Assembly: GCA_001776545.1 (NCBI GenBank) | Contig: MFBZ01000022.1 | Span: 14,065-78,064 of the forward strand | Reading direction: 5' to 3' | DNA length: 64,000 nucleotides | Source of the DNA: Candidatus Curtissbacteria bacterium RIFCSPLOWO2_12_FULL_41_16 | Lineage (GTDB): Bacteria; Patescibacteriota; Microgenomatia; Curtissbacterales; GWA2-41-24 | Shown here: one piece after another, positions 1 through 64,000 of the stretch | Layout of the letters: each line of letters opens with the position of its first letter | How positions within the stretch are numbered: the first letter of the stretch is position 1 | Position numbers and translations under genes: made by a program | The notes under the pieces: generated by a model | Told to the model about the DNA's origin: nothing | The model's database searches: none | Seen by the model: only the letters and a program-made list of their open reading frames with translations

Positions 1-1017
1 GCGAGGTTTGAAAGAAAATTGGGGGATTTTTGAGGTGAGTGGCAGGCGGTTGGCGGACGGTTGACGGTTTACGCGGGGAGAAATTTTCTTTTCAAAAAAC
101 TGTGGACTTGGTTTTGATTCAACTGTTGTTTGGATTTGACCAAGTTTGGCAAAGTATCCAAAAGTATTTTTTAAACCTTCGGTCAATTTAACTTTAGGCT
201 CAAAGCCAAAATCATGGATTCTAATAATCGGTTCTTGCTTGGGGATGAAATTTGCACTACCTGCAAAAAATAATCCCAATTCTTTTCCAAAAAAGAGGCG
301 GGCTGTATTTTGGATTTCATAGGCTACCGAAAGTGATGTTTGGGGACCCTCAGAAATCAGGGTGTGGATGTTTTTAGAATCTTGGCCAAAAACAAACTTA
401 TTGATACCAAAAATGACATCAGTGATATAGGCGGGGTAAATTTCCTTTAAGCCTTCATTTTCCAAAATAACTTTATCCGTCTTGATGGCTTGAAAAATCA
501 TACTGGAAAGCTCACTTTGGATAATTGATGCAGGGTCTTTGCTCTGAACTGTAGCTATGGGCATGCCCGGACCGTAAAGGTCTCCGACTAGAAACATTTT
601 AAGGAATTTATTAGTAAAATCGTCTTTTACGAGGTAGTCATACTGTTCACCCTGGGTAATTGGAGCAAAAACAAATATCTTTGATTGAGCTGATTCGGCC
701 TGAGAAATAATATGGGGGGAGGCAGGTGTGACGCCCGGAAGCCGCAAGGACGATTTGTGAGAAACAGCCTCAAGTAAGTCTAGATAAAAAATCAGGTCAA
801 AGCTGGGTAGATATGACGGTAGAGGCTGAGTAAGATCAAGCTCTAAAAGCGTGAAGTTCTGTTTGGGTAGTATGTCCAAAATAAGGCTTGACTTTCCTTG
901 CCCAAAAACTTCACAATTCTCTCCAAGTAGAGATTTAGCAAGGGCGGCACCAAGATATGACCCGACGCTTGTAATTAAGACCTGAGTTTTTTTCGGTTTT
1001 TGGGCAGAGGGTTCCAT
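1..1017 (-). CDS. NAD-dependent epimerase/dehydratase family protein (partial; C-terminus runs off the window start)
   Basis: Minus-strand ORF starts at the ATG at 1015-1017. It translates as MEPSAQKPKKTQVLITSVGSYLGAALAKSLLGENCEVFGQ..., with a Rossmann-like G-x-x-G-x-x-(G/A) motif near the N-terminus. No in-frame stop occurs before position 1. It is absent from the ORF track, which fits an ORF that is open to the window edge. Confidence 0.55.
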   Translation of the reverse strand, partial: MEPSAQKPKKTQVLITSVGSYLGAALAKSLLGENCEVFGQGKSSLILDILPKQNFTLLELDLTQPLPSYLPSFDLIFYLDLLEAVSHKSSLRLPGVTPASPHIISQAESAQSKIFVFAPITQGEQYDYLVKDDFTNKFLKMFLVGDLYGPGMPIATVQSKDPASIIQSELSSMIFQAIKTDKVILENEGLKEIYPAYITDVIFGINKFVFGQDSKNIHTLISEGPQTSLSVAYEIQNTARLFFGKELGLFFAGSANFIPKQEPIIRIHDFGFEPKVKLTEGLKNTFGYFAKLGQIQTTVESKPSPQFFEKKISPRVNRQPSANRLPLTSKIPQFSFKPR

Positions 1018-1051
1018 TAGTTTATACCTTAAAATATCACCATATTTGCGC

Positions 1052-1621
1052 CTAAAGTCGGAAATATGTTTTTAGACCGGTAACAAAAAGGGCAAATGTA
1101 AAACCCGCGACTGCACCAGCTGAAGCTAAAATTTTTTTATTGGGGAAGTTTGGGACCAGATTTGAATTCTCTCCAATGGCTTTTAATTGAATAGGTTCCG
1201 ACCCGGCAAGATCTTGCAGTTTTTGGTTAAACTTTACGACAGCTTTTTGAATAAGCAATCTCGCGCTTTGGGGCGTTTGGCTTGTGACAGCCAGTTTAAT
1301 TACCTGAGGTGCGATTTTTTGCGCACTAATTGTTTCCGGAAAAGTAATAACTTCTTGAGAAAAATCTTGGCTTTCTAAAATACTAACTGCGGTATCGGTA
1401 AAATTTCTGGCTTTTTCTTGGGCAAAATAATCATCCGGATATGACAAGTTCGGTGAATTGATGGACGTTTGAGATGAAGTTACAAAAAAAAGTTGCTCCA
1501 AATGAATCCCTGACGGGAGCTTGGAAACATAAATTAGGGAGAGCGCGGCGCCGATTATAGTAAAAATGAGAATAAAGAATGAATATTGTTTGAAAACTGC
1601 CAGGTATTGTTTGAGTTCCAT
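1052..1621 (-). CDS. Wzz-like polysaccharide chain-length determinant / small bitopic membrane protein
   Basis: 189 aa. The N-terminus (LKQYLAVFKQYSFFILIFTIIGAALSLIYV) resembles Wzz-family N-termini (a short cytoplasmic segment followed by a TM helix). A second TM helix sits at the C-terminus (ILASAGAVAGFTFALFVTGL). The gene sits next to a flippase and a ligase. Confidence 0.4.
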   Translation of the reverse strand: MELKQYLAVFKQYSFFILIFTIIGAALSLIYVSKLPSGIHLEQLFFVTSSQTSINSPNLSYPDDYFAQEKARNFTDTAVSILESQDFSQEVITFPETISAQKIAPQVIKLAVTSQTPQSARLLIQKAVVKFNQKLQDLAGSEPIQLKAIGENSNLVPNFPNKKILASAGAVAGFTFALFVTGLKTYFRL

Positions 1622-1665
1622 GGTACAAATTTAAAATGTAAAATTTTTACTTTTTCAATTTTCAA

Positions 1666-2064
1666 TTATCTAAGTTGTTCATCTAGTGCTTGATTAACCA
1701 AACGATCTGCCTCTTTATTTTGTCCCCTTGGTATGTGGATGTATTGAACTTGGCCAAAATTTGTCTCAAGGGTTCTAATCTTAAATATCAGGTTGCGGAT
1801 TGTGGCATTTTTGACTTTATAAAGACCTGAGAGTTGCGAAACTACCAATTGTGAATCCAGATAAAACTGTAATTGACCTGGATGGCGACCTTTGGCCCAA
1901 GTCAAGGCCTCAATAACGGCAGTATACTCGGCGACATTATTGGTTGCAATACCAATAAAACCTTGGCCTTGATAAACTACAATAGCTTGTTCTTTGACGA
2001 CAAAACCGTAAGCGGCAGGGCCGGGATTACCTCTGGCGCCGCCATCACAAAAGATTTCTATCAT
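1666..2064 (-). CDS. rnhA: Ribonuclease HI
   Basis: 132 aa beginning MIEIFCDGGARGNPGPAAYGFV..., the classic RNase H N-terminal DGG/GNPG signature. C-terminal catalytic residues (HIPRGQNKEADRL) are present. Confidence 0.85.
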   Translation of the reverse strand: MIEIFCDGGARGNPGPAAYGFVVKEQAIVVYQGQGFIGIATNNVAEYTAVIEALTWAKGRHPGQLQFYLDSQLVVSQLSGLYKVKNATIRNLIFKIRTLETNFGQVQYIHIPRGQNKEADRLVNQALDEQLR

Positions 2065-2924
2065 GACAGTGCAATTAGTATTACCCCTAACACCATAATA
2101 GTTGCGCCTACTAACCTTTGCTTGAGGTTCTTTTCTTTGAAGAGAAAGTAACCAAGTAAAACACTGATGATACTGCTTGTACGTTTGATCGAAATGACAT
2201 AGGCTACTAGGGCAAGATTGATAGCGGTCATTTGAAAGGTTAAACCTAAGGCTGAGACCAAACCAATGGGAACGAGAGCCTGGACATTCTTGGAAACGGT
2301 TTGGAGGCTCTGTGTCGATCTGAGTAACATGATCGGAAACATGGCAATGGCCAAAAAGAGATTAACAGCAATTACCCAAAAGATCGGCGAAGAATTCTGA
2401 ACCCCGACCTTATCGAAATTGGCAGTAATACTCCAAATAAAAGCAACGGCCAACATCAGTCTGGGACCTTTTTGCCTGATTAAGGCTTTGAAAGGAGCAA
2501 GGTTACCTTTTCGTCTTTCTGCGATATTCAAAAAATAGGATCCTGCCACAATGAGCAGAATTCCTAATAAGCCTAAGGTCGGTGGAAACTCATGGACGAT
2601 TAGGGGTGAGGTAACCAGCAGAAATACGGGGGTAAAGGTAATCATGGGCACAGCCAGGGATAAATCTGAGAACTTGAGCGCTTTCATATAAAAGATAGTA
2701 GCGGCAATATTAAGAGTTCCACTAACTGCTAAAGCAAGCCAAAACCCGTCCCCTAGTTGGGGCATTTCTATAAACAACAGAGCCGGCAACAAAAATGGCA
2801 GGGCAAAAACTCTAAGTGACCAAGCAGCGATGTACTCGTCAACTTCTCCCAGACTCCTCTTGCTGAAAACATCTTTTAAGGACTCAAAAAGGGCAGTCAG
2901 AACTGCAAATATGAACCAACTCAT
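2061..2924 (-). CDS. EamA/DMT-family transporter
   Basis: About 10 predicted TM helices, as expected for two EamA-like halves. The start is trimmed to MSWFIFAV (ATG at 2922-2924); the longer listed ORF 2061..3131 would overlap the upstream flippase. The trimmed gene overlaps the upstream stop by 4 bp. Confidence 0.5.
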   Translation of the reverse strand: MSWFIFAVLTALFESLKDVFSKRSLGEVDEYIAAWSLRVFALPFLLPALLFIEMPQLGDGFWLALAVSGTLNIAATIFYMKALKFSDLSLAVPMITFTPVFLLVTSPLIVHEFPPTLGLLGILLIVAGSYFLNIAERRKGNLAPFKALIRQKGPRLMLAVAFIWSITANFDKVGVQNSSPIFWVIAVNLFLAIAMFPIMLLRSTQSLQTVSKNVQALVPIGLVSALGLTFQMTAINLALVAYVISIKRTSSIISVLLGYFLFKEKNLKQRLVGATIMVLGVILIALS

Positions 2925-4177
2925 GGGTTTCTCTTCTTTTTCTGGGATATGTAAAAGCCAGCAGCCAGAAGCAACATAATTAACCCTTCGGAAATTACAG
3001 TAATTGTAGCAGCAGCAAGATAACCATATTGGGGAATAAATATTAAGTTGGCCACAATGTTGAAAAGTGCCCCTGCAGCATAAATGTAAGTCAAATATTT
3101 TTGGCGGTCGTAAATAATTAATAAGTGCCAAAGGAGGGCGGAGATGAAGAAAAATGGAAGCCCTAAAGCTAAGATTCTCAATGCGGGGATAGCACCTTGG
3201 GAACTCGGACCGAAAAATAAAGGGATAAAGTATGAGATGACAAATAAAGCTGTGGCCAATATCAGTGAGGTAAAGGTGAGGATTTTTAGCCAGGAAGAAA
3301 GCTGTTTTTTGTAGACATTTTCGTTCTCTTTGTAAAGATTTGAGAGAGCAGGATAGATGGCATTTGAGAAAAAAATCGGTATGGCAAGTGACGCCTCGAA
3401 AAACAGATAGGCAAGTCCGTAAAGTCCAACTTCCGAAGACGTACGGAAATTTGCAAGAATTAAAACGTCAATTCGAAAGTAGATCAGGTTGAAGATGAGA
3501 GCAACGCCTACCGGCCACGCAGGTCCCAAGAAGCTTAAAAATTGCTGGCGCGAGAATGTTGGGGTAAAGTAAGTTTTAACGCGTCTGGCTATTATTAAGT
3601 AAGCTAAAGCTACTAGTGAAATTCCCCCTAAGACATAAGCTGTAGTATATCCAAGAATAGATTTAGTGGTGAGGGTTACGACTATAGCTGTTGCCAGGAT
3701 GATTAAATATCCAAAGGCAGCAGCAAGAGTAGAGAGATCGTAACGGAGAATTTTTTGGAAAAAGGCATTGGTGGTAGTAAAGAGGGCATGGGTGATAATG
3801 GTTGCAGAAGCAATGATGATGCCGGTTTTGACAAGAGGGCTAAAACCCGTGGCTGCGGCTTGATCGTAAGGAAGGACTTGGGTTATAGTCACTGCCATTA
3901 GAGCAAGGGTTATGCCCATTAAAATTCTCAGACCTAAAAGGGGCTTGAGGTGAGTAACTTCGTTTTCCTTGGCGATTTTGATGTAGATTGTGTTTAAGCC
4001 GAAGTCGGCAAGAGTGTAGAAGTAACCGACAAAAACAAAGATTTTAGTGAAATCGCCATATCCTGAGGCGTCAAGAGTTCTGAAAAGGACGAGGGTGATC
4101 AAAAGGGTGATTGAGGCAGTTATGCCTTTGCCGACAATTTGGGCACCCGTATTAAAGTAGATAACTTTTTTAAACAC
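2921..4177 (-). CDS. Polysaccharide biosynthesis protein / Wzx-type oligosaccharide flippase (MOP superfamily)
   Basis: 418 aa polytopic membrane protein. The N-terminus (MFKKVIYFNTGAQIVGKGITASITLLITLVLFRTLDASGYGDF) is typical of Wzx/MATE-like flippases. Confidence 0.55.
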   Translation of the reverse strand: MFKKVIYFNTGAQIVGKGITASITLLITLVLFRTLDASGYGDFTKIFVFVGYFYTLADFGLNTIYIKIAKENEVTHLKPLLGLRILMGITLALMAVTITQVLPYDQAAATGFSPLVKTGIIIASATIITHALFTTTNAFFQKILRYDLSTLAAAFGYLIILATAIVVTLTTKSILGYTTAYVLGGISLVALAYLIIARRVKTYFTPTFSRQQFLSFLGPAWPVGVALIFNLIYFRIDVLILANFRTSSEVGLYGLAYLFFEASLAIPIFFSNAIYPALSNLYKENENVYKKQLSSWLKILTFTSLILATALFVISYFIPLFFGPSSQGAIPALRILALGLPFFFISALLWHLLIIYDRQKYLTYIYAAGALFNIVANLIFIPQYGYLAAATITVISEGLIMLLLAAGFYISQKKKRNP

Positions 4178-4232
4178 GAAACAATTGTAATTGTTAGATT
4201 GTTAGATTGCTATATTGTTAAATTGATTGAAA

Positions 4233-5459
4233 TCAATTTTTCTGATTACTAAGAATATAGCCTGCCGACAGCCAAAAGAGCAGTTGGCCTTGTTGGAGAG
4301 TCCAGAGGAAATGGTCAAGGCTGGCAAAGACAAGGATGACGATAAAGATAGCAACTTTGGGTTTGGTGGTAATTTGGCGAGCAATAACTAAAAGAAAACT
4401 CACAAAAAGTAAAAGGCCAATAATGCCGTTTTCGGCCAAAATTAGCAAGAAGACATTGTGGACAGGTTGCAAGAGTCGAATTTCGGCAAGAGAAAATAGA
4501 TTAAGTTTGGAAAGCTCGAGGATAAAATTGCCTGAACCAACTCCAAACAAGGGGTTAACTTTTGTGATATCAAGGGACGCCTGGGAAAGCATAAGCCTTT
4601 CGGCAATCGTGGCAAGTTGAAAATCCGATACTGATTTTAAAGATCCAACCGCAATAATAGCTAAAAAGACTAGTCCGAATAGTAAATTTTTGGCGGATCC
4701 ACGCATAATTAAACCCGCAAGAACAATCGCCAAAATTGCCGATTTGGAAAAAGTCAGTAAAGTCGCGACCACCGGGACCAGCAAGCTGAAGATCTGGACT
4801 CTTGTTATTCTTTTCGAAAGCTTCAGGGAAGAGAGGATAATCGCACTGATTACAAAGAAGGCGGCAGCTACGTTAGGATGAGGAAAGGTGCCGTATGGCC
4901 TTAAAAGCTGGTGGCCGAGAATTTGGGCATGGGCGATAGCGGTCGTTGAGGAATCAAATGTTCTTTCACCCAATATCCAAAGCCCCAGGGTTCTTTGAAA
5001 GACAAATTGCCAGATCACTAAAGCAGATTGCCAGAGGACCGAGAAGGTAATAACGTGACGGATCACCCCATGCAGGTTTTTTTTAGAAAATGTAACCGAC
5101 GCAGCAATACTTGTAAGACTAAATTCAAAAATTTTTAAAGTAAACCAGAGAGCTGGAAAGGGTTGGTAAGAGATCAAAAAGGAAGTAAAAAACAAATAGA
5201 GATTAAAAAGCGCCAGGATCCAAATAATAGTTTTGGCGTCTTTGTAAATTTTCGGAAGACTCCTCCAATTCTCCAAGACAAAAATTGCCAAATAAGCAAA
5301 AATTGCCAGATCAGAAAGATAAACAGTAATTGCCCGGTAATCAATGGGCAGGCCTAAAACAAAAGAGTGGCTTGGCCAGAAGAATTTGTTTAACTGAATC
5401 GGAAGAGTAGCCAAAACCGCAAGGAAGAGGAAATCTGATTTGGACATTGAATAGGTCAT
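4233..5459 (-). CDS. O-antigen ligase / polymerase (Wzy/WaaL-like) family membrane protein
   Basis: 408 aa with about 10-12 TM helices and a large loop, the topology typical of the O-antigen ligase family. Confidence 0.5.
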   Translation of the reverse strand: MTYSMSKSDFLFLAVLATLPIQLNKFFWPSHSFVLGLPIDYRAITVYLSDLAIFAYLAIFVLENWRSLPKIYKDAKTIIWILALFNLYLFFTSFLISYQPFPALWFTLKIFEFSLTSIAASVTFSKKNLHGVIRHVITFSVLWQSALVIWQFVFQRTLGLWILGERTFDSSTTAIAHAQILGHQLLRPYGTFPHPNVAAAFFVISAIILSSLKLSKRITRVQIFSLLVPVVATLLTFSKSAILAIVLAGLIMRGSAKNLLFGLVFLAIIAVGSLKSVSDFQLATIAERLMLSQASLDITKVNPLFGVGSGNFILELSKLNLFSLAEIRLLQPVHNVFLLILAENGIIGLLLFVSFLLVIARQITTKPKVAIFIVILVFASLDHFLWTLQQGQLLFWLSAGYILSNQKN

Positions 5460-5518
5460 CGGGTAGATGGGCTATCAGGATAGTCGAAGTTTACCTAATG
5501 ACCCAATTGCCTAATAAC

Positions 5519-5980
5519 CTATCGAGGCTTGATAATTAAATACCTACCTGCACCCTCACCTTCGGAAACAGTCGTAACATCAGGATGATCGGTTAAGGCA
5601 GAATGGATGACACGTCTCTCGAAAGCCTTCAGATTAAAAAATGATTCCGGCTCGCCTGTTGCGACTACTTTTTGGGCGACAGAAAGAGCCATGTTTTTCA
5701 GCTTTTCTTCTTTATGTTTGCGCCAGTTATCAACATCTATAAAGATTTCGAAGTCGTTTGAACCGGTTAGGCTTTTGATCCTGACTGCCAAGATAAAACG
5801 AAGGCTTTCTAAATTACTACCATTTTTGCCAATTAAAAGCGGGGAGTCTTCCGAGGCGATGTCGATAAAAAAAGTGTTGTCGGCTCGTGAAACTTCGGCG
5901 GTTGCCGAAACTCCAAGTTTTTCAATAATCGCGGCAATATTTTTGGCTACAAAATTTTCATCTAGCTTTGCTTTTGCCAT
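5519..5980 (-). CDS. jag: Jag/KhpB RNA-binding protein (KH + R3H domains)
   Basis: 153 aa with IGKNGSNLESLRFIL (KH-like) and a C-terminal R3H-like segment (RRVIHSALTDHPDVTTVSEGEGAGRYLIIKP). It lies immediately downstream of yidC, as in the conserved yidC-jag arrangement. Confidence 0.75.
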   Translation of the reverse strand: MAKAKLDENFVAKNIAAIIEKLGVSATAEVSRADNTFFIDIASEDSPLLIGKNGSNLESLRFILAVRIKSLTGSNDFEIFIDVDNWRKHKEEKLKNMALSVAQKVVATGEPESFFNLKAFERRVIHSALTDHPDVTTVSEGEGAGRYLIIKPR

Positions 5981-6792
5981 CTTTTTGGTAAATATTTATT
6001 GAGCGCGCCCGGACCTGAAATAACGTATTGTTGAATAATGCCAATTATAGTGAAAGTGTTCCAATAAAGCGAAAGGCCAACCGGAAACCCGTAAGAAAAA
6101 AAGGCAATCATTAAAGGCATAATGAGGGTCATTTGTGAGCTGACTTGGGCCATGGTATCTTCAATTTCACCTTTGCTATCGGTTTTTTTGACTGGCGTAA
6201 TTGACGGAGACGGTGGGAGGGCGGGGGTAAGCATTTTCGACTGAATCAATTGCAATAGACCTGTCAAAATGGGGATAGCAAGAATCAGAATACCCGCCTG
6301 TTGCCATTGGTTAGGTTTATCAGAAAGATTAAAACCTAAAAAGTAAGTATCCGGTACTTTGTCAAGGTGCAGGAACGAAAAATAAAGTTGGCTGTTGATT
6401 TTATTCAAGAAATCTCCGTTGACTTGAACAATTTTCAGAAGAACATTATAAAGGGCGATAAAAACCGGAATCTGTAAAATCATTGGAAGACAACCAGACA
6501 GAGGATTAACGCCGTGCTCCTTGTAAAGTTTACTGACTTCTTGTTGATGACGGATTTTGTCATGACCATGCTCGAGCTTAATGCGATCCAGGTGCGGCTT
6601 TAGGGCGGCCATTTTTTGGGTGCTTTTGAGCTGAACACCGGTTAGAGGCCAAAGTACTAAACGAATAGTGACGGTGAGAAGGATGATTGCAAAACCCAAG
6701 GCCCAGGGGATGAACAGTGTTTTGAGAGCCGCATAGTATGCGATAAGTAAGTTTAGAATCGGTGTAGTTAAAAAAACTTCAAAAGGATTCAT
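5962..6792 (-). CDS. yidC: Membrane protein insertase YidC
   Basis: 276 aa short-form YidC/Oxa1, multi-TM with the conserved C-terminal core. It sits in the conserved rpmH-rnpA-yidD-yidC-jag block. Confidence 0.85.
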   Translation of the reverse strand: MNPFEVFLTTPILNLLIAYYAALKTLFIPWALGFAIILLTVTIRLVLWPLTGVQLKSTQKMAALKPHLDRIKLEHGHDKIRHQQEVSKLYKEHGVNPLSGCLPMILQIPVFIALYNVLLKIVQVNGDFLNKINSQLYFSFLHLDKVPDTYFLGFNLSDKPNQWQQAGILILAIPILTGLLQLIQSKMLTPALPPSPSITPVKKTDSKGEIEDTMAQVSSQMTLIMPLMIAFFSYGFPVGLSLYWNTFTIIGIIQQYVISGPGALNKYLPKRWQKQS

Positions 6793-6930
6793 GTGTCACG
6801 AATTTATGCGAATTAGTTAATCCGAATTTACCCGAATTGAGCCCAGTATTTATCGTTCCATTAACTTTTAGTAACTTTTAGAGCCTCTAATTGGTGATTG
6901 GGAATTGGAAATTTGAAATTGGAAATTATT

Positions 6931-7140
6931 TTAAACTGGGTCATAATAGGGCTTTTTGGAAAACGGGTGACAGGCGATGAGCCTTTTAAAAGTGATCCAT
7001 GAACCGATAATTAATCCATACTTTTTTGTGGCTTGCAGGGCGTATTGAGAGCAGGTCGGGTCGTAGCGACAAGTACGATTTACTGACTGAAAAAGATAAT
7101 GATAAAAAAAATAGAGAAATCTAACAACCTGCGCGGTCAT
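6931..7140 (-). CDS. yidD: Membrane protein insertion efficiency factor YidD
   Basis: 69 aa with the signature YQ(Y)ALQA...G...WIT.KRLIACHPFSK..YDPV. Confidence 0.8.
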   Translation of the reverse strand: MTAQVVRFLYFFYHYLFQSVNRTCRYDPTCSQYALQATKKYGLIIGSWITFKRLIACHPFSKKPYYDPV

Positions 7141-7415
7141 ATTTTAAGATAGTCTTCTAGTTTCTGTTTAACTTGCTCCATTTTGAGATTTGCAATATTT
7201 TTCTTGATGATAACTGTTATTTGGCCATCTTTCAAATTTAGGCTGTCCAGGGCTTGCCTTATGATTCTTTTAATTCTGTTCCTGTCGGTTGCCTTTTTGA
7301 CAGTCTTTTTGGATATAACAACCTTAGGTTTCGGCCAAGATTGATTCGTTTTTGAATCATGCGATTGATTAACAATCAAAATAAGCTCTTGACCTTGTAG
7401 GCGGGTTGGGGACAT
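7137..7415 (-). CDS. rnpA: Ribonuclease P protein component
   Basis: 92 aa basic protein with an RNRIKRIIRQAL motif, located downstream of rpmH. Confidence 0.8.
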   Translation of the reverse strand: MSPTRLQGQELILIVNQSHDSKTNQSWPKPKVVISKKTVKKATDRNRIKRIIRQALDSLNLKDGQITVIIKKNIANLKMEQVKQKLEDYLKI

Positions 7416-7552
7416 CAGACGGTGAGGCGAGTGCGTTTTTTGGCCCTTCTTTTTGCTATGACATCGCGCCCTGCTGATGTACGCATTCTTTTCCGAAATC
7501 CGTGAGTTTTTGCTCTTTTTCTTTTTTTTGGCTGGTAAGTACGTTTGGGCAT
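7415..7552 (-). CDS. rpmH: 50S ribosomal protein L34
   Basis: Hand translation of the minus strand gives [45 protein letters not shown], the canonical L34 sequence. It is too short for the 60-aa ORF track. Confidence 0.85.
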
Positions 7553-7831
7553 GACTACAGAGTACTAGAAATAACCTGGGATATCAAGACCCGTAAGGGG
7601 TTCTTTTTTGGGGGGGGGAGTAAGGCTTTTGAAGAGCGATGATCGACAGCGATCCTTTGTGTTGTTCAAAGCTACTTATTAACATACTTTTTGGCGGGTT
7701 GACAATTGTGGAAAAGTTTTGCGATTATAGAGTTTAGCTCTAAAATTTCAAAGATCTTCTTGGAGTTGATCTTCTTAAACACTTAGCCTGCTTAGAGCAA
7801 ATATTCAATTACTTAAAACTATTTTTAGGGG
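7553..7831. promoter_or_regulatory. rpmH-dnaA intergenic region: candidate oriC half / dnaA promoter
   Basis: It lies between divergently oriented rpmH and dnaA. It contains a DnaA-box-like TTGTGGAAA (~7703), several GATC sites and a G9 homopolymer (~7607-7616). Confidence 0.4.
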
Positions 7832-9190
7832 TTGTTTCATATGGAAGGCCAAAAAATTTGGGCCAGCATTCTAGCAGGCATCAAATCGCAGATTTCATCT
7901 TCAACGTTTAAAACCTGGTTTGCCGGTTCTTTTGTTTTGGACTACAAAAAAAATGATGGCGAGAATCTTTTGATTGTCGGCGTCAAGAATAATTTTCTCA
8001 AAGAACAAGTTGAGACTAGATATCAGCCAATAATTGATAAAACTGTTAAGAAAAATGGGTTTTTGCAAACAAGGGTAATTTTTGTAGTTTCCAAAAATGA
8101 TAGGCAGGAGGTATTGGGTAAAAACGAGCCACTATTTTCGGGCGTGGCACCAACTTATATTGGTATTTCTCGTAAAATTGATGGTCTTAATCCGAATCAC
8201 ACTTTTGAAAACTTTGTTGTCGGGTCTTCCAATAACTTAGCTTTTTTGGCTTTTAACCAGGTGGGGGGCAATTTGGGCTCAGTGTACAATCCACTTTTTG
8301 TTTATGGACCAACGGGTGTCGGTAAAACCCATCTCCTGCAGGCTTGCGGCAATGCTGTCCTTTTGGAAATCGTAGACGCTAAGGTTCTTTATGTCTCGGC
8401 AGAAAAATTTACAAATGATTACATAGAATCGCTCCGCGACAGAACCATGGCGGCTTTTCGCCAGAAATACCGAGGCGTCGACCTTCTCCTGGTTGACGAT
8501 GTCCAGTTTTTAGCCGGCAAAGAAAGTACGCAGGATGAATTTTTTTACACTTTTAATGAGCTCTATCTTTCGGGAAGACAGATTGTTCTGGCGGCGGATC
8601 GTCATCCCAGAGAGCTAGGAAGACTCAAGGAAAGATTAGTCAGCCGGTTTTTGGGTGGGATGGCGGTCGATGTCGCCAGACCCGACCTGGAGCTGCGTAC
8701 GGCAATTCTTAAGGCTAAGTGCAGAGAGAGGAAACTAAATTTAAATGATGAAATAATTGATTATATTGCGCGTCAATGCAGCAATGAAGTGCGAGAATTG
8801 GAGGGAGTTTTGGTGCAGGTTCTTTCTTTAATCCGGATTTCGGGTAAAATTTCTCTTTTGCAAATTAAAACGGCCATTGAAAGAGGCCGGAAAAATGTGG
8901 TTATAAAACCTGCGCCTGGTAAAATTATTGAGGCCGTGTCTCGTCATTTTAAAATTGCCAGCGGTGATATTTGTGGTTTGAGGCGAAAAGCAAGGTTGGT
9001 CCGTGCTAGACAAGTTTTAATGTACCTTTTAAGACAAGAGCTGGGCTTACCGCTTGGGGTTATTGGGGATCTTATTGGGGGTAGAGATCATTCGACTGTT
9101 CTTTACGGCATTGAGAGAGTTTCAAAAGAGATGGCAGCTGACCGGAGCAAGAATGATGAGGTTTTGCGAATTCGTTCTCTTTTCCAATAA
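7832..9190 (+). CDS. dnaA: Chromosomal replication initiator DnaA
   Basis: 452 aa with Walker A GPTGVGKTHL, AAA+ box LLLVDDVQFL and a C-terminal DNA-binding domain (RQVLMYLLRQELGLPLGVIGDLIGGRDHSTVLYGIERV). An alternative start is MEGQ at 7841. Confidence 0.9.
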   Translation: MFHMEGQKIWASILAGIKSQISSSTFKTWFAGSFVLDYKKNDGENLLIVGVKNNFLKEQVETRYQPIIDKTVKKNGFLQTRVIFVVSKNDRQEVLGKNEPLFSGVAPTYIGISRKIDGLNPNHTFENFVVGSSNNLAFLAFNQVGGNLGSVYNPLFVYGPTGVGKTHLLQACGNAVLLEIVDAKVLYVSAEKFTNDYIESLRDRTMAAFRQKYRGVDLLLVDDVQFLAGKESTQDEFFYTFNELYLSGRQIVLAADRHPRELGRLKERLVSRFLGGMAVDVARPDLELRTAILKAKCRERKLNLNDEIIDYIARQCSNEVRELEGVLVQVLSLIRISGKISLLQIKTAIERGRKNVVIKPAPGKIIEAVSRHFKIASGDICGLRRKARLVRARQVLMYLLRQELGLPLGVIGDLIGGRDHSTVLYGIERVSKEMAADRSKNDEVLRIRSLFQ

Positions 9191-9444
9191 TTTAGGCGGC
9201 TTTTGCACAAAAATGTGGGGTTATTAACGATTCCCTGGGTGTTTCCCACAATTTTTTAGACCATAATTCTACTTTGATTGCCGAGGGTTTTTAAAGATCT
9301 GCACATCTATAATAATTTTAATACTGTTTTTTAAACTTATTTATTTTTATTAAGTCTATTAAGTCTATAATGAAAAAAGGGTTTTTAACTCCAGATTGCG
9401 TAACAATAAAGCTTGATATATAATTTTTCGGCCTTGTCGTTTGA
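9191..9444. promoter_or_regulatory. dnaA-dnaN intergenic region: candidate oriC with DnaA-box-like sites and an AT-rich unwinding element
   Basis: TGTGGGGTTAT and TTCCCACAA (reverse-complement TTGTGGGAA) box-like sites lie at 9215-9260. A >80% AT stretch at 9300-9420 includes the tandem ATTAAGTCT ATTAAGTCT. Confidence 0.45.
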
Positions 9445-10608
9445 ATGAAATTCAAGATACAACAAAACGATCTTCTAAAAACATTGCTTGCCGTCAATAG
9501 GTCTATTTTAGCGAAAACAAACCTCCCTATTCTTTCCGGTGTGTTAATTTCAACCTCTGGCGAGGTCCTTGAGGTTCTTTCTACAAACCTTGAAACAGCA
9601 GCCAGGGTGGGGGCTGTATGTAAAACCGAGACGACAGGCAAGGCGGTTCTTCCGGGGAGGATACTCTTGGAGTTTGTGTCGCAACTCCCAGAAGGAGAGG
9701 TTGTTTTTGAGAAGCTGGGCGAGGAAGTTTTAGTAAAACTAGGCAGCTATGGTGCGCGTTTTGCAACAATGCCAACTGAAGACTTCCCAGCAATTCCGAA
9801 GATTGAAAAAGGACAGACTATAAAATTTAGCGCCGGTGATTTTGTGAGGACGGTTTTAAAAGTTGCATTTTGTGCAGCGGCCGATGAAGGACGGCCGGTT
9901 TTAACCGGTGTTCTTTGCGAGCTTGAGAAGAATCTTCTTTCGATGGTAGCAACAGATGGTTACCGTTTAGGTTTCCAAAAAATAGCAACAACAGGAGAAG
10001 CAGTCCCTTTAAAAATTATTATTCCCTCAAAATCACTTATTGAGGCAGCAAAGCTTATTGGTGAGAGAACCGAGGGGAAAACAGATGAGAGCATAGAAAT
10101 GATTATTGCCGATGATTTTAACCAGGTTAACTTCCAGGTCGATAAACTGCCTAGCGCTAAGACAGGCGTCGAATTTACCTCGAGGCTTATTGAGGGCGAA
10201 TTCCCAAACTGGCAAAAGATCATCCCGACAAGTTTTAATTCACTCGCCAGAATTTCCAAAGAGGAGTTTATTAAATTGGTAAGAATCGCCTCAATCTTTG
10301 CTCGAGATTCCGGGAATATTATTAGACTTAAACTTGAGGGTCATGCGGCAAAGGGCGCTGGGTTAATGACCGTTTTTGCTACCAACAATCAGCTAGGATC
10401 AAACCAGGCTGCATGCGAGATAGAGATGACAGGTCGCGGCGGGGAAATCGCCTTTAATTTTCGTTATCTTTTGGAGATGCTCTCTTCGATTGAGGGGGAG
10501 GATGTCAATTTTGAAATGATTGAGAGTTTAAACCCGGGGAAGTTTACGGAAACAGATAGCAGGGACAACTTTTTCCATATAATTATGCCGGTGAGACTGC
10601 AAAGTTAG
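9445..10608 (+). CDS. dnaN: DNA polymerase III beta sliding clamp
   Basis: 387 aa with three clamp domains. It immediately follows dnaA. Confidence 0.9.
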   Translation: MKFKIQQNDLLKTLLAVNRSILAKTNLPILSGVLISTSGEVLEVLSTNLETAARVGAVCKTETTGKAVLPGRILLEFVSQLPEGEVVFEKLGEEVLVKLGSYGARFATMPTEDFPAIPKIEKGQTIKFSAGDFVRTVLKVAFCAAADEGRPVLTGVLCELEKNLLSMVATDGYRLGFQKIATTGEAVPLKIIIPSKSLIEAAKLIGERTEGKTDESIEMIIADDFNQVNFQVDKLPSAKTGVEFTSRLIEGEFPNWQKIIPTSFNSLARISKEEFIKLVRIASIFARDSGNIIRLKLEGHAAKGAGLMTVFATNNQLGSNQAACEIEMTGRGGEIAFNFRYLLEMLSSIEGEDVNFEMIESLNPGKFTETDSRDNFFHIIMPVRLQS

Positions 10609-10674
10609 TTTCTGGTAATGATTAACCGGTAGCTGGTAATTTGTAACCAGATACCGGTTACCAGGTGCACAATC

Positions 10675-10977
10675 GTGTTTACCCCAATTGGAACTTTAAT
10701 CAAAAATTTCCCTCGTCGCTCTAAAACTCCGGAGGCGGTTTTAGCATTGCAAGTTAGACAGGCTGCCAAAGAATCCTTGGGGGAAATTTGTAGAGATTTG
10801 GGAAGCGATGTTTTGGACTCTGCCAAGATCAAATCTTTTAAAAATGGGATATTAGTAATACAGGCCCCGAGTTTGCTTTGCGCAGAGCTTCAGATGCGCT
10901 CTGAGGGGCTGATACGTGAGATTAATCGGGTGTTTGCGAAAAGACTGGTAACTCATTTAAGGTTTAGGGTTGGATAA
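10675..10977 (+). CDS. DUF721/DciA-like small protein (hypothetical)
   Basis: 100 aa located after dnaN. Weak resemblance to DUF721 proteins that are found near dnaN/recF/gyrB in other bacteria. Confidence 0.35.
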   Translation: MFTPIGTLIKNFPRRSKTPEAVLALQVRQAAKESLGEICRDLGSDVLDSAKIKSFKNGILVIQAPSLLCAELQMRSEGLIREINRVFAKRLVTHLRFRVG

Positions 10978-11556
10978 GAAATTTTGAGGCTCTTCTAAAC
11001 TAAGCCCAGGATGTTGTCGGAGAAAATTTTCCAGGGTTGCCGGCGCAAAATACCAAATTTCGACAATAGTTTTGTCGAATTGGCCGGCAAAGACTAAAAT
11101 ACCTGCTTGACCCCAAAAGTGTCCTGGCGCAAAAGTTCCGTGTTCGCCATAAAGTATTTTTTCTGATTGACCGTATTTTTGGATATAATTATCAAGGGTT
11201 CCCTTTTCATTGCCAATGACTTGTTCTTTGATAAGCGCAATTGTATTTTCTGTAAACTCGACCCGATGAGGTCTAAACTCTTGATTTGATCGGTACTTGT
11301 AGATTGTTTGTTCACCGCTTCCCTCGACTCCTTCTGGAGGACCAAGGATTGATTCGAGCTTTTCTTTAGTAGTTTTACCTGCATAAATATTCCCTTGCCA
11401 CGGAGTCCCCGTGGGACTTTCCGGCCCTTTATTTTTTGATGAGAACGAGAAAATTGCTAGCAGGAACATGCCGATGGAAAGAACTCCTAAAAGCAAGAGG
11501 ATCCATTCGGATTTTAGTATATTGGCAACTCGCGTCAAACTTAGTTTCTCCATCAA
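10957..11556 (-). CDS. Hypothetical N-terminally membrane-anchored protein
   Basis: 199 aa with a single N-terminal TM helix (ILLLLGVLSIGMFLLAIFSF). It is the first gene of the minus-strand T4SS-like block. No recognisable domain. Confidence 0.4.
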   Translation of the reverse strand: MMEKLSLTRVANILKSEWILLLLGVLSIGMFLLAIFSFSSKNKGPESPTGTPWQGNIYAGKTTKEKLESILGPPEGVEGSGEQTIYKYRSNQEFRPHRVEFTENTIALIKEQVIGNEKGTLDNYIQKYGQSEKILYGEHGTFAPGHFWGQAGILVFAGQFDKTIVEIWYFAPATLENFLRQHPGLSLEEPQNFLSNPKP

Positions 11557-14500
11557 TATTCAACTCCTCCAAAAATTTGGGTTTTGGCAAAGTTGTAATG
11601 GACAGGCCTATCATTTTTGAAAGTTGTCCACCCAGGCCCAGGGTTGACCCAAGCGCCACCTGGATAACCGGACCAAGATCTGGGGTTAAAGCTGTGGGTT
11701 TTTGAAACCACATAATCACTAATCATCTCGGCAAAAGACTCTGAGGCAACGCCCCAGGTTATTTCTTGAGGGGGGAAAGGATAGGTAGGCATCAAGCCCT
11801 CCTGGTTGTAAATACCTATAAAGTTGTTGTAGATGCCGGTATTGTAGTTACCAAGCACATGGCCCATCTCATGGATAATGACATATTTGGCAAAACTGGT
11901 TGGTGTCATATTACAGGCAACGGTGATTCTGTTGCCGCCGTTTACTGTTCCGCAGACCCCACTCCCAAGTGAGCCGTCAGAGACGCGAATTAAATAAATA
12001 GTGCCGGCGTTTTGGAGCAGAGAGACAGCCTGTGGTGATTGGTCTAAGTCTTTGCAGATTTCGTCGATGTTGTTATTCTCGGTGGAAGACCAAGGGCCTT
12101 GCCGCTCAATTATTCCGCAAATTGTTGGAGGGTTACCAATGACTACTGTGGCAGTTGTATTGCCGGTGATCGTGGGTTCGCTTTCGGGCGTAGCTGTGAC
12201 TGTGACAGTATTGGCAACGACCGAATCTGAGAAGTCATGTCCGGCTTGAGTGTCGGCAGTAATAGTAAATTGACAGCTCCAAGTTGCATTGGCAGCAAGC
12301 GTCTCAGGGATTGTATCTGCACAAGGCGGTGATATCAAATTACCATTTTTATCTTGAGTTACAGTAAAGTTGCCGTTTTTGGCTTGGACTTTTAATTCAT
12401 CGGTAATTTGCAGACCTGTGAGACCCTTTTCTTTGGCTGTTAGGGTTATAAAGAAAGTAATATCAGCGGGCAATTGGTTATTTTCCAGACGGTTAGGAGT
12501 TGCTGATTTGGTTACTGTAAAAAATGGTGTTTCCCCGGGTGGAGCAATTGCTGTTGGTAAGTCTGCTTCCGGATTAAAAAAGGTGGTGGCGGTGACAATG
12601 CCGATGATGGTGCCGCCAATGGCAACGGCGCTAATGCCGCCGACAACTGGAACTGCGGCAAGGGCCGTTGAGGGAGCAAGACCGGTCAAGCCGATGACAA
12701 AATTGGCAGCACCTGAGAGGAATCCGAGTGCGCCACCGGCCGCTGCGGTAATGCCGCCCCAAACGGTAGAAGCAGCGCCAGTAAAAAATCCGCCGATGGT
12801 ACCGATAATCCCGCTGGTTGTTCCTGTTGCTACACTGGTTGTGCCGGCGAAGAAGTTTTTGATTTGGATCAAGCCGCCGGCTGCCAGCCAGCCAATGCCA
12901 GCGCCAATCGCGGCGCCAATGGGGCCTCCTAAGATAAATCCGATAGCCGCGCCAGTGCCAATTGCTCCGATGGCGCTAAGAACATAATGACCAATAACGT
13001 AGCCAAGTGCGCCTCCGATGAAAGATCCGATATAAGCACCGGCAATGACACCAACGAAGGTTCCCAATGGACCGAAAGCACTGCCTAAGATTCCACCGAC
13101 GACTGCTCCGGTTGTGCCACCGACACCAACACCAATGCCGGCGGTGACGGCAGTTGGCGATCCGGTGAATAAACCCAGGGCAATTGCGCCACCAACTGTT
13201 CCACCAACTATCCCCCCAGTGAACATGCTTAGAGGGATGACTACGGGAGCGGCAAGTAGTCCAAACGGACCGAGGGCGACACAGATGCCAATACCGACTC
13301 CAAGACCGATGGTTGCCCCAATGGTTGCGCCGATTAGAAAACCTGTGAAAGCAGCCTGTCCTAGAGCTAGAAAGAAGAGTCCAAGGCCGCCTAAGACGGC
13401 GCCGGCAATATTTCTGATTTTGTGGCCGATCCCTAAGACTATGCCGGCTGGAGTGAAGCCGATAACACCAGCTGGGGCTATGCCCATGCCAAATGACGGC
13501 GCAAGGCTGGTGACTGAGAATCTAAAGCCGGGGTTTATCTTGCCAAAAAAGGAAAGACTTCCGGGGGCAATGGAGGTAAAAGCCGCGCGGGGGCCAAAAC
13601 AGGGGCTGTTGATAATGGTTTGTGGTCTAAAATAATCAAGTCGATACTCCCAAAAGGATTGGGCGCTGTAGGTTGCTTGAAGTAATGCTAGGCGATCTCT
13701 AAAAATATTGCGAAAGGCGGATGCCCTTTTGGGTTTTTTGAGGGCAAGTTCTTGGGCTTTTTGTAACTTGGCTAATTTGATCCGAGACGTTAGGTAAATT
13801 TTTCTTTCCCGATTGGTTAATGACATTTTCTTTTTAAAGTTTCCGGCCTCTAATGTTGTTTTTTTAAGTTCTCTGTTTAGCCACTCCTGATCATGAGCAA
13901 GAAGTGCCAGTTGGGCATCGGACAAATTTTTATCGGAGGATAGAACTAAGCCAGAACCGGTAGGGAGTCGGAACTTTTGTTCGGGTAAAACTTTTGGTGG
14001 TGCCAGTCTTAAATTGGTTGCTAGGGGAGCGGTTAAATTGCCATAGCCGATTTGTAGGCCTACTCTTTTGACACTCTCATTTTGAGAAATCGCTGTACCT
14101 ATTTTAGCTGTAGCTTTGTTGTGGGCGATTTCTTTGTATTTCTGAAGATCTTCAAATGAAGGAATTGTTGTTGGCGAAATCTTTGGAATCTGGCTTGCGA
14201 ATTCGTCAAGATAAGTAACAAGGTAAGTACCAAGACTTGCTTTGAGAATCTCTTGACTTTGGGGAGTAGCAAGAGGTGCGCTAGTTTCTATGATTTGTTT
14301 AACGTTATCTGAAATAGTGTTTAAAGTTTCTTGGGAAGGTTTTCTAAACGTACTGAGCTCTGTAAGTGATCCTAAAACTGCAGATTTTTCCAGTTGAGGC
14401 TTAAGTGATTCGGCGATTTGTGAGGTAATTGGTGTAACTTTTTGGATAAGTTTTTCTTCGTTGAGTTGAATTTCTGGGGGAAGAGTTTTATCTGGGTTTT

Positions 14501-15176
14501 TGGCAGGAAATGATTTGGAAATTGCTGGGCCTAGGTCTGGGTCTGCGATTAATGTTTGAATGACTGAGTCGGTGATGACATCTTGAGTTTGGGCAAGGTC
14601 GGCAATCTTGGGTATATTTTCAAGTGTTTCACGGGTTACTTCATTGGCGATTTCTTCGGAAATTTTGGCTAGTTGATCTTGAGGAATGTCTTTGATGCCT
14701 AAGGACGTGATAAGTGTTTGGACCTGAGGTGTTAATGCTGAAGTTAGCTTGACGGCCGTTTCTTGTTGATGTTTTCTTAATATTGGTTCGATGGCCTCAA
14801 GTTCGGCCAGAACTCCGAGCGCGGACGGACGACCTTTGGCGGCTTTGGCAGCGGTTAGATCTTCACCAGTGAGTCTTGGTACTGCCGACTCCCTTGGTGT
14901 TTCCAGTTTTTGTGATATTTCGTCGATGACCTCCTTGATTTTTTGTTGGTCGCCGACTATTTTTTGAAGATCAGTGGTTTTGAATCTGCTATAAATCCAG
15001 GTGTCGATTTCGTCCGCTGATATTAATTCCAAACCGGTGAATTGTTTCTGGAGCTCTTTTAAACCCGGTAGTTTTTTACCGTTGCCACGCTTAGGATCCA
15101 GTAAATAGTCGATCGACCAAGTTACGGCTTTGAGAAAGAGGGCGGTATCGAGTTTCGCGGCAGCTTCGGCAGGCAT
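11553..15176 (-). CDS. Giant membrane/surface protein with glycine-zipper segment and C-terminal HExxH zinc-metalloprotease motif
   Basis: 1207 aa. The N-terminal ~500 aa are charged and coiled. The central ~300 aa consist of (G/A)xxxG glycine-zipper TM repeats. The C-terminal part contains VIIHEMGHVLG (HExxH), encoded around 11860-11890 on the minus strand, plus Ig-like beta-rich regions. Confidence 0.6.
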   Translation of the reverse strand: MPAEAAAKLDTALFLKAVTWSIDYLLDPKRGNGKKLPGLKELQKQFTGLELISADEIDTWIYSRFKTTDLQKIVGDQQKIKEVIDEISQKLETPRESAVPRLTGEDLTAAKAAKGRPSALGVLAELEAIEPILRKHQQETAVKLTSALTPQVQTLITSLGIKDIPQDQLAKISEEIANEVTRETLENIPKIADLAQTQDVITDSVIQTLIADPDLGPAISKSFPAKNPDKTLPPEIQLNEEKLIQKVTPITSQIAESLKPQLEKSAVLGSLTELSTFRKPSQETLNTISDNVKQIIETSAPLATPQSQEILKASLGTYLVTYLDEFASQIPKISPTTIPSFEDLQKYKEIAHNKATAKIGTAISQNESVKRVGLQIGYGNLTAPLATNLRLAPPKVLPEQKFRLPTGSGLVLSSDKNLSDAQLALLAHDQEWLNRELKKTTLEAGNFKKKMSLTNRERKIYLTSRIKLAKLQKAQELALKKPKRASAFRNIFRDRLALLQATYSAQSFWEYRLDYFRPQTIINSPCFGPRAAFTSIAPGSLSFFGKINPGFRFSVTSLAPSFGMGIAPAGVIGFTPAGIVLGIGHKIRNIAGAVLGGLGLFFLALGQAAFTGFLIGATIGATIGLGVGIGICVALGPFGLLAAPVVIPLSMFTGGIVGGTVGGAIALGLFTGSPTAVTAGIGVGVGGTTGAVVGGILGSAFGPLGTFVGVIAGAYIGSFIGGALGYVIGHYVLSAIGAIGTGAAIGFILGGPIGAAIGAGIGWLAAGGLIQIKNFFAGTTSVATGTTSGIIGTIGGFFTGAASTVWGGITAAAGGALGFLSGAANFVIGLTGLAPSTALAAVPVVGGISAVAIGGTIIGIVTATTFFNPEADLPTAIAPPGETPFFTVTKSATPNRLENNQLPADITFFITLTAKEKGLTGLQITDELKVQAKNGNFTVTQDKNGNLISPPCADTIPETLAANATWSCQFTITADTQAGHDFSDSVVANTVTVTATPESEPTITGNTTATVVIGNPPTICGIIERQGPWSSTENNNIDEICKDLDQSPQAVSLLQNAGTIYLIRVSDGSLGSGVCGTVNGGNRITVACNMTPTSFAKYVIIHEMGHVLGNYNTGIYNNFIGIYNQEGLMPTYPFPPQEITWGVASESFAEMISDYVVSKTHSFNPRSWSGYPGGAWVNPGPGWTTFKNDRPVHYNFAKTQIFGGVEY

Positions 15177-15278
15177 ACTTTAAAGATATCATGAATTGTT
15201 AAATTGTTTTTCATCAATAGAGCAATTTAGCAATATAAGAGAGCTTGGTATCTCGTAAGCTCGATATAGTAATTGAAT

Positions 15279-17099
15279 CTAGAATTGTTTTAAAACGGCG
15301 GCCGATTTTTTCTGCATCTCCAGAAGCTCTTCGGGCTTGGTGGTTACTAAATAGTGTTCGTCTTCCGAGGCGACTATACGAATGGCGACATGGTTTGGTC
15401 CGGCAAAGAAGATGCCTTCACCAACGTCGGCTGCCAGAAGTAAGTGCTTTTCGCCTTCTGATAGATAAAAGACTTCGGCGATCTGATCGATGGCGGCTGG
15501 CGATTGTTTTAGGAGAATCTGGATTGAAGAATTAGTGACGATAGCCTTACCATAATCGGTTCTTAGAAAGTCGGTAACATCCTGAGTGATAGTGGTCAGA
15601 CCCAGATAATACTTTCTGGCCCTTTTGGCGATACTGTACATGAAGGTAGCGCTGTCAGGGTACTGCATCATATACCAGGCCTCATCGACAATGAGAAGGC
15701 GCTTTCTAATATTGTTTTTAATTCTGGTCCAGATAAAGTCTAAAATCAAATACATGGCAATTGGCCGCAGCTCATCCTCCATGTCTTTAATAGAAAAGAC
15801 AGTAAAAGTATTTTTAATGTCGATATTGCTTTGTTGGTTAAAAATGCCAACCAGCGAGCCTTTAACAAATTTCTCAATGCGATCGGCAAGACCGCGGGCG
15901 GCCTGATCTTCCATGCCAAGAAGTATTTTATAGAGATCTTCCATTAGAGGAGGTTCGTTTTTTTGAGTTGCCGGATCAGGGGTAATCCCTTTGGCTTTAT
16001 AGGTGGCAACTAAGGCTCGGTCTAAAAGAGCATCTTCAGTCGGAGTTAAATTGCCCATGATGACTTTGAAAAGTCCATGCAGAGAAAGAATTTTTAGACC
16101 AAGTTCATTTTCGCCTTCTTCATAAACACCGGAGAGGTCAAATGGATTGATTTTAGCGGGTGAGTTGAAATTAAAAGTAATATATTCCCCGCCGATTGCC
16201 TCACAAAGATTTTTATATTCTTCCTCCGGATCGATGACGATAATTTCAGTACCGAACATTAGGGAGCGAAGAGCTTCGAGCTTCACCAGATACGATTTGC
16301 CGGCACCGGATTTGGCAAAAATGACGGAATTGGCGTTTTCTAAAGAAAAGCGGTCAAAAATCACCAGAGAGCCGTTGTGTTCATTGATCCCATACATAAT
16401 GCCGGTATTTGAGGTTAGTGATGAGGAGATGAAAGGGAAAGTGGTCGCAAGGGAGGTGGTATCCATGTTGCGTGTAATATAGATATGGTCAGTGCCCTGC
16501 GGCAGGGTAGTTTTGAAAGCCTCTTCCTGCTGGAGAGTGGCATGTTTGGGGACTAAAAGCAGTGAGCCCAGGGTTGACTCTACTTGTTTGGTGATGGTAT
16601 CCAGTTCTTCACGACTGTCGGCAGGGATAGTGACATAGAGGGCAAACTGAAAGAAGCGTTCGGCTCCTTTGACTAATTCTTCTTGTAGAACCTGTGCATC
16701 TTCCAAAGCAGCTTGGACGGCCGGGTCGAGAACGCGGCCATGTTGGATATCGGTGGCGATGGTAGCTTCCATTTCGGTGATTTTGCGCTTGAGATCATCA
16801 AGAACTCCCTTTGCCTCGACCGGGTAAGAGTACATGGCAATTTCCAGAGTGTGTTCGAAATTAATTAAGGGAGCAAGCCAATTAGCCTGCACAAATCTGG
16901 GGTAGCCTACGACAAAAAGGGTCCTAAAATATGTTGAGCCAACTTTAATGAAGTCGAAATCGACTTCAATTGCCGGAGGCGCAATGATGTCTTTAACTGA
17001 GACGATGCCAGTCGCAAGTGTTTGAACCCACTGCTTCTGCTTATCGGAAAGCTGGGTCTCTCCTGTTTTTTTAGGCGCAAATGGGTTAAATATGCTCAT
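15279..17099 (-). CDS. VirB4/TraC/TrbE-family type IV secretion ATPase
   Basis: 606 aa with Walker A AKSGAGKS and Walker B LLIVDEAW. Size and motif order match VirB4-like conjugation ATPases. Confidence 0.8.
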   Translation of the reverse strand: MSIFNPFAPKKTGETQLSDKQKQWVQTLATGIVSVKDIIAPPAIEVDFDFIKVGSTYFRTLFVVGYPRFVQANWLAPLINFEHTLEIAMYSYPVEAKGVLDDLKRKITEMEATIATDIQHGRVLDPAVQAALEDAQVLQEELVKGAERFFQFALYVTIPADSREELDTITKQVESTLGSLLLVPKHATLQQEEAFKTTLPQGTDHIYITRNMDTTSLATTFPFISSSLTSNTGIMYGINEHNGSLVIFDRFSLENANSVIFAKSGAGKSYLVKLEALRSLMFGTEIIVIDPEEEYKNLCEAIGGEYITFNFNSPAKINPFDLSGVYEEGENELGLKILSLHGLFKVIMGNLTPTEDALLDRALVATYKAKGITPDPATQKNEPPLMEDLYKILLGMEDQAARGLADRIEKFVKGSLVGIFNQQSNIDIKNTFTVFSIKDMEDELRPIAMYLILDFIWTRIKNNIRKRLLIVDEAWYMMQYPDSATFMYSIAKRARKYYLGLTTITQDVTDFLRTDYGKAIVTNSSIQILLKQSPAAIDQIAEVFYLSEGEKHLLLAADVGEGIFFAGPNHVAIRIVASEDEHYLVTTKPEELLEMQKKSAAVLKQF

Positions 17100-18100
17100 A
17101 CCGTTTTTCTTGATTCCGACTGCACGTTGTCGGGAGTACCCACAATTGTGTCATTGGCATTTTGTTGCGGTCGGACGATTTGGGCAACCCTGGCGGTTGC
17201 CTCCTGAAGGTTTTTTAAAGCCTCTACTTGATTATCGGTCGCTGGTCTTTGAGGTACTGGTCTTAAATTTGGACCAGTTTCGTTAAGAGGGTAAGCAGCA
17301 GCCGGCTGGGTTGGTAGGGAAGTTGGGTAGGCACTAAAGGGTTGGTTCGCAGTAATTTGTGACTTGTCGTCTGCTATTTTTGACTGCTCAGTGGCGGGGA
17401 CCGGATTCGGGCCAGAAGGCGGCGGAGCCGGCGAGGGGATTTCAACGGCCGGTTCAACTATCGGGGTGGTGTATGAGGAGGTGTCCAGAAGAATTCTTTG
17501 GGTTCCGGTCGGCGCCGGGTTGTAGATATCGTAGAAAAGCTCGATTAATTCTTGGGTAGTTAATTGTCTGGCCGAAAGTCCTAACCTGGCCATTTGTTTG
17601 ATTAAATGATCACGTTTGGGCAAAAGCGCGATTTTGGCGTCGGCAATAAGCTGCGATTTACCGCCGCTTTTAGTTGGTTTTCTGCCAGTAATGTTTTTGA
17701 AACCGAGTTCAAGCGGGGAGAAGTTAATGATTAAATAAAATTTTTTATCAAGAACCGTTTTTTGCTGGACAGTCGACTCTATAAAATCCAGATATTTTTG
17801 GATTTGTCTTTTAAGATCAGGGTTTGGTTGGGCATGTTCGGCCTCGGAGAGGCTGGCAAAATACGAGGTAATGTCAGCTTTTTTGGAGCGAATAAGAACT
17901 TCTACCGGAAAGGTTAATGAGTTTAGAAGAGCACCATAGGCATAAATCGTGGCATCCTGTTCGGCTTCAGACAAGAGGTCAAAGTTAACGGCAGTTAAAG
18001 ATAAGACAAGAGCAACCCAACCGGTTTTTAAAATTACCAAGTCGTCTATAATATTCTCTATGTCTAAATGTTCTTGAGTAGAGGCTTTAGTTTTTGCCAT
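17096..18100 (-). CDS. Hypothetical protein with a Pro-rich C-terminus (T4SS-locus associated)
   Basis: 334 aa with a 4-bp start/stop overlap with virB4-like. The C-terminal third is Pro/Gln-rich and low-complexity. No assignable domain. Confidence 0.4.
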   Translation of the reverse strand: MAKTKASTQEHLDIENIIDDLVILKTGWVALVLSLTAVNFDLLSEAEQDATIYAYGALLNSLTFPVEVLIRSKKADITSYFASLSEAEHAQPNPDLKRQIQKYLDFIESTVQQKTVLDKKFYLIINFSPLELGFKNITGRKPTKSGGKSQLIADAKIALLPKRDHLIKQMARLGLSARQLTTQELIELFYDIYNPAPTGTQRILLDTSSYTTPIVEPAVEIPSPAPPPSGPNPVPATEQSKIADDKSQITANQPFSAYPTSLPTQPAAAYPLNETGPNLRPVPQRPATDNQVEALKNLQEATARVAQIVRPQQNANDTIVGTPDNVQSESRKTV

Positions 18101-18109
18101 ATATTAGTA

Positions 18110-19666
18110 TCAGTCCTTTGCTTTGACTTCCAGCGGAGCTAAAATTTGGCCTTCTAAGTTGATAGTGAAAGGCTCGAAGTGGGCCTGTTCACTTTCAATT
18201 TCTACTGAATACTTTCCGTTGGCAAGGGAGGTGACTGAAAGAAACTGTCCGAGTTTGTTGGTTTTAAGGGCACGAACGGGAATGCCATTTTCATCTCTGA
18301 CGATAATGATTGCACCAACAATTGGAGTATTATCTTTGCCACTTGTGGCCTGTCCCGAGAGAGTATTTGGATTAGTGGTTAGAGGAATGATTTTGGCCTT
18401 ACCAAGGCCGGCTGCAATTGAGGTTACGTTGGGATTTTGGCCTACAATAGAGATTTTCGAGTCGGCTATTACCTCTTGTTGCTTGAAGGAGGCATTTTGA
18501 GGAGCTGGTCTCTGGTTTGGTTTTGGAACAAAGTAGGCTTGTTTTGCATGAGCTGCGCGTTGGGTGTGTTTTTCAAAAGAGGTTGTGGTGGCCTGATGAG
18601 ATGGACCAGTCCAGACCGGAGGCTGGTTGCCTTTGGCTGGTTTCGGCTGGGGCTCATTAGTTATTGGTTCTGTAGTTTCCGGGAACCGGAAGCGCTTTTT
18701 AAGCTCTTCGGAAATCTCGAATCTGCGCTCGCCCCTGACTGGTAATTTCGACAGGTCAAAATCGACAGGCGGCGCAAAGTGAAGTTTTCTGACCCTGGTT
18801 TTGCCGACTGGCGGCAAAAAGGCTAGACGTTTGTCTGGCGTTTTAATGGGAATGACAAATTCCTGAGAGAAGTTGATATCTGAGGCCAGGTGACGGGGGT
18901 TTTTAGTTTCCTCTTCTTTCGGAGTGGAGTCTGAGAGCATAAGGAGTTCGACGGGGCCAGCATGGCCCGGGCCAAGTTTGGTTTCAAGGCCAGGGAGTAC
19001 GTAAGGCTTGGCATGGGAAGAAATTTTAACTGATGTGCGGGGTGAGAACATAATTGGAGGTTTGGTAGAAGGCAAGGATTCGGGCATGGGGGGAGTTTGG
19101 GCCAGGGTTAACTGGGGCACGGCTTTGATTTGGGGCAGGGCTTCTGAATAAAAGAGAATTGGCGCGGGTAGCTTTCCTTTGGGCACTTGTCCATATTCTT
19201 GGAGTTCAAGTCTTTGGAGCGCGATTTGCTCTTTGACATCAAGTGGCGCTACCTGACCCTTAGGGAGTGAACGTAAATAAGCAAGGAGCCTGGAGCGGCC
19301 TTGGGCGGTGGTTGTTTCTGGAGGATGTTTTTCGGGCAATGGGGCAGAGGTGACAACATTTAAGAACTCTGGTGTTTTTGATTCCTTAATCCAGGTGCGC
19401 AGCGTTGGTGAAAGAACGGAGCGGATAAAGGCGACTAACCATTTATCCAGTGGACGGCCGCCGAATGGCACAAGAGCGGCGATAAAGCCCAGAACGGCGA
19501 AGATGAGACTGGCGGGAATTTTTAAAATTGGGGCGAGAGGAGAGAAAAAAATCAAGGCGGCGACAGAGAGGGGAATTGCCAATGTTATAAACTGGCGAAC
19601 AGTCAGGTTACCAAAAAGTTTAAATTCAAAAGAAGCAATATGTTGCGGGACAGGATGTTGTTCCAT
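18110..19666 (-). CDS. PrgI/VirB3-like membrane protein with a long C-terminal extension
   Basis: The N-terminus (MEQHPVPQHIASFEFKLFGNLTVRQFITLAIPLSVAALIFF) plus a second TM helix resembles the PrgI (VirB3-like) family of Gram-positive T4SS. The remaining ~400 aa are Pro-rich and end in a beta-sandwich-like segment. Confidence 0.5.
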   Translation of the reverse strand: MEQHPVPQHIASFEFKLFGNLTVRQFITLAIPLSVAALIFFSPLAPILKIPASLIFAVLGFIAALVPFGGRPLDKWLVAFIRSVLSPTLRTWIKESKTPEFLNVVTSAPLPEKHPPETTTAQGRSRLLAYLRSLPKGQVAPLDVKEQIALQRLELQEYGQVPKGKLPAPILFYSEALPQIKAVPQLTLAQTPPMPESLPSTKPPIMFSPRTSVKISSHAKPYVLPGLETKLGPGHAGPVELLMLSDSTPKEEETKNPRHLASDINFSQEFVIPIKTPDKRLAFLPPVGKTRVRKLHFAPPVDFDLSKLPVRGERRFEISEELKKRFRFPETTEPITNEPQPKPAKGNQPPVWTGPSHQATTTSFEKHTQRAAHAKQAYFVPKPNQRPAPQNASFKQQEVIADSKISIVGQNPNVTSIAAGLGKAKIIPLTTNPNTLSGQATSGKDNTPIVGAIIIVRDENGIPVRALKTNKLGQFLSVTSLANGKYSVEIESEQAHFEPFTINLEGQILAPLEVKAKD

Positions 19667-19866
19667 GATTGCAATTGCTAGATTGTTACATTGCTAAATT
19701 GTTGAATTGTTTAAAAATAAGCAGAGCTTTTCTTCGAATAACAATCTAACAATGAAACAATATAACAATATCACCCTACCATATGAAACAAGGTGCGGAA
19801 AGTAGATCAAACAGCCTCAAAATAGGCAGATTTTCACAGATGGAGAGTTAGTGTGATTTGCTGGAA

Positions 19867-20510
19867 CTAGTGTTTTGCAAGCATTGAAAGTTGATATCTT
19901 TTGACTTCTGTGAAGATCTTATTCTTGGCTTTTTCCCAAGAGAAGTCCGCGTCAAGGACTTTAATCGACCTGGGATATTTTTCTTTTTCAGCATCCTCAA
20001 GATAGATTAGTGCGCGCAGAATGAGCATCAGTTGATAGCCAGGGTACTTTTTAATAGCGAAGTTAATAAGTTCTCCTAGCGTGTAGAAGTTGAGAAGATA
20101 ATAGATGTCTATAAAATCGCGCCTTGTGCCCCCTTGAATAATGGCAGCCAGTTTCATGGCGGCAACGTCAGCAAGACTAGCAATACTTATGTCTTGATAT
20201 TGTTTCAGAGGTTCAAGTAGTTGATACGAATAGTAAAAAAAGAAAGTTCTGTTTCGCCTATAATACTTTTTAAGGTATCTTCTGCCGTAAGTAGCGTTTT
20301 GGCATTTGGGAAAGTTTTTTTAATGTCTTTGGCAAGTCGAGGACTTGGGAATTTTTTTTGACTATAGAAGTCAAAGTCGATGGATGTCCGGTGACCAATC
20401 TGCAGTGCTAGTGCTGTGCCGCCGGCGAGATAGAAACCCGGGGCCTTTGGCAATTTCAGCTCTTTGACTATTGCAAGCTGATTTTTATTCAGAATGTGCG
20501 AATGCATCAA
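19867..20510 (-). pseudogene. AbiEii/AbiGii-like nucleotidyltransferase toxin, split by a frameshift
   Basis: Piece 20205..20510 carries GFYLAGGTALALQIGHRTSIDFDFYS (GGTAL...D.D nucleotidyltransferase motif). Piece 19867..20157 carries RRDFIDIYYLL and ALIYLEDAE, which are AbiEii C-terminal motifs. The two pieces lie in different frames. The downstream frame remains open upstream of its ATG and reads ...PLKQYQDISIASLADVAA. A T7 homopolymer (~20217-20224) lies just before the upstream stop at 20205. Confidence 0.45.
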
Positions 20511-20833
20511 ATTTTGAAAAGTTTTTTGTAGAGATTAAGATTTGCGTTAGGGTCCAGATTAATGTAGGCTAACTCTTGTTTAAACTTGGGAGCTTCAACA
20601 CCCAAAATTTTTTGCCAATAAAGCAGGCTTATTTTGTACCACATGCCCCTTCTTGGGTTTCGCAACACACGTCTAATGCCGTTGAGGCTGTAATTGTTAA
20701 ATAGCCATAAAACGGCTTTTTGATCACCGAGATTTAAAACTTGGGTGATGATAGTTTCCTTATGGCGTTTTTTCTCCATTTTTTTAATATCGTAAGACCA
20801 AAGATATGGTTGCAAAAAGTTAGGGAGAGCCAT
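20507..20833 (-). CDS. Putative cognate antitoxin/partner of the AbiE-like NTase (hypothetical)
   Basis: 108 aa. Its stop overlaps the NTase start by 4 bp (ATGA), the classic arrangement for a TA operon. No confident family assignment. Confidence 0.35.
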   Translation of the reverse strand: MALPNFLQPYLWSYDIKKMEKKRHKETIITQVLNLGDQKAVLWLFNNYSLNGIRRVLRNPRRGMWYKISLLYWQKILGVEAPKFKQELAYINLDPNANLNLYKKLFKI

Positions 20834-20970
20834 AAGTATAGTTTAGCATATTTTGAGCGTAATTCGCAGGGGCGGAAAGTAGATTTTTTTCACAAAACAG
20901 AATGCTGGGCCTTCCGAGTGTTCTAACTGATTCCTGCTATGGGCTAGAATTATGGTAAAATAGGGGCAAC

Positions 20971-23900
20971 ATGGCAGAAGTACCTTTGCGTCCGACATTG
21001 CCGGGGGATGAGGAGCCCAGAAGAGTTCCCGGAACTGATGGCCCGTCTCGACTTGGTCGATCCGAGGCGGACGAGGAAAAACGCGCAGAAAAAGTCAAAG
21101 ACCTTAACCAGGAGGCGAAAGAGAAGAGATTAAGAGAGGAGCAAAAAAGGGCATATGAGTTTGTCAAGGAAGCTAAAAAGAGGATTGAAGAGACTAAAGC
21201 AAGAGGCGAGCAAGAAAAGATTCGATACAAGGAAGCGAAAAGTTATCTGGAAGCAGTTTCGTCACTTCAGGACGAAAACCCAGTAATAATTAACCCCGAA
21301 GAGCTTAAAACCTACAAAGATTTGCTTATGAAGCACGGCTATCTTAAGGCTTCCGAGATTAATAAATTAGAGCCCGCCCAGGTAGTGGTTATTTTTCAGG
21401 CAGTGGCCCGAGAGGTGGGGTTTGAAGAACCACAAGAAGAGGATTTTTCTTACACTGAAGGAGAAAATCGAGAGCTGGAGAGAAAAAGAGCAAAGAGTTT
21501 AATCAGACAAGCAGAAAGTGTCGACGAGGAAACCTTAAATGTAGAAAAAGTGGGGCAAAATTTAACTGTTGAGGAATTTGAAAAGGCGGCTGAACGTAGC
21601 GGGCCGGGGACGATGGAGAGACCAGAAAGAAAGGCTGAAGCTCATGAGGGGGAACCAGTTTCATTCATTGTCCAGTCGCGGAAACATCTGGCGGTTTTAT
21701 CTCAGGAAGATGTTGCGCAAATTTGTGAAGCACAGGTCGTGCCTGAACAAATTATCGTTGAGGCGACTTCTGGATGGGAAGATAAGGACTATGTTGACCG
21801 CGGGGAGGCTCTTAGGAAGAATGGTATTTTTAACACTCAAGAACTGACGGCCGAAGGGGTAAAATCCGAGAGGTCTGTAAGCGATGCTCAGGCGGGATCC
21901 GAGATTGTTTATGAGGATAAAGCGAAAAAGATTTTAGTCAGTCAGTCGCCATCTGGCAAATATTATGTTGTTGGAGTGACTGATTTGGAGCCAGAGACAA
22001 TAGGGGATTTATTAAAGAGAGCCAATATTGAAAAAGAGCTAAAGCCCCCTAAAGATTGGCAGGCTATGAGTTTCCCCGAAAAGCGGCAATGGTATAAGGA
22101 GACGGGTATCGAAGTGGTCCCGGTATTTTCAGGGGGTGGTACTCGTTGGGGTGACAATGATCGGATAAGTGAAATAAAAGCGGCAAGTCGTCTAGAAACA
22201 TTACATGCTGTCGAGGAAGATTTATTCCAGCAAGGATTAACCAGCGGGCTTAGCGAAGAAGATGCAAAAAGAGAAGCGATACGACAGCTCGAAGCGGAAG
22301 GAGATCGTACCGAGCTGGGTGAGCATTTAGGGCGACTCAGGAATGCCGAGGTGATCTTGCAGAATTTATTCAACGATTCAGTGAGAGGGATCAATGTTCG
22401 CGGGACGCCACAGATGGCTGATTTGGACTCTTTAATTGCTTTTATTCGTAATTATGGCAGGCAAAACTACAGGTTTGTTAATCAGTTTAATCAGGCGGTG
22501 GAGGGTATTGCTTCGTCTGCGGAAGCAGCTGGGCAACTGGCAGCATTGCATCGTTTTTTGCCTGCAAATGTTATTGCGGAACTAAGTAGGATTCGTAGGG
22601 ACGTGCATGACGATTGGCAGCGAGTCTATAAAGCTATGGATCCCAAGATCAGAGACAGGCTCTTCCAAAGACTCAAAGAAGAAACGCAAAGTTATGCCCA
22701 GTCGCTTCGGGCAGGATTTTATGGGACAAGAGAAGTTGAGGCGCGACTGGCACCGACTATTTTAGAGGAATCCAGAAAAGAATTACTAGGGCAAGAAGGG
22801 TTTATAGAATGGCGGGCCACAATTGAAATTGAGGGAATGAAGACTAACCAATTGGAAGCACTTTTAAAGGGGCCGCCAACAGACTGGCGGGAATCTGAGA
22901 GCCATTTAAATAGCATTTTAAGATTTGTGGAATCTACAGATTTTACCCCAGAGCAGATAAGTTCTGCCTTGCAAAGGGCGGTTGCTATTCCAGAGTCGAT
23001 CCCCATCGGAGTACTAACGGGAGATGAATTGAGTGAGGCAAAAGAAATGCAGGATAGGTTAAATAGAATCCTTAAGGCAACTCAGGCAATGCACACTTTG
23101 AGGGTAACAGCGGAGCGCGCGAGCCTAAATCCGGAGGCTATCGGCAAGGTTTTTGAAGGGTTTGACGACGAGACATTCAGAATTTACTTTAGCCGTTTTG
23201 CCAAGGATGCCTATGGGAAAGATTTTGAATTCAAGGATGCAGCCGGAAACATACAAAAATTCAATCTTTTGGATAAAGCACTGCAGGAGATTTTCAAGAG
23301 ACTGAAGAGGGAAAGAATAGATATGAATTTGGTTGAAGAATTATCAAGGTACGATATAAGTCGGAAGTTAACAGCAGGTGAATTGAATGATATTTGGAGC
23401 AGATGGTACAAACGAACGGGGATAATGGGGACCTTGCCAGAGGTAAGAGGTCGGCTGGAGGAGTTAAGAAAAGAGATGGTTTCGAGGATAAGTAGAAGAG
23501 GCTGGGACTCTTCTGATTGGGCGACTAATTTTGACCGCAAAAAGGCGGTGATTGGCGGGTGGCACGTAGAGGCTAATCTTTTAGGTGTAACCAAAGGGAA
23601 GGCTCGCCCGACACCAGGAAGGCCAATGGGCGAAAGGTATTTTGATCAACGCAGACGAGAACTAAGCGAGAGCTTAGAAATGATTTTGCAAGAGCCGGTG
23701 ATCGGCTTGACCGCGCAGCAGATTAAGGATTTAAGAAATACGGGGCTTTTGGATCAGGTTAACAATAATGCTTACTATCTTGCTTGGACTCTGGCTTTTT
23801 CAGAATACGATACGATTAGGGTTTGGGATAATGGCAGACGTGATGCTTTCGGCAATCAAGGAGACTGGCGAGATATAGTTAAAAGTTGGGATTCAAGCAA

Positions 23901-24876
23901 CTGGTACGGTTTCCATGTCGATCACCTGCCGGAATTTTATCTCAATGAAAATCGGGGTAGGCCAAATGATGTGAACCAGGTTTTATGGAAGCACATGCTG
24001 GGTAAAAGAAGGAAGTATGTTTTGCCGCAGTTGCGATTTTTGGTCAGAACAATAGGCCAGTGCGGGCTTTTAGAAGGGGGGAACGATCCGGAAGCATGGG
24101 GGAACGATCCGGAATTGCGTACCGCGGTGAATAATAAAATGACTGAGCTTTTTGAGGCTCATCGTGCCGAAACCGGTTTGGATTTTGTAGAAGGCAATGA
24201 TGAGGCAAGAGGTTGGGCAAGCGGGGCAGCGATAGCGGAGTTGATTATGAACGGCGATGATGTTATTCCTTTTGACAAGCTTAATTGGAGTGAAGTTTTT
24301 GAAAGATTGGACTGGACTAGCGATTATCAAAAGGAGGAAAGTAACATAAGCAAATATAATTTAATCGATATTTTTGATGACCGGACTCAAGGCCGGCGCT
24401 ATTTTGGTGCAGATCATCTGCAGGCCTATTTGGGGCAGCCGAGTACAGCCAGATTTATGGATGTTAACAGCCGCGAAAAGTTTTATTCCAAAAGGAACGT
24501 GCGCATTTGGCCTTGGATGAAAATGGTTTTGCCAGCCCATAGAGAAATTGGCCATTATTGGAAAAGATGGTTTAAGATGCCCGAGAGGATGCCACTTGCA
24601 GAAGCTGAGGGGGCGGTCGATCTGGCTGTTCAGACTGGAGTATTGGACCCCAAGAGTGTATATCCTCTAAAGAGGCAAATGTTAGGTGTGCGACTGGGTG
24701 CATTTCATATCCCTGGGTGGTGGTGGTTACGAGGCTTAAGGGAGTCAGGGGAGGCTACTCACATTCTCGCTAAAGAGACGGGGAGGGGATATCTGACTTC
24801 GCCTTTGGGGATGTTTTTTGAGTTTCTTCGGCAATTATTTAAGTATAGTGCCGGTGCTTTGGGTGGGCAGTCTTAA
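20971..24876 (+). CDS. Giant hypothetical protein (1301 aa), candidate secreted/T4SS-associated protein
   Basis: Single long ORF on the opposite strand to its neighbours. The N-terminal ~120 aa are extremely K/E/R-rich and coiled. No TM helix and no recognisable catalytic motif. Confidence 0.55.
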   Translation: MAEVPLRPTLPGDEEPRRVPGTDGPSRLGRSEADEEKRAEKVKDLNQEAKEKRLREEQKRAYEFVKEAKKRIEETKARGEQEKIRYKEAKSYLEAVSSLQDENPVIINPEELKTYKDLLMKHGYLKASEINKLEPAQVVVIFQAVAREVGFEEPQEEDFSYTEGENRELERKRAKSLIRQAESVDEETLNVEKVGQNLTVEEFEKAAERSGPGTMERPERKAEAHEGEPVSFIVQSRKHLAVLSQEDVAQICEAQVVPEQIIVEATSGWEDKDYVDRGEALRKNGIFNTQELTAEGVKSERSVSDAQAGSEIVYEDKAKKILVSQSPSGKYYVVGVTDLEPETIGDLLKRANIEKELKPPKDWQAMSFPEKRQWYKETGIEVVPVFSGGGTRWGDNDRISEIKAASRLETLHAVEEDLFQQGLTSGLSEEDAKREAIRQLEAEGDRTELGEHLGRLRNAEVILQNLFNDSVRGINVRGTPQMADLDSLIAFIRNYGRQNYRFVNQFNQAVEGIASSAEAAGQLAALHRFLPANVIAELSRIRRDVHDDWQRVYKAMDPKIRDRLFQRLKEETQSYAQSLRAGFYGTREVEARLAPTILEESRKELLGQEGFIEWRATIEIEGMKTNQLEALLKGPPTDWRESESHLNSILRFVESTDFTPEQISSALQRAVAIPESIPIGVLTGDELSEAKEMQDRLNRILKATQAMHTLRVTAERASLNPEAIGKVFEGFDDETFRIYFSRFAKDAYGKDFEFKDAAGNIQKFNLLDKALQEIFKRLKRERIDMNLVEELSRYDISRKLTAGELNDIWSRWYKRTGIMGTLPEVRGRLEELRKEMVSRISRRGWDSSDWATNFDRKKAVIGGWHVEANLLGVTKGKARPTPGRPMGERYFDQRRRELSESLEMILQEPVIGLTAQQIKDLRNTGLLDQVNNNAYYLAWTLAFSEYDTIRVWDNGRRDAFGNQGDWRDIVKSWDSSNWYGFHVDHLPEFYLNENRGRPNDVNQVLWKHMLGKRRKYVLPQLRFLVRTIGQCGLLEGGNDPEAWGNDPELRTAVNNKMTELFEAHRAETGLDFVEGNDEARGWASGAAIAELIMNGDDVIPFDKLNWSEVFERLDWTSDYQKEESNISKYNLIDIFDDRTQGRRYFGADHLQAYLGQPSTARFMDVNSREKFYSKRNVRIWPWMKMVLPAHREIGHYWKRWFKMPERMPLAEAEGAVDLAVQTGVLDPKSVYPLKRQMLGVRLGAFHIPGWWWLRGLRESGEATHILAKETGRGYLTSPLGMFFEFLRQLFKYSAGALGGQS

Positions 24877-24888
24877 TTCTCAACTTTT

Positions 24889-26409
24889 TTAACCGCCTCC
24901 TTGTTCCAATGGTGGAGGTCTTGTTCCGACACCGCTTTTGAGAGATCTATTTAAGAATGGGACACGCTCTCCATATTTCGCAACCACTCCTTGAGCCATG
25001 CCCCAACTGGCGGCTTGACCGACTGCTCTGATGGGTGCGCCCAGAGGTCTACCAATGACGGCTGCCCCCGCACCGAGGGCGGCAGCTCCGGCACCACCGA
25101 ATTGTGGGCCTTTGGCGCCGATGGCGTTTTTGACAAGATTGGCCGCTTCGGGTGTCATGAAGAGAAATCCGAGAGCTATTATTTTACCAATTGCGCCAGG
25201 ATTAAGTCCACCGACAAGCAATGGGAACTTGAGAGCTTCGGAGGCGACTCCTTGAAGCTCGCCTGCTCCGGTTCCTCCAAATGCCGAAATTCCACCGATT
25301 GCCCCGGCAAATATAATCATTAAGGAAACCGTGGGGAAAACGGCGATATTGGCGGCCATTTGTTTAAACCATTCTTTGGCGCCGGTGTTGCCAGGAAGTG
25401 CCTGGATTAAAAAGAAAAAAGGTGCGACCATTGTCAAAATAATAATCATGACATAGGCCATCAGCAGCATTAAGAAAACCCTAAACATAATAAAAAGAGC
25501 GGCGATGCCGACGATTAAACCGGCTATTCCCCCTACGCCCCATTTAATTAAACCAAGTACAGCGCCGCCAGAGATGACGCTGTCCAATAGGCCCTTGATT
25601 GCTTCAGCTGTTGTAGTGAAAACATCTTTCCAGCCACCGACGATTACACCGAAGATACTTTTGTCAAAAATTACAGATGAAGCTTTAGGGGCAGCAATAA
25701 CACCTGCTTCTGCTAATAATTGAATTATGATGTTTATTACAAGGAACATGAGATCGATCATGAGACCGGCGATGGCATAACTGAAAGTAACTAAGATTAG
25801 AGCCACGACAATTCTGGGAATTGAGTCCTGAACGGTGGCTACGGCTTGCGGTGAAATATGGGCGCGGAACATGATCATGAAGCCGATGATCACAAAGACA
25901 ATAACAAAACCTACGTAGGAGGCATTTCTGAAGACTCTCCAGAGGTTAATTACTGGACTTAAAGCTTTGTATCCTTCTCCTTGGGCATAAACAGGTTGTA
26001 CTGGATTAAACTTTTGGAATTCTTGGGCGAAATATTGGACTCCTGAAGCGGGCGGGTTTCCATATAAACTTGCTACTAAGTTCGATGTTGCAGCTAAGGC
26101 TCCTCTACCTGCGGTGAGTTCATTTGTTTCTGGATGAAGGAGCGAGAATCCTAGGATTTGAGTATTTAAACTGTCAACCGTTCCGGCAATTTGGTTAAAG
26201 TTAAAAATTTTATCATCGAAGATATTTTTATCAATCGCACAGCGGTTAAATTGGTTAATAAGTTCTTGATCTGTTGCGTTTGGGTTGTAAGTGCATTGGG
26301 CGTGGACGGGAGAGATGGTAGCGAGTAGCATGTAGCTGGTAACTAGTAGAAAGGTAACTAGTAACTTGCAACTAGTAACTAGTGACCAGATTTTGGCAGC
26401 TAATTTCAT
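24889..26409 (-). CDS. VirB6/TrbL-like polytopic membrane protein
   Basis: 506 aa with a signal/TM N-terminus, a periplasmic segment, 6 or more TM helices and a Gly-rich C-terminal tail, the organisation typical of VirB6/TrbL. It lies in the same locus as virB4-like. Confidence 0.55.
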   Translation of the reverse strand: MKLAAKIWSLVTSCKLLVTFLLVTSYMLLATISPVHAQCTYNPNATDQELINQFNRCAIDKNIFDDKIFNFNQIAGTVDSLNTQILGFSLLHPETNELTAGRGALAATSNLVASLYGNPPASGVQYFAQEFQKFNPVQPVYAQGEGYKALSPVINLWRVFRNASYVGFVIVFVIIGFMIMFRAHISPQAVATVQDSIPRIVVALILVTFSYAIAGLMIDLMFLVINIIIQLLAEAGVIAAPKASSVIFDKSIFGVIVGGWKDVFTTTAEAIKGLLDSVISGGAVLGLIKWGVGGIAGLIVGIAALFIMFRVFLMLLMAYVMIIILTMVAPFFFLIQALPGNTGAKEWFKQMAANIAVFPTVSLMIIFAGAIGGISAFGGTGAGELQGVASEALKFPLLVGGLNPGAIGKIIALGFLFMTPEAANLVKNAIGAKGPQFGGAGAAALGAGAAVIGRPLGAPIRAVGQAASWGMAQGVVAKYGERVPFLNRSLKSGVGTRPPPLEQGGG

Positions 26410-26510
26410 GCAGACTGAAAGGACTCCTTTTTGGGAAGGCTTAATTTAATAGTAGCACGTGGGGAAATACGCAACAAGTAACACGTAACAGGTGACAGGT
26501 GGCAGGGTGA

Positions 26511-27893
26511 TTAGCCACAGGTTGCTTCCATACCGCATTCGGGGCATTTTCTGACTCCGCTGCCGTAGCGGATAATATAGGTGCATTTTTCTTTCTTGTC
26601 TGTTTCGGGATCTACTTTCCAGCCTGGGCACTGAAAATCGCTTGTATCTTCATCTTCGTCATCGGTAAATGGAGCAAAATCCAAGACTGACTTAGCACCT
26701 ATGGCTCTTGCAAGTTGTTTGAGGAGTGGTGGTTGACTGACATTGAATCCTTTCTGACCGCCCGGACAACCCCGAGCGACGGGGCGAACAGGCTGTCTAC
26801 CGAAATGATTGATAAGATTATTAGTATTTTGAGGTCCGACCTCTGAGAATTCAAACTCTCTTTTGGAGGTCGGACCTCTTAAAAAACAAGTGGCATACGT
26901 GGTCTTTTTTTCTTCTCGGAGCTGTTTTTCAGTTAAGTCCGCCACATTATAGATGGCATTTAAGGTCAGTTTTATTTTTTCGATATCAAGAGGGTTTTCG
27001 ATTAAAGTTCGGATATAGGCAAGGATAAAGGGCGTACAGGCTTCAATGATCTGCTGGTTCACCTGATATTTTTGGGCCGATTTGTCAAAGCCAAAAACAG
27101 CCAAAATTTCCTCAAGAGATTTTTGGGATCTAATGGGAGTTTTTAAGAAGAAGGCCGCATTTAATCCTTCGGATGGGTCTCTAAATTGGGGACTAACAGC
27201 CTGGGCGGCTTTCAGAAAACTTTCAAGTGAATGTGTTGAGTGATATCTCGTCATATTTATTTTGCCCGACTTTTTTTGATAAACATCAAAAAGGTTTTCC
27301 GTGTAGAGGCTACCTTCGGGACTTTGTGGTGAGATGACAATGATTTTGGCTTCTTCCACCTCCGAGGAGCCAGGGCTCACCTCGGAGGTGTTGGTAAAGA
27401 GTTCTTGAATCTTGGCAATGCCTTCGACTTCTGCGGTTTCTCTTTCAGTTTCTGTACTGCCATTTGTGGTCAAGAACCTTCTGCCTTTTTCATATTCTTC
27501 AACGATTGGCCCCGGGTAATCTGGACTATAGAGCCTGCCATCCGTAACAATGAAGTATTCGATGGTACTTTTTTCGACGCCGAATCTTTCTCCTAATGCT
27601 TTTTCTATTTGACGTTTGGTGCGGTTATTGGTTTGGATTAATAATTGGGCGTATTCTTCGGGTGGAATTTTGCCGTTTAGACTCTTAAGATCCAGATAAT
27701 CTTGAATATCGTGGCGGGGATTGTAGCCCATGATGCCCTTGAATTCTTTGGGTATTTCCCAGAAAACGGGTTCTGCTTTTATTAAGACACCCCTGGGGTG
27801 TAAGGCTACTCCCACCCCAGGAGTGGACGTGAAAGGCGAGTCCACCTTGGAGGTGTCATGAGTGTGAGGGATAATGATTGTTCTTTCGGGCAC
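26511..27893 (-). CDS. Hypothetical protein with a C-terminal Cys cluster
   Basis: 460 aa. The C-terminus contains CPGG...CPGW...CPECGMEATCG (putative zinc ribbon). No other assignable domain. Confidence 0.4.
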   Translation of the reverse strand: MPERTIIIPHTHDTSKVDSPFTSTPGVGVALHPRGVLIKAEPVFWEIPKEFKGIMGYNPRHDIQDYLDLKSLNGKIPPEEYAQLLIQTNNRTKRQIEKALGERFGVEKSTIEYFIVTDGRLYSPDYPGPIVEEYEKGRRFLTTNGSTETERETAEVEGIAKIQELFTNTSEVSPGSSEVEEAKIIVISPQSPEGSLYTENLFDVYQKKSGKINMTRYHSTHSLESFLKAAQAVSPQFRDPSEGLNAAFFLKTPIRSQKSLEEILAVFGFDKSAQKYQVNQQIIEACTPFILAYIRTLIENPLDIEKIKLTLNAIYNVADLTEKQLREEKKTTYATCFLRGPTSKREFEFSEVGPQNTNNLINHFGRQPVRPVARGCPGGQKGFNVSQPPLLKQLARAIGAKSVLDFAPFTDDEDEDTSDFQCPGWKVDPETDKKEKCTYIIRYGSGVRKCPECGMEATCG

Positions 27894-28208
27894 AAAAAAA
27901 CCTCCGTGTGCCCGAGTAGGAGGTTAGTTGTGCTTCTTAGGCAACTATCCTGCTCGGGATTCGACTTCGCCATTGCGGTATTCGGACTCCTCACTGCGTT
28001 CGGAGTAAACTATTACTTTGTCTAGTTGCTAAACAATTGTTAACAACATTCGAAGTTAATAATTTATGTCGAACGTATGCGAGACACCGTTGCGGCACAG
28101 TGGGAGAGTTGCACTCCACTTCCCCGCAATGGGAATAAATTACTTAATTTACATTAGCATTTATGGCGAGTGGTAGCAAGAGGAATTTTGTTATAAAGGG
28201 ATTGTCTG

Positions 28209-29981
28209 TTAAGGCTGTTGACCACAGTCAATTTTAACACCGAGAGAATCCTGTAAGGCTTTGGGTTTGAGGGCCAAATCACGGACGATTTCTTTACCGC
28301 AATCGGTAGCGCCAATAAATCTTTTCTTGAGATCCTCATCTCCACTTTCAATTTGTTTGCCAGGTAAGCTTTTGGAAAGAAGATCGGGTAGGCAGTACTT
28401 GACTAAGCGCTCGGCATCACCTTGGGCGCATTCACTAGCAATCTTGCTAGTTTGATTGCAGGCTGCTTGGTTACCATCTTTACATCTTTGCACAAGACTG
28501 GCAAAGGTCGGCGGTAAGAAATAATCGCCGACCGCTTGAGGTGTAAAGAAACTATAAACCCCCGGCCTGCCGGTTTCTTGTAAAGACTGAGTTCCTGTTT
28601 CTGCCTGATCCGAGTAAAGGGTACTATTCCAAATTTCTGCAAGCCAGGGGACGCGAAAGACCGGCCAGATTTTTAGAGGTAAAAAGCAAGTGTACGTACC
28701 GTCGCCGTTATCGTCACAGTGATCAAATATCTTAGCTTTATTTTCTGGATCGATAGTAACTTCGCCTATCCAGGTAATATTAAAGGTACAAACTACGTTG
28801 GGATTATCCTGATCGAGTTTATTCTCGTCAGTTTTATTTTGACAAGTTTCACCAGGTAAAAGTTGATCAGCTGGTAAGGCACAATACTTCTCATTGCCTT
28901 CTTTGGCGGGCTTGGAGATTTTAAAACAGCCTGTCGGAGTAGTATCTGTTTGGGCAAAAGCGGTTTTGATAGGATTGGCCGAATCAAGAGAGATTTTAAT
29001 CACCCGCCGTAAGCTTTTGAGGAGAGCTTCTGGTGTTTGGTCAAGTAGCTTCTTACAGAGCGAGAGAGCTTTGGAAAGAATATTACCCGCATCAGCTTGT
29101 TGAGTGATAGTCCCGTGGTCTCGAAATGATTGGGCGGCATAAGGAACAATCATTTGATTAAGCTGATCAGAGGTGGCAGTGGTTCGCCAAAATTGGGGGA
29201 GGATAAATTCGATTACTCGAGGGAGCGATAAAAGACAAAGTTTGCCTGCCTCGAATTGTCTGATGGTTTCCTTGCCCACAGCTTGTTTAAATTCTAATTT
29301 ACCGACATAGAATTCGCTATAAGCTGTGGGGATTTTTTCCCAGTAGCGGCCCCAAGTGGCCAGCCATTGAGTTCTATCCTCATTGGCCTCGGGTGGGTCA
29401 GGGAGCCCAAATTCGCCAACCAGATCATAAATAGTTTTGGGATCACCCTTACCTTCAATATCTGTGTATTTATTGGTAGATTCGAGAAGTGTGGGTTTAT
29501 TGTAGACATACTCCACATATTTTTTTCTCAAGTCATCAATAAGGATTTTGGCAGAAGTCTTTTGGCCAGGCCCATGGAAAAGATTAAAATTTTGGCTGGA
29601 AAGATTGACAATGTTGGCTAGACGGTGGGCATCATCTTGGAATTTGCCCTCAAGGTAATTGGAATTGGTTGTGGAGAAAAGAGCTTGGAGATTGGAAAAA
29701 TCGACTGTAAAACTAAAAGATTGGGAAACGATGACATCCTCATCGCGTTTACCCTTAACTTGAATTGCTTGATCATCAGTGAATTTGATAGGCGCATCTC
29801 TATTTTCGTCGGTGATGTAATTGTCGGTTAATTTATCGGTTTCAACGGCATTTTCGCATGGTTGAGGATTAGGGGGGCCAGCGGCGCTTGCGCCGCTAGT
29901 GATAAGTGATAAGTGATAAGTGATAAGTAAAAAAAATACTATAAGAGAAATGCGAAAAGTGCTTATGATCATACTTTGCAC
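28209..29981 (-). CDS. Secreted cysteine-rich hypothetical protein
   Basis: 590 aa with an N-terminal signal peptide and about 20 Cys residues. The signal-peptide region is encoded by a (GTGATAA)4 repeat plus a T8 tract. Confidence 0.5.
   Translation of the reverse strand: MQSMIISTFRISLIVFFLLITYHLSLITSGASAAGPPNPQPCENAVETDKLTDNYITDENRDAPIKFTDDQAIQVKGKRDEDVIVSQSFSFTVDFSNLQALFSTTNSNYLEGKFQDDAHRLANIVNLSSQNFNLFHGPGQKTSAKILIDDLRKKYVEYVYNKPTLLESTNKYTDIEGKGDPKTIYDLVGEFGLPDPPEANEDRTQWLATWGRYWEKIPTAYSEFYVGKLEFKQAVGKETIRQFEAGKLCLLSLPRVIEFILPQFWRTTATSDQLNQMIVPYAAQSFRDHGTITQQADAGNILSKALSLCKKLLDQTPEALLKSLRRVIKISLDSANPIKTAFAQTDTTPTGCFKISKPAKEGNEKYCALPADQLLPGETCQNKTDENKLDQDNPNVVCTFNITWIGEVTIDPENKAKIFDHCDDNGDGTYTCFLPLKIWPVFRVPWLAEIWNSTLYSDQAETGTQSLQETGRPGVYSFFTPQAVGDYFLPPTFASLVQRCKDGNQAACNQTSKIASECAQGDAERLVKYCLPDLLSKSLPGKQIESGDEDLKKRFIGATDCGKEIVRDLALKPKALQDSLGVKIDCGQQP
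29882..29925. repeat. (GTGATAA)x4 heptanucleotide tandem repeat followed by an A8/T8 homopolymer, inside the signal-peptide coding region
   Basis: The plus strand reads agtgataagtgataagtgataagtgataagtaaaaaaaa. The minus-strand translation is FFLLITYHLSLITSG. Confidence 0.8.
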
Positions 29982-30029
29982 TTTGCACTTAGTACTTCTT
30001 TGAATCCGGGCAGCAGACTCATTCCTTAA

Positions 30030-30140
30030 GTATAATTGCTACATTGCTACATTGCTACATTGTTTGGTTAAGTTTCTAAATTAAATAATGATGATGTTTT
30101 TCTAAAACAATTTAACAATGGAACAATTTAACAATTTCTA
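30030..30140. repeat. Intergenic 8-bp-period tandem repeat (ATTGCTAC)x3 plus a CAATTTAACAAT cluster
   Basis: attgctacattgctacattgctacattg, then acaatttaacaatggaacaatttaacaattt. It belongs to the (ATTGYTAN)n family seen at nine or more intergenic sites. Confidence 0.7.
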
Positions 30141-30142
30141 TC

Positions 30143-30487
30143 TTACTTTGGTATTTCGACTGTGGTGACATCGACGCCGGTGAGGCCAGCGATTAACTTA
30201 AGGATAAGCCAAGAGGCCACAACTAAAATGATGCCAATGACAGCCATGGTGAGGGTACTACGGGCCTGGCCGGCGGCTTTAGGATCGCCGCCTGAGGTGA
30301 CAAACTGGAAGCCGCCAACCAAAAGCATTACAAAAAAAGCAATACCGGCCGCCGGGGCCAGAAGCTTAATGATTCTTTGAAGAATATCCACGACATCCAA
30401 AAGCTTGGCTGGTGGTGGATCAGTTTGGGCATAGACAGGCGAAACAAAAGCTGTCAAAAGCCCAACCAAAGTTAAGAAAATCCGCAT
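30143..30487 (-). CDS. T4SS pilin-like small membrane protein (paralog 1)
   Basis: Start trimmed to MRIFLT (ATG at 30485-30487). Signal peptide, a hydrophobic helix, a TSGGDPKAAGQAR motif and a second hydrophobic helix, resembling TrbC/VirB2-like and CPR T4SS pilins. Confidence 0.55.
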   Translation of the reverse strand: MRIFLTLVGLLTAFVSPVYAQTDPPPAKLLDVVDILQRIIKLLAPAAGIAFFVMLLVGGFQFVTSGGDPKAAGQARSTLTMAVIGIILVVASWLILKLIAGLTGVDVTTVEIPK

Positions 30488-30497
30488 GAGTTTCTGG

Positions 30498-30887
30498 TTA
30501 TGGTTCGACAGTAGGAATCGTAAACGTACCGCTGATAATGGTGACTCCGAAGAAAGTTTCCACCAATTTAATAATGGCAAAAGCAACCAAGACAATCACC
30601 AGACCAATTAACGCAGCAGTAATCGTATTTCTGGCACCCGCAACCGCTTTTTCGTCTCCACCCGCCAGAATCCAGCGGATGCCTCCCACCAGAAGCATAA
30701 TGAAAGCGATAATGAAGGCGACTACAAGGATAAACTGGATAATTGCCCGGATGATCTTAATAATATCCGCGTTTTTGCTAAGTTGTTCCGGTACAAGATT
30801 ATTCTGGGCAGCGGCTATGGTTGGGAATACAAGAGAACCGGTAAGAATCGCAAGCGGCCCCAGCAATCTTTTGGCATATTTAAACAT
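30498..30887 (-). CDS. T4SS pilin-like small membrane protein (paralog 2)
   Basis: 129 aa with the AGGDEKAVAGAR motif between two hydrophobic helices. Confidence 0.55.
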   Translation of the reverse strand: MFKYAKRLLGPLAILTGSLVFPTIAAAQNNLVPEQLSKNADIIKIIRAIIQFILVVAFIIAFIMLLVGGIRWILAGGDEKAVAGARNTITAALIGLVIVLVAFAIIKLVETFFGVTIISGTFTIPTVEP

Positions 30888-30914
30888 CAGATTCTTTTCA
30901 CCTCCCTTTTAGAT

Positions 30915-31319
30915 TTATCTTTGTGGCAGATTGAATTGGCCAGAGATGATTTGAACATTGAAAAAGGTTTCTACTAATTTGATTATAGCAAAAGCGCCGA
31001 CAACCACAACCAGTCCGATTAAGCCCCAGTAGATTTGGCCCCAGGCGGAAGCGATGGCTTTTTCGTCGCCGCCGGCGAAGATGAATCGGAGACCGGCAAA
31101 AATCATCCAGATGACACCGATGATGAAGGCTGCAATTACTAACAGGAAAATACCGTTCCTGATGAGGCTGGCAACAAAGCCTGAGGGGTTGGTTCCGGCA
31201 GAGGGAATTGAGGACGGGGCCGAGATTTTGCCGAGATCTTGGGCGAGGGCGAGTGAGGGAAGAATAAATAAACTGAAAAAAATTGCGAGGATGGTGATTA
31301 ATTGCTTCATTTTATTCAA
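30915..31319 (-). CDS. T4SS pilin-like small membrane protein (paralog 3)
   Basis: 134 aa with an AGGDEKAIASAW motif and the same architecture. Confidence 0.55.
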   Translation of the reverse strand: MNKMKQLITILAIFFSLFILPSLALAQDLGKISAPSSIPSAGTNPSGFVASLIRNGIFLLVIAAFIIGVIWMIFAGLRFIFAGGDEKAIASAWGQIYWGLIGLVVVVGAFAIIKLVETFFNVQIISGQFNLPQR

Positions 31320-31356
31320 ATAACAATTTAGCCATTTAGCAATTTAACAATTTGTA

Positions 31357-31656
31357 CTATGTTATCGGTACACTTGACCTTAAGAAATATTGGACTACTT
31401 GCAAAATGACAAAAGCCAAAATGGTAACCGTCAAACCAATAATAGCATAGGTTAAGGTTGCTTGGGCCGCAGCCAGTTTTTTTTGGTCTCCTGAGGCAGT
31501 GACGATTTTAATGCCGGAAATAATAATAAAAATAATGGCGATGGCGCCGGCGATGCTGGTTAGGATGAGAATGATGTCGCTGGCGAGAGCGCCGAAAGTT
31601 TCAAAGCGGGCTGGAGGGAAGATAGTTTTGTCAATTGTAAAAGCTAATTGGTTCAT
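31357..31656 (-). CDS. T4SS pilin-like small membrane protein (paralog 4)
   Basis: 99 aa with an ASGDQKKLAAAQ motif and the same architecture. Confidence 0.5.
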   Translation of the reverse strand: MNQLAFTIDKTIFPPARFETFGALASDIILILTSIAGAIAIIFIIISGIKIVTASGDQKKLAAAQATLTYAIIGLTVTILAFVILQVVQYFLRSSVPIT

Positions 31657-31829
31657 GGTTTCTTCCTTCGACCGACTAACGACTAAAGCCGTTCAATAAT
31701 TTTTAATTTTCAATTCACATTCAATTCTTAATGACTTAATTTTGAAATTTAGAAAATGAAAATTCATTGAAAATTGCAAATTGAAAATTACTAAAAGCGC
31801 TAGTCTTTAGTTGGTAGTCGTTAAGCATT

Positions 31830-32204
31830 TTAAACTACCCCACTGTTTCCTAAAAATATCTTGTCAACAATCTGCAAAATGGCAAAGGCCAGGATAATGA
31901 TCACGAAGCCGATGACGGCAAAGGTCAGCCGGCCGCGGGCGGCTGCTGCGGCTTCGGGATTGCCGCCGGAAGTAATAAATTGAATGCCGGAGATGATAAT
32001 GACAATGACGGTGATAAAGCCGGCAATACCCAGAACTACAGGCAAGAATTCGCTAATAATTTTGCCTATCAGTCCTTGTGCAGAAAACTTTTTTTCAACA
32101 TCTGACTTGGGTAAAGTGATTTGGGCAATTATCGCCGTCAGGCCCGTCGGCGCAAGAAGTTTTCTTAATTGATTTTGCATAGTTTTATCCAAAGGTAATT
32201 CCAA
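31830..32204 (-). CDS. T4SS pilin-like small membrane protein (paralog 5)
   Basis: 124 aa with a TSGGNPEAAAAARGR motif and the same architecture. Confidence 0.5.
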   Translation of the reverse strand: MELPLDKTMQNQLRKLLAPTGLTAIIAQITLPKSDVEKKFSAQGLIGKIISEFLPVVLGIAGFITVIVIIISGIQFITSGGNPEAAAAARGRLTFAVIGFVIIILAFAILQIVDKIFLGNSGVV

Positions 32205-33219
32205 GTATATTAAGACCGATAAATTTGAGTATCAAAACCGAGAATATCAAAAACAGCAGTCCGGCGACTGCTCCCACAATTATGTCGCGGCCGCCTGCCA
32301 GTTTTTGCTGGTCGCCGGAAGAAGTCAAGACACGGACTGAGCCGATAACCATTAGAATTAAGGCAATACCGCCGGCAAGGCCAATGGCAATGCCCAAGAT
32401 TTTGCCGGCAAAGGCTGTGGGGTTGGTGGGGATGTCTCCAAGGGCAGTTTCACAGACTCCTCCCGGACAGGGATTTTGGCCGGAAGTTCCGGTACTGGTG
32501 CCCCCACCAGGAGTTTTCCCTTCTTTGACAGTGATGGCTGGTAATTGATAACAAAATTCTGTTGTTGGAGGTATGGTATTAGGAGCAAAATAAAGTTTTA
32601 GGATATGATTGCCCTTTTTTAGTTTTCCGATATTTGCTTGCCACCCTCCTGGGCCAACTGGAGCACCTGCTGTTAAACTTTTAAAATCTTTATCATCAAT
32701 TTTGACACCAAATGATGCAGGATTTGTTCTCAAGGGATCAGAACCTGTAACAGGTTCAAAATATGCCGTAATATCGGTATCTTCATAAAATTCAGCTGGG
32801 CTATAGGCGTCAAACTGAGGACAAGCCCCAGCTCCGGTAGTTGCCTGGACAGTAAAGGTTGAGGAACATTCAATACTGCCATCTGGGCGCTGGAAATCGA
32901 AGGTATAGACGGCATTCACATCGAATGGTCCAACTGACCTTGAGAAATTGCCGTTCGCGTCTGTGGTAATCGGATCACTTATAACGACAAAACCAGGTCT
33001 TCTGACCACAAGCGTGTAAGATTTGTTGGCGAGTGCTGGGTTATTCGAAGTAAACGAAACAGTTGTCTGCTGAGTTGTAGAAATAAAATTGGGAGAAGCA
33101 CCACAACTCCCTACCGCCCTCGCGGTATTATTTAAACCTATAATGCTCCAAAGAAAAATGAGTATTACGAATGAAATAATGAAAGAAATCTTCTTGAAAT
33201 TAAAAATGTTCATCGTCAA
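32185..33219 (-). CDS. Pilin-like protein with an N-terminal beta-sandwich (Ig/adhesin-like) domain
   Basis: 344 aa with a signal peptide and a ~250-aa beta-rich domain. The C-terminus carries the pilin module (TSSGDQQKLAGGRD) flanked by hydrophobic helices. Confidence 0.5.
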   Translation of the reverse strand: MTMNIFNFKKISFIISFVILIFLWSIIGLNNTARAVGSCGASPNFISTTQQTTVSFTSNNPALANKSYTLVVRRPGFVVISDPITTDANGNFSRSVGPFDVNAVYTFDFQRPDGSIECSSTFTVQATTGAGACPQFDAYSPAEFYEDTDITAYFEPVTGSDPLRTNPASFGVKIDDKDFKSLTAGAPVGPGGWQANIGKLKKGNHILKLYFAPNTIPPTTEFCYQLPAITVKEGKTPGGGTSTGTSGQNPCPGGVCETALGDIPTNPTAFAGKILGIAIGLAGGIALILMVIGSVRVLTSSGDQQKLAGGRDIIVGAVAGLLFLIFSVLILKFIGLNILGITFG

Positions 33220-33451
33220 TTTCAGTGTAGCATTAGATAGATAAATTGTTAAATTGTTACATTGCTAAATTGCCGAGTTGGCTATTTGAAGATTTCGGTT
33301 TCGAGAGATTTGGCAAAGGCTTACTTTTTCTCTTGGATATTGTTTTTTCAATTTTTCGTAGTTATTGCTCCCATATATGAATGTGTATGAATGTGTGAAT
33401 CATATCAAGAATCTAGTTTAACACAAAATTAGGCCATGGTATTAAATTGTG

Positions 33452-34027
33452 TTAGATTCCGAAGTAATCACGGTATGGTTTTTCGTTTTCGATGCTGGCT
33501 ACTTTTAGAATTTTGACATCGTCACCTATGTTCAAAAGCTGTCTTAGAAATTCGATTTCATTTTCACAAGGATGGGGTGTTAGGTAGACGCTTTTTTGTA
33601 ATTGAAAGCACTCAAGGCGCTTGAGGATTTCTCTAAGGTAGTTTCTTTCTTTTTTCTTATGTTTGGGAACATCGTAGATAATAAGTCTCCATTTACCGTC
33701 CCACTTTTTGTTCAGTTGCATGTCTTCAAGATTAAACTTCAGTACTTTTATTTTGCCTTTTTCGGTGATTTTAATCGTTTCGTCACCTACAACCTCAACA
33801 ATTTTCCGTTCTTTTAATCTCCTTAAGACTTGCTTGAGCCTTGATTGATTAAACTGGCGCCATTTTTGATAGTCCTTCTCGCGCTTGTAATCCAAGAATG
33901 GCTTTAGAGCAAGGGGAAGGCCTGGTGCAATAATTGTGGCAGCCAAGAACGTGCCGGCTGCCAAAAGAGTAAGTACATTCTTGACCGTTGGACTGATTAA
34001 TTCCTTTTTCGACTTTGTTTTAGCCAT
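33452..34027 (-). CDS. Membrane-anchored protein with a Cas2/PaaX-C-terminal-like domain (hypothetical)
   Basis: Start trimmed to MAKTKSK (ATG at 34025-34027). One TM helix. WRLIIYDVPKHKKKERNYLREILKRLECFQLQKSVYLT resembles the Cas2/VapD-like fold found in PaaX C-terminal domains. Palindromic elements flank the gene. Confidence 0.4.
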   Translation of the reverse strand: MAKTKSKKELISPTVKNVLTLLAAGTFLAATIIAPGLPLALKPFLDYKREKDYQKWRQFNQSRLKQVLRRLKERKIVEVVGDETIKITEKGKIKVLKFNLEDMQLNKKWDGKWRLIIYDVPKHKKKERNYLREILKRLECFQLQKSVYLTPHPCENEIEFLRQLLNIGDDVKILKVASIENEKPYRDYFGI

Positions 34028-34312
34028 AGAGCAATAGTAACACAAATTTAGGCCATGGCATATTTTTGTGTTATTCTTTGATTCATTATTTAATGGGTTT
34101 ATGAGATAATAGAGTCTAATAAACTTCCGAGGGCACTAAAGCCCTCGGTATTGTTCTTTAAGTTTACATGAGCGCAGAAAACCACCAACGTTTGAGATTT
34201 TTATCCCTCGGAAGTATGTATTCGCTTTTTTGCATTCATCCCCGCCTAAATATTCAATTTTTGGCGGGGATATCTAGCAAGCGAATATAAAATTGAGTCT
34301 TTAGCCAACTTT

Positions 34313-35953
34313 ATGAGAAAATTTCTCACCTTTTTGTTAATTTTTGTTTTGGGGCTTTTTTTTATAGTGACTAGTAGTCGGGCGGATGAGCTTGAAGAGT
34401 TGCAAAAGCAGATTAATGATCTAGGGCATCAACTGGAACTTTCCAAAAACGCAACAACACCATTGGTTCTCGAGGTTAAAAATTTGGAGACTCAGTTGGC
34501 ATCAATTAATTCAAGATTATTTCAAATTCAAGAAGATTTGGACAAAGGCGAGGAAGACTTAACTTTTCAAAAACAAATTTTGGCGGCAACTGTGCGCAAT
34601 TTTTATATTCGGAGTTTTGTGGATATTCCACTGTTGACATTTTTTGCCTCAAATGACGCAACAGAGGTGATGAGACTGATCGCTTATCAGGCAGGTCAAA
34701 GTAAGAATGACCGGCAAGTGATAAAAGATATTTCTGAAAAAATTTCCAAACTTGCCAGTGATAAAAAAAGACTGGCGTCTTTACAGGCACAAACCACCAA
34801 GCAATCGCAGTTTTTAAAGGGGGAAATCGCTTCGGCGCGGGCGTACCAATCCGAGCTTGAAGGGAAAATCGCGGCACTGACTGCCCGGCAGCAGGAGATT
34901 TTGGCTGAAAAATCGGGTACGTTTCAGACAACGGTTGGCGATGTTCCGTTGGCAGACGATCCTAACTCCCGGCCTGACTATAACCCGGGATTTTCGCCTG
35001 CATTTGCGGCATTCTCTTTCGGGGCGCCGCATTTTAAAGGTATGAGTCAGTATGGAGCGTTTGGAAGGGCAAAGCTGGGGCAAAATTATGAACAGATTCT
35101 GAAAGCGTATTACGGAGAAGGAGTTGAAATCAAAGACCATAATCCTGACGCGCAAATAACCGTAGATGGGTATGGGACGTATTCACTTGAGGAATATGCA
35201 AAGCGGATTTACGAGATGCCTGGATCGTGGGGCGATGAAGGAGGGATGGAGGCTCTTAGGGCACAAGTGGTAGCAGCGAGGAGCTATGCTTTGGCTCGCG
35301 GCGGGTCGATTTGCGCAACCGAGAGTTGTCAAGTGTTTAAACCAAGTCCCAAGGGTGGTAAATGGGAAGAAGCGGTAAACCAGACGAGGGGGAAAGTCGT
35401 TTATGCAAACGGGGCGCCATTCTCTACATGGTATGCCTCAACGAGCGGCGGATATCAGGAATCGTATAGCAGTAATGGTTACTCAACGCCGGGTTTCTGG
35501 GATACACCTAGCGGTAGAAGTGGGTGGACGAGCCAAGCCTATGAAAAAACCGCGAGCAGCCCGTGGTTTTATAAAGGGTGGTATAAGAGTCGCAGTGGAG
35601 ATAGTTGCGGAAGGAATCATCCCTGGTTGACCAGCGAAGAAATGGCAGATGTTTTGAATGGATGGAAGGTTCTTTTTGAAGGCGGGGGTGATAGTTCAAG
35701 GGTGACACCCCAAGGCTCCTGCTGGGGAGGGAATCCTTATAGTATAAGTGAGTTGCAGTCTATAGGGGGTTATACCAGCGTGTCTGGGGTGAGCGTGGCC
35801 TATTCAGAAAGCGGAGCAACGGCGAATGTGACTTTTCAAACCAATAAGGGGAGCGTGACTATTGGCGGCAATGATTTTTATAAGGCATTTAATTTGCGGG
35901 CTCCCGGGAGGATAGCATTGAAGTCGGGGTTGTTTAATATAGAAAAAAAGTAG
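34313..35953 (+). CDS. Coiled-coil + SpoIID/LytB-domain cell-wall hydrolase-like protein
   Basis: 546 aa with a signal peptide and an N-terminal coiled coil. The C-terminus carries GMSQYGAFGRAK and ALRAQVVAARSYAL motifs characteristic of SpoIID/LytB. Confidence 0.6.
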   Translation: MRKFLTFLLIFVLGLFFIVTSSRADELEELQKQINDLGHQLELSKNATTPLVLEVKNLETQLASINSRLFQIQEDLDKGEEDLTFQKQILAATVRNFYIRSFVDIPLLTFFASNDATEVMRLIAYQAGQSKNDRQVIKDISEKISKLASDKKRLASLQAQTTKQSQFLKGEIASARAYQSELEGKIAALTARQQEILAEKSGTFQTTVGDVPLADDPNSRPDYNPGFSPAFAAFSFGAPHFKGMSQYGAFGRAKLGQNYEQILKAYYGEGVEIKDHNPDAQITVDGYGTYSLEEYAKRIYEMPGSWGDEGGMEALRAQVVAARSYALARGGSICATESCQVFKPSPKGGKWEEAVNQTRGKVVYANGAPFSTWYASTSGGYQESYSSNGYSTPGFWDTPSGRSGWTSQAYEKTASSPWFYKGWYKSRSGDSCGRNHPWLTSEEMADVLNGWKVLFEGGGDSSRVTPQGSCWGGNPYSISELQSIGGYTSVSGVSVAYSESGATANVTFQTNKGSVTIGGNDFYKAFNLRAPGRIALKSGLFNIEKK

Positions 35954-36226
35954 TAAAAGAACGCTATATTCTTTCTGGGGGGAACGAAATTCGAATAAGG
36001 GTTTTTAATTTACGAGCCCCGGGGTATATTTCGATAAGATCACCTCTTTTTAATATTGAACAAAAGTGACGATACGTTAAAAACTTAGCGACTAAGGACT
36101 AAAGGACCATGGGGATTTATTTAGAAATTATGATTTAGACATTAAAGTAATTAGAAGTTTGAGATTATTGGAGAACGTTAGTTATTGGTCTTTAGACGTT
36201 AAGCACCTCTCAAGTATATAATTGAT

Positions 36227-36811
36227 TTGATGGCAACCCATAATCCCTTTGCGATGTTTGCGCCCCAGCCGGTTGGGGTGAGGTTTGAGAATCAAGAAGA
36301 AGGCGAAAAAATCATTTTGCTTTTGCGCGCACACATTGTAACTTTAATCCCAGCAGTTTTGACAACAATTTTTCTGGTTGTGGGGCCAATTTTTGTACCA
36401 AGATTATTAACTTTGGCTAATATTGATCTTACAGATCTTTTGCGAGGTGGGCGGTTATTTTTAATCACATTATTCTGGTATCTGGTGACCTTTGGTTATG
36501 CTTTTTATAAATTTGTTTTTTGGTATTTTAACGTTTACCTTCTGACGAACGAACGCATTATCGACTTTGATTTTAGAGGCGTGCTGCATAAAGAAATTTC
36601 CTATGCGACACTTTTACACATTGAAGACGTAGAGCCAAAGACCGTAGGCTTTTTTGGGACATTTTTTAATTACGGTGATGTTTTCGTGCAAACAGCAGGG
36701 ACTAGGCCGAAATTTGAATTTGAAAAAGTTCCAAGACCAGACGCCGTAGCCGAGGCTATTTTGGATGAGGCGAGAAAGGAAGAGGCTGAGGCGCCGGGAG
36801 AAATAGCTTGA
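36227..36811 (+). CDS. Membrane protein with a bacterial PH (YdbS/YdbT-like) domain
   Basis: 194 aa with two TM helices followed by a LTNERIIDFDFRG...VFVQTAG segment typical of bPH_2 domains. Confidence 0.45.
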   Translation: MMATHNPFAMFAPQPVGVRFENQEEGEKIILLLRAHIVTLIPAVLTTIFLVVGPIFVPRLLTLANIDLTDLLRGGRLFLITLFWYLVTFGYAFYKFVFWYFNVYLLTNERIIDFDFRGVLHKEISYATLLHIEDVEPKTVGFFGTFFNYGDVFVQTAGTRPKFEFEKVPRPDAVAEAILDEARKEEAEAPGEIA

Positions 36812-36815
36812 TAAT

Positions 36816-37043
36816 ATGCCGATTGATGATTTAACAAATGGACTACAGGTAATTTTGGGGGTAAAAGCTTTTTTTGTTTTGTTTTTAATTTTTTTTGCAA
36901 TTTTTGCGCTGATACTTTTTCGACAGATCCAATTGATGGGTAGGTCATTGCCAACTGTGATTAACCCCTATTTGGCGTTTGTGGCAATTTTGCACCTGGG
37001 TGTTTCTTTGGCTCTTCTTTTTGTAGTCATTGGAGTTTTTTAA
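36816..37043 (+). CDS. Small membrane protein (hypothetical)
   Basis: 75 aa with two hydrophobic helices, 4 bp after the upstream stop. Confidence 0.3.
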   Translation: MPIDDLTNGLQVILGVKAFFVLFLIFFAIFALILFRQIQLMGRSLPTVINPYLAFVAILHLGVSLALLFVVIGVF

Positions 37044-38889
37044 AATGGAAGAGTTTTCTTTAAAGATAGAGAAGATTGCCGGTGTTGCCAGTGAACATTC
37101 GGCTTGCGGTGTTTTTAATAAGAAAGTAACTCTTGCCGATGGTACCTTGGGGACGGTTGTTAGCTGTATTTTGGTGAAGTGTGAAGAAGAAGAGGATGCG
37201 CAGGTTGTTCTTCGAGACATCTTCGAGCTGATCACCACTAAATTGGAAGGAGCGGAAGGAAGTATTCTGGCGGCTGTTTGCAAAGTTAGCGAGGCGATGC
37301 AAGAGCTGGTTTTAGGGAGGAAACTTGAGGTTAGTTTTATCGACACTTTTTTCTATGAGAATGTTTGTTATATTGCAAAGTTCGGTGACGGTGTCAGGAT
37401 TTTGGTTTTTGAGACACCCCGCTTTTCTGAAATTAAATTTGAGGCCGGTTCGGGGCCGATTGCGGCGGGGCAGATTTATTTAATTGCAACCGACGCATTT
37501 CTTTCTATTTTTGATTCTTCAGTTTTGACAGATAATCAAAATATCGATCTTGAGGGGATTATCGATGGTTTGGCAACTAAGATTTCCGTGGAGGATAATC
37601 AGAGCGAGACAGGAGCAGCCTTTGTTTATGTGAGGGGTGAAGAGTTGGATGGTGTAAAAGAGACAGGGGGTACAAAGGGAACAGAGGGTATTTTGCAGAT
37701 TGAGGATACTAGGGAAATTAGGGAAGAAGAAATGGTTGAGGCTCGTGAGGAGCAAAAAGTCGAATCGCCTTCTAAATTTAAAAATCCTCTGCCTGGATTT
37801 TTCAAAATAATTTTTGGGGGGCTTTCCAAGCTGCAAAGAGGTGATATCAGGGCGGTTCTTGCGTTACGCAGAAATATCGTGGTTTTTGCCCTTGTTATCC
37901 TTTTAATTTTGGTGATTTCTGTTGGCTGGACTTTGGTTCAAAAATCCCGGAGAGAAAAAATTGCTGAGTTTGAGGCTCATCTTGCGACCGCCTCTTCTAA
38001 GTACCAGGAAGGGGTGGCCATTGCAGAGCTTAACAAAGTTCGAGCAAGGGAAATATTAATTGCGGCAGATCATGAAGCTGGTCTGGCACTGGGAATTTTG
38101 AATGACGAGAAGGCTAAAAAACTGGTTAGTGAGATTTCTGCCAAATTAAAGGAGACAGAGACGACCAGTAATGTTAATTTTGAGGTTATTAGTGAAGTTG
38201 CCAGTCCATTAATCGGGCTTGCAATTTCCGGCAAAAATTTAATCGGCATTTCGGACGATAAAATATTTGAAGTTGAGACGGGCGAGAAAAAGATTCGCGA
38301 AATTAAGAGTTCGGGCAATACAAAAGGCGGTTTTGTTTATGATGAGAGAGTATTTATTTTGACTGACGATAAAGTTTACAGAGTCGATTTAGCAGGTGAA
38401 TCAAAAAAGATTATTGAAGCCGCGGGTTATCATGACATCTCAGTTTTTCTAGGGAATGTCTATCTTCTTTCCGGTGAGCAGATCGCCAAGTTCGTGCCAC
38501 TTGAAGGAGGTGACTTTTGGCCGACAGATTATTTAAATGCGAAAGAAGATTTTGGCATTAAAGGGCGATTTGCCATTGATGGATCGGTTTGGGTGACAGC
38601 CCGGGATAAAATCTTTAAATTCACGAGAGGCGTCAGGCAAAACTTTGAAATTTCCGGCTTAACAAGTAAAGTGGGAGAGTTTGGAGTAATTTACACAAGT
38701 AGTCAGCTGGATAACTTGTATGTAATTGACAGCGTAAATTCAGCCCTTTTGGTTATTGGCAAGGATGGAATTTATAAGCGTGTTTATCAATCTGGTGAGT
38801 TTGCAAGGACAGCGGACATTGTTGTTAACCCTGGCGAGAAGACAATGTATCTAGTTTCCGCGAACAAAATATTAATGGGCAAGCTTTAA
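37030..38889 (+). CDS. Hypothetical protein with one central TM helix (619 aa)
   Basis: The N-terminal ~280 aa are cytoplasmic and possibly PP2C/SpoIIE-like (weak). One TM helix (VVFALVILLILVISVGW). The C-terminal ~320 aa are beta-rich. Confidence 0.4.
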   Translation: MEFFKMEEFSLKIEKIAGVASEHSACGVFNKKVTLADGTLGTVVSCILVKCEEEEDAQVVLRDIFELITTKLEGAEGSILAAVCKVSEAMQELVLGRKLEVSFIDTFFYENVCYIAKFGDGVRILVFETPRFSEIKFEAGSGPIAAGQIYLIATDAFLSIFDSSVLTDNQNIDLEGIIDGLATKISVEDNQSETGAAFVYVRGEELDGVKETGGTKGTEGILQIEDTREIREEEMVEAREEQKVESPSKFKNPLPGFFKIIFGGLSKLQRGDIRAVLALRRNIVVFALVILLILVISVGWTLVQKSRREKIAEFEAHLATASSKYQEGVAIAELNKVRAREILIAADHEAGLALGILNDEKAKKLVSEISAKLKETETTSNVNFEVISEVASPLIGLAISGKNLIGISDDKIFEVETGEKKIREIKSSGNTKGGFVYDERVFILTDDKVYRVDLAGESKKIIEAAGYHDISVFLGNVYLLSGEQIAKFVPLEGGDFWPTDYLNAKEDFGIKGRFAIDGSVWVTARDKIFKFTRGVRQNFEISGLTSKVGEFGVIYTSSQLDNLYVIDSVNSALLVIGKDGIYKRVYQSGEFARTADIVVNPGEKTMYLVSANKILMGKL

Positions 38890-38905
38890 ACCCATCTTTT
38901 GCTTC

Positions 38906-39355
38906 ATGAAGATATTCAACAAAAGAGCCCGTTATAAATACCAAATTCTGGAGAAGGTTGAGGCAGGTGTTGTTTTGACAGGGGCTGAGATTAAATCGAT
39001 AAGGGCAGGACGGGTTGATCTTTCGCAGTCTTTCGGGCGGATTGGCGATGGCGAGGTTTTCTTGGTTAATGCCTATATCAATCCCTGGATGGGGTCGGAG
39101 AGGTTTACTAACGAGAGACGTTCGCGTAAACTCCTGCTTCATAAAAAGCAGATTTTGGCATGGCAGGGGAAAATGGCAGGAGGCAGATTGACGCTGGTTC
39201 CCCTTTCAATTTATATCAAGGGGAATCTGGCTAAAGTTGAGCTGGCACTGGCCAAGAGTAGGGCAAAATTTGACAGACGAGCGGTTTTGAAGATGGAAGC
39301 TATCGAAAGGGATGTCGAGCGGGAGCTTAGGGGTGATAAGTCGGGGGGTTTTTGA
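38906..39355 (+). CDS. smpB: SsrA-binding protein SmpB
   Basis: 149 aa with the typical SmpB N-terminus (KYQILEKVEAGVVLTGAEIKSIRAG) and a basic C-terminal tail. Confidence 0.85.
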   Translation: MKIFNKRARYKYQILEKVEAGVVLTGAEIKSIRAGRVDLSQSFGRIGDGEVFLVNAYINPWMGSERFTNERRSRKLLLHKKQILAWQGKMAGGRLTLVPLSIYIKGNLAKVELALAKSRAKFDRRAVLKMEAIERDVERELRGDKSGGF

Positions 39356-40814
39356 CAAAAATGATAGCTTGATTGTCTTGGTAAACTATTTGCCAATCGG
39401 GCTTTAATTTTAGAACTGCTATCAATGGAAAACTTGGTGGTAAAAAAACAGCGTCGATTTGATACCTTTCAATTTTTTCTTCCCAATCTGGCGCAGCCTG
39501 AATTAAGTTGAGGTATTCGAGGACGAAAGAGCGGCCATTGATGATGAAATTATCCATAGCTCCCCAGTAGAAAACCTTGCGATTTTGGTTTTGGAAAATC
39601 ATAAAATTGCCCCAGTTGGCGTCGTTTAGGATTCGTTTTTCTGGTAAGTTTTTTTCAAGATACAAATTGGCCCTATAAGGCCATGGCCCATAAAATTTGA
39701 TGGTGGACTTGGTTGCCAAAAAGCGACTGTAGTTTTCAGGTGATAAGTAGGCTTGATTTATTTCGAGCAAATTTTTGGCTGCAGTCAAAAATAAGACTGT
39801 GAAGAGGGCAAAGACAGCAAAACGAACTGAAATTGAATTTAATATTTGACTTGCCAATTTTCCCTTAAATTCGAGATAAAGCTGATTGGCAATTGGGACC
39901 AGAAAGACAAACAGTGCAATCGTAAAACGAGATGTGATAAGAGATAAAAGTGAAAAAAGTAAGAGGAAAAACTTTTGCAAAGAGCCGATTTTTGTTTTAA
40001 AGAAGAAAAGAAAAAAGATTATGGCAAAGACTATCACTGCTAGAATCCAGCCGGTTCCCCCAGGTGTAATCAGAGGTTGCCAATCTAAATTGATGCTTGA
40101 GAGGTAAAGATAAGAATTTGAGGTCATAGTGATGGCTTGTAGCCAAGCGCTTAAAAAGTATGGATTGATTAAAGTAGCTAAGATGGAAAGCGTTGATACA
40201 GATAAAAGTGTCCTGGTTTTTTTAAACTGACGTTTTTTATCCTGCGCAAACACTTGCGAGGCAACTATAAGAGCCAAGAGGGTCACTATTCCTAAAATGA
40301 AAGAGCCATGGAAGTTGACCCAAAGAAAAAAGACAAGCGGCATTGCCCAAATAATTTTAGAATTCTGTTTTTGAAATTTGAGGAATAAGAAATAGGTTAT
40401 GGAGAGATAAAGAAGGCCAAAAACTCTCATCCTGCCGCCGGCAATAGTACTTGCCAATAGGACTGCCAATATTAAAAGAGGGTAGCTTACTTTGTTATCT
40501 GATAAAATTTGGGTTATTTTATAAATGAAAAAAAGACAAATAGTTAAGATCAATGAAAATAAGATACTAACCCCATAAAGTCCGAGTAATTTGTAACTTG
40601 CAAAAACTAATATTTCGCCTGCCCATGAGTGATATACGTATGGGTAATTAGATTGGGAGAATGAGAACAAATCTTTTTTGGGGATCGTCTGAGTGTTGAT
40701 GATGTATTCACCAACTCTTAAGTGCCAGCCAAAATCGGTGTCGGTGATGACTTGGAGAGAGAGGAAGAAGATGAAGACGAATGTCAAAAAAAGCAGGAAA
40801 GTTTTCTTGGTCAC
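39327..40814 (-). CDS. GT-C-fold membrane glycosyltransferase-like protein
   Basis: 495 aa with about 12 TM helices in the N-terminal two-thirds and a soluble C-terminal domain. The N-terminal DFGWHL motif suggests a PMT/ArnT/YfhO-like superfamily member. Confidence 0.4.
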   Translation of the reverse strand: MTKKTFLLFLTFVFIFFLSLQVITDTDFGWHLRVGEYIINTQTIPKKDLFSFSQSNYPYVYHSWAGEILVFASYKLLGLYGVSILFSLILTICLFFIYKITQILSDNKVSYPLLILAVLLASTIAGGRMRVFGLLYLSITYFLFLKFQKQNSKIIWAMPLVFFLWVNFHGSFILGIVTLLALIVASQVFAQDKKRQFKKTRTLLSVSTLSILATLINPYFLSAWLQAITMTSNSYLYLSSINLDWQPLITPGGTGWILAVIVFAIIFFLFFFKTKIGSLQKFFLLLFSLLSLITSRFTIALFVFLVPIANQLYLEFKGKLASQILNSISVRFAVFALFTVLFLTAAKNLLEINQAYLSPENYSRFLATKSTIKFYGPWPYRANLYLEKNLPEKRILNDANWGNFMIFQNQNRKVFYWGAMDNFIINGRSFVLEYLNLIQAAPDWEEKIERYQIDAVFLPPSFPLIAVLKLKPDWQIVYQDNQAIIFVKNPPTYHP

Positions 40815-40861
40815 TAAATACAGATTATAAACTTAATGTAACACTTGAGCGGAGGAGAATG

Positions 40862-41259
40862 TGGAGATGGAGGGTTTTGAGCCCTCGTCCAAGATTACAA
40901 ATAAAAAACATCTACAAGCATAGTCCAAGCTAAAAGCTAGTCCGCCTGTGGCGGAAATCTTTAAAGTCTCGTTTGAATTTTTAGCCGATTGACGAGCGAA
41001 ACTCAAACAAAGATCGATAGCTTCGATTTTTAATCTGATCAGAATTAAGAATCTACTCCCGGCTGAGTTTGTGCCCCAATGGCTTCACCGAGAAAAAGCC
41101 AAAGAGACAGGTTCTTAAGCTTTATGCAAAAGCCAAAGCTGGTCGAACCGGTGCGACATCTCTGTCTGCACTTAATTTTGATTCAAAGTTTAACGCACTT
41201 TAGAATCGTGTTCGGCTTGCAGTTTTTAAAGTGCAATCCTGTCGAAACGATACATCCCC
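40862..41259 (-). ncRNA. ssrA: tmRNA (transfer-messenger RNA)
   Basis: The minus strand reads 5' GGGGATGTATCGTTTCGACAGGATTGCAC... at the 5' end and ...GGACGAGGGCTCAAAACCCTCCATCTCCA at the 3' end. The acceptor stem GGGGATG pairs with CATCTCC, with one G-U pair. A T-arm (GAGGG/CCCTC) and the conserved UUCGAC(A/G)GG 5' motif are present. The internal tag-like frame reads GCA CCG GTT CGA CCA GCT TTG GCT TTT GCA TAA, giving APVRPALAFA*. smpB lies 1.5 kb away. CCA is not encoded. Confidence 0.75.
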
Positions 41260-41417
41260 TCGTCGAAGCAAGGCTTTGCTTCGACGACCTTAGACCTTCG
41301 GTCTTTGGTCTAGCGCAAGCCTGCTTCTCCTCTCAAAAATTCTGACGAATTTTTGGAAGACTAGAAGGAATTTTAGCAGAAATTAGCTTCAAAATCAAGC
41401 GGCGATGTAATATAAAT

Positions 41418-42134
41418 GTGATGGTCAATTTGCTCTTTGATTTTCTTTTCCCCAAACGCTGTGTTTCCTGCGGAAAGTTTGGCGCCTACATTTGTAAGGG
41501 TTGTTTTTCAAAAATTGAATATATCGAAAAGCCAGTTTGTTCAGTTTGCCAAAGACAGGCAATAGGCGGCAAGACTCATCCGGGATGTCGGAGCCGGTAT
41601 GGCCTTGATGGTTTGGTGGTGGCTTGTCGGTATCGAGGGCCGGTTAAGCGGGCAATTACCAAAGTTAAGTACAAATGGATCTATGATATTGAGAAAATCT
41701 TTGTGGATTTGACAGCAGACAATCTTTGGCGTTTTGATCTTCCGTCTGATCTGACAATAGTACCAGTACCTCTGCATTCAAAAAGAAAGCGATGGAGGGG
41801 TTTTAACCAAAGCGAGATTTTGGCCAAGTCTTTGGCCAAAAAGTTTGGGGTAGACTTGCGAGATGTTCTCATAAGAACTAGGGAAACCAAGAGTCAAGTT
41901 GGACTCAAAAGAGACGAGAGAAAAGAGAATGTCAAAGGGGCTTTTAGTCTCAACGCTATCCAAACCCGGTTTGGAATAGCTTCACAAACCGGGTTTGTTA
42001 GGAGTGTGGAAGGCAAAAACTTTATGCTTGTCGATGATGTCTATACCAGCGGCGCAACCATGGCGGAATGTTGTCGGGTTCTTAAAAAAGCAGGGGCAAG
42101 GCAAGTTTGGGGACTGACAGTGGCTTTGGGTTAG
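41418..42134 (+). CDS. ComF-family phosphoribosyltransferase (competence protein ComFC-like)
   Basis: 238 aa with two N-terminal CxxC pairs and a C-terminal PRTase motif (LVDDVYTSGATM). Confidence 0.75.
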   Translation: MMVNLLFDFLFPKRCVSCGKFGAYICKGCFSKIEYIEKPVCSVCQRQAIGGKTHPGCRSRYGLDGLVVACRYRGPVKRAITKVKYKWIYDIEKIFVDLTADNLWRFDLPSDLTIVPVPLHSKRKRWRGFNQSEILAKSLAKKFGVDLRDVLIRTRETKSQVGLKRDERKENVKGAFSLNAIQTRFGIASQTGFVRSVEGKNFMLVDDVYTSGATMAECCRVLKKAGARQVWGLTVALG

Positions 42135-42517
42135 GCTTTCAAAACATCAATGTCATATTGCCAAATCTTTTGGTCACTTGTAATTAGGGTTAAACTTTCG
42201 ATCTGAGATTGAGAAATTAACAATCTGTCGAATGGGTCTGCGTGGTAGTGAGGCAATTTTTGTATACCCAAGACGTGCGTCATTTGTATTGGTAATATAA
42301 TAAATCCGGATTGTTTTATTCCTTTTTCAAGAGTTATTGAAGTTTTTAATTTACCTTTCGCTCTTTTTATTACTATTTCCCAGATAGTGGCGGCGGATAA
42401 AATTATTGTGTTTTTAGGATTTTTGAGGATGTTGAATAAGTTTTTATCGAGTCTTTTTTTGTTTTCCATCCACCATATGAAGATATGGGTGTCCAACAAA
42501 AAGCCTTTGCTACTCAC
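42131..42517 (-). CDS. vapC: PIN-domain toxin VapC
   Basis: 128 aa with an LLDTHIFIW N-terminus and the acidic residues of a PIN fold. Its start overlaps the antitoxin stop. Confidence 0.7.
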   Translation of the reverse strand: MSSKGFLLDTHIFIWWMENKKRLDKNLFNILKNPKNTIILSAATIWEIVIKRAKGKLKTSITLEKGIKQSGFIILPIQMTHVLGIQKLPHYHADPFDRLLISQSQIESLTLITSDQKIWQYDIDVLKA

Positions 42518-42743
42518 CGTAAAATAGCTTGTTTATTTCTGGGTCTTCTTCATCAAAATCATCAGAAACCCAAATCTTCCCTTTCCATAAGCCTGGCTTG
42601 CGCGGCTTGAGTTCTTCTTTGTAGGGAGTGAGTTTGACGACGGGTTTGCCGGCTTTGGCAATTATAACCTCTTCGCCTTTTTGTGTCTTTTCTATAAGTT
42701 TTGAAAGATTGGTTTTTGCTTGGTGAATATTAAATATTTGCAT
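42510..42743 (-). CDS. Phd/YefM-family antitoxin
   Basis: Start trimmed to MQIFNIHQAKTNLSKLIE..., the typical Phd/YefM N-terminus. The gene is 8 bp into the VapC ORF. The longer 115-aa ORF would run into the tRNA region. Confidence 0.65.
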   Translation of the reverse strand: MQIFNIHQAKTNLSKLIEKTQKGEEVIIAKAGKPVVKLTPYKEELKPRKPGLWKGKIWVSDDFDEEDPEINKLFYGE

Positions 42744-42831
42744 ATTAACTCCCTTAGCTAACTTAGCTAAGTATAACTTATAAACGTAGCTTTCGTCAAG
42801 ACTTGATTTTTGGTAAAATGTGTTGTTGCTT

Positions 42832-42915
42832 GGAGGGTGGGCCGGACGGCAAGGCACAAGTTTGCTAAACTTGCTGGGCGAAAGTCCAGAGTGGGTTCGA
42901 CTCCCACACCCTCCG
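42832..42915 (+). tRNA. tRNA-Ser (anticodon GCT)
   Basis: Hand-folded cloverleaf: acceptor GGAGGGT/ACCCTCC, anticodon stem CAAGT/ACTTG with loop TTGCTAA, a long variable arm, T-arm GTGGG-TTCGACT-CCCAC and discriminator G. Confidence 0.8.
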
Positions 42916-42923
42916 CTTGATTA

Positions 42924-43010
42924 GGTGGGGTGCGAGAGTGGATTAATCGGATTGTCTTGAAAACAATTGTGGCAGCAATGTCACCGTGGGTTCGAATCCC
43001 ACCCCCACCG
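42924..43010 (+). tRNA. tRNA-Ser (anticodon TGA)
   Basis: Acceptor GGTGGGG/CCCCACC, anticodon stem ATTGT/ACAAT with loop CTTGAAA, an 18-nt variable arm and T-arm GTGGG-TTCGAAT-CCCAC. Confidence 0.8.
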
Positions 43011-43228
43011 CCGAAACCCTTGGGTTGCTCCAAGTCCCATCCACTATGGTCAATTAGCCTATTGGGGCTTGCCAAAAATTCGCAGAAAAGCTTCAGTGTC
43101 CCAGTTATAGCCTGTAATGTTTAAAATCGCCCAAAATGCCCTAAAGGTAATCGCCCACGGTTCTAAGCTTTTGTCGAAAAACAGCCAAAACTAGCAATTT
43201 TTTGTTGAAAAGAGGCTTATTGAAGAAG

Positions 43229-44548
43229 TTATTGGATATTAAGTTGGCGGTCGATTAGCTTGAACCTTGAATTAACACCTTTGAGGATTTTGATGCGTTC
43301 TTCCGGGCTTCCAAACTGTAGTATGTGTAGTAAATAATCTCTCAACATATCAGTTTGTGTTTGGGTATATTCCATCTTGATTTGTGATCCAGCATTATTG
43401 TGAGGCGTCATTTCAAATCTTGATGATTGGTCAGACATCACTGCAAATTTGAGATTCTGTAATCTCTTAATTTCAATCTTGAATTCCTGCATGAGATATG
43501 AGGTATTCAGTCTTATTTCGGGAAGATAGCCGATTAGTTGTTTTATCAATTCTTGCTCGGTAATGTATGGCTCAGGACAATCATACTTTTTGATCCTGTT
43601 GCAATGGTAGTAAATATGGGAGTTTACGATATTTGCTCTTGTCCTCCTGTATTTAATCTCAGCAGTGACACTGCCGCCGCAGCTTCCGCAGATACATATT
43701 TTCTTAAAAGGGAATAATTGTTTATTCCATTGCCTCGGTGCGACCTGAAGCTGTATTTGCACCTTTTCAAAAGTCTGTTTTGATATTAGCGGTGGGTGAG
43801 TACCCTTATACCAGGTGTCCCCATACTTAAACTCACCGTAGTAAAAGGGGTTTTGCAGAACAAAGTATACTTTGCTAAGCGCCAGTCTGCAGCCGTTTTT
43901 GGTTGTAAATTTAACGTCATCAAGCCATTTTTTAACCATCCTGCCGGAAAATCCTTTGTATGCAACCTTGTAAAACATTTCCTTCACAACTGGTGCCCGT
44001 TCAGGATCAAGTTCTACTATTGATATCCGGTTTTCTTTAAGAATATTTTTGTAACCAATTGGTGCTACTCCTGGCCGAATGCCAATCTCGCACTTATTTC
44101 TAAGCCCCCGTTTTACATTTACTCCCCGGTTGTCGTTTTCTAGTTTGGCCTGAGAGCAGAGAATCATAAGTAGAAATTTCTCGTTTGGGTTATTACTAAA
44201 TGTTTGTGAGTAGGTTTTAATTTGAACCAGTTTCTCTTGATCCATCAAATCAACAATTTTTCCCAAATCTCCGGCATTTCTGCTTAAGCGGTCTGGTGCC
44301 CAAGTTATAATGCCGCTAAGTTCACCTTGCTCGATATCAATTAGGAGTTGGTTGAATACTGGCCTTTGCCCGGAGAGTTTTGCCGAATGGCTTTCTTCTC
44401 TAATTTCCTTAATATGTAAGCCTTCTCGGTTAGCCAAAGTCTGCATTTCCTTTATTTGAGAATCGATGCTCATTGCTTGTCTTTCATCAGATTCAGAAGA
44501 TTTGCGGGCATAGAGGCAATAGTTTATCTTTGGGCTTTGACTATCCAT
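43229..44548 (-). CDS. Large serine recombinase (resolvase N-terminal domain + recombinase domain + zinc ribbon)
   Basis: YARKSSESDERQAMSIDSQ catalytic-serine motif at the N-terminus. About 440 aa with a C-terminal Cys cluster (CICGSCGG...CNRIKKYDC). It lies directly downstream of a tRNA-Ser pair. Start trimmed to MDSQ. Confidence 0.8.
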   Translation of the reverse strand: MDSQSPKINYCLYARKSSESDERQAMSIDSQIKEMQTLANREGLHIKEIREESHSAKLSGQRPVFNQLLIDIEQGELSGIITWAPDRLSRNAGDLGKIVDLMDQEKLVQIKTYSQTFSNNPNEKFLLMILCSQAKLENDNRGVNVKRGLRNKCEIGIRPGVAPIGYKNILKENRISIVELDPERAPVVKEMFYKVAYKGFSGRMVKKWLDDVKFTTKNGCRLALSKVYFVLQNPFYYGEFKYGDTWYKGTHPPLISKQTFEKVQIQLQVAPRQWNKQLFPFKKICICGSCGGSVTAEIKYRRTRANIVNSHIYYHCNRIKKYDCPEPYITEQELIKQLIGYLPEIRLNTSYLMQEFKIEIKRLQNLKFAVMSDQSSRFEMTPHNNAGSQIKMEYTQTQTDMLRDYLLHILQFGSPEERIKILKGVNSRFKLIDRQLNIQ

Positions 44549-44721
44549 ATTCAGGGGTACAGAGTACCGCAATAAACATGGAAGTCTAGCTAGGGGAACT
44601 ACTATGGCCAATTGCGAAAGCCTCTCCTCTCGATAATCAAGCCTCTGTTTAGTATAATTCTGGCTCTAATATATGCTTGGCAAATAGATATTTAAAATCC
44701 GTTGATTGTTAAGGAGATTGA

Positions 44722-46023
44722 ATGCATAATGAAGTTGACATGCCTGGTCAAGGACAAAAAGAGATTCAGCTAGATGAGAATCAAAGAGAATTATCTCAAC
44801 GAGTTTTTCAAAGGGCAAGGCAATTAATACAAAAATTCGGAGAAGACTCTACTTGGGGTGAAAGTTTACCAAAAGAAGTAGTTTATCTAGATGTTGAAGA
44901 TTCTGGAGATAGACGAGGCAAAAATAGAATAGTGATTTGGGGAGATGGTGAAGGTGACAAAGTAATCATTTTTTACAATAAAACTTATTCGAAGGGTGTT
45001 TACTTAAATAATCAAGTTACTCTAAAGGACGGTGAGGTAGTAAGACATAATGCCGATATTGAAGATTGGCATGGCGACTCTCCAATTATTAATCCCCCGT
45101 GGCAAGAGCCACCTACACCTGAGATGGTAAAAGTCATGGGCTCCCGTTTTCACCCAGCAGAGTATTCTCACGGTTCACTTAACCTTTCTGAGATTGATAG
45201 ATTTTTATCAGAGGGTAAAGTGGTCTCGAATCCGAAAAAGGATCGAATAGTTGAAGAAGCTATAAAAAGATTAAGTGAGGTTGAGAAAGAAAGAGTGTTT
45301 GGCAAACCCCAAGATGCTGCCCAAAAAGCGAGAGATATATGGTCGGAAGAAGCGATTTTAAGAGATTTAGAAAGAATTAAAAGTTTACCAGAGGAAGAAC
45401 AAAGAGATGTTGAAGAAAGATTAGCCTTATCTTACGTAGAAGCTGCTTTTAAAGAGCTTTCCGCTATAAATTCCCTTGCCAACGACACTCCTGAAGCCGA
45501 AACAAGGCAAAGAATTTTGGATGAAGCAAGAGAGGCAATCAGACGAGAGAAGAAGTTTCATGTCCTAGCGAAGCAGCTTTCTAGAACTGTTTCCGGTGAA
45601 CCGATTGATTGGTCAAAGATCAAGCTTAGAGAGTTTGGCCGGATGTACGAGAGGCATGAGACTTCAGAGTATTGGCAACTTGCAAGACTCGTTTATAAAA
45701 AAGTAATCCAGCTTTCCGAAAAAGATGGCGATACAGCTATTCAAGCTGCGGCTACAATGGAGCTTGCAAGAGTGTTAGAAAAGTTGGGTAGTGACATTAC
45801 TGAAGTCGATAGACTTTATCAGTCTGCGCATCAACTTAATTGGGCTTCAAGAGGTGATAGAAACTACAATAGGCAGGTAACCATTGAAGGTAATATCTTA
45901 AGAAGAAATTTGAAAAAAGGGGATGTTGGTGGTACTTTAAACTCAGCTAAAAGTTTAGGCTGGATGCTGCTTCACGACCCCAAGCAGGCAATCGTACTAG
46001 GTAAGAAGGTTTTAGGTGGTTAA
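44722..46023 (+). CDS. Hypothetical protein (433 aa), island cargo
   Basis: No recognisable motif; charged and helical. A TPR-like gene follows 4 nt later. Confidence 0.4.
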   Translation: MHNEVDMPGQGQKEIQLDENQRELSQRVFQRARQLIQKFGEDSTWGESLPKEVVYLDVEDSGDRRGKNRIVIWGDGEGDKVIIFYNKTYSKGVYLNNQVTLKDGEVVRHNADIEDWHGDSPIINPPWQEPPTPEMVKVMGSRFHPAEYSHGSLNLSEIDRFLSEGKVVSNPKKDRIVEEAIKRLSEVEKERVFGKPQDAAQKARDIWSEEAILRDLERIKSLPEEEQRDVEERLALSYVEAAFKELSAINSLANDTPEAETRQRILDEAREAIRREKKFHVLAKQLSRTVSGEPIDWSKIKLREFGRMYERHETSEYWQLARLVYKKVIQLSEKDGDTAIQAAATMELARVLEKLGSDITEVDRLYQSAHQLNWASRGDRNYNRQVTIEGNILRRNLKKGDVGGTLNSAKSLGWMLLHDPKQAIVLGKKVLGG

Positions 46024-46026
46024 TTT

Positions 46027-46722
46027 ATGAGTGAACAAAAACTTAGTGCAAAAGAACACCACAGGCAAGCAGAAGAGTTAAGGGAAAGCGACAGACATCT
46101 GGAAGCTTTAAAGGAGCTAGATCAAGCTGTCGTTCTATACCAGGAAGATAAAGACTATCAAGGTATTTGTGAAGCATTGCAAAGTAGAGTGCTAACTTTT
46201 AAGCATCTTTATTTTCTTTCAAAAGATACAGCCTTTGCGATAATTGCCCAAAAGGAGGCGGAGGCAAGTCTTGAGGTTGCCCAGCAACATAGTGTTGGCA
46301 ATAAATTGGGGTCTTGTTACTTTAGACTCGGAGAAATTGCAATGATCTTTGACAACTTTCCTCAAGCAATTGATTGGTATCAAAAGGCGCTTGAGGATTA
46401 TCAGGGTAGCCTTTCAGAAAAAGGTGACTATAGATATCATCTAGGTGAAGCACTATACAAAAATGGCCAAAAAGAAGAAGGCAAGAAAACAATTCTGGCA
46501 GGACTTGATGAGATACAAAGAGGTGCACCCGAAGTTGATCCTTTTTTAGTGCATGTTTGGGAATCAGGTCTTCATATGAAGCTAGCCGATCTTTTAAGAG
46601 ACGATGAGCCAGAAGAAGCAAGAAAGCATCTAGATGAAGCCAGGAAAATTGCTGATTCTGACCAAAGACTTATCATTCGCAGAAGACAGATTGAAGAGGT
46701 CGGGAAATCTTTTCGAAATTAG
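46027..46722 (+). CDS. TPR-repeat protein
   Basis: 231 aa with tetratricopeptide-like repeats (AIDWYQKALEDYQG..., YHLGEALYKNGQ...). Confidence 0.5.
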   Translation: MSEQKLSAKEHHRQAEELRESDRHLEALKELDQAVVLYQEDKDYQGICEALQSRVLTFKHLYFLSKDTAFAIIAQKEAEASLEVAQQHSVGNKLGSCYFRLGEIAMIFDNFPQAIDWYQKALEDYQGSLSEKGDYRYHLGEALYKNGQKEEGKKTILAGLDEIQRGAPEVDPFLVHVWESGLHMKLADLLRDDEPEEARKHLDEARKIADSDQRLIIRRRQIEEVGKSFRN

Positions 46723-46743
46723 CTTGTTATTTTCCTAATAATT

Positions 46744-47553
46744 ATGTTTGGAAACACTATTATTTCTAAGTTGGAAGCGGAAATTTCAAAAAAACCATCT
46801 GTCATTGGTCTCGTTTTGGTTGGATCTTACGCTCGAGAAAAAATATACAGTGCAAATGAATATTCCGACATGGAAGTTTACGTCATAGTTTTGGACGGCA
46901 ATGTATCCAAAGTCGAGAAAGATTTAATTGAAATTGCAAAACAACTGGGAGAGATTATATTCCACTACAAAAATAGGTGGGCTGGATTTTCGGTTGTTTT
47001 TGATAACTTATTTCGTCTTGAGCTTCCAGTGATTAAACAGTCAGATATTAAAAGTGTTTTTTTAAGACCGATTGCGCAACCAGTCAAAATTTTGATAGAC
47101 AAAACCAACGGTGAATTAAAGAAGGCTTTGGATACTAGACAAAAAGAAATAGATATCGAATCTCTGTTTCAAGAAACCTTTTTTGATTTCTGGTATATGG
47201 CTGTTTTGGCAGTGCAATATCTTAAAAAAGGAGAATATTGGAATGCCAGACACGCTCAGGAAGTTGTTCTTGTACCTGCACTTATAAAACTTTTTGAGAT
47301 TCTGGATAACAAAGAAGCTTTAATGCTTGAAACCAATAAAAGAATAGAGCAATTTCTTAGCGAAGAAAGACTAAATGTTCTAAAAAAGATTTCCAGTGTT
47401 TACAATTCAGACAACATAAAGGATGTTTTAAAAATCAGTATGGGGGAGTTTGTAAGCGTTTGTAACGAAATTAAGAAAAAATATGGCTTCAGGTACGAGG
47501 AAGATGTTGTGGATAAAGTTAAACCAAAATTAGACAAACTGCTTGGTTCCTGA
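46744..47553 (+). CDS. Nucleotidyltransferase, ANT(6)/streptomycin-adenylyltransferase-like
   Basis: 269 aa. The N-terminal LVGSYAREKIYSANEYSDMEVYVIV segment fits the Pol-beta-type NTase motif (GS...D.E/D) and the overall size and pattern of aminoglycoside 6-adenylyltransferase-family proteins. Confidence 0.45.
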   Translation: MFGNTIISKLEAEISKKPSVIGLVLVGSYAREKIYSANEYSDMEVYVIVLDGNVSKVEKDLIEIAKQLGEIIFHYKNRWAGFSVVFDNLFRLELPVIKQSDIKSVFLRPIAQPVKILIDKTNGELKKALDTRQKEIDIESLFQETFFDFWYMAVLAVQYLKKGEYWNARHAQEVVLVPALIKLFEILDNKEALMLETNKRIEQFLSEERLNVLKKISSVYNSDNIKDVLKISMGEFVSVCNEIKKKYGFRYEEDVVDKVKPKLDKLLGS

Positions 47554-47887
47554 GTTAAAGCATTAAATATATCGAACTATATCAAATCTTAATTTGAGAC
47601 AAGCCCTTTTTATAATCGCTTGCGATTACATCGCGCGCTCTTGTAACGCAAGAGCGATATAGTGTCTCATTTGTCTCATTTAGCCTCGAAGATGAGACAC
47701 TAAACCTCTCCGATTTGGTACAATACCCATCGGGTGACTATGGGAGCGTTGGGTCCCAGACCCACATGCTCCGCCAAGCGAAGGAAGGTTCGTTCATAGT
47801 GCAAACGAAGTGCACTATGCTTCGCAAAGCGAACATCCTGCCGCCTCCGCTGAAGTGCCGTTTGCGACGGTTTGATTCTGCTACAAT

Positions 47888-48556
47888 TTGGCTGTGAAAC
47901 TCTTGCTTACATCTTCCGGCTTCAGAAATAAGTCTATTGCCAAGGCTCTTGCAGACTTAGTTGGCAGATCTTTTGCTAAAACAAATTTGGCATTTATTCC
48001 TACTGCCGCAAATGTGGAGGAGGGTGACAAGTGTTGGTTGATTGATGACTTAACGAACTGTAAGAAACTTGGATTTAAGATGATAGATATTGTAGACATT
48101 TCTGCCATAGCTAAAGAACTTTGGGAGCCAAGATTAAGTGCTGCAGATGTTTTGATGTTTGGGGGAGGAAATACTTTTCATTTAATATACTGGATTCGAA
48201 AGTCTGGGCTGGAGAAACTTCTACCCCGTTTACTCAAACAGAGGGTGTATGTGGGAATTAGCGCTGTAAGTATGGTCACGAGCAAAAGAATCCTTCTAAG
48301 TGAATCCAAGAAGCTATACTATGAGGACCTGAAAGGTCATCAGGACGAAAGAGGGCTTGGTTTTGTAAGTTTCCAGATTCGGCCACATCTGAATAATAGC
48401 TTTTTCCCAAATGTAAAAGAAGAAATTTTAAAAGAACAGGCGAAAAAGATTCCGGAGCAGATTTATGCTCTTGATGACGAGATGGCAATTAAGGTTGAAG
48501 ATAAGAACATCGAGGTTGTAGGAGAAGGTAAGTATTTACTGCTTAATGTAAGTTAA
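47888..48556 (+). CDS. Peptidase S51 (dipeptidase E / cyanophycinase-like) family protein
   Basis: 222 aa with LLLTSSGF at the N-terminus and FGGGNTFHL..., resembling the S51 Ser-His-Glu triad context. Confidence 0.55.
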   Translation: MAVKLLLTSSGFRNKSIAKALADLVGRSFAKTNLAFIPTAANVEEGDKCWLIDDLTNCKKLGFKMIDIVDISAIAKELWEPRLSAADVLMFGGGNTFHLIYWIRKSGLEKLLPRLLKQRVYVGISAVSMVTSKRILLSESKKLYYEDLKGHQDERGLGFVSFQIRPHLNNSFFPNVKEEILKEQAKKIPEQIYALDDEMAIKVEDKNIEVVGEGKYLLLNVS

Positions 48557-48778
48557 ATCGATGAACCGCACGTGGGAGCTTTACCCGCCCGAATTTTTGA
48601 GGCTGCCAGCTCGGGTGCTATCCCTCCGGGTAGGTGAATTGAAAACCCGCAAATAGTATAATCTATACTCACTCGAACGGTGACTGGTTGCAGAGCGATT
48701 TGCTCTAATTGCTCTCGGAAAAAAGTTCCAACATAGTCAACTAGGCACCGCCGAAGCCCTATAACATTTGACTTCCTA

Positions 48779-49606
48779 GTGTGGGTTAAGTATAATTCGC
48801 ATATGTCGTCAGTTGAAAGAGGTTTTATACCAATAACTGAAGCCCAAAGCGAACGAGTCCGATTCCAGGTTGGTTTACCTGATTTTGTGGACCAAGACAG
48901 GATTGGGGTGAATCTTCGTGAGATTCAGAGGCTGTGCCAAATCGGGGGAATTCACAGGCTTGTGGTTCTTGGTGTTGAAGATTTAGATACTTCCAAGACT
49001 GTGCCTCAAATACTTGGTTTTAATAGCCAAGGTTCTACCTACATGGGGAAAGCCGCCTCTAAGGCTGATGTGTCACCATCAGAAAGTTTTTCTGCACCGG
49101 GGTGGGAAGGTAAAAGTCATCCACAACAGTGGTCAGATGCACTCATTGCTGTCAATATGAACCAAGTAAGAGATAGAATTGGAAATGACAAGAGATGGAG
49201 TGAAGGAATTCGTTCTCCAAAAGCATGGTCGCATTATTTGAACAGAGGTATAAAAGATGGGATTTCAAAAGAGGGGATTGCTCAATTGCTAAACTTGAGA
49301 AATAAAGTTGATTTGGCTATTTTTGCTGCTTTTGTCGGTGCTGCTGCAACAGATGCGGTTCCGCTACCGCGGTGGTTTGACCCACACATACCGAGTGTTC
49401 GCGAGGCTATACAAGCCTACTTTACATGGTCCATAACGTGGAATGTTATAGAGAGGTTCATGGATGGCAAGAGGCCTTTCCTAAGTGATGGGAATAATAG
49501 ATACACCGCCTTCTACGGGCCTGAAGTTGATAGGGCTGTACTCCTCAAGGTTCTTACTAAAACTAGAACGCTGGTAAAGCAAATTGAAGGTCAAGCAACA
49601 CAATAA
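48779..49606 (+). CDS. Hypothetical protein (275 aa)
   Basis: No known motif. Preceded by a repeated ~120-nt upstream module. Confidence 0.35.
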   Translation: MWVKYNSHMSSVERGFIPITEAQSERVRFQVGLPDFVDQDRIGVNLREIQRLCQIGGIHRLVVLGVEDLDTSKTVPQILGFNSQGSTYMGKAASKADVSPSESFSAPGWEGKSHPQQWSDALIAVNMNQVRDRIGNDKRWSEGIRSPKAWSHYLNRGIKDGISKEGIAQLLNLRNKVDLAIFAAFVGAAATDAVPLPRWFDPHIPSVREAIQAYFTWSITWNVIERFMDGKRPFLSDGNNRYTAFYGPEVDRAVLLKVLTKTRTLVKQIEGQATQ

Positions 49607-49879
49607 TTCCCTAAAATTGTATAATCTATACTCGAACGGTGACTGGTTGAAGGGCAATTTGTTCTAATTGCTTTTGGAAAAAAGTTCCAACATAGTCAAA
49701 CAGACACCGCTTGTTAAAACTAAACTTTGCTTATCGCCGAGCCTGACTCGGCTTATCGCAAGTTTGTTTTTCCTCTTCAAAATCGCAAGCGATTTTGAGA
49801 TTTTTACTCTTCTCTTTTAAAATTCATTCCGGCAATTTTGATAGTTGTTTTGTGATAAACTTGTAGTTGGATAGTTTTT

Positions 49880-50455
49880 ATGCCCAAGTTTCATAAAACA
49901 GATCATCATGAGGATCATCATACGGGGAGAATTCTCTCCAAAGAAGAACTTGACGCAAAGCATGCGGCAGCACTTGAGGCCAAAGCGATTATTTCCTGGA
50001 AATCTCCGGAGAGAATTTTTAAGGCAAGATCCAAAAAGTATTTTACCAAGGTCGCTCTCTATGGGTTGATTTTTGTGCTGGCGGCAATTGCTTTTGGCGA
50101 GTTTTTCCTGGTAGGGGTAATTATTGCGGTGGTTTTTGTGGTTTATGTTTTGGCGACGGTTGCGCCACACGTTATCGAGCATAAGATTACCAATATGGGC
50201 ATTATCTCCGGGGGACGGGCGTTTTTGTGGGAAGAGCTGGACTCTTTTTGGTTTGATAAGCGCGGCGATGACAGGCTTTTGGTGGTTGCGACTAATTTAC
50301 ATTTCCCGACTCGCTTGATTATTCTGTTAACGACTGTTTCCGAGCGGACACTCCTAGATATTTTGGAAAAACATATCCATTTTCATCATGGCCCGGTGCA
50401 CACGCTTTTTGACAAATGGGCCAATTCGCTACAGAAGAGAATTAACCTCGAGTAA
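49880..50455 (+). CDS. Hypothetical membrane protein (191 aa)
   Basis: Two TM helices in the centre. Preceded by copies of the R2 and R3 modules. Confidence 0.35.
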   Translation: MPKFHKTDHHEDHHTGRILSKEELDAKHAAALEAKAIISWKSPERIFKARSKKYFTKVALYGLIFVLAAIAFGEFFLVGVIIAVVFVVYVLATVAPHVIEHKITNMGIISGGRAFLWEELDSFWFDKRGDDRLLVVATNLHFPTRLIILLTTVSERTLLDILEKHIHFHHGPVHTLFDKWANSLQKRINLE

Positions 50456-50617
50456 AAATTCAATTGTTAAATTGTTTCATTGTTGAATTGTTAGACTGTT
50501 TTGAGTATCTAGTTCCCTTGTAGTAAAATTCCACTGGGTGCTTGTAGTTTCCGCCAGAGGCGGATCAGCCCATGGGTTCTGAGATCCTCAGGATCGAATG
50601 ACCTTTGGCTGACATTT

Positions 50618-50691
50618 GTCCCTGTAGTTCAATTGGACAGAACGCTTCCCTGCGAAGGAAGAGATTGGCCGTTCGAGTCGGCCCAGGGACA
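50618..50691 (+). tRNA. tRNA-Arg (anticodon GCG)
   Basis: Acceptor GTCCCTG/CAGGGAC, D-arm GTTC/GAAC, anticodon stem CTTCC/GGAAG with loop CTGCGAA, T-arm GGCCG-TTCGAGT-CGGCC and discriminator A. Confidence 0.7.
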
Positions 50692-50850
50692 CAATTGGAA
50701 AGGAAGGTTTTATCCCGACGAAATCTTCTGCAAATTCTATTCGATTAAGAAGAAAAAATGATGTTAAGAATTTTTTTGAAATTATAGGGAGTAGTAACCC
50801 GAAACATTTAGATAAATTTAAACGATTCATGTAAAATATACGGGTATTAC

Positions 50851-50941
50851 GGAGGAGTACCCAAGAGGTCGTACGGGCACCGTCTCGAAAACGGTTGGGG
50901 CCGCAAGGCTCACGTGGGTTCGAATCCCACCTCCTCCGCCA
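50851..50941 (+). tRNA. tRNA-Ser (anticodon CGA), CCA encoded
   Basis: Acceptor GGAGGAG/CTCCTCC, anticodon stem ACCGT/ACGGT with loop CTCGAAA, long variable arm and T-arm GTGGG-TTCGAAT-CCCAC, then GCCA. Confidence 0.75.
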
Positions 50942-51099
50942 CGTAATAGATTGCTTGAGCAATTTAAACGTGGCTGGGACGTTAAATTTTATAGAATAAA
51001 ATTTAACGTCTCGCCTAAGATGTATTATGTTTACATACTCCAAAGTCAGAAAAATAGCATTTTGTCAAGTACCCCTTTTAGTAGACAATCATTCTTCGT

Positions 51100-51965
51100 C
51101 TAGGTTTGCGTTTCTTTAAGCCTGTATTGTTCCGGTGACATTTTCAGTCTTGTATGGATTCTTGCCCTGTTGTAGTAGTTGATTGTTAAATGGATTGCCG
51201 CAATGAACTCACCAAGCGTATCGAATCTGTTAAACTCAAGACCTAAATCAGTCTTAAAGTTGTTGTAGAAAGACTCCTGAAAACCATTTTCCCAAGGTGA
51301 TGATTTGGCGCTCATGGATATTTGAATACCCAGTGAATTAAGGAACTTCGTGTACTCTTTTGATGTGTACTCTGATCCTTGATCGGTATGGATAATTCTG
51401 GGCAAGCTGCCCAGCGTCTTTATCGCATCTACAATCGCCTCAATTACCATTTCTTTAGTATGTCTTGCGGCAACAAACCAACCCACAATTTCCCTGGTTA
51501 CCAGATCCATATATGTTGCCAGGTATACTACCTTTGAAAAGTAGATCATGTGGGTAAAATCTCCAACCAAGACTGTACCGGGTATAATCGGGCAGGTACC
51601 TTTGATTAGGTTTTGATATGGCGCTGGAGCTTTTTTCAAATCCCTTCTTTTCGTCCATCTGGCCTTCCTTTTGTATGGCTTTATGTTATACAGCTTCATT
51701 ACTCGACTCGCCTTACCCTTTTCTTGCCAAGGGAAAGGGCAAGAGCTATTCTTCTGTGGCCATAAGCGGGATTGAGAGCCAAAGTTGATAGAATCTGCTC
51801 CCTTAAAAGTTCATCCTGACGGATTCTGGCTTGGCTATTGGTTTTATATGTTGTTGATCTGGATATTTTAAGAAGACGGCAGAGGAAGGTATGACCAAGG
51901 CTTTTGACCTTAGACTGGATTAAAGCGAGGATTTCCCTTCTTTTTTTTTGACTTCTCAAGTTCAA
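51100..51965 (-). pseudogene. IS3-family transposase OrfB, interrupted (two ORF pieces in different frames)
   Basis: Piece 51699..51965 ends in RRVE, followed by TAATG. Piece 51100..51699 continues with the integrase core. Together the two pieces resemble a full IS3 OrfB. Confidence 0.55.
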
Positions 51966-52182
51966 AGGTTAATACTCCAATGATCTGTTTGAGCTGCGAG
52001 TTTTCATTTTTTAGCCTGTTATACTCAAGGAGGCTGATTGTACCCATGGCTTTTCGAGATAGCCAGGTGTAGATGGTTTTCTCGCTGACTCCATACTGGG
52101 CAGCAACTGCTGCTACTTTCTCGCCGCTCTTTACTTTTGTAAGTATTTCGGCCTTAACTTCGGGATTAACCGGTTTAAACAT
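51910..52182 (-). CDS. IS3-family transposase OrfA (HTH)
   Basis: 90 aa with an HTH segment (AAQYGVSEKTIYTWL) and a leucine-zipper-like C-terminus. Confidence 0.7.
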   Translation of the reverse strand: MFKPVNPEVKAEILTKVKSGEKVAAVAAQYGVSEKTIYTWLSRKAMGTISLLEYNRLKNENSQLKQIIGVLTFELEKSKKKKGNPRFNPV

Positions 52183-52253
52183 TTATTTCACCTCCCAATT
52201 GAAGTATATTTTATGAAGAACTACTGTCTATTTTAAGGGGTACCTGTCGTTTG

Positions 52254-52520
52254 TTAGTTTAACCCTACGCCTTTCTCGATATACTTTTGAATGAGGTGTT
52301 GATATGGAACATGTAGCTTACCTGCTTCTACTTTTACTTTAAGAAGTAACTGTTCTGGAAGCCTTATTGAAATTAGCCGCTTGGTTTTCTTAAGGCTTGG
52401 AAAGACCATGCCTCTTTTGAAATCTGATGGTTCAAAGTACTGCGACAGGTCAAGATTAGCCCAAAATTCTGCTTCCTCTTCCTCACTTTTGAACTTTGGT
52501 ACGACGAGTTGTTTTTTCAT
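52254..52520 (-). CDS. brnA: BrnA-like antitoxin
   Basis: 88 aa with an N-terminal MKKQLVVPKFKSEEEEAEFWANLDLSQY motif and a C-terminal RHH-like segment, located downstream of BrnT. Confidence 0.6.
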   Translation of the reverse strand: MKKQLVVPKFKSEEEEAEFWANLDLSQYFEPSDFKRGMVFPSLKKTKRLISIRLPEQLLLKVKVEAGKLHVPYQHLIQKYIEKGVGLN

Positions 52521-52797
52521 ATAAATTCACCTCCTTTTTATTGATGTCGCGCGAAGAAATAATTCTAATTTTGTCTCCTCTTCTGGTAAAAATCTGGTAC
52601 AGCAATCTTCTATTTTGCGTTTTCCCGATGATAATGAAACGTTTTTCTATTGTTGAGTGCCTAATATCTTCATCAAGGGCATTGTCTGTATCAAAGAATA
52701 CCTGTTCTGCTTCCTCTGGTGTAACATTATGACGTGCGATATGAGCTATATTCGCTTCATCCCATTCAAACCCTGCAACATCATCAAGTAAGCTCAT
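52483..52797 (-). CDS. brnT: BrnT-like (DUF497, RelE-fold) toxin
   Basis: Start trimmed to MSLLDDVAGFEWDEANIAHIARHNVTPEEAEQVF, the hallmark BrnT N-terminus. Confidence 0.6.
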   Translation of the reverse strand: MSLLDDVAGFEWDEANIAHIARHNVTPEEAEQVFFDTDNALDEDIRHSTIEKRFIIIGKTQNRRLLYQIFTRRGDKIRIISSRDINKKEVNLYEKTTRRTKVQK

Positions 52798-53179
52798 TAC
52801 TGTATATACAATATATGTATATATTACTATAATGTTCAGTATTTTGTCAATGATCCGCAACCAGCAGTAAGTAAGAAGAAATGAGACACCCTTTTTTACA
52901 GTGTCACATTTGTTCCATTTAGCCTCGCACGTGAGACACCATGTTCTGAAGATTTGATACAATACGATGGTTAGGAGTAGTGGGGACTATAGGAGCGCTG
53001 GGCTCCAGACCCACGTGCTCCGCTCGTCGAAACAAAGCTTTGCTTGTCGCCGAGTCTGACTCGGCTTAGCGCAAGCTTGTTTCTCCTCTTCAAAATTGCT
53101 TCGCAATTTTGAGATTTTTCTTGTTTCGTAGAATTTTCCTAAATCTGGTAAAATCCCATTGTGCCGATTAAGCGGATTT

Positions 53180-53581
53180 TTAGCTCTCAAGGCGTTTGAT
53201 TTGAGAAAATTTGTCAAAATCGTGATCAAAAGAATAGATTTCTTTGATTTTTTTCTTCTGCATTAAAGCGATATGGTAAGCATCGATAAAACTGATGTTT
53301 TGTTCCATGTAGAAAGTAAAAATTCCCGGAAGTAGTTTGTAATTTTCTATGATAATGTTTGGAATTTGTCCAATAGCAATCATTTTATCAGTTATCTCTT
53401 TTTTGGGAAGTTTGTAAGATCTTTCTAAAGTAAAGATTACCTCCGAAAGCGTTAAAAGACTGATGAAGACTTTATTTTTTTCTTGCTCGATCTTTTTAAA
53501 GATTGTTTTAGTCTTGGATGAAAGTATAGGGTCATCGTCCAAAATAAATCGGAGAATAATATTAGTATCAAGAAGAATCAT
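53180..53581 (-). CDS. vapC: PIN-domain toxin VapC (second copy)
   Basis: 133 aa with an MILLDTNIILRF N-terminus and conserved acidic residues. Overlaps the antitoxin by 4 bp. Confidence 0.7.
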   Translation of the reverse strand: MILLDTNIILRFILDDDPILSSKTKTIFKKIEQEKNKVFISLLTLSEVIFTLERSYKLPKKEITDKMIAIGQIPNIIIENYKLLPGIFTFYMEQNISFIDAYHIALMQKKKIKEIYSFDHDFDKFSQIKRLES

Positions 53582-53901
53582 CGATTAGTTTTTGAAAGAG
53601 TTCCAAGCTGACGGAGTATTTTACGGTCTCTTTCAACGGCTGCTTTTGGCCACGCCTGTTCTTCCCATTTGATCAATTTTTGACCAGTAAGTTTCGGTTT
53701 AATTTTAGGTTTTAGCGAGCCGTAGAGGGACATTATTGAGAAACGTTTGGCGGTTTTCACTTTAACCTCTTTCTTTTTAGTGACAATGAATCTTACTTGA
53801 TCGCCACGTTTCAAGCCGAGCACTTTGCGTACTTGGGCCGGAATAGTTACTTGGCCTTTTTGAGTTATAGTCGTAGGTTGTACTTGCATGGTAATACCCA
53901 A
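53578..53901 (-). CDS. AbrB/MazE-family antitoxin (VapB-like)
   Basis: The N-terminal swapped-hairpin segment (TITQKGQVTIPAQVRKVLGLKRGDQVRFIV) is followed by a basic tail. Upstream partner of the PIN toxin. Confidence 0.6.
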   Translation of the reverse strand: MGITMQVQPTTITQKGQVTIPAQVRKVLGLKRGDQVRFIVTKKKEVKVKTAKRFSIMSLYGSLKPKIKPKLTGQKLIKWEEQAWPKAAVERDRKILRQLGTLSKTNR

Positions 53902-53954
53902 ATTTTAGTATTACTAATGCTGATTGTCAATAGACCTTCTAAATCTGTTAAAAT

Positions 53955-54518
53955 TTGCCTGTCATGGCGATTAAGAGGATTTTTAGTGCTGGAGGAATTG
54001 TTATCAGACCCTTAGGCTACGATCCCGTTTCGAAATTTGACGAAACGGGATCGGGAAAAGAGGCTGAAAAGTGGGAGGTTTTGGTGACTCAGCATTCCAA
54101 ACATAAAGGCTGGGATTTTCCCAAAGGCCATCGGGAAATTTATGAATCGGAGGAGCAAACGGCTCTGCGGGAGGTTGAGGAAGAAGCTGGTGTTAAGGCG
54201 GAAATTATCGAGAGGGTTGGCCAAACGCAGTATTTCTACTGGGAAACGGAAGAGCCCGTCTTCGCCCCTTCGACCCTTCGGTTATACTCAGGGCCATTGG
54301 CTTCGCTCAGGGCTACGGTGGGGAAAGAAAAGGTATTAAAAACTGTTGCTTATTATTTGATGAAGTACGTTGGAGAAGGAGAAGCTACAACTGCTTTTGA
54401 GGTTAGTGCTAAAGTTTGGCTACCAATTGATAAGGTTGAGGAGAAATTGACATTTAAGGATACCAAGGAATTGTGGGAGAAGGCGAAAATCAAGATAGAA
54501 GCGATCAGTGACAAGTGA
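53955..54518 (+). CDS. NUDIX hydrolase
   Basis: Nudix box GHREIYESEEQTALREVEEEAGV. The coding sequence contains an embedded copy of a short GC-rich repeat (~54262-54312). Confidence 0.7.
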   Translation: MPVMAIKRIFSAGGIVIRPLGYDPVSKFDETGSGKEAEKWEVLVTQHSKHKGWDFPKGHREIYESEEQTALREVEEEAGVKAEIIERVGQTQYFYWETEEPVFAPSTLRLYSGPLASLRATVGKEKVLKTVAYYLMKYVGEGEATTAFEVSAKVWLPIDKVEEKLTFKDTKELWEKAKIKIEAISDK

Positions 54519-54579
54519 CAAGTTATAAATTAGAGAGAAGCTCCTTGGGAATATAGTCTTCTGGTATAATTTTGGCGCT

Positions 54580-54669
54580 GGAGAGGTCGCATAGTGGACT
54601 AGTGCGCAGACCTGGAAAGTCTGTATACTCGCAAGGGTATCGAGGGTTCGAATCCCTCCCTCTCCGCCA
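54580..54669 (+). tRNA. tRNA-Ser (anticodon GGA), CCA encoded
   Basis: Acceptor GGAGAGG/CCTCTCC, anticodon stem CAGAC/GTCTG with loop CTGGAAA, 18-nt variable arm and T-arm GAGGG-TTCGAAT-CCCTC, then GCCA. Confidence 0.75.
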
Positions 54670-54761
54670 TCCTTCGCCAAGTCGCCGACGCTCCATAGCT
54701 TTGGCGACGGAGCGGCTATAGGGGTGGCTATGCTGGTGGATTGGAAAGAAGTAAGAAATTC

Positions 54762-54834
54762 GCGCCCATAGTTCAATGGACAGAACGTTAGGTTCCGGAC
54801 CTAGAGGCTAGAGGTTCGAGTCCTCTTGGGCGCA
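54762..54834 (+). tRNA. tRNA-Arg (anticodon CCG)
   Basis: Acceptor GCGCCCA/TGGGCGC, D-arm GTTC/GAAC, anticodon stem TTAGG/CCTAG with loop TTCCGGA and T-arm AGAGG-TTCGAGT-CCTCT. Confidence 0.7.
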
Positions 54835-54839
54835 CACTG

Positions 54840-55619
54840 ATGGAAAGGCAAGAGCCTGAGGTACCAATGATTGTCAAAAAGCGCTGGTTTTTAGATTTTA
54901 AGCCAGAAGAAATTGAGATAATCCGGCAAAATCGAGAAACTGTGGTGGTTGTTGATCTTTGGGCGGCAACAACCAACATTGTTTTGATGCTTGCCAAAAA
55001 ACCTCAAAGATTGATTTTAGTCAGCGACGATAAATTTCCGGAAGCCGAAAAAGTTTATCCCCAGTCAGTTCTAATTGGTCAGAGCAAGGTCATCCCCGAG
55101 GAAAAGTTTGCTTCCTCATCTAATAAATCTTCGGATGTGGATAAGGTGGATATTGCGGGAAAAGTAGTCTTATATGTGACGTTTAACGGGACACGAGTTT
55201 TGGAGGCATTTTCCAGTAATGAGAAGGGGTTAATCTTTGCGGGGTCGATGACAAATCTTGAGGCGCTTGTCTTACGACTGAGGGGTTTGAGCCCCAGTAA
55301 GGTAAATGTTGTGGCGTCTGGAAATTTGACCGGTGAAATGGGGGGTGTGGTTTTTATCGAAGATTTTCTTGGAGCGGAGATTATTGAAAAGAAGCTGAAA
55401 GGTCAGGAGCTTGATTTTCAGGCGGCTGCCGAAATGATGAAGCAGGAGATGCTAAAGTATTACCCAGCTGATTTAGAAGAAGCAGAAGACAAAGTTTGGC
55501 CCTACATTTTTGGGCAACAGACCAACATTTTGCCGACAGCTTTTATCAATAACGAGGGTTTTGTGGAGGCGGTTCGACCCTTCGGTTATACTCAGGGCCA
55601 TTGGCTTCGTTCAGGATAA
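54840..55619 (+). CDS. 2-phosphosulfolactate phosphatase (ComB) family protein
   Basis: 259 aa whose size and pattern (VVVVDLWAATTNIV..., FAGS, VVASGN) resemble ComB-family phosphatases. The start is probably the internal MIVKK at 54867. The C-terminal 16 aa are encoded by a copy of the short GC-rich repeat. Confidence 0.5.
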   Translation: MERQEPEVPMIVKKRWFLDFKPEEIEIIRQNRETVVVVDLWAATTNIVLMLAKKPQRLILVSDDKFPEAEKVYPQSVLIGQSKVIPEEKFASSSNKSSDVDKVDIAGKVVLYVTFNGTRVLEAFSSNEKGLIFAGSMTNLEALVLRLRGLSPSKVNVVASGNLTGEMGGVVFIEDFLGAEIIEKKLKGQELDFQAAAEMMKQEMLKYYPADLEEAEDKVWPYIFGQQTNILPTAFINNEGFVEAVRPFGYTQGHWLRSG

Positions 55620-55625
55620 ATTGTT

Positions 55626-57506
55626 ATGGATCAGAAGGACGAGGTTAAAAGTAAGGTTGATTTGGTTGAAGTTATTGCTTCATATATTCCCCTAAAAAAA
55701 ATGGGCAGGAATTTTGCCGGACTTTGCCCGTTTCATTCCGAGAAGACCCCCTCGTTTATGGTTTCTGCCGAAAGGCAGGCTTTTAAATGTTTTGGGTGTA
55801 ACGAGTCAGGTGACGTCTATACTTTTTTAGAAAAAATGGAAGGATGGGATTTTCGGGAAGCCCTGGAGGAGATGGCCAAGAAGGCAGGAGTTGTGCTTGC
55901 CGACTTTAAACCGAGCGGAGTCCAAAAAAATAAGGAAAAGTTAATTGAGATAAATAAGAAAGCCCTGCAATTTTACAAATATTTATTAAATAAACATCCG
56001 ATAGGCGAGACGGCAAGAAAATACCTTATTAGCCGTGGAGTGACCCAAGAGTTTTGGGAGAAATTTGATTTGGGGTATGCTCCGGCTGGCTGGGAAAATC
56101 TTTCCAAATTTTTAAAAAAAAGAGGGTACGACCTTGCGGATATGGCAACAGCAGGGCTTATGATTGCCCGCCTGATGGTGCCTCGAGTGCAGGCGAGCGG
56201 CGGGCAGGGAAGAGACACAAAAGGACCCGGCTTTTCGGAAGGCGGGTATTATGACAGGTTTCGTAATCGGATTATTTTTCCCCTCAAAGACGGGCGGGGT
56301 ACGGTCCTGGGATTTTCGGGCAGGACTATCGATGACGCACAGAAAGAGGCCCCACTTCGCTCAAAGAGTTTCGAGGGGCAAGCAAAGTACATTAATTCTC
56401 CAGAGACGTCTATTTATAACAAGGGTTCGTTGCTTTTTGGTTTGGACGTGGCAAGAGGCGCAATTCGAGACAAGAAAGAAACTGTTTTGGTTGAAGGCGA
56501 ATTTGACGTGATTTCGGCACATAAGGCAGGCGTTTTTAATGTAGTGGCATCTAAAGGGACGGCCCTGACAGAAAGGCAAGTTGTAATCCTTTCGCGGCTT
56601 GCAGAGAAGGTGGTACTTTGTTTTGATACAGATTTGGCGGGAGACGCAGCAGCCAGGCGAGGCATTGAGCTATTGGATCTTGCGGGTCTTGATATTTGTG
56701 TGGTTAGACTTGGAAAGCATAAAGATCCTGACGATTTTGCCCAAAAGGATCCTGCCGGTTTTAAAAAGGCAATAAGTAATGCTTTGAATGTTTATGATTA
56801 TTTTCTTGAATCGGCAACGGCAAGATATGATCCGAAAACGGCAGACGGCAAAAAGAAAATAGGTCAGGAAATTCTACCTGTTCTTGCAAGAATTTCAGAT
56901 GATTTGGTAAGGGCTCATTATACGGATAAGCTCGCGAGGGTTTTGGATTTGGAAGTGACTCTGGTCGCGGCAGCAGTTGACAAAAAAATGGGCAGTCTTT
57001 TTACAACTTTGCAAACAGGGGGAGTTGGAGCGTCCGTCAAAAGCAAGTTAAGCCTTGAGGAATATTTTTTGGCCCTTTTTATTTCACAAGACGAAATAGT
57101 GACTAGTTTTGTGGTTGATGTTAAACCTGGCGATTTTGAAAATGAAAAGGCGGCAAGTTTTTGGAAATGGCTTCGTGATATAATCAGGGCTTCCCAAGCG
57201 CGGACAGGCCATCGTTTGGGCGAAAAGCCCAAAAGTTTAAAAAGGTTACTAGAAAAGCTACCTGGCGATTTGGGAAGTTTTGTTGACCATCTTTATCTTG
57301 CAAATATAAGTCCTGCTTTTGGCGAAAAGGAATTTTGGGCTCAGGAAGTGGCTAAAATTGCTCAAAGAATTAAGAAAGAATCTTTAAAGCGGCAACTTTT
57401 TGAAGTGTCACGGCGTTTAAAAACGGCCCAAGCTGAAAAGAACATGCGCAAGATGACGATTTTGACAAAAAGATTTGATCAGATAGCAAAATATCTTAAA
57501 TCTTAA
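55626..57506 (+). CDS. dnaG: DNA primase DnaG
   Basis: 626 aa with an N-terminal zinc finger ([11 protein letters not shown]...CFGC), a TOPRIM domain (EGEFDVIS) and a C-terminal helical domain. rpoD follows. Confidence 0.85.
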
Positions 57507-57517
57507 GGAGGTCAGTC

Positions 57518-58648
57518 ATGAAAAAGATATCGAGGCGAGGCGACAAACAAGTAACAGAAAAAGAAGAAAAAAAGATCGACATAAAGCTTGAAATTCGCAA
57601 GCTCGTAAAACGAGGGCGAGAACAAGGCTTTGTGACTCAAGATGATGTTTTGGCAATATTTACCAACCCTGAAAATTCAGTAAGCGAAGTTGATGATTTG
57701 TATCATAAGTTTCTCGAAGAGGGGATAGATGTTTTTGACACAACAGAGTTTGACGTCGGTGAGGCGGCAAAGCCGATTTCAGAACTTGAAAAAGAACTGG
57801 AAAGTTTGACAGCGCTCGAGGAAGGTTATCTTTCTGATCCGGTTAGGATGTATCTTCGGGAGATCGGCAGAGTTTCGCTTTTAACCTATGAGGAGGAAGT
57901 TGCACTGGCAAAGAGAATTGAAAAAAATGACAAGCGCGCAAGGGAGAGATTAATCAATGCTAACTTGCGGCTGGTGGTTTCTATCGCCAAGAAGTATGTC
58001 AATCGAGGCTTGACCCTTCTGGATCTTATTGAGGAAGGGAACATTGGATTGATGCGTGCCGTTGTCAAGTATGATTGGCGGCGAGGCTATAAATTCTCAA
58101 CCTATGCGACCTGGTGGATTCGGCAGGCGATAACGCGGGCGATTGCCGATCAGGCACGGACAATTCGAATCCCGGTGCACATGGTTGAGACTATCAATAA
58201 GTTCAATCGAATTTCCAGGAAATTAATGCAGGAGTTGGGCAGGGAGCCTGGACCCGAAGAAGTGGCTGGCGAAATGGGAGTTGGGGAGGATAAGGTACGG
58301 GAAATTATTAAAGTTTCCCAGGAGCCGGCATCTTTGGAGGCACCGGTTGGGGAGGAAGAGGATAGCCGGCTTGGCGATTTTATTCAAGATGTTTCAGCAA
58401 GTCCAACAGATCAGGCAACACAGGCGCTTTTAAAGGATCACATCCGTGAGGTACTTTCGACTTTATCGCCGCGTGAAGCTAAGGTTTTGGAATACCGGTT
58501 TGGTCTTGAGGACGGGAAGCAGAGGACTTTGGAGGAGGTTGGTCGGGAGTTTGGGGTGACCCGAGAGCGAATTAGGCAAATTGAGGCTAAGGCTATTCGC
58601 AAATTGCGACATCCAACCCGGGCAAAAAAACTACGGGATTATTTGTAA
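57518..58648 (+). CDS. rpoD: RNA polymerase sigma-70 factor RpoD/SigA
   Basis: 376 aa with region 2 ([28 protein letters not shown]), region 3 and region 4 ([12 protein letters not shown]...[26 protein letters not shown]). Confidence 0.9.
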
Positions 58649-58752
58649 TTCTCAGCACATTGAGTCAGACTCGATGGGGAGCCCGAAAGGAATAGATTTC
58701 AAATTCGACTTTGTGAGTTTGACAAAGGTGGGCTTGTGATGACAAACTGAGA

Positions 58753-59028
58753 TTGATGTTAACTAATTTGTCGACCGTTGTTTTGGTGGTGGTTATTCTG
58801 GTTTCTATCTCTGCCACATACAATGCTTATCTGCTGCGCGGGGGCAAACTTGCCTGGAGTGAAATCCTGATTGTTTTGGGAATGGTTTCCTTTGTATTTT
58901 CGGTTGTGCTTTCTAAAGTTTTCCCCCAGCAACAGCTTATGGGAGTAACTCTTGCCGATCTTGCCAACGTTTTGGGTTTTGTTTTTTTGCTTTTCGCTTC
59001 TTTGAAAATGCGCTTTGCCCTTAGATAG
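58753..59028 (+). CDS. Small membrane protein (hypothetical)
   Basis: 91 aa with three hydrophobic helices. Confidence 0.3.
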   Translation: MMLTNLSTVVLVVVILVSISATYNAYLLRGGKLAWSEILIVLGMVSFVFSVVLSKVFPQQQLMGVTLADLANVLGFVFLLFASLKMRFALR

Positions 59029-59075
59029 TATTTTCGTGCTTTCCAGATTAATTCTCCACGTGGTTTAATATCAGC

Positions 59076-59339
59076 ATGGATTTTTTGAAGTGGCTTTTTT
59101 CACATCGGACTTGGCTTTGGCATAAATGGCTGGTTATTGCCCAAGCAATTGGTAATTTCCAGGCGCAGGTAATTTTGAGCCTGTTTTATCTGGTGATTCT
59201 TTTGCCAGTCGGATTGATGTTCAGGTTTTTGGCAGACCCGCTTCGCTTACGCTGGCAGAAAGCCCTTCGCCAGAAAACTAATTTCGGAAAGTGGGAGCAT
59301 CCGAAAGAGAACCTTGGGGAGGCAAGGAAGCAGTATTAG
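59076..59339 (+). CDS. Small membrane protein (hypothetical)
   Basis: 87 aa with one or two hydrophobic helices. Confidence 0.3.
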   Translation: MDFLKWLFSHRTWLWHKWLVIAQAIGNFQAQVILSLFYLVILLPVGLMFRFLADPLRLRWQKALRQKTNFGKWEHPKENLGEARKQY

Positions 59340-59409
59340 TAAGAATTTTCAATATTCAAAAATTAAATTTTCAATGAAAATTTCAAATTTCAAATTTCAA
59401 ATTTAAAGA

Positions 59410-61197
59410 ATGTACATTCTTGGGATTTCCTGTTTTTATCATGAGTCGGCAGCTTGCCTTTTAAAAGATGGAAAAGTGGTAGCGGCCAGCGCTGAGGAGC
59501 GGTTTAGTCGCAAAAAACATGACAGTGAATTTCCGAAATTGGCGGTGGGGTTTTGTCTTAAAAAAGCGGGAATTACCGCCGCTGATCTTGATTTTGTGGT
59601 TTTTTACGAAAAGCCTTTTTGGAAATTTTCCAGAATTTTACTTTCTACTTTGGTCTCGTGGCCTTTGGCTTTCCGGCTTTTCGCTAAAGCAATGATTACT
59701 TGGATTTCCGGCAAGCTTTGGGTGAGATCGATTATTGGTGAGGAGTTGAGGGTTGACGTAAAAAAGATTTTGTTTGTGCCTCATCATGTTTCGCACGCGG
59801 CGGCGAGTTTTTATCCTTCAGGTTTTCGTGAAGCGGCGATTTTAACTTGCGATGCGGTAGGGGAATGGACTACAACAACGCTGGGGTTTGGTGAAGGAAC
59901 AAATATAAAGATTGAAAAAGAAATTAAATTTCCACACAGTTTGGGACTTTTGTATTCGGTCTTTACGGCATTTTTGGGATTTGAGGTAAACGACGGCGAG
60001 TACAAAGTTATGGGTATGGCGCCGTATGGCAAACCAAAGTATCTGGATCGGGTCAAGAAACTGGTCAAGGTTTATCCGGACGGCTCGTTTTCTTTGAAAA
60101 TGGAGTATTTTAAGTTTCATAAGTCGGTAGAGTACGCTTACGGCGAAAAGTTTGTCGAGCTTTTCGGCAATCCGAGGACCCGCGATTTGCACTTTTTTAC
60201 AAAGGGCTCCGGTTATCCTTCTTACTTTGGAGAAAGACCTGAGAACTATAAAGAGCTTTGCGGGTTGAATCAGAAGTATGCCGATATTGCTGCTTCCATC
60301 CAGGCGTTTACAGAGGAGACAATTTTGAAGTTGGCTGATTATGTACATCAGCAGACCAAGATGGAAAATCTGTGCATCGGCGGCGGCGTTGGATTAAATA
60401 GCGTGGCCAACGGTTTGCTCTTGAGGCGCGGGCCTTTTAAGCGGATTTTTGTGCAGCCGGCGGCGGGGGATGACGGCGGAAGTATTGGAGCGGCTTTGTA
60501 TGTTTATCATCAGATATTGGGTAAAAGACGAATCTTTGTTCAGGATAATTGTTATTTCGGGGCTGAATTTGGTGAGGCTGAGATTGAAAGTTTTCTTAAA
60601 AAGAAGCGAGTTAAGTACAGAAAAATTGGGACTGAGGAAAAGTTAGTTGACTATCTATCTGGCGAGATTGTTTCCGGGAAAGTTGTCGGTTTTTTCCACG
60701 GGAGAGCGGAGTGGGGTCCGCGGGCACTTGGAGCAAGATCAATAATTGCTGATCCGAGGCGGGAGGAAATGAAGGAGATAGTCAATACAAAAATAAAATT
60801 CAGGGAACCTTACCGGCCTTTTGCGCCGGTAGTTTTGGCTGAATATGCAGGCGATTATTTTGAGGTCGATGGATTGGCACACGAGGATTTAACTAAATTT
60901 ATGCTGGGTGTGTTTCCGGTGAAGAAGTCAGCAAAGAAAGTGATTCCGGCAGTGACTCATGTGGACGGGAGCGGCCGGCTACAGATAATAAGACGTGATC
61001 AAAACGCCCGCTACTACGATTTGATTAAGCGCTTCGGGGATTTGACGGGAGTCTACGTTTTGATGAATACCTCTTTTAATTTAAAAGGTGAACCGATTGT
61101 CAATTCGCCCGAGGATGCTTTGAATACTTTTTCAAAATCGGGCCTCGACATTTTGGCGCTGGAGAGATATATTGTTTTGAAAGAAGATGTTAAGTAA
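59410..61197 (+). CDS. Carbamoyltransferase (NodU/CmcH/TobZ family)
   Basis: 595 aa with an N-terminal MYILGISCFYHESAACLLKDGKVVAASAEERFSRKKHD segment and a C-terminal YrdC-like/Kae1-like arrangement, typical of the family. Confidence 0.75.
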   Translation: MYILGISCFYHESAACLLKDGKVVAASAEERFSRKKHDSEFPKLAVGFCLKKAGITAADLDFVVFYEKPFWKFSRILLSTLVSWPLAFRLFAKAMITWISGKLWVRSIIGEELRVDVKKILFVPHHVSHAAASFYPSGFREAAILTCDAVGEWTTTTLGFGEGTNIKIEKEIKFPHSLGLLYSVFTAFLGFEVNDGEYKVMGMAPYGKPKYLDRVKKLVKVYPDGSFSLKMEYFKFHKSVEYAYGEKFVELFGNPRTRDLHFFTKGSGYPSYFGERPENYKELCGLNQKYADIAASIQAFTEETILKLADYVHQQTKMENLCIGGGVGLNSVANGLLLRRGPFKRIFVQPAAGDDGGSIGAALYVYHQILGKRRIFVQDNCYFGAEFGEAEIESFLKKKRVKYRKIGTEEKLVDYLSGEIVSGKVVGFFHGRAEWGPRALGARSIIADPRREEMKEIVNTKIKFREPYRPFAPVVLAEYAGDYFEVDGLAHEDLTKFMLGVFPVKKSAKKVIPAVTHVDGSGRLQIIRRDQNARYYDLIKRFGDLTGVYVLMNTSFNLKGEPIVNSPEDALNTFSKSGLDILALERYIVLKEDVK

Positions 61198-61489
61198 TTG
61201 TTATATTGCTATATTGTTAAATTGTTAAATTGTTAAAGAACAATAAGCGAAGCTTTTCTTTGAATAAAAAAATTCAACAATCTAACAATTGAAATTATGC
61301 GGTTTTTTAAATCATTTTTTTCAAGAGGTTCAGAAGCAAGAGACTTAATTGAGTTTTTGTGGAAGGCAAAACTTTGGTTTTTGATTCCTTTTGTGGCGGT
61401 GCTTTTATTATTTGGGTTCCTTCTGATTTTTGCCCAGGCTACAGGTGTCGCCCCTTTTATCTACACCCTTTTTTAGTCAAAGAGGAAAT

Positions 61490-61840
61490 TTATTTAAAGG
61501 TAAATATAAGAATTGAGAGAATAGTTAGAATAACATAGTGGATAATTGCAGCGAAAAAGAAACTCACGGGAATAGTTTTGAATTCTAAGGTGTGTTGTCT
61601 AAAAGATTCTACTAAGAAAGAAAAGATACTAGCGATTATTGCAAACGCAAATGCAACGTAGGCAGTTATGAAGAAGAGTGTTATATCTGGTTTCCCTTCA
61701 AAAAAACCCCAAAGATAACCGAAGAAGAATATGAAGGGATAACCGATAATGGGAATAAAAAGAGGCCAAATTTGAATCTTTCTCATTGCAGTCGTTTCAT
61801 ATAATGTAGCTCCTTCAATTTTAGAACCAGCTCGTGTCAC
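61490..61840 (-). CDS. Small polytopic membrane protein (hypothetical)
   Basis: 116 aa with three or four TM helices. Confidence 0.3.
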   Translation of the reverse strand: MTRAGSKIEGATLYETTAMRKIQIWPLFIPIIGYPFIFFFGYLWGFFEGKPDITLFFITAYVAFAFAIIASIFSFLVESFRQHTLEFKTIPVSFFFAAIIHYVILTILSILIFTFK

Positions 61841-61880
61841 GTTGCAAAGATTGCATGAAACTTGGCATAATTTGCGCTAA

Positions 61881-64000
61881 GTGAAAAAGTTTCCCTCCGA
61901 TTCAAAATTTCTGCTTTTAATTGTTGCAATTTTTACTTTTCTTTCGCTTCTTTTGTTCTGGCCGGTTTTTTTAGGGAAAGTTAATTTAAACGGTAATCTT
62001 TTGGTTTCTTTTTACGCGCCGTTTGGCCAGAATTTGCCTTTTAAAAATACCGGCTGGGATCAGCTTAGAATATACTTTCCCTTTTACAGAGTTGCCCTTG
62101 ATGCAATAAAAAATTTTAGTTTGCCGCTTTGGAATCCTTACGCGTTTTCCGGACATCCGCACATGGCGGATTTCCAGACTGCGGTATTTTACCCACTTTC
62201 CATCTTTGGGTTAGTATTGCCCCAGATTGAATTTTGGCACCTGTTGCGTATTACACCGACAATTCTAGCTTCATTTTTTACCTTTCTGTTTCTTAAGAAT
62301 TTGAGATTGTCGATGCTCGCCGCCATTTTTGGATCGCTGACTTTCGGCTTTAGCCCTTTTATTTTGACTTGGGGGGAGGAAGTGGTGATGAGCCCGCATT
62401 CAATTGTTTGGCTGCCGTTAATTCTATGGGCGATTGATCGATATTTAGGTTTTCTGGCTCACCACCGGGGAGTCCCCTTCGGCTTCGCTCAGGGCAAGCA
62501 AGCCCACCACGGGGGTATTGCTGGGCGGTTTTTCTTGGTAATCATTGCCCTTTCCACGGCCTCCTCCTTTTTTGGCGGCTATATGCAGACTACAATTTAT
62601 ATGTTTATTTTTATTTTTGCCTATCTTATCCTTAGAATTTGGCGTAATTCCGTACGTGTCAACTCAAGACACCCTTGGGGTGAATTAGCTTTACACCTGC
62701 GGATTTTGGGAAGTTTTGGTGTTGGAGTTGGCTTGGCGGCCGTTCAACTTTTGCCTTCTGCCGAACTTTATTTTAGCTCTGCCAGATCGCAAATTGTTCT
62801 CCGTCAGACCTTGTTCGATTTTTTACTGCCCATAGAATCGCTTTTAACCTACCTGGCCCCCGATTTTTTTGGGCATCCGGCCACGGGAAACTTCTTTAGA
62901 CCAGGCGTTGCCCAGTACTATGAAGGAATCTTGTTTGTAGGAGTGGCGGCCCTGATTTTTGCAGCCTATGCAATCCTTAATCAGAAGCAGGATAAGTTGG
63001 TCGGCTTTTTGGCAATTTTTGGATTGGTTGCTGCCTCGACAACATTTGATTTGCCAACCGCAAGACTTTTTTTATCTTTGCCGGTTCCATTTCTTTCGAC
63101 ATCGATTGCCAGCAGAGTTCTTTTTATTCCGGCTTTTTGTCTTTCAATTTTGGCAGCCATTGGCCTTGAACGGTGGCTGGCAAGTAAAGACAGAATGGTA
63201 CTGAAAATTATTTTTAGCTTTGGCGTAGTTTACGCGGTAATTATTTTGATTCTTTTGGTGATTAAGTTTTTTCACCTTAATTACTTTGAACATGCCAAAT
63301 TTTTCTCCCAACAGAACGTGCTGGTTAGCTTGAGAAATTTAGTGGTGCCGATTTTCGTCTTCGGGCTAACGGCTACTTTAATCTTTTATGCTAGTTTTAA
63401 GGGGAAATTTAAACAACAGGCGGCTTTTTTGATTACTATTTTGGCCTTTTTGCATATTTTTTACTTTAGTCAAAAATATTTGTCGTTTAGTGAGCGAAAA
63501 TATGTTTTCCCCGAAAACCATGCTCTGAGTTTTATGGCTGAAAATCAAGGAATTTTCCGCTCCTGGGGAATCGGGGATGCTTTTTTGGAAAATAATTTTG
63601 CCAGCCAATACGGTATCTTTTGGCCCGAAGGTTACGATTCTTTGAACAATAGATCTTATGGGGAATTTACGTACGCGATGCAGGGAAATAAACTTTCTGA
63701 TTTCGTTTTTAGGGCCGATGCTGGATTTGGACGAGGGAAGACTGAGGAGCTACTTGGGAATCCAGACAGGCGAAGGCTTATCGATATGGTGGGAATTAAA
63801 TATGTAGTAGCCTTGAGTGATGAAGGGGAAGTGATGAGTCTTTATAACTTCAAAAAGGTTTTTTCAGATGGCAAATATGCGGTATTTGAAAATTTACAAG
63901 TTATGCCCAGAGTTTTTTTGGCTTCAAATTATGAAGGACCCCCGCCAGTTGAGGATGAAGGATTAAGGATTAAGGATGAAGGAAAAATGAGAAGAAGGTT
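61881..64000 (+). CDS. YfhO-family membrane protein (putative glycosyltransferase), partial at the 3' end
   Basis: GTG start at 61881, directly after an in-frame TAA. The translation (VKKFPSDSKFLLLIVAIFTFLSLLLFWPVFLGKVNLNGNLLVSFYAPFGQNLPFKNTGWDQLRIYFPFYRVALDAIKNFSLPLWNPYAFSGHPHMADFQ...) is typical of a YfhO N-terminus. The frame is open to the window end. It contains an in-frame 45-nt insert-like segment at about 62448-62505. Confidence 0.6.
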   Translation, partial: MKKFPSDSKFLLLIVAIFTFLSLLLFWPVFLGKVNLNGNLLVSFYAPFGQNLPFKNTGWDQLRIYFPFYRVALDAIKNFSLPLWNPYAFSGHPHMADFQTAVFYPLSIFGLVLPQIEFWHLLRITPTILASFFTFLFLKNLRLSMLAAIFGSLTFGFSPFILTWGEEVVMSPHSIVWLPLILWAIDRYLGFLAHHRGVPFGFAQGKQAHHGGIAGRFFLVIIALSTASSFFGGYMQTTIYMFIFIFAYLILRIWRNSVRVNSRHPWGELALHLRILGSFGVGVGLAAVQLLPSAELYFSSARSQIVLRQTLFDFLLPIESLLTYLAPDFFGHPATGNFFRPGVAQYYEGILFVGVAALIFAAYAILNQKQDKLVGFLAIFGLVAASTTFDLPTARLFLSLPVPFLSTSIASRVLFIPAFCLSILAAIGLERWLASKDRMVLKIIFSFGVVYAVIILILLVIKFFHLNYFEHAKFFSQQNVLVSLRNLVVPIFVFGLTATLIFYASFKGKFKQQAAFLITILAFLHIFYFSQKYLSFSERKYVFPENHALSFMAENQGIFRSWGIGDAFLENNFASQYGIFWPEGYDSLNNRSYGEFTYAMQGNKLSDFVFRADAGFGRGKTEELLGNPDRRRLIDMVGIKYVVALSDEGEVMSLYNFKKVFSDGKYAVFENLQVMPRVFLASNYEGPPPVEDEGLRIKDEGKMRRR

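Follow-up and report, generated by a model that had tools for sequence, protein, structure and literature searches.

In an uncultured bacterium from groundwater, a 5.7-kb mobile element with a large serine recombinase (LSR) is located precisely at a serine tRNA gene's 3′ end. The window, which is the whole stretch of 64,000 nucleotides analysed here, is from a Curtissbacteria-like (CPR/Microgenomates) genome. The recombinase quite probably belongs to a family of LSRs whose target in Curtissbacteria-like (CPR) bacteria is the 3′ terminus of tRNAs, with tandem remnants piling up. The region around it (42832-54834) consists of several separate insertions among backbone tRNA genes, rather than one island bounded by tRNA duplications.

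The LSR gene is at 43229-44611 on the minus strand. Its open reading frame encodes 460 aa, or 439 aa from the likely start at Met22, and holds the YARKSS and DRLSR catalytic motifs together with all three domains (Resolvase, Recombinase, and Zn_ribbon_recom). The same resolvase, recombinase, and zinc ribbon architecture is found in phiC31, Bxb1, A118/LI, TP901-1, SPbeta SprA, and staphylococcal CcrA/B. The protein aligns to the SPbeta integrase, and its best E-value against solved LSRs is 2.5e-14, with low sequence identity. The LSR and tRNA-Ser(TGA) genes are convergent, with 216 nt between the LSR stop codon and the tRNA 3′ end. The LSR element that the earlier note placed beside this tRNA was confirmed. 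It is very improbable that the enzyme is mainly an invertase or resolvase rearranging the tRNA cluster and not an element integrase. Inverted tRNA blocks among the relatives would speak for such a role: the Ser(gga) block of L009-L011, the Ser(cga)/Arg(gcg) block of L011, and the Ser(tga)/Ser(gct) block on the right-hand side of L003. However, these inversions could be a by-product of oppositely oriented integrated elements, as in L056. The Recombinase and zinc-ribbon domains are typical of integrases, and the phage integrase family phrog_95 was the top family match at 8e-61, against 1e-19 for a DNA invertase. The repeat search in the region gave no inverted repeat pair around an invertible segment, and the presence/absence polymorphism described below indicates insertion rather than inversion.

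The element, E1, spans 43012-48751 (5.74 kb) and carries the LSR and four other genes. It begins at the extreme 3′ terminus of the intact tRNA-Ser(TGA) (42924-43012, plus strand), the 3′ end of which provides the host (B) arm at the left junction. E1 is flanked by the repeat CACCGCCGAA[A/G]CCCT at 43006-43020 and 48746-48760 (14 of 15 nt match), and the repeat overlaps the final 7 nt of the tRNA. Identity with L010 and L049 ends at the first copy, the attL core CACCGCCGAAACCCT (plus strand). Its CACCGC (43006-43011) is the motif common to all junctions and is composed of the last four acceptor-stem nucleotides, the discriminator G, and one C. Therefore, the mature tRNA stays intact. The second core copy, CACCGCCGAAGCCCT (plus strand), is the junction between E1 and a cassette named E0, where three distinct left contexts meet (the window, L049-51, and L045). 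The left end of E1 (43012-43075, plus strand) contains the P′ arm and the recombinase terminator hairpin. A 30-junction alignment showed that it is kept in homologous elements, with 67-92% identity to L052-L058. The right end, D2a (48646-48751, plus strand), was found through repeat analysis and terminates in CACCGC. Every one of the five repeat or homology breakpoints is at C[A/T]CCGC, and 10 of the 14 plus-strand hexamers of this type in the window fall within 42.9-54.7 kb. Dyad symmetry of the reconstructed attP was not significant (12 of 28 positions versus a shuffle mean of 12.7). Att-like direct repeats were anticipated in the earlier note and are present as this core pair, not as the 18-nt tRNA identity it had pointed to.

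Besides the LSR, E1 encodes a 433-aa protein to which no function was assigned (44722-46023, plus strand; N-terminal beta domain and helical repeats) and a TPR-repeat protein (46027-46722, plus strand), which is invariably beside it. These two genes recur together as a conserved module in related LSR elements. The cargo is an ANT(6)/Lnu-like nucleotidyltransferase (46744-47553, plus strand), which does not reach the cut-offs of named resistance-enzyme families, and a peptidase S51 of PepE-like type (47894-48556, plus strand). No excision factor, replication gene, or transfer gene was recognisable among the E1 genes.

E1 is missing in a strain of about 99% identity (L049-L051; flank identity 98-99%), where the 3′ end of tRNA-Ser(TGA) is joined straight to window position 48752 onward. 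It is also missing in L010 and L011, so the comparison with relatives lacking the insertion, proposed beforehand, bore out the insertion. The empty-site strain has an additional tRNA-Ser(TGA) copy at the junction; therefore, the two forms are an imperfect before-and-after pair. The last SNP between the E1-positive and L049-type haplotypes is 48850, which accounts for MEGAHIT contigs that stop at 48991 or begin at 48851. Therefore, both forms coexist in many samples. Alternatively, E1 might be ancestral chromosomal DNA that was deleted in the L049-type strain and the relatives, with a domesticated or decaying, immobile recombinase. This is unlikely, since the ends of the deletion must then have hit a tRNA terminus and a repeated core by chance, and both outgroups are without E1. 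Homologous LSRs also keep the same geometry at different tRNAs in many unrelated contexts, and the 433-aa/TPR module is found again in larger LSR elements with Prim-Pol and XRE genes beside other tRNAs. The points in favour of an ancestral E1 are its host-like composition, its lack of transfer and replication genes, its same site in most contigs, and the absence of a circular (attP) junction or precise excision product among the contigs examined.

E0 (48752-49710, plus strand) is a 959-bp one-gene cassette in tandem after E1, and its right end is homologous to that of E1. The sole gene encodes 267 aa (48803-49606, plus strand). The right end, D2b (49609-49710, plus strand), is 86-89% identical to D2a and terminates in CACCGC. 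The right boundary of E0 is directly past this motif, and L050 has another neighbour from there. The host trailer and hairpin past the ancestral tRNA site (D3-D4, 49711-49798, plus strand) follow, where homology to L010 starts again. Inside E1, the D6-D7 module (47658-47774, plus strand) contains TGTCTCAT iterons, a TGnTACAAT -10-like box, and a minihelix resembling a tRNA acceptor/T-arm, which terminates in CTCCGC; the tRNA-like scar is at 47769-47774. In L069, nothing separates the D6-D7 module from a P′ arm of the family type and an LSR. Within E1, D6-D7 represents a scar of right-end-like (P-arm-like) type, which suggests that the element is composite. A contiguous D6-D7-CTCCGC-D3-D4 copy was also found by repeat analysis at 52897-53111 (plus strand). 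It reads as host-trailer-like sequence preceded by a right-end module and so resembles an attR-type scar. The suggestion of one or two tandem elements holds for E1 and at least one remnant cassette, E0; the IS3/TA half was inserted separately.

For the family test, 80 loci with LSR homologues of 45-85% identity were used. There were 73 tRNAs in 142 kb downstream of the homologues and none in 164 kb upstream. In all 43 cases, the first downstream tRNA faced the LSR from the opposite strand (30 Ser, 11 Gln, and 2 Trp), and it was placed 100-500 nt past the LSR stop in 30 of the 61 loci with enough flank. The sequence directly past the tRNA end is conserved throughout the family and is therefore part of the elements. 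In L066 and L090, the same tRNA-Ser(GGA) 3′ end as that of the window is followed by an LSR element, and the unoccupied window copy diverges from the occupied L066 copy directly past CTCCGCC. E1 itself appears at a different tRNA-Ser(TGA) in L005 (RecG and SpoVR in the flank) and at tRNA-Ser(GGA) in L030 (GroEL and PaaX in the flank). These two may be assembly chimeras across the shared 30-nt tRNA 3′ end, and the chance that E1 has a single location falls a little short of even. Both switch at window 42984, exactly where the tRNAs become identical, and run through E1 into window-type E0 up to the graph branch at 48991. L003, which stems from an assembly of this type, is demonstrably hybrid within the tmRNA, and L133 shows the same T-arm native to the L005 host. 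On the other hand, homologous LSR elements do occupy TGA, GGA, GCT, and CGA tRNA-Ser genes, the 30-nt overlap is far under the final k = 141, and a composite of E1 and E0 could have moved as one unit via the D2b end.

ARAGORN and Rfam identified six tRNA genes in the region, all complete, on the plus strand, and with six different anticodons. In addition to tRNA-Ser(TGA), they are tRNA-Ser(GCT) (42832-42916), tRNA-Arg(GCG) (50618-50692), tRNA-Ser(CGA) (50851-50941), and the unoccupied tRNA-Ser(GGA) (54580-54669) and tRNA-Arg(CCG) (54762-54835). The order in L010 is ComF, tRNA-Ser(gct), tRNA-Ser(tga), 191-aa gene, tRNA-Arg(gcg), tRNA-Ser(cga), NUDIX, tRNA-Ser(gga), and DnaG, spanning about 3 kb, and L011 is similar, with some tRNA blocks inverted in these relatives. 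The near-identical tRNA-Ser(TGA) of L010 is followed by unrelated sequence, and the 191-aa gene comes within about 170 nt. Because the six anticodons differ and the relatives hold the same set near dnaG, the tRNAs are chromosomal backbone. The genes for the 191-aa membrane-like protein (49880-50455, plus strand) and the NUDIX hydrolase (53964-54518, plus strand; adjoining tRNA-Ser(CGA) in L010) are conserved backbone as well. The earlier note had regarded 42832-54834 as one or two large islands, whose ends were tRNA 3′-end duplications made by integration; such duplications are the pattern of tyrosine integrases. The tRNA genes at both ends and in the middle, the identity between two tRNA-Ser genes, and the presence of recombinase, IS, and TA genes in the region favoured this model. 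It is now extremely improbable, because L010 and L011 have the tRNAs and the 191-aa and NUDIX genes but none of the recombinase, IS, and TA blocks. Thus, the tRNA groups are not bounds made by integration, and the whole stretch is not an island. The proposed 18-nt att duplication is in fact a 19-nt identity, CGTGGGTTCGAATCCCACC (repeat family D1), in the T-arms of the complete tRNA-Ser(TGA) and tRNA-Ser(CGA); as their anticodons differ, it is what tRNA paralogy by itself would give. The search for partial tRNA copies gave just the 15-nt core at 48746, no tyrosine integrase was found in the region, and no clear shift in base composition was seen across 42832-54834. The repeats noticed earlier are real and dispersed (families including D1, D2, D3-D4, and D6-D7).

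The best reading of 50942-53950, with its IS3 copy, two TA pairs, and att-like scar, is a separate, older variable segment; it has no intact integrase of its own. The reported IS3-family element was verified at 51064-52249 (minus strand). Domain matches identified the HTH protein of orfA (51910-52182, minus strand) and an rve-domain ORF (51100-51699, minus strand), and the imperfect terminal inverted repeats of 32 nt are at 51066-51097 and 52215-52246. A 3-bp duplication, TTT, is possible and not decisive. The three TA pairs reported after the recombinase are reduced to two, BrnT/BrnA (52254-52962, minus strand; the antitoxin BrnA at 52254-52520, the toxin BrnT called at 52483-52797) and a PIN/VapC toxin with an AbrB/MazE-type antitoxin (53180-53901, minus strand; toxin 53180-53581, antitoxin 53578-53901). 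The third, a Phd antitoxin (42510-42743) with a PIN/VapC toxin (42131-42517), is left of the tRNA pair and outside the element (42131-42743, minus strand; PF02604, PF01850). The IS3-family and type II TA (BrnT/BrnA, VapBC) modules in this half are textbook cases, and the sole oddity is that orfB of the IS copy is split into ORFs of 88 and 199 aa.

Known LSRs mostly target protein-coding genes or intergenic sites. E1 resembles the phage and island large serine integrases in having the int gene at one element end, a short core, and no long duplication. It differs from them in its host, a CPR bacterium, and in the family target, the tRNA 3′ terminus (Ser, with Gln and Trp in sister clades). E1 yielded no identifiable recombination directionality factor. 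A GTTC[C/G]AA motif occurs in both arms, separated from the core by 14 nt in that of the element and by 9 nt in that of the tRNA. This 5-nt offset, noticed after the fact, recalls that in the attP/attB model of the LI integrase (PMC3783163). The tRNA islands of tyrosine integrases (Islander-type, tycheposons) are alike in the tRNA-proximal integrase gene, the tRNA left intact after insertion, the tandem elements and remnants beside the tRNA, and the accessory genes and TA modules as cargo. In contrast, the E1 enzyme is a serine recombinase, and E1 repeats just a 6-15 nt core without a displaced tRNA fragment of 20-50 nt. tRNA-gene targeting by serine integrases was described as not known in the Islander paper (PMC4383910), and LSRs occurred in 27 of 937 elements in the tycheposon preprint, where their site was not analysed (10.1101/2020.12.28.424599). 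Tn4451/Tn4453, moved by the LSR TnpX, are similar in size (about 6 kb), in the LSR as sole recombination gene, and in having few cargo genes. However, the target specificity of Tn4451 is low, with a GA dinucleotide, and this element includes a Mob/oriT module (PMC5704250), whereas E1 targets a specific tRNA and has no recognisable mobilisation gene.

For the mechanism, we infer the crossover position, the identity of the P arm, the excised circular form, and the arrival order of the elements. LSR dimers would bind the attP of an excised circle, composed of a D2 or D6-D7 right end, the core, and the conserved P′ left end, and also attB, chiefly the conserved tRNA T-arm and acceptor. The LSR would then cleave at a dinucleotide inside the core, rotate, and religate. 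The distal attB half seems to be little constrained, so that the regenerated tRNA end may be used again and further elements may stack beside the tRNA. As a rule, LSRs do not recombine attP with attL; therefore, a relaxed B′ half-site is assumed for tandem stacking. The targeting of tRNA genes is usually ascribed to another enzyme family, and here an LSR and its relatives adjoin tRNAs alike. In this lineage, the Ser/Arg tRNA gene cluster upstream of dnaG would be a landing pad at which LSRs insert small integrative elements.

Six tRNA genes of this region, all on the + strand, were called by both ARAGORN and Rfam. They are tRNA-Ser(GCT) (42832-42916), tRNA-Ser(TGA) (42924-43012), tRNA-Arg(GCG) (50618-50692), tRNA-Ser(CGA) (50851-50941), tRNA-Ser(GGA) (54580-54669) and tRNA-Arg(CCG) (54762-54835). 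A tmRNA gene lies at 40861-41259 on the - strand. An earlier note, made from the sequence alone, had described an island bounded by the tRNA groups, with a large serine recombinase (LSR) 3' of the first tRNA-Ser pair. The recombinase was borne out: its ORF lies at 43229-44611 (-), converges with tRNA-Ser(TGA) and stops 216 nt short of the 3' end of that gene. To the right of the LSR lie, in this order, the genes of a 433-aa protein, a TPR protein, a nucleotidyltransferase resembling ANT(6)/Lnu enzymes, a peptidase of family S51 and proteins of 267 and 191 aa. The order continues with tRNA-Arg and tRNA-Ser, an IS3-family element, BrnT/BrnA, PIN/MazE-AbrB, a NUDIX gene and the last two tRNAs. 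Of the IS3 element and three toxin-antitoxin pairs that the note had placed after the recombinase, the IS3 element and two pairs are there, but the third pair, Phd/PIN, lies left of the first tRNA pair. The bounds did not hold. DnaG matches were found in a Candidatus Curtissbacteria MAG, L011 (67% identity), and in two related MAGs, L009 and L010 (59%). The order in L010 is SmpB, ComF, tRNA-Ser(gct), tRNA-Ser(tga), a homologue of the 191-aa protein (82% aa identity), tRNA-Arg(gcg), tRNA-Ser(cga), NUDIX, tRNA-Ser(gga) and DnaG, with the five tRNAs all within 3 kb, and the layout of L011 is similar. Therefore, the conserved chromosome here includes the tRNAs together with the 191-aa and NUDIX genes. 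Compared with these relatives, the window has one insertion of ~6.7 kb between tRNA-Ser(TGA) and the 191-aa gene and a second of ~3.0 kb from tRNA-Ser(CGA) to NUDIX. The comparison with relatives lacking the insertion, which the note had suggested, was informative: L010 and L011 are without both blocks, and the near-identical strain of L049-L051 is without 43012-48751. In the relatives, the spacers of the tRNA cluster are occupied by small accessory genes of other kinds, among them a LAGLIDADG-like gene and a DUF4926/DUF6883 pair; therefore, the cluster is a variable hot spot.

Several further features of this backbone were recorded. The blocks Ser(gga), Ser(cga)/Arg(gcg) and Ser(tga)/Ser(gct) are inverted among L009, L010, L011 and the right part of contig L003, which could be caused by recombination between oppositely oriented integrated elements. 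On contig L056, left arms of the family type adjoin two tRNA-Ser genes in opposite orientation. An intergenic motif (..GCAAGYYTGYTTYTCCTCTTCAAAAT plus a stem-loop) occurs at 41311-41355, 49754-49798 and 53067-53111, at 4365-4410 of L010, and at 4826-4870 and 9897-9929 of L011. Probably a signal of the terminator type, it is often found 3' of tRNA genes and also adjoins the 5' end of the tmRNA. A repeat of 43 nt, its copies 98% identical, sits at 54269-54311 and 55573-55615, in the 3' parts of the NUDIX ORF and a ComB-like (2-phosphosulpholactate phosphatase) ORF; perhaps a small repeat was inserted there and extends both reading frames. Contig L003 carries at 13353-13753 (~ window 40861-41259) a complete tmRNA between two divergent ComF genes, its 5' part of window type and the remainder from another Curtissbacteria species. 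Either two species were fused in the assembly of L003, or recombination took place at this conserved RNA gene.

Exact-protein look-ups led to dozens of contigs of the same aquifer community, mostly 99.9-100% identical to the window. L049-L051 represent a strain 98-99% identical over the 267-aa and 191-aa genes. There, the 3' part of tRNA-Ser(TGA) (= window 42954-43011) is followed by a 25-nt spacer, a second tRNA-Ser(TGA) and CGAAACCTATAACATTTGAC... (= window 48752 onward). Therefore, window 43012-48751, the 5.74-kb element E1, is absent from this strain. E1 is flanked by CACCGCCGAAACCCT at 43006-43020 and CACCGCCGAAGCCCT at 48746-48760, the first copy covering the last 7 nt of the annotated tRNA, and the tRNA-Ser(TGA) at this end is intact (55 bits). 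The contig end at 48991 was considered as the right end of the element and rejected, since contigs start at 48851 and the last SNP between the window and L049 is at 48850. Position 48991 is therefore a k = 141 strain-level branch point of two haplotypes in the assembly graph, and E1-bearing and E1-free strains thus coexist in many samples. The exact pattern 48965-48991 had no match in viral and metagenome collections, the latter being without these samples, whose JGI contigs do contain the pattern.

E1 is a small integrative island. Some of the signs that the note had offered or proposed for such an island fared less well. The 18-nt identity between two tRNA-Ser genes is real and extends to 19 nt, but it corresponds to the T-arm in two complete tRNAs whose anticodons differ. 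A direct-repeat search with tRNA 3' ends was productive only as to the 15-nt core: blastn-short with all six tRNAs recovered no partial tRNA copy except this core at 48746, of which 7 nt are tRNA. A classical displaced tRNA fragment is absent from the distal end of E1. Base composition and GC skew, the latter named in the note as a check, gave no step and no island signal over the region. The note's conclusion of one or two integrated elements, possibly in tandem, was borne out in part, as an element and tandem remnants are present, but the boundaries and the att evidence cited for it were wrong.

The window enzyme is a bona fide LSR with Resolvase, Recombinase and zinc-ribbon domains. PF00239 (resolvase catalytic) matched at 5e-21, and PF07508 (5e-15) and PF13408 (6e-07) both passed their cut-offs. 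The YARKSS and DRLSR motifs are retained in the translation, the phage integrase family phrog_95 of PHROGs matched at 8e-61, and the protein is alignable to the SPbeta integrase structure. Enzymes of this class integrate by recombining pseudo-palindromic attP and attB sites of ~40-50 bp around a 2-bp crossover, and their excision needs a directionality factor. No directionality factor, replication or transfer gene was recognisable in E1, and its proteins had no relaxase/Mob match in Pfam, NCBIfam or PHROGs. Phage capsid, terminase, tail and lysis genes are absent, PHROGs having matched the integrase alone among seven proteins. The 433-aa protein had no match in Pfam, NCBIfam, PADLOC or PHROGs; its AlphaFold model has a pLDDT of 63, and Foldseek returned only generic TPR-like matches (E > 0.01). 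Mosaic E1 variants occur in the community. In L015, a 270-nt part of the recombinase gene (window 43917-44183) holds 60 SNPs; L007/L008 have SNP clusters in the 433-aa gene (44889-45040), and L046, with a break at 47976, is from a strain with the S51 gene fused, on its upstream side, to an antitoxin and PIN pair.

E1 was also found joined to other tRNAs, at 100% identity over 6,008 nt. On contig L005 it adjoins another tRNA-Ser(TGA), whose flank holds RecG and SpoVR, and on L030 a tRNA-Ser(GGA), whose flank holds GroEL and PaaX. Both contigs switch exactly where the tRNA sequences become identical, and both run on into window-type E0, the cassette that follows E1. L003, of a similar assembly, is a hybrid within the tmRNA, and L005 and L030 could be chimeras. 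The empty sites of the two hosts were not recovered, and the sole other contig of the L005 host ends inside the tRNA. Such sites are plausible from the family evidence; that both junctions are real is roughly an even matter.

To the right of E1, recombination at the same core appears to have left further traces. The 105-nt right end of E1, D2a (48646-48751), is repeated as D2b at 49609-49710 with 86-89% identity, and both terminate in CACCGC. Between them, E0 (48752-49710) contains the 267-aa gene only. Its left boundary is common to three differing contexts (the window, L049-51 and L045), and at its right boundary L050 has a methyltransferase-like ORF directly after CACCGC. Annotated Curtissbacteria RIFCSP genomes include the 267-aa protein, whose homologues elsewhere lie in ordinary chromosomal contexts. 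Another repeat, D6-D7, is made up of TGTCTCAT iterons, a -10-like TGATACAAT box and an acceptor/T-arm-like minihelix with a CTCCGC end. One copy is inside E1 (47658-47774); the other (52897-53023) runs straight into D3-D4, a copy of the sequence after E0 at 49711. On contig L069, a left arm of the family type and an LSR immediately adjoin a D6-D7 module; D6-D7 therefore behaves as an element right arm or a tRNA-like target. Rfam at permissive thresholds found nothing but tRNAs over 47.4-53.4 kb; the D2 and D6-D7 repeats therefore fit no described RNA family. All five homology breakpoints (43011, 47774, 48751, 49710 and 53023) fall at C[A/T]CCGC, and 10 of the 14 such hexamers on the + strand of the window lie within 42.9-54.7 kb. 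We read the breakpoints as repeated site-specific recombination at one core, with the intact element beside the tRNA and then remnants.

The D6 part of the module (47658-47700 and 52897-52939; also L053, L054, L069, L106 and L110) has the 8-9-nt motif TGTCTCAT(T) twice in direct and one to two times in inverted orientation, followed by the TGATACAAT box. It looks like a putative operator/promoter reading outward toward the tRNA-like minihelix. At 47845-47868, GCCGCCTCCGC|TGAAGTGCC resembles a tRNA-Ser acceptor end plus the start of a family-type left arm (compare L068 and L072) and may be a further att scar just upstream of the S51 gene.

The second insertion (50942-53950) has no intact integrase of its own, and no near-identical strain without it was seen among the contigs of the same aquifer community. 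Its order is IS3, BrnT/BrnA, a D6-D7-D3-D4 scar and PIN/MazE-AbrB. The IS3 copy has an HTH orfA, a DDE (rve) orfB and 32-nt imperfect terminal repeats. Besides the usual orfA/orfB overlap, orfB (51100-51965) is split into ORFs of 88 and 199 aa; its activity is therefore doubtful, and the copy may be inactive. A 3-bp TTT target-site duplication is possible. BrnT/CopG-like BrnA, PIN/MazE-AbrB and Phd/PIN are type II toxin-antitoxin pairs, as adjacent small genes of matching families. At 52539, L012 and L022 show a 30-nt indel in the BrnT/BrnA overlap in contigs otherwise 99.97% identical. The block may include a remnant of an older element at tRNA-Ser(CGA).

The same geometry was seen across the LSR family. 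A protein scan of metagenome contigs gave 80 loci with LSR homologues of 45-85% identity, where tRNAs were called by ARAGORN; IMG/VR relatives contributed nothing, as their flanks were too short to reveal tRNAs. Around the 80 LSR genes, 142 kb of downstream sequence held 73 tRNAs and 164 kb of upstream sequence none. The first one met downstream was on the opposite strand in 43/43 cases (30 Ser with anticodons TGA, GGA, GCT and CGA, 11 Gln and 2 Trp). Where the flank reached 450 nt or more, the tRNA starts 100-500 nt past the LSR stop at 30 of 61 loci (25/55 when non-redundant). About 65 nt past the tRNA end are conserved family-wide (GAAGCCCTATAGTTC..AGACCC..CTATAG..GGGCTTGCTAA), including the LSR-gene terminator hairpin, and this stretch is therefore element and not host sequence. 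The window's unoccupied tRNA-Ser(GGA) and the occupied copy of contig L066 are identical through CTCCGCC and diverge from the next base. The same arrangement recurs in two further LSR lineages, which share only 25-28% identity with the window LSR and lie beside tRNA-Asn and tRNA-Met; their elements carry MerR-like, Prim-Pol and XRE genes plus the same 433-aa/TPR pair. The MerR-like genes of L134 code for 57 aa and are candidate directionality factors. Within this group, E1 would seem to be a reduced form. The LSRs of these lineages (L134/L135 513-2123; L138-L141 about 1551-3161) are of 516 and 536 aa, lead elements of 10-13 kb, and abut the 3' ends of tRNA-Asn(GTT) and tRNA-Met(CAT).

The proposed mechanism builds on three findings: the LSR is intact and sits at the tRNA-proximal end of a block that some strains have and others lack, a short core is repeated at both block ends, and the geometry is shared across the protein family. 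Integration would recombine attP with attB, crossing over within CACCGC, and the mature tRNA would stay unchanged. The attB site would be set mainly by the tRNA T-arm and acceptor, which would account both for the tandem stacking and for the range of tRNA-Ser isoacceptors used. In D2a, GTTCCAA is 14 nt away from the core; in the tRNA, GTTCGAA is 9 nt away. This offset, noticed post hoc, agrees with the LI integrase model, where attP and attB differ by a 5-bp shift of the zinc-ribbon motif (PMC3783163). Three negative results count against the model: dyad symmetry of the reconstructed attP was no better than that of shuffled sequence, no attP circle junction was found among the contigs retrieved, and E1 has no recognisable gene for a directionality factor, replication or transfer. 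We tentatively propose one joint reading, to which we give somewhat less than even odds. In CPR of the Microgenomates/Curtissbacteria type, LSRs would fill the role of tyrosine integrases. At least three deeply diverged LSR lineages (25-28% identity) would integrate at the extreme 3' terminus of tRNAs (Ser, Gln, Trp, Asn and Met), with crossover at the discriminator/CCA and an element arm mimicking the acceptor/T-arm minihelix. Only the tRNA half of attB would be constrained, and elements and single-gene cassettes would stack as integron-like arrays beside the tRNA.

E1 resembles an Islander-type tRNA island in the intact tRNA at one end and the integrase gene inside. On the other hand, such islands have a displaced tRNA 3' fragment, whereas E1 repeats only the 15-nt core, and they use a tyrosine recombinase, whereas no ORF of 42.8-54.8 kb matched PF00589. 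E1 differs from a prophage in its want of structural and lysis genes, and from Tn4451-like integrative mobilisable elements in having no match to a mobilisation gene. Integrons combine an IntI tyrosine integrase with attI and attC cassettes; this region is without a tyrosine recombinase, and its cassette ends, D2 and D6-D7, are unrelated to attC and terminate in the tRNA-like core. The difference from known LSRs and islands is the target. In textbook and database practice, tRNA-gene targets are tied to tyrosine integrases. Island finders, Islander among them, exclude serine recombinases since tRNA targets are credited to tyrosine integrases (PMC4383910), reviews place LSR sites inside protein-coding genes (PMC5704250), and a 2026 survey reports that tyrosine integrases prefer RNA loci as targets (PMC13626063). 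In a tycheposon preprint, 27/937 elements of tRNA-adjacent islands bear an LSR, the site not being analysed there (10.1101/2020.12.28.424599). No description of tRNA-targeting LSRs or of this CPR family was found in the literature covered, which did not include the 2020 TIGER paper, and earlier mentions are possible.

Within the window, a backbone of tRNA genes, the 191-aa gene and the NUDIX gene can now be told apart from three additions: an element of 5.7 kb, a cassette of 1 kb and the IS/TA insertion. If the reading is true, the family would supply new unidirectional integrases whose landing pads, the tRNA ends, are universally conserved and harmless to occupy, and these would be attractive for genome engineering. 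Serine integrases reliably landing at tRNA 3' termini would also mean a blind spot in island detection for CPR genomes, and they would help to explain how these tiny genomes acquire accessory genes.

Follow-up and report, generated by a model that had tools for sequence, protein, structure and literature searches.

In the 64,000-nucleotide stretch of Candidatus Curtissbacteria bacterium RIFCSPLOWO2_12_FULL_41_16 analysed here (the window; contig MFBZ01000022.1, positions 14,065–78,064), two gaps between genes, 47554–47887 and 52798–53179, contain mechanical, unconserved ORFs only, and each holds one copy of a repeat, R1 (47567–47776 and 52881–53023, both on the + strand). An earlier note had drawn attention to the repeat and to the ORF-poor gaps. 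Pairwise alignment confirms the repeat, matching 47658–47700 with 52897–52939 and the hairpin at 47736–47774 with that at 52985–53023, beyond chance matches; the first of these segments was also returned by a repeat finder (family D13, 43 nt, 84% identity). For each of two 19-mers, CCAGACCCACATGCTCCGC and GACTATGGGAGCGTTGGGT, the window has exactly two occurrences at up to three mismatches, and 100 shuffles of it have none. The shared strings quoted earlier are mostly correct, the exceptions being two places in copy 2: it has gatacaata for (t/g)gtacaata, and tgggctccag where tgggtcccag was given. The homology also extends farther left than had been noticed, through GAGACA(A/C)...CCCTTTTT at 47595 and 52882, and within this left part copy 1 carries a 49-nt insertion relative to copy 2. 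A protein-coding role for R1 was rejected: the ORFs are mechanical, the indels among copies are not multiples of three, and from copy to copy the downstream sequences are unrelated. The features are as follows.

47567–47584, + strand: left flank motif ATATATCGAACTATATCA (TATATCA twice), accompanying R1 in most relatives
47595–47601, + strand: GAGACA site 1 (TGAGACA), then a T-rich stretch
47612–47660, + strand: optional palindromic mini-insertion with two perfect hairpins, inserted between TTTTTATA and ATAGTG
47622–47634, copy 1: hairpin GCGAT-TAC-ATCGC
47637–47655, copy 1: hairpin GCTCTTG-TAACG-CAAGAGC
47661–47701, + strand: operator-like core AGTGTCTCAT, TTGTCTCAT, CATTTAGCCTCG, ATGAGACACT; inverted 10-mers, 21 nt between
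47662–47670 and 47692–47700, copy 1: palindrome arms GTGTCTCAT and ATGAGACAC, spaced by 21 nt
47716–47724, + strand: extended -10 box of copy 1, TGGTACAAT; predicted transcript start ~47731
47725–47742, + strand: copy 1 leader, with a small variable hairpin CCCATCGGG (47726–47734) and a conserved GACTAT linker (47736–47741)
47743–47776, + strand: R1b of copy 1, GGAGCGT-TGGGTC-CCA-GACCCA-C-ATGCTCC, then GCCA; like a tRNA-Ser acceptor/T-arm
47777–47852, + strand: M1 unit, resembling a tRNA-Ser 3' half (GGTTCG ... ATCCTGCCGCCTCCGC), with a two-hairpin motif (47793–47834) in its T-loop
47857–47877, + strand: weak terminator-like hairpin GCCGTTTGCGACGG, then TTTGATT; would end the copy 1 unit
52881–52940, + strand: operator-like region of copy 2, with TGAGACA (52882), degenerate AGTGTCAC (52900), CATTTAGCCTCG (52916) and GTGAGACAC (52931)
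52955–52963, + strand: extended -10 box of copy 2, TGATACAAT; predicted transcript start ~52970
52964–52991, + strand: copy 2 leader, with GACTAT at 52985–52990
52992–53023, + strand: R1b of copy 2, GGAGCGC-TGGGCT-CCA-GACCCA-C-GTGCTCC, then GC
53024–53125, + strand: R3, with TCGTCG, a long hairpin covarying among relatives, TTCTCCTCTTC and an intrinsic terminator

R1 is a conserved and syntenic cassette of Curtissbacteria, the group to which the window belongs and whose protein P0001 is 100% identical to the window's DnaG. It is present in one to three copies per genome, at syntenic positions in about 30 related loci, where it sits directly before dnaG-rpoD or tRNA genes; it is no dispersed, genome-wide repeat but a low-copy cassette heading tRNA or dnaG-rpoD transcription units. 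Searching with the R1a pattern returned two genome and 25 metagenome loci. Among loci fetched without reference to R1, the full cassette was found in L030, L028, L034, L037 and L038, and the operator-like part in L035, L039 and L040. Neither a scan of viral contigs nor BLAST against phages and plasmids gave an R1 match, so R1 is not a phage or plasmid element. We found no published description of it in the literature.

Such a distribution bears on whether R1 could be a mobile or once-mobile miniature element, akin to MITEs or to modular intergenic repeats of the BOX type, with no function for the host. Its modular build (R1, R3, D4, M1) with optional hairpin insertions, the tandem copies in L002 and the fragments of R1 at other places in the loci (a 3' half in L028, a left half in L017) are what such an element would leave. 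However, the 24-base R1a pattern has one exact match per contig of 350–560 kb (diverged copies, for example that of L030, are missed by the pattern), the positions are syntenic, and R1 is conserved where the neighbouring protein is only 37–48% identical. Terminal inverted repeats and target duplications belonging to R1 itself are lacking, and the phage, plasmid and viral collections contain no R1. We consider this account very improbable. The only MITE-like part of R1 is the inner 45-nt insertion; insertions of this kind (45–49 nt) are missing from copy 2 and many relatives and carried by others.

In the upstream half of the cassette the GAGACAC site recurs three or four times, in both inverted and direct orientation, and the sequence of the operator-like core is kept even in distant relatives. 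The inverted repeats of R1a were considered as RNA helices and rejected, their arms being conserved in sequence, with uncompensated changes in L034 and L035. The GAGACAC sites keep their sequence and do not covary, which makes them look like sites of protein binding. The GAGACAC(TATA) sites probably bind a protein; one candidate is the orphan helical protein of 190 aa whose gene lies beside R1 in most relatives. Two further readings of R1 were discarded. The R' motif of an integron attC is fitted by GTTGGGT in copy 1 only, not in copy 2. In addition, GAGACACTATA and GACTATAGGAG bear what we take to be a likeness to SP6/T7 promoters; since we know of no single-subunit RNA polymerase here, and saw none, the likeness was put down to chance.

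Downstream of the operator-like region, R1 likely carries a promoter. An extended -10 element, that is, a -10 hexamer with an upstream TG (TGnTACAAT), is strictly conserved in both window copies, and TTTG(A/G)TACAAT is retained by nearly every long variant, even at loci where identity of the neighbouring protein falls to 47–48%. Boxes of the same type (TGnTAnAAT) lie 9–16 nt 5' of tRNA-Ser genes in the window and also upstream of its tmRNA gene, and in L007/L017 the upstream half of R1, with TGGTAAAAT, lies 13 nt before the 5' end of a tRNA-Ser. No usable -35 hexamer was found 16–18 nt upstream, which is why a two-hexamer sigma-70 scan reports neither R1 site. GAGACAC was tried as a -35 box and rejected on account of its spacing to the -10 element, which is 19 nt and variable (from GAGACAC to the box there are 18 nt in most copies and ~38 nt in L034).

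Past the promoter and its short leader lies R1b, a 30-nt hairpin with a 7-bp stem (GGAGCGU/AUGCUCC), a bulged C and a stem of 4–6 bp, followed by a G and a C. The minimum-free-energy structure of both window copies is this fold, with an acceptor-like and a T-like stem, and the predicted R1 transcripts of the window fold better than shuffles (z = -4.2 and -2.7). Across 17 distinct copies 90.5% of cells are paired, against 19–50% when the 3' partners are slid by 1–3 columns; the shuffle control for cells paired gave only 21/500. Compensatory changes were seen at three pairs, each change in one sequence only. Where copy 1 has a U-A pair, copy 2 has C-G. Strong covariation is lacking because the hairpin is too conserved. 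C.A mismatches are also present at loop-proximal positions. One pair is G.U in 14 of the 17 copies and another is U.G in five, both of which fit the + strand only, and the distant L034 copy keeps a helix of 12 bp, three of whose pairs are G.U, with the register moved by one. After the helix the G is invariant and the next C nearly so, and there conservation ends. The unpaired G stands in the place of a discriminator base, and a full GCCA is encoded in copy 1, L002b and L014. The loops are T-loop-like in some relatives (TTCCAGA in L008, L011, L030 and L034, TTCGACA in L019/L023, TTCAAAT in L037); in the window and most other copies they read TCCCAGA, CTCCAGA or CCCCAGA, which are not the canonical 7-nt UUCRANY T-loop.

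In size and at its ends R1b matches the top half of tRNA-Ser, the acceptor/T-arm minihelix, and is a mimic of it. Indeed, the first four pairs (G1-C72, G2-C71, A3-U70 and G4-C69) and the 3' tail (G73, C74) are those of tRNA-Ser of the same genomes, and the best alignments of R1b to tRNA genes are with tRNA-Ser 3' halves, end to end and in register (20/27 for tRNA-Ser(cga)), although the similarity barely exceeds the 95th percentile of shuffles. A covariance model of R1b, run over 343 kb, recovers every R1b copy and otherwise matches five tRNA-Ser 3' ends, all in register; the remaining weak matches are an antisense match to the L020/L026 copies and the partial copy in L028. Neither the Rfam tRNA model (RF00005), even at E up to 10, nor ARAGORN finds a tRNA at either R1 copy.

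The likeness extends to position. R1 is positionally equivalent to tRNA-Ser(gga) at the head of the dnaG-rpoD operon in relatives: the element in front of dnaG is R1 in L030, L015/L007 and L008/L013 but tRNA-Ser(gga) in L029, L031 and the window. In one strain pair the two are exchanged exactly: R1 is followed by M2 in L004 and tRNA-Ser(gga) by M2 in L028, and from the shared CTCCGC onwards these loci are 100% identical over 145 nt. The tRNA-Ser(gga)-tRNA-Arg pair of the window was compared with L020/L026 by eye, which makes a weaker case than L004/L028 (a MAFFT alignment was uninformative). In several relatives the dnaG ATG lies 3–13 nt past the R1b helix.

What follows R1 differs between the window copies. 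M1 follows copy 1, and the hairpin behind it would be a weak terminator (47857–47871, 6 pairs, then TTGATTCTGC); the gene after copy 1 has a separate promoter at 47879. Copy 2 is directly followed by R3 (53020–53130), as had been proposed, with a strong intrinsic terminator inside R3 (53089–53113, 11 pairs, a TTTTT run, ATTTTTCTTG). R3 recurs at 49707–49806 and 41257–41357. The latter copy abuts the 5' end of the tmRNA gene (40859–41259, minus strand) but is oriented opposite to it, so that R3 is not simply the module upstream of tmRNA that it had been taken for; in relatives R3 is likewise conserved and abuts acceptor-stem ends in either orientation. With Rfam 15, at the gathering threshold and at E up to 10, no family was obtained for R1, R3, D4 or M1 in the window, and no family matched anywhere in L001 or L002. 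Both window copies look like stand-alone noncoding units of ~150 nt. The suggestion that R1 and R3 make up a promoter plus a small RNA stands in part: the extended -10 element, the strand-specific hairpin and the putative terminators in both copies agree with it. The three hairpins described for copy 1 do exist, but the two perfect ones (47622–47634 and 47637–47655) sit in the optional insertion upstream of the promoter, and the GTGTCTCAT/ATGAGACAC palindrome, also upstream of the -10 box, keeps its sequence out to distant relatives with no compensatory changes and so looks like protein-binding DNA and not like an RNA hairpin.

The reading we favour, tentatively and at a little short of even chances, is that R1 combines a promoter with a tRNA-type processing module or a small RNA. 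R1 would then be a conserved regulatory and noncoding cassette, the upstream half of which acts as control at the DNA level. Transcription from the extended -10 element (TTTGnTACAAT) would begin ~7 nt past the box and give an RNA with a short variable hairpin, the (G)ACUAU linker and the 30-nt minihelix. Both RNase P and the CCA-adding enzyme accept acceptor/T-arm minihelices as substrates. By analogy, R1b may be handled as a tRNA, with an RNase P cut at its 5' G and processing by the tRNA 3'-end pathway at the other end. It could serve as a punctuation module that frees a small stable RNA and sets a defined 5' end for the RNA downstream, be it a tRNA, an M1-type RNA or the dnaG-rpoD mRNA; in relatives a real tRNA-Ser(gga), standing first in the same operon, would act in this way. 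In the window, inserted DNA appears to have separated both copies from dnaG, so that the predicted copy 1 unit would consist of the minihelix, M1 and the weak terminator, and that of copy 2 of the minihelix and R3 with its strong terminator.

Alternatively, R1b and its successor might act in cis as a leader (be it an attenuator, a sensor of the riboswitch kind or a decoy for a tRNA or protein) that tunes read-through from the R1 promoter into the genes downstream and is not a processing site. The placement of R1 immediately 5' of dnaG in several relatives would suit a leader, as would the order in copy 2, where R1 is followed by R3 and its terminator-like hairpin, and the covariation of the outer R3 stem among relatives. 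In L031, furthermore, R3 is placed after tRNA-Ser(gga) and before the dnaG ATG, leaving no space for another promoter, so read-through must be possible there. Yet no alternative, anti-terminator pairing was found, the downstream partners of R1b are wholly different or missing, the helix has no conserved internal loops of the kind that form a ligand pocket, and Rfam gives no match at E up to 10. We regard a leader of this sort as rather improbable.

Several observations fit a DNA-level role in recombination at least as well as they fit processing, namely a chimera in L037/L038, the R1 fragments and the serine recombinases nearby. R1b would then be mainly DNA, a quasi-palindromic, att-like recombination site, or a hot spot that arose from the T-arm and 3' end of tRNA-Ser, and would be used by the large serine recombinase of the locus or by another integrase; the copies would mark insertion or rearrangement junctions, and the promoter would just drive whatever lands downstream. 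The sequence changes abruptly right after CTCCGC, where the successors are as varied as dnaG, tRNAs, ORFs, R3, M1 and M2, and the swap of R1 for tRNA-Ser(gga) between L004 and L028 is exact at that shared motif. In the L037/L038 chimera the left half of R1b is joined to a right half of tRNA-Ser(gga) type, with the breakpoint in or next to the loop and the helix broken, and in L028 the orphan R1b 3' half adjoins an HNH gene. Large serine recombinase genes lie within a few kb of R1 in the window (43229–44611), L004, L007/L017, L034 and L037/L038; toxin-antitoxin cassettes beside R1 are flanked by duplications of 55–100 bp; and the window copies are direct repeats around a 5.2-kb segment with an IS3-type transposase and brnTA. 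Against this, a crossover by a serine recombinase predicts breakpoints at a central dinucleotide, whereas in nearly all copies the homology spans the whole hairpin and ends at its 3' end. The G.U asymmetries are strand-specific (one pair in 14/17 copies, and three pairs in L034), and an att site leaves the conserved G-C downstream of the helix and the conserved promoter at a tRNA-like distance unexplained; there are no orphan half-sites within the window; and R1 stays syntenic across relatives with a neighbouring protein only 37–48% identical. On balance, we think a role mainly as DNA possible but doubtful.

To our knowledge, almost nothing is known of promoters, small RNAs and RNA processing in candidate phyla radiation bacteria, which cannot be grown alone. 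If the favoured reading of a promoter with a processed minihelix or small RNA is true, the cassette would give these bacteria a first concrete promoter and operator architecture, a natural case of tRNA-type punctuation by a minimal helix, and a conserved 30-nt mimic of the tRNA top half that replaces a tRNA gene at the head of a primase/sigma-factor operon. The locus also holds undescribed structured RNA motifs, M1 (which sits in a T-loop), R3, M2 and D4, and an orphan protein family linked to R1. If instead the recombination reading is true, tRNA-like sequences would organise genome plasticity beside essential genes in very small genomes.

R1 can be set beside several known systems. Like BOX of Streptococcus pneumoniae, REP/BIME and Correia elements, its modules are hairpins that are reordered in intergenic gaps, some of them promoter- or terminator-like. 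Those elements occur in tens to hundreds of copies, however, while R1 has one to three per genome, is syntenic and is tied to one neighbouring gene. With the att sites of tRNA-targeting integrases and large serine recombinases R1b shares the resemblance to a tRNA 3' half, homology that stops at the tRNA-like 3' end, the existence of chimeric and of partial copies, recombinase genes nearby and a palindrome of 30–40 bp. It differs in that most breakpoints lie off the palindrome centre, in having a conserved promoter of its own, and in maintaining a complementary 5' strand with strand-specific G.U pairs.

An integron combines an integrase gene, the promoter Pc, attI and promoterless cassettes, and R1 has a similar layout, in that a conserved gene runs divergently beside an outward promoter and a structured site comes before highly variable cargo, which starts a few nt past that site. 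This likeness raises the possibility, in our view distinctly improbable, that R1 heads an integron-like platform for gene capture and rearrangement, assembled from different parts, upstream of the essential dnaG-rpoD operon. Beside the outward promoter would stand the gene of the orphan 190-aa protein, often close to a large serine recombinase, and the tRNA-Ser-mimicking R1b would be both transcribed and a recombination junction; the cassettes inserted, swapped and expressed there would be toxin-antitoxin pairs, tRNA genes, the tRNA-Ser-like RNAs M1, M2 and D4, and small genes. Unlike an integron, R1 has no tyrosine integrase or attC, its neighbour is the orphan helical protein, and its cargo consists partly of core genes (dnaG, rpoD) and tRNAs.

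Among tRNA minihelices and tRNA-like domains (the tmRNA domain, the YrlA-type bacterial Y RNAs and eukaryotic mascRNA), R1b likewise forms a coaxial helix of ~11–13 bp, built from an acceptor-like stem of 7 bp and a short T-like stem-loop and followed by an unpaired G and then C, and, as tRNA genes do, it lies a short distance downstream of its promoter. It differs from them in having no D, anticodon or variable arm, a loop that is mostly a non-canonical T-loop, and a T-like stem one pair short with a bulged C; it matches no Rfam family. The last comparison is with operons headed by tRNAs, such as E. coli tRNA-tufB and the tRNA-Ser(gga)-tRNA-Arg(ccg)-dnaG-rpoD arrangement of L029, L031 and the window. 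Relative to these, the leading element in R1 is a 30-nt minihelix that cannot decode, and its promoter adds a long set of upstream repeats to what the window's ordinary tRNA promoters contain. Nevertheless, R1 occupies exactly the slot of promoter plus tRNA-Ser(gga), before dnaG-rpoD or M2, and it may therefore be removed from the primary transcript likewise.

R1, a two-copy repeat cassette on the plus strand (copy 1 at ~47567–47776, copy 2 at ~52881–53023), is a real, conserved feature. The earlier note's claim that it occurs twice was borne out by a long MAFFT match between 47594–47775 and 52881–53024, by a 43-nt core with 84% identity (repeat finder, family D13), and by two 19-mers of its terminal hairpin, each with exactly two sites in the window at ≤3 mismatches and 0 in 100 shuffles. 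The window DnaG matches a protein of Candidatus Curtissbacteria bacterium RIFCSPLOWO2_12_FULL_41_16 at 100% identity. An exact 24-base pattern from the upstream half of the cassette, R1a (CATTTAGCCTCG, 4 nt, TGAGACAC), which overlooks diverged copies such as that of L030 (L-numbers denote related genome or metagenome loci), matched 2 loci in representative genomes and 25 metagenome loci; in viral contigs this exact-pattern scan found none. Contigs of 350–560 kb hold one exact match each, and two are present in the 64-kb window and in one 47-kb contig. The R1 loci are syntenic with the window, sharing smpB, tRNA-Ser(gct, tga, cga, gga), tRNA-Arg(gcg, ccg), the NUDIX gene, brnTA, dnaG and rpoD. 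Single matches per contig together with synteny thus make R1 a low-copy cassette at a conserved position rather than a dispersed repeat. A MITE was rejected on low copy number and fixed position.

The left end of R1 carries the motif TATATCA-AAC-TATATCA, followed by TGAGACAC and a T-rich stretch. The core comes next (ATAGTGTCTCAT TTGTCTCAT TTAGCCTYG, 4 nt, TGAGACAC), and ~11 nt beyond it stands GATTTG(A/G)TACAAT. A variable small hairpin and (G)ACTAT separate this TACAAT box from R1b, the 30-nt hairpin at the right end, which is followed by G and C; conservation ends two bases past the hairpin. In a short variant without the TACAAT segment (L001, L016, L019/L023, L035, L040), GACTATAG directly follows GAGACAC, with TATAAT instead in L001. 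An optional palindromic insertion of 45–49 nt, lying between the T-rich stretch and the core at TTTTTATA|ATAGTG (window 47612–47660; L017 7620–7668 and 8380–8424), consists of two perfect hairpins within an outer ATCGC/GCGAT stem. These two are hairpins that the earlier note had quoted for copy 1, and all three that it quoted are there. The insertion is carried by copy 1, L001, L007/L017, L011, L020, L022 and L030, is missing from copy 2 and the rest, and was seen only within R1 copies or fragments; an indel in one of its arms is matched by one in the other (GCGAT/ATCGC versus GCAGAT/ATCTGC).

The two window copies are arranged as follows, R3 being a further structured module.

47716, plus strand: copy 1, predicted extended −10 box
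47743–47772, plus strand: copy 1, minihelix (R1b)
47777–47852, plus strand: copy 1, unit containing the structured motif M1
47857–47871, plus strand: copy 1, weak terminator
52955, plus strand: copy 2, predicted extended −10 box
52992–53021, plus strand: copy 2, minihelix (R1b)
53089–53113, plus strand: copy 2, strong terminator, inside R3

Beyond copy 1, the peptidase S51 gene has a separate TGCTACAAT (47879), and its GTG start at 47894 looks leaderless; past the copy 2 terminator lies the vapBC pair on the opposite strand. From this order of box, minihelix and terminator, both copies look like self-contained ~150-nt noncoding units, and both are predicted to fold more stably than shuffled sequences (z −2.7 and −4.2 for the copy 1 and copy 2 units). 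The proposal of a promoter plus small RNA unit stands to that extent in the window; as a whole it is only partly right, and in relatives the cassette leads into dnaG, tRNA genes or other genes.

Several window genes appear to lack a leader: a box of the TATAAT or TGnTAnAAT type ends 6–9 nt before ATG 48803, GTG 47894 and ATG 53964 (box-to-start regions 48768–48805, 47879–47896 and 53946–53966).

Across 17 distinct copies of R1b, 90.5% of cells pair, versus 19–50% with slid partners. Compensatory changes affect three pairs, each in one sequence (one is U-A in copy 1 versus C-G in copy 2); the strong conservation of the sequence keeps covariation support modest. A G.U pair in 14 of the 17 copies and a U.G pair in 5 fit the plus strand only, and L034 has a 12-bp helix with three G.U pairs, its register off by one. 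The helix comprises 7 bp (GGAGCGU/AUGCUCC), a bulged C and 4–6 bp, after which the G never varies and the next C hardly ever does (copy 1 reads GCCA). A tRNA top half has this geometry, and the tRNA-Ser genes of the same genomes share the tail and the first four pairs. When R1b was aligned locally with 50 distinct tRNA genes, every one of the best alignments fell on a tRNA-Ser 3′ half, running end to end and in register (20/27); these scores barely exceed the 95th percentile of shuffles. A covariance model run over 343 kb recovered every R1b copy; its other matches were a partial copy in L028, an antisense match to the L020/L026 copies, and five tRNA-Ser gene 3′ ends, all in register. In its stems and 3′ tail, R1b fits the structural definition of a tRNA-like minihelix, not of a tRNA, and R1 has no match in Rfam.

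In the upstream half, the GAGACAC sites are kept as sequence even where the neighbouring protein is only 37–48% identical (L034, L035, L037, L039, L040), their arms change on one side without compensation on the other, and insertions fall between the sites. This half looks like DNA-level control. TTTGnTACAAT is, judged by its sequence, an extended −10 element; TGGTAAAAT, TGGTATAAT and TGCTAAAAT, boxes of the same type, precede the window's tRNA-Ser genes and tmRNA gene, and in L007/L017 a tRNA-Ser gene begins 13 nt after the TGGTAAAAT that ends the upstream half. A simple two-hexamer scan does not flag the R1 promoter, since there is no −35. Two stretches, GAGACACTA(T/A)A (47692–47703) and GACTAT(A/G)GGAG (47736–47748), look like the SP6/T7 phage promoter core (GACACTATAG, CACTATAGGGAGA); as no single-subunit RNA polymerase gene was seen, this likeness is probably chance.

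The obvious candidate binder of the GAGACAC sites is an all-helical 190-aa protein (AlphaFold pLDDT 90), encoded divergently next to R1 in at least 10 loci plus the distant L034 and L037/L038. In L035 its gene lies upstream of R1 in the same direction, and the linkage survives this inversion of gene orientation. The family has 123 members, all from Patescibacteria; family and fold searches gave no Pfam, PHROG, PDB or BFVD match, and the window holds no gene for it. Family genes lie at:

L002, 169–741
L028, 6456–7025
L030, 9166–9747
L034, 4001–4576
L035, 4001–4504
L037, 3001–3576

Further structured modules surround the cassette. M1 is a real, previously undescribed structured RNA motif (ATAGTGCA...GCACTAT and a covarying second hairpin), with two hairpins and 14 pairs, 5 of the 14 showing compensatory changes (RNAalifold). 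It always lies between GGTTCG and ATCC...CCGC, inside the T-loop of a tRNA-Ser-like 3′ half; in relatives, M1 units usually stand directly 3′ of a real tRNA-Ser gene and copy its 3′ strand. R3, conserved among Curtissbacteria, consists of TCGTCG, a long hairpin with a covarying stem, TTCTCCTCTTC and a CAAAAT...ATTTTG hairpin. M2 is a tRNA-Ser(gga)-like pseudo-element (GGAGGGATGAGAAGTTTACC, hairpin, TCGAAGGGAATCCCTCCCTCTCCGC).

M1: window 47793–47834; L005 6198, 7598, 8637; L009 1495; L017 4346; L028 5642; L029 7363; L032 3304, 6665
R3: window, plus strand, 41257–41357, 49707–49806, 53020–53130; L028 ~9012–9100; L031 ~9894–9990; L032 9841–9941
M2: L004 3490–3632; L028 8781–8920 (minus strand); L009 11459–11531; similar in L001 ~1170–1235

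R3 always abuts an acceptor-stem end, either a same-strand tRNA-like 3′ end or, for a gene on the opposite strand, its 5′ end (tmRNA in the window, tRNA-Ser(gga) in L028 and L032). The earlier note rightly placed R3 after copy 2; its description of R3 as the module upstream of tmRNA holds in that the copy at 41257–41357 abuts the tmRNA 5′ end (40859–41259, minus strand), but this copy, being on the plus strand, is antisense to tmRNA. From the tmRNA promoter (TTGATT, 17 nt, TAAAAT, near 41398–41370, minus strand), transcription would yield a leader of ~100 nt of antisense R3. D4, an 81-nt repeat (89% identical, 48671–48751 and 49630–49710), flanks the ORF 48803–49606; each copy has its own TATAAT box and folds as a three-way junction, with GGTGACT.../...AG(G/A)CACC as the closing stem, and its last bases, CACCGC(C), resemble a tRNA-Ser 3′ end. 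R3 is directly 3′ of the second copy.

Other genes and repeats were also noted. A large serine recombinase gene (43229–44611, minus strand), with Resolvase, Recombinase and Zn_ribbon_recom domains, has its start 217 nt from the tRNA-Ser(tga) 3′ end; L004 and L007/L017 have homologues close to R1 or to tRNA-Ser genes, while L034 and L037/L038 have other serine recombinase genes close to R1. IS3-type transposase ORFs (51100–52182, minus strand) lie between tRNA-Ser(cga) and brnTA, within the 5.2-kb segment between R1 copies 1 and 2; rve integrase-core domains are present in ORF 51100–51699, which has shorter ORFs upstream. The vapBC cassette (53180–53901, minus strand) is flanked by a ~55-nt imperfect duplication (53139–53200 versus 53939–54000) taken from the NUDIX gene 53955–54518 (its promoter, TG(G/T)TAAAAT, and its first codons), and the L017 brnTA pair by a duplicated R1 left half (7560–7672). 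The gene just upstream of copy 1 (46744–47553, plus strand) encodes an AadK-like nucleotidyltransferase (PF04439), and a 433-aa protein (44722–46023, plus strand) has a weak, below-cutoff match to the tRNA intron endonuclease N-terminal domain (E 0.005). Intergenic arrays with an 8-bp period (AATTGTTA and variants) occur on both strands:

4187–4237
19671–19774
30032–30148
31322–31356
33242–33292
50452–50510
61186–61252

In a sample of dnaG upstream regions fetched blind to R1, L030 has R1 immediately 5′ of the dnaG ATG, L029 the order promoter–tRNA-Ser(gga)–tRNA-Arg(ccg)–dnaG, and L031 promoter–tRNA-Ser(gga)–R3–dnaG; from these layouts, R1 with its minihelix is the positional equivalent of a promoter plus tRNA-Ser(gga). 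M2 follows tRNA-Ser(gga) in L028 and R1b in L004, and the two loci are 100% identical over 145 nt from the shared CTCCGC exactly. This exact swap bears on the likeness of R1b to tRNA-Ser, and it is also one of several observations that point to the main rival, DNA-level recombination at R1b. Another is a chimera with a broken helix in L037/L038 (2779–2818, minus strand), in which the left half of R1b is joined to a T-loop and 3′ strand of canonical tRNA-Ser(gga) type. L028 has an orphan R1b 3′ half (TTGGTTCCAGACCCACATGCTCCGC, 7969–7999, minus strand) downstream of an HNH endonuclease gene, L017 a left-half R1 fragment on the far side of brnTA, and R1 has large serine recombinase genes nearby both in the window and in four other lineages. 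Nearly all breakpoints, however, fall past the R1b 3′ end and not at the hairpin centre, the G.U pattern is strand-specific, and conservation extends to the promoter and the G-C tail.

The best-supported account of R1 is a promoter plus a processed tRNA-Ser-like minihelix, and we file it, as an inferred function, under tRNA-like processing element or small RNA with its own promoter. The GAGACAC sites would control the promoter, and the transcript would begin with the minihelix; tRNA maturation enzymes would then process it, freeing a small RNA and splitting the downstream RNA from its leader. We infer these post-transcription steps from the established action of RNase P and the CCA-adding enzyme on minihelices. 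The locus brings together several tRNA-Ser-like RNAs, an orphan partner protein and recombinases close by, and it merits a dedicated comparative and transcriptomic study. Processing and recombination are not mutually exclusive: tRNA genes are RNA genes and recombination targets at once.

Follow-up and report, generated by a model that had tools for sequence, protein, structure and literature searches.

The Rickettsia palindromic elements (RPE), which Ogata et al. are said to have described in 2000, are repeats that lie in frame in unrelated and often essential genes of a small-genome bacterium, at surface positions that tolerate them, and for which no transposase is known. The classic RPE-1 measures 100-150 nt and is clearly palindromic. 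In yeast mitochondria, the GC clusters and byp elements are short GC-rich inserts that look mobile and are also found in protein genes, and we know of no transposase for them. Among the bacterial REPs, a study by Di Nocera, De Gregorio & Rocco (2013, PMC3733652) documents in-frame intragenic copies, often in replication and repair genes, where they add 10-30 residues as single, dimeric or grouped units and sometimes overlap stop codons. In the same article, the REP tag is given as an unpaired GTAG (GTGG) or CGTC at one end, and the Rickettsia elements RPE-4 and RPE-6 are treated as CGTC REPs. Here we describe a set of in-frame inserts in a Curtissbacteria genome for which the best reading is that of a REP/RPE-like miniature intragenic repeat.

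The DNA that we analysed, referred to below as the window, is a 64,000-nt stretch of 42.5% GC. The region under study contains, all on the + strand and in this order, genes for a NUDIX hydrolase, tRNA-Ser, tRNA-Arg, a ComB-like protein, dnaG, rpoD, a carbamoyltransferase and a YfhO-like membrane protein. Three of these genes host a copy of the repeat: the NUDIX hydrolase gene (53964-54518; Pfam PF00293, E=3.8e-13), the ComB-like gene, of the 2-phosphosulpholactate phosphatase family (54840-55619; Pfam PF04029, E=5.5e-20), and the YfhO-like gene (61881-64000, running off the window), which was recognized from its translation and whose identical counterpart in another assembly, L007, is matched by Pfam PF09586. 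The tRNA-Ser and tRNA-Arg genes are found at 54580-54669 and 54762-54835, and dnaG at 55626-57506. Proteins of Candidatus Curtissbacteria RIFCSPHIGHO2_01_FULL_41 (CPR/Microgenomates) match the ComB-like and NUDIX proteins with 100% identity, and the region is also present in two further assemblies of the organism, L007 (JGI) and L008 (NCBI GCA_001776495.1). For comparison we used syntenic relatives, of about 60% protein identity, retrieved either with DnaG as the query (L001-L003) or via exact-protein look-ups (L004-L006 and L137-L141). Because the nearest relatives are about 60-70% identical and none of them has identical flanks, the insertion boundaries given below are fixed only to within a few nucleotides.

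Exactly two exact copies of the 40-mer GACCCTTCGGTTATACTCAGGGCCATTGGCTTCGYTCAGG were found in the window, at 54272-54311 and 55576-55615, both on the + strand; in dinucleotide shuffles, the 40-mer match count was 0/100. The repeat pair extends to 43 nt (54269-54311 in NUDIX and 55573-55615 at the 3' end of the ComB-like gene), of which 42 are identical (98%). A shorter core, CCCTTCGG-N5-CTCAGGGC, is present on the + strand at all three sites with 0 mismatches, starting at 54274, 55578 and 62475, the third copy, in YfhO, spanning 62475-62495. With up to 3 mismatches allowed, the core was observed four times where 0.31 were expected, a count reached by no shuffle, and the looser motif CCTTCG-N3-9-CTCAGG was observed three times in the window where 0.02 were expected. 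Only these three copies, confined to 8.3 kb, are present in the window: elsewhere in it, a loose scan that tolerated up to 2 mismatches and a spacer of 4-9 gave no more matches than expected by chance. An assembly artefact was dismissed because L007 and L008 also carry the three copies. The copies encode PSTLRLYSGPLASLRA in NUDIX, RPFGYTQGHWLRSG followed by the stop codon in the ComB-like gene, and VPFGFAQGKQ in YfhO. When the three frame translations were concatenated and searched against a protein database, no candidates were obtained. An earlier note on this DNA had pointed to a short GC-rich element embedded in frame in three unrelated CDSs. We confirm this description, including the frames and peptides that it gave. 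Its sites are real but its positions were 2-4 nt off, the short variant lying at 62474-62495 and not at 62470-62491, and the repeat does encode the 3' end of the ComB-like gene, although through 14 codons plus the stop and not through 16 codons.

When the NUDIX, YfhO and ComB proteins were aligned with their orthologues, as the earlier note had advised, the segments proved to be insertions, in frame as in RPE, with peptides that are not conserved in the orthologues. The inserts contain 52-67% GC compared to 42-46% GC for the host genes, and every insert length is divisible by three (75, 66 and 27 nt in NUDIX, YfhO and ComB, respectively). The reading frame stays open through each intragenic copy and the sense strand is without a stop in any frame; read-through translation is thus indicated, since the lengths are divisible by three and every frame is open. 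The inserts fall in a predicted β-hairpin tip (NUDIX), a loop of a membrane protein (YfhO) and a C-terminal tail (ComB). We suggest that the copies survive in genes because their sense strand is stop-free in every frame and because such sites tolerate extra residues.

In NUDIX, the insertion consists of 75 nt, EEPVFAPSTLRLYSGPLASLRATVG, at 54249-54323 on the + strand (63% GC vs 46% for the gene). This segment is missing from L002, L003, L004 and L139, which read YFYYEE/GERVLKTV where the window has 25 extra codons. About 80 of 120 NUDIX orthologues are without an insert at this loop, and about 38 carry related inserts (for example EPHSAPQGGASRGK, PSSAKASEGK and EEPTFAPSTLRASVGK), some of them doubled in tandem. 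Occupied alleles come in several forms: a 48-nt single unit in L141 (...CCCCTTCGATAGGACTCAGGGC...), a 72-nt two-layer insert in L137 and the 75 nt of the window. The window insert contains a composite element (54265-54313, + strand) in which an outer unit, CCCCTTCGA...CTTCGCTCAGGGC, surrounds an inner 27-nt unit, CCCTTCGGTTATACTCAGGGCCATTGG (54274-54300, + strand). As seen from L141 and from the short form of ComB in L004, the inner unit directly follows the TCGA of the outer unit, which occurs alone in L141 and in the orthologues P0019 and P0029. The left arms of the composite are in tandem with an 8-nt period (TRF, CTTCGACC x2.6, 54260-54280). In an AlphaFold2 model of the window protein (mean pLDDT 79, core >90 in most 10-residue blocks), the insert maps to what would be a disordered hairpin tip, with pLDDT <50 at residues 100-116, between strands 77-95 and 121-138.

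The NUDIX protein carries another insert closer to its N-terminus, PLGYDPVSKF (CCCTTAGGCTACGATCCC..., 54009-54038, + strand), which is window-specific in a four-way alignment and is probably a decayed copy. In the model, this site (site 1) also has pLDDT <50, at residues 24-34. Other orthologues read PFDYTQGLR, PIRQAQG or RRAQGK at the same loop, PFDYTQGLR being the version of L139, where it is encoded by TCCTTCGACCCTTCGATTACACTCAGGG. Site 1 and the site of the 75-nt insertion (site 2) are occupied independently and patchily across the 120 orthologues, and even between close relatives the two are uncoupled: P0018 is filled at site 1 and empty at site 2, and P0019 is empty at site 1 and filled at site 2.

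The ComB-like protein has 259 residues in the window compared to 239-257, mostly 241-242, in its homologues. In L004, L005 and L006, the gene ends with ...GTCCTTCGACTTCGCTCAGGATGA, encoding VLRLRSG and the stop, which corresponds to a short outer unit. The window gene has this same outer unit plus 27 nt after the TCGA, identical to the inner unit of NUDIX; this second copy of the 43-nt repeat (55573-55615, + strand) forms the C-terminal tail of the protein, with its inner unit at 55578-55604 and the right arm of the outer unit (CTTCGTTCAGGA) and the TAA stop at 55605-55619 (+ strand). The copy ends with ...TTCAGGATAA, in which an AGGA precedes the dnaG ATG (55626) by 9 nt. It is likely that this AGGA doubles as the Shine-Dalgarno site of dnaG, in which case the copy would supply both the stop codon of one gene and the ribosome-binding site of the next, and it probably also serves translational coupling to dnaG. 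Comparison with relatives revealed a decayed copy within DnaG as well (...CCCCACTTCGCTCA...GGGGCAAGC, 14 residues, 56343-56384, + strand), in a loop that is empty in L002 and L140 and that contains clear units in L001, L004 and L137.

In YfhO, a 66-nt in-frame insertion, LAHHRGVPFGFAQGKQAHHGGI (62454-62519, + strand; 67% GC vs 42% for the gene), is missing at this site from L002, L004, L005 and L137. It includes the unit CCCTTCGGCTTCGCTCAGGGC followed by a AAGCAAGC tail (62475-62503, + strand), with exact relatives, CCCTTCGACTTCGCTCAGGGCAAGC, in L163 and L170. The earlier note had seen this unit as bracketed by direct repeats. The repeats exist, CACCACCGGGG at 62460-62470 and CACCACGGGGG at 62505-62515 on the + strand, 45 nt apart, but a composite in L137 identifies them as the left and right arms of a second palindromic family, which we call family B. 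The YfhO gene of L137 indeed has a homologous composite of about 80% identity, CACCTCCGAGGAG-cccccttcgac...tttgctcagggcaagcgagc-tCACCTCGGAGGTG, with arms CACCTCCGAGG and CACCTCGGAGG, located after LIFRIW, about 50 residues further downstream than the site in the window; at a third position, the same gene contains a solo pair of the composite's arms. Because the composite together with its arms sits elsewhere in the L137 gene, the arms are part of the element rather than target duplications. The YfhO copy is therefore a unit of the dispersed family described below (family A) that lies in the loop of a family-B palindromic element. We rejected target-site duplication as a reading of the flanking repeats in YfhO, where the arms travel with the composite, and in NUDIX, where empty and filled sites revealed no consistent duplication. 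Family B (CACC-N5-GGTG, with CACCNCNGNGGTG arms) has four sites in the window where about 0.5 are expected. One of them, at 27357-27390, forms an in-frame 7-residue insert, TSEVSPGSSEVE, relative to nine homologues of an unrelated 460-aa protein.

As judged from the relatives, the NUDIX and ComB copies are two-layered: the outer CCTTCGA-CTTCG-CTCAGG, shared with these relatives, is the older, and the strain-specific 27-nt unit is placed exactly after its central TCGA. Concentric self-nesting is, on the units compared, a trait of the whole family, because extra left and extra right arms co-occur among 231 units from unrelated contigs (odds ratio 47, Fisher p=4e-10) and one contig, L179, has triple concentric arms. 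In three coding examples, the two arms contribute 8+19, 10+14 and 8+7 nt, and the frame would shift if they were added singly. Each nested layer in a gene must thus stem from a single event, since one arm alone would shift the frame. The earlier note had proposed a small mobile or recombinogenic element tolerated in loops and C-termini. This proposal is supported by the insertions, their non-homologous sites and the disordered NUDIX loop; it needs amending for the NUDIX and ComB copies, which are nested.

Such nested copies could also have arisen without any transposition, by ectopic gene conversion or by template switching, the 27-nt block being copied between NUDIX and ComB, in either direction, via 8 nt of homology in the left arm and 13 nt in the right arm, and the family being spread and kept homogeneous mainly in the same way. 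In agreement with this scenario, both loci have an ancestral outer unit, and the near-identity of the two copies ends at the arm ends. Moreover, the right arms in DnaG change jointly (GGG,GGG in L004 vs GGA,GGA in L137), and a recombination tract covers comB/dnaG when L004 and L006 are compared. However, conversion leaves unexplained the insertions at the window's YfhO site (site A), at the YfhO site of L004, in an ORF of L009 and between genes in L011, as well as the presence of the same composite in other genomes, and we consider it a possible though somewhat unlikely explanation for the family as a whole.

We favour, with moderate confidence, the view that the copies are those of a miniature, non-autonomous GC-rich repeat that enters Curtissbacteria genes in frame and spreads by insertion or by conversion. 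In this scheme, new copies would arise by insertion, either at the centre of a resident copy or elsewhere, and would then be transcribed and translated within the host protein. They could be made by a trans-acting enzyme specific for hairpins or single-stranded DNA, of the REP/RAYT or IS200/IS605 kind, or by templated copying between copies through 8-13 nt of arm homology. Enzymes of the REP/RAYT and IS200/IS605-like kind insert beside a short target word and leave no duplications. The two routes are not exclusive: conversion covers the 42/43 identity of the copies 1.3 kb apart, but it does not cover primary insertions at sites without a resident unit. We infer the mobility of the element from its distribution. 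We identified no mobilising enzyme; a tblastn search of the window and 1.3 Mb of loci with the E. coli RayT protein gave a best E-value of 0.61 (one query, this genome being represented by 64 kb only).

Related units extend far beyond this locus. We define family A by the core CCCTTCGR-(3-5 nt)-CTCAGGG, often followed by CAAGC or CAGGC, its cross-phylum form being CCCTTCGAC-N-GCTCAGGG. The exact 20-mer of the window is present in six metagenome contigs. In L009, the whole 45-nt composite lies in an unrelated ORF, where its frame is that of the NUDIX copy. L011, L012 and L013 have the 20-mer between genes, and in the last two the unit is again found after the TCGA of an outer unit, with an outer stem TTGACACT/AGTGTCAA in L012 and an outer unit that continues ...CAAG in L013. 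The copy in L010/L014 adjoins a GAGGGAAAGTCCGA box reminiscent of RNase P RNA, with no RNase P call by Rfam at that place. Within Curtissbacteria, the relatives of the window copies include the units in DnaG and those at another YfhO site, in L004 and L137.

In viral contigs, we found at least 120 matches to CCTTCGRCAAGCTCAGGR, a sequence expected by calculation about once per 1.7e10 positions, on contigs ranging from 32 to 73% GC. A variable-centre motif, CCCTTCGR-N3-7-CTCAGGGCAAGC, yielded 51 more stretches with centres that include CAAG, CAGG, CTCCG, CAAAG and CTTCG, and the exact forms seen in Curtissbacteria genes are among them. The window's 24-nt subfamily unit and the family-B arm pairs had 0 matches in scans of viral contigs. 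Many canonical units are paired with an inverted copy (ccgttcgtggtgagcttgtcgaaccat...cccttcgacaagctcagggcgaacgg), and this inverted doublet is found in intergenic regions of plasmids from Moraxella osloensis, Sphingobium, Comamonas, Methylobacter and Polaromonas. In single canonical units (n=131), in-register Watson-Crick pairing amounted to 0.79 and 0.47 at flanking positions 1 and 2, compared to 0.08-0.38 for positive shifts of the register and 0.73 at the first position for a -1 shift; pairing in single units consists of the fixed CCT/AGG and about two base pairs, and is weak beyond. The earlier note had drawn a likeness to the intragenic repeats of some reduced genomes, but the family is not confined to such genomes: its core spans this range of GC contents and reaches cultured Proteobacteria. 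We found no prior description of the element, or of such CPR inserts, in the literature (open-access papers and preprints). A bolder proposal is that family A (CCCTTCGRC-N-GCTCAGGG) is an undescribed, ultra-small (about 20-25 nt), self-nesting insertion element, with a core common to lineages from CPR to Proteobacteria, that a widespread enzyme inserts at the centre of hairpin-like targets (TCGA^) and that, being open in all sense frames, generates loop variation in CPR proteins; we put it forward tentatively and consider it rather unlikely.

A core conserved over contigs of such different GC content could instead be a selected functional motif and not a selfish insert, retained at any place that tolerates it. 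It would then serve for binding or processing, be it as an RNA element, as a signal for translation coupling or of a terminator-like kind, or as a DNA uptake sequence. In L004 and L006, copies come immediately after the 3' end of tRNA genes, in the transcriptional direction, the ComB copy overlaps both a stop codon and the AGGA in front of dnaG, the canonical doublet is catalogued as an sRNA (RF02901), and the intragenic Curtissbacteria sites that are independent of one another, seven in number, all have the sense orientation. However, these seven sites share one cluster of co-oriented genes, and the 64:45 ratio of sense to antisense among the wider family-A hits is uninformative because 3:2 is expected from a single antisense stop codon; the ORF-context tally of viral hits, unreliable on high-GC contigs, was used for this ratio only. 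We thus treated the orientation of intragenic copies as uninformative. The window copies have a 4-bp CCCT/AGGG stem only, with folding z-scores of -0.65 to +1.5 relative to shuffles (all copies, both strands), and Rfam detected nothing at the element, either at E<10 on 53.5-64 kb or at the gathering threshold on the whole window. A structured-RNA or terminator reading was dropped for these copies, since their folding is no more stable than that of shuffles. DNA uptake sequences (DUS/USS) are lineage-specific, occur about once per kb in both orientations and originate by point mutation, in contrast to three insertions per 64 kb on one strand. Moreover, a functional motif does not account for the need for a signal inside the NUDIX β-hairpin. 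All together, we find this explanation improbable.

Lastly, it is scarcely credible that these are native, vertically inherited low-complexity loops, alike by chance or by codon or composition bias and shaped by replication slippage only: NUDIX loops are hypervariable, with tandem doublings in P0037, P0072 and P0103, and the TRF signal in the window has an 8-nt periodicity, but the 43-nt near-identity between unrelated genes was never seen in shuffles, identical units are found in unrelated genes, intergenic DNA and other genomes, and arms whose single addition would shift the frame co-occur far beyond chance.

How, then, does the repeat compare with the systems described above? Like REPs, family A consists of 20-40 nt GC-rich dispersed repeats whose relatives are mostly extragenic inverted doublets, with a minority lying in frame in genes, replication genes included, and sometimes over a stop codon. 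The window copies differ by their short stem, the lack of excess folding energy and of an inverted partner, and by being all intragenic; no GTAG or CGTC tag was found beside the three window copies or the Curtissbacteria copies, and no RAYT was found with the one E. coli query in the 64 kb of this genome. Classical REPs are lineage-specific whereas the family-A core is cross-phylum, and concentric nested arms are not described for REPs in the sections consulted of PMC3733652. The resemblance to RPE lies in the in-frame position in unrelated, often essential genes of a small-genome bacterium, at surface positions where inserts are tolerated, and in that no transposase is known for either. However, the units here measure 21-27 nt and the composites 45-75 nt, and the family is not confined to one genus; a length of 21-75 nt and weak palindromy argue against membership in any of the described RPE sequence families.

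Rfam RF02901 (AaHKsRNA41, Aggregatibacter sRNA 41) has hairpin arms, CUGAGCUUGcCGAAG/UUCGgCAAGcUCAG, that equal the canonical family-A core arranged as an inverted doublet. Nevertheless, canonical doublets from L063 and L057 scored 22-31 bits against a gathering score of 97, the window copies gave no hit, and RF02901 represents one transcript from one species and not a dispersed repeat. The mitochondrial GC clusters and byp elements are likewise short GC-rich inserts in an AT-richer genome, sometimes inside protein genes, but they belong to an organelle and are unrelated in sequence, and byp elements are bypassed in translation whereas the inserts described here are open and in frame. As for MITE features, neither terminal inverted repeats nor target-site duplications were found at the window copies.

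In-frame repeats in essential genes are known mainly from Rickettsia and from a few REP-rich bacteria. Here they are found in Curtissbacteria of the CPR, whose genes for primase, the NUDIX hydrolase, the ComB-like phosphatase and the YfhO-type membrane protein serve as hosts. The repeated unit is unusually small, and its core is common to repeats of Proteobacteria and to many metagenomic contigs. If the element is truly mobile, it would account for some of the variation in loops and in length that is seen between CPR orthologues, and it would give a name to one source of spurious "hypothetical proteins" and of indels that affect gene callers and alignments. It would also offer a tractable case of a 20-nt sequence that spreads without an obvious transposase, for which the nesting suggests TCGA^ as the target. 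The significance of these repeats would rise further if the cross-phylum self-nesting family were to represent a distinct class of mobile element.

Besides family A, the miniature GC-rich repeat with the core CCCTTCGR-(3-5 nt)-CTCAGGG, the window carries family B, a GC-rich palindromic family (CACCNCNGNGGTG) whose copies lie inside genes and keep the reading frame. Its motif was enriched in the window, with 4 sites observed against ~0.5 expected. The minus-strand ORF 26511-27893 harbours a copy at 27357-27390 that encodes TSEVSPGSSEVE, and another at 27788-27855 in its variable N-terminal part. When the protein was compared with nine homologues, the 27357 copy corresponded to an insertion of 7 residues. 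Another copy, at 62670-62696 in the YfhO gene, encodes HPWGELALH, and one was also found in a relative, at 18431-18470 of locus L137. DnaG, for its part, contains two more GC-rich (62-63% GC) in-frame inserts that are specific to the window, one of 13 residues (56196-56234) and one of 10 residues (57195-57224); no recognisable family-A or family-B core was present in either.

Immediately 3' of tRNA-Ser(GGA), the window has a GC-rich hairpin (54670-54728, z -1.9) that starts with CCTTCGCCAAG. The same tRNA in the relative L006 has a clean family-A unit, CCCTTCGGCAAGCTCAGGAC, behind it, so the window hairpin may be a disrupted copy. In two metagenome contigs, the family-A 20-mer of the window (L010 3957-3976 and L014 1779-1798) is followed ~70 nt downstream by a GAGGGAAAGTCCGA box, with inverted element halves in between. 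The box is similar to the core that is conserved in RNase P RNA; Rfam made no RNase P call there.

A module of ~130 nt is repeated at 47658-47785 and 52897-53035, the copies being 84-86% identical. It contains a promoter-like box, TGnTACAAT, and after it GGAGCGYTGGG...CCCACRTGCTCC, a stem-loop whose loop measures 7 nt; in one copy, GCCA comes next. The stem-loop (z -1.7 and -2.0) resembles a tRNA acceptor/T-arm minihelix; neither ARAGORN nor Rfam made a call on the module. In the relative L004, a family-A unit follows its 3' end. Further repeats (49707-49798, 53020-53111 and 41311-41355) adjoin toxin-antitoxin genes or sit immediately 3' of the tmRNA.

Arrays with an 8-nt period (AATTGTTA / ATTGCTAC, 3.5-5 copies each) recur between window genes in both orientations, at 4190-4225, 19673-19771, 30035-30137, 31324-31353, 33242-33272, 50462-50493 and 61196-61237, and could be regulatory or protein-binding repeats. 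An 81-nt direct repeat (48671-48751 and 49630-49710) shows 89% identity between copies 959 nt apart. GC content peaks at 62-67% in long stretches at 12600-13610, 24984-25279 and 30233-32445, which contain short internal repeats, GCCAATGCCAGC and similar, and are probably Gly/Ala/Pro-rich coding repeats.

The ComB-like gene between NUDIX and dnaG is present in the window (54840-55619) and in the relatives L004, L005 and L006, and missing in L002, L003 and L137. The ComB proteins of L004 and L006 are only 58% and 49% identical, respectively, to that of the window, and clearly unlike each other. The 3' end of comB and the start of dnaG were identical between L004 (~6530-6610) and L006 (~1920-2000) over the ~80 nt compared. 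Because this junction is identical while the ComB proteins diverge, the sequences point to a recent recombination tract bearing the short form of the element.
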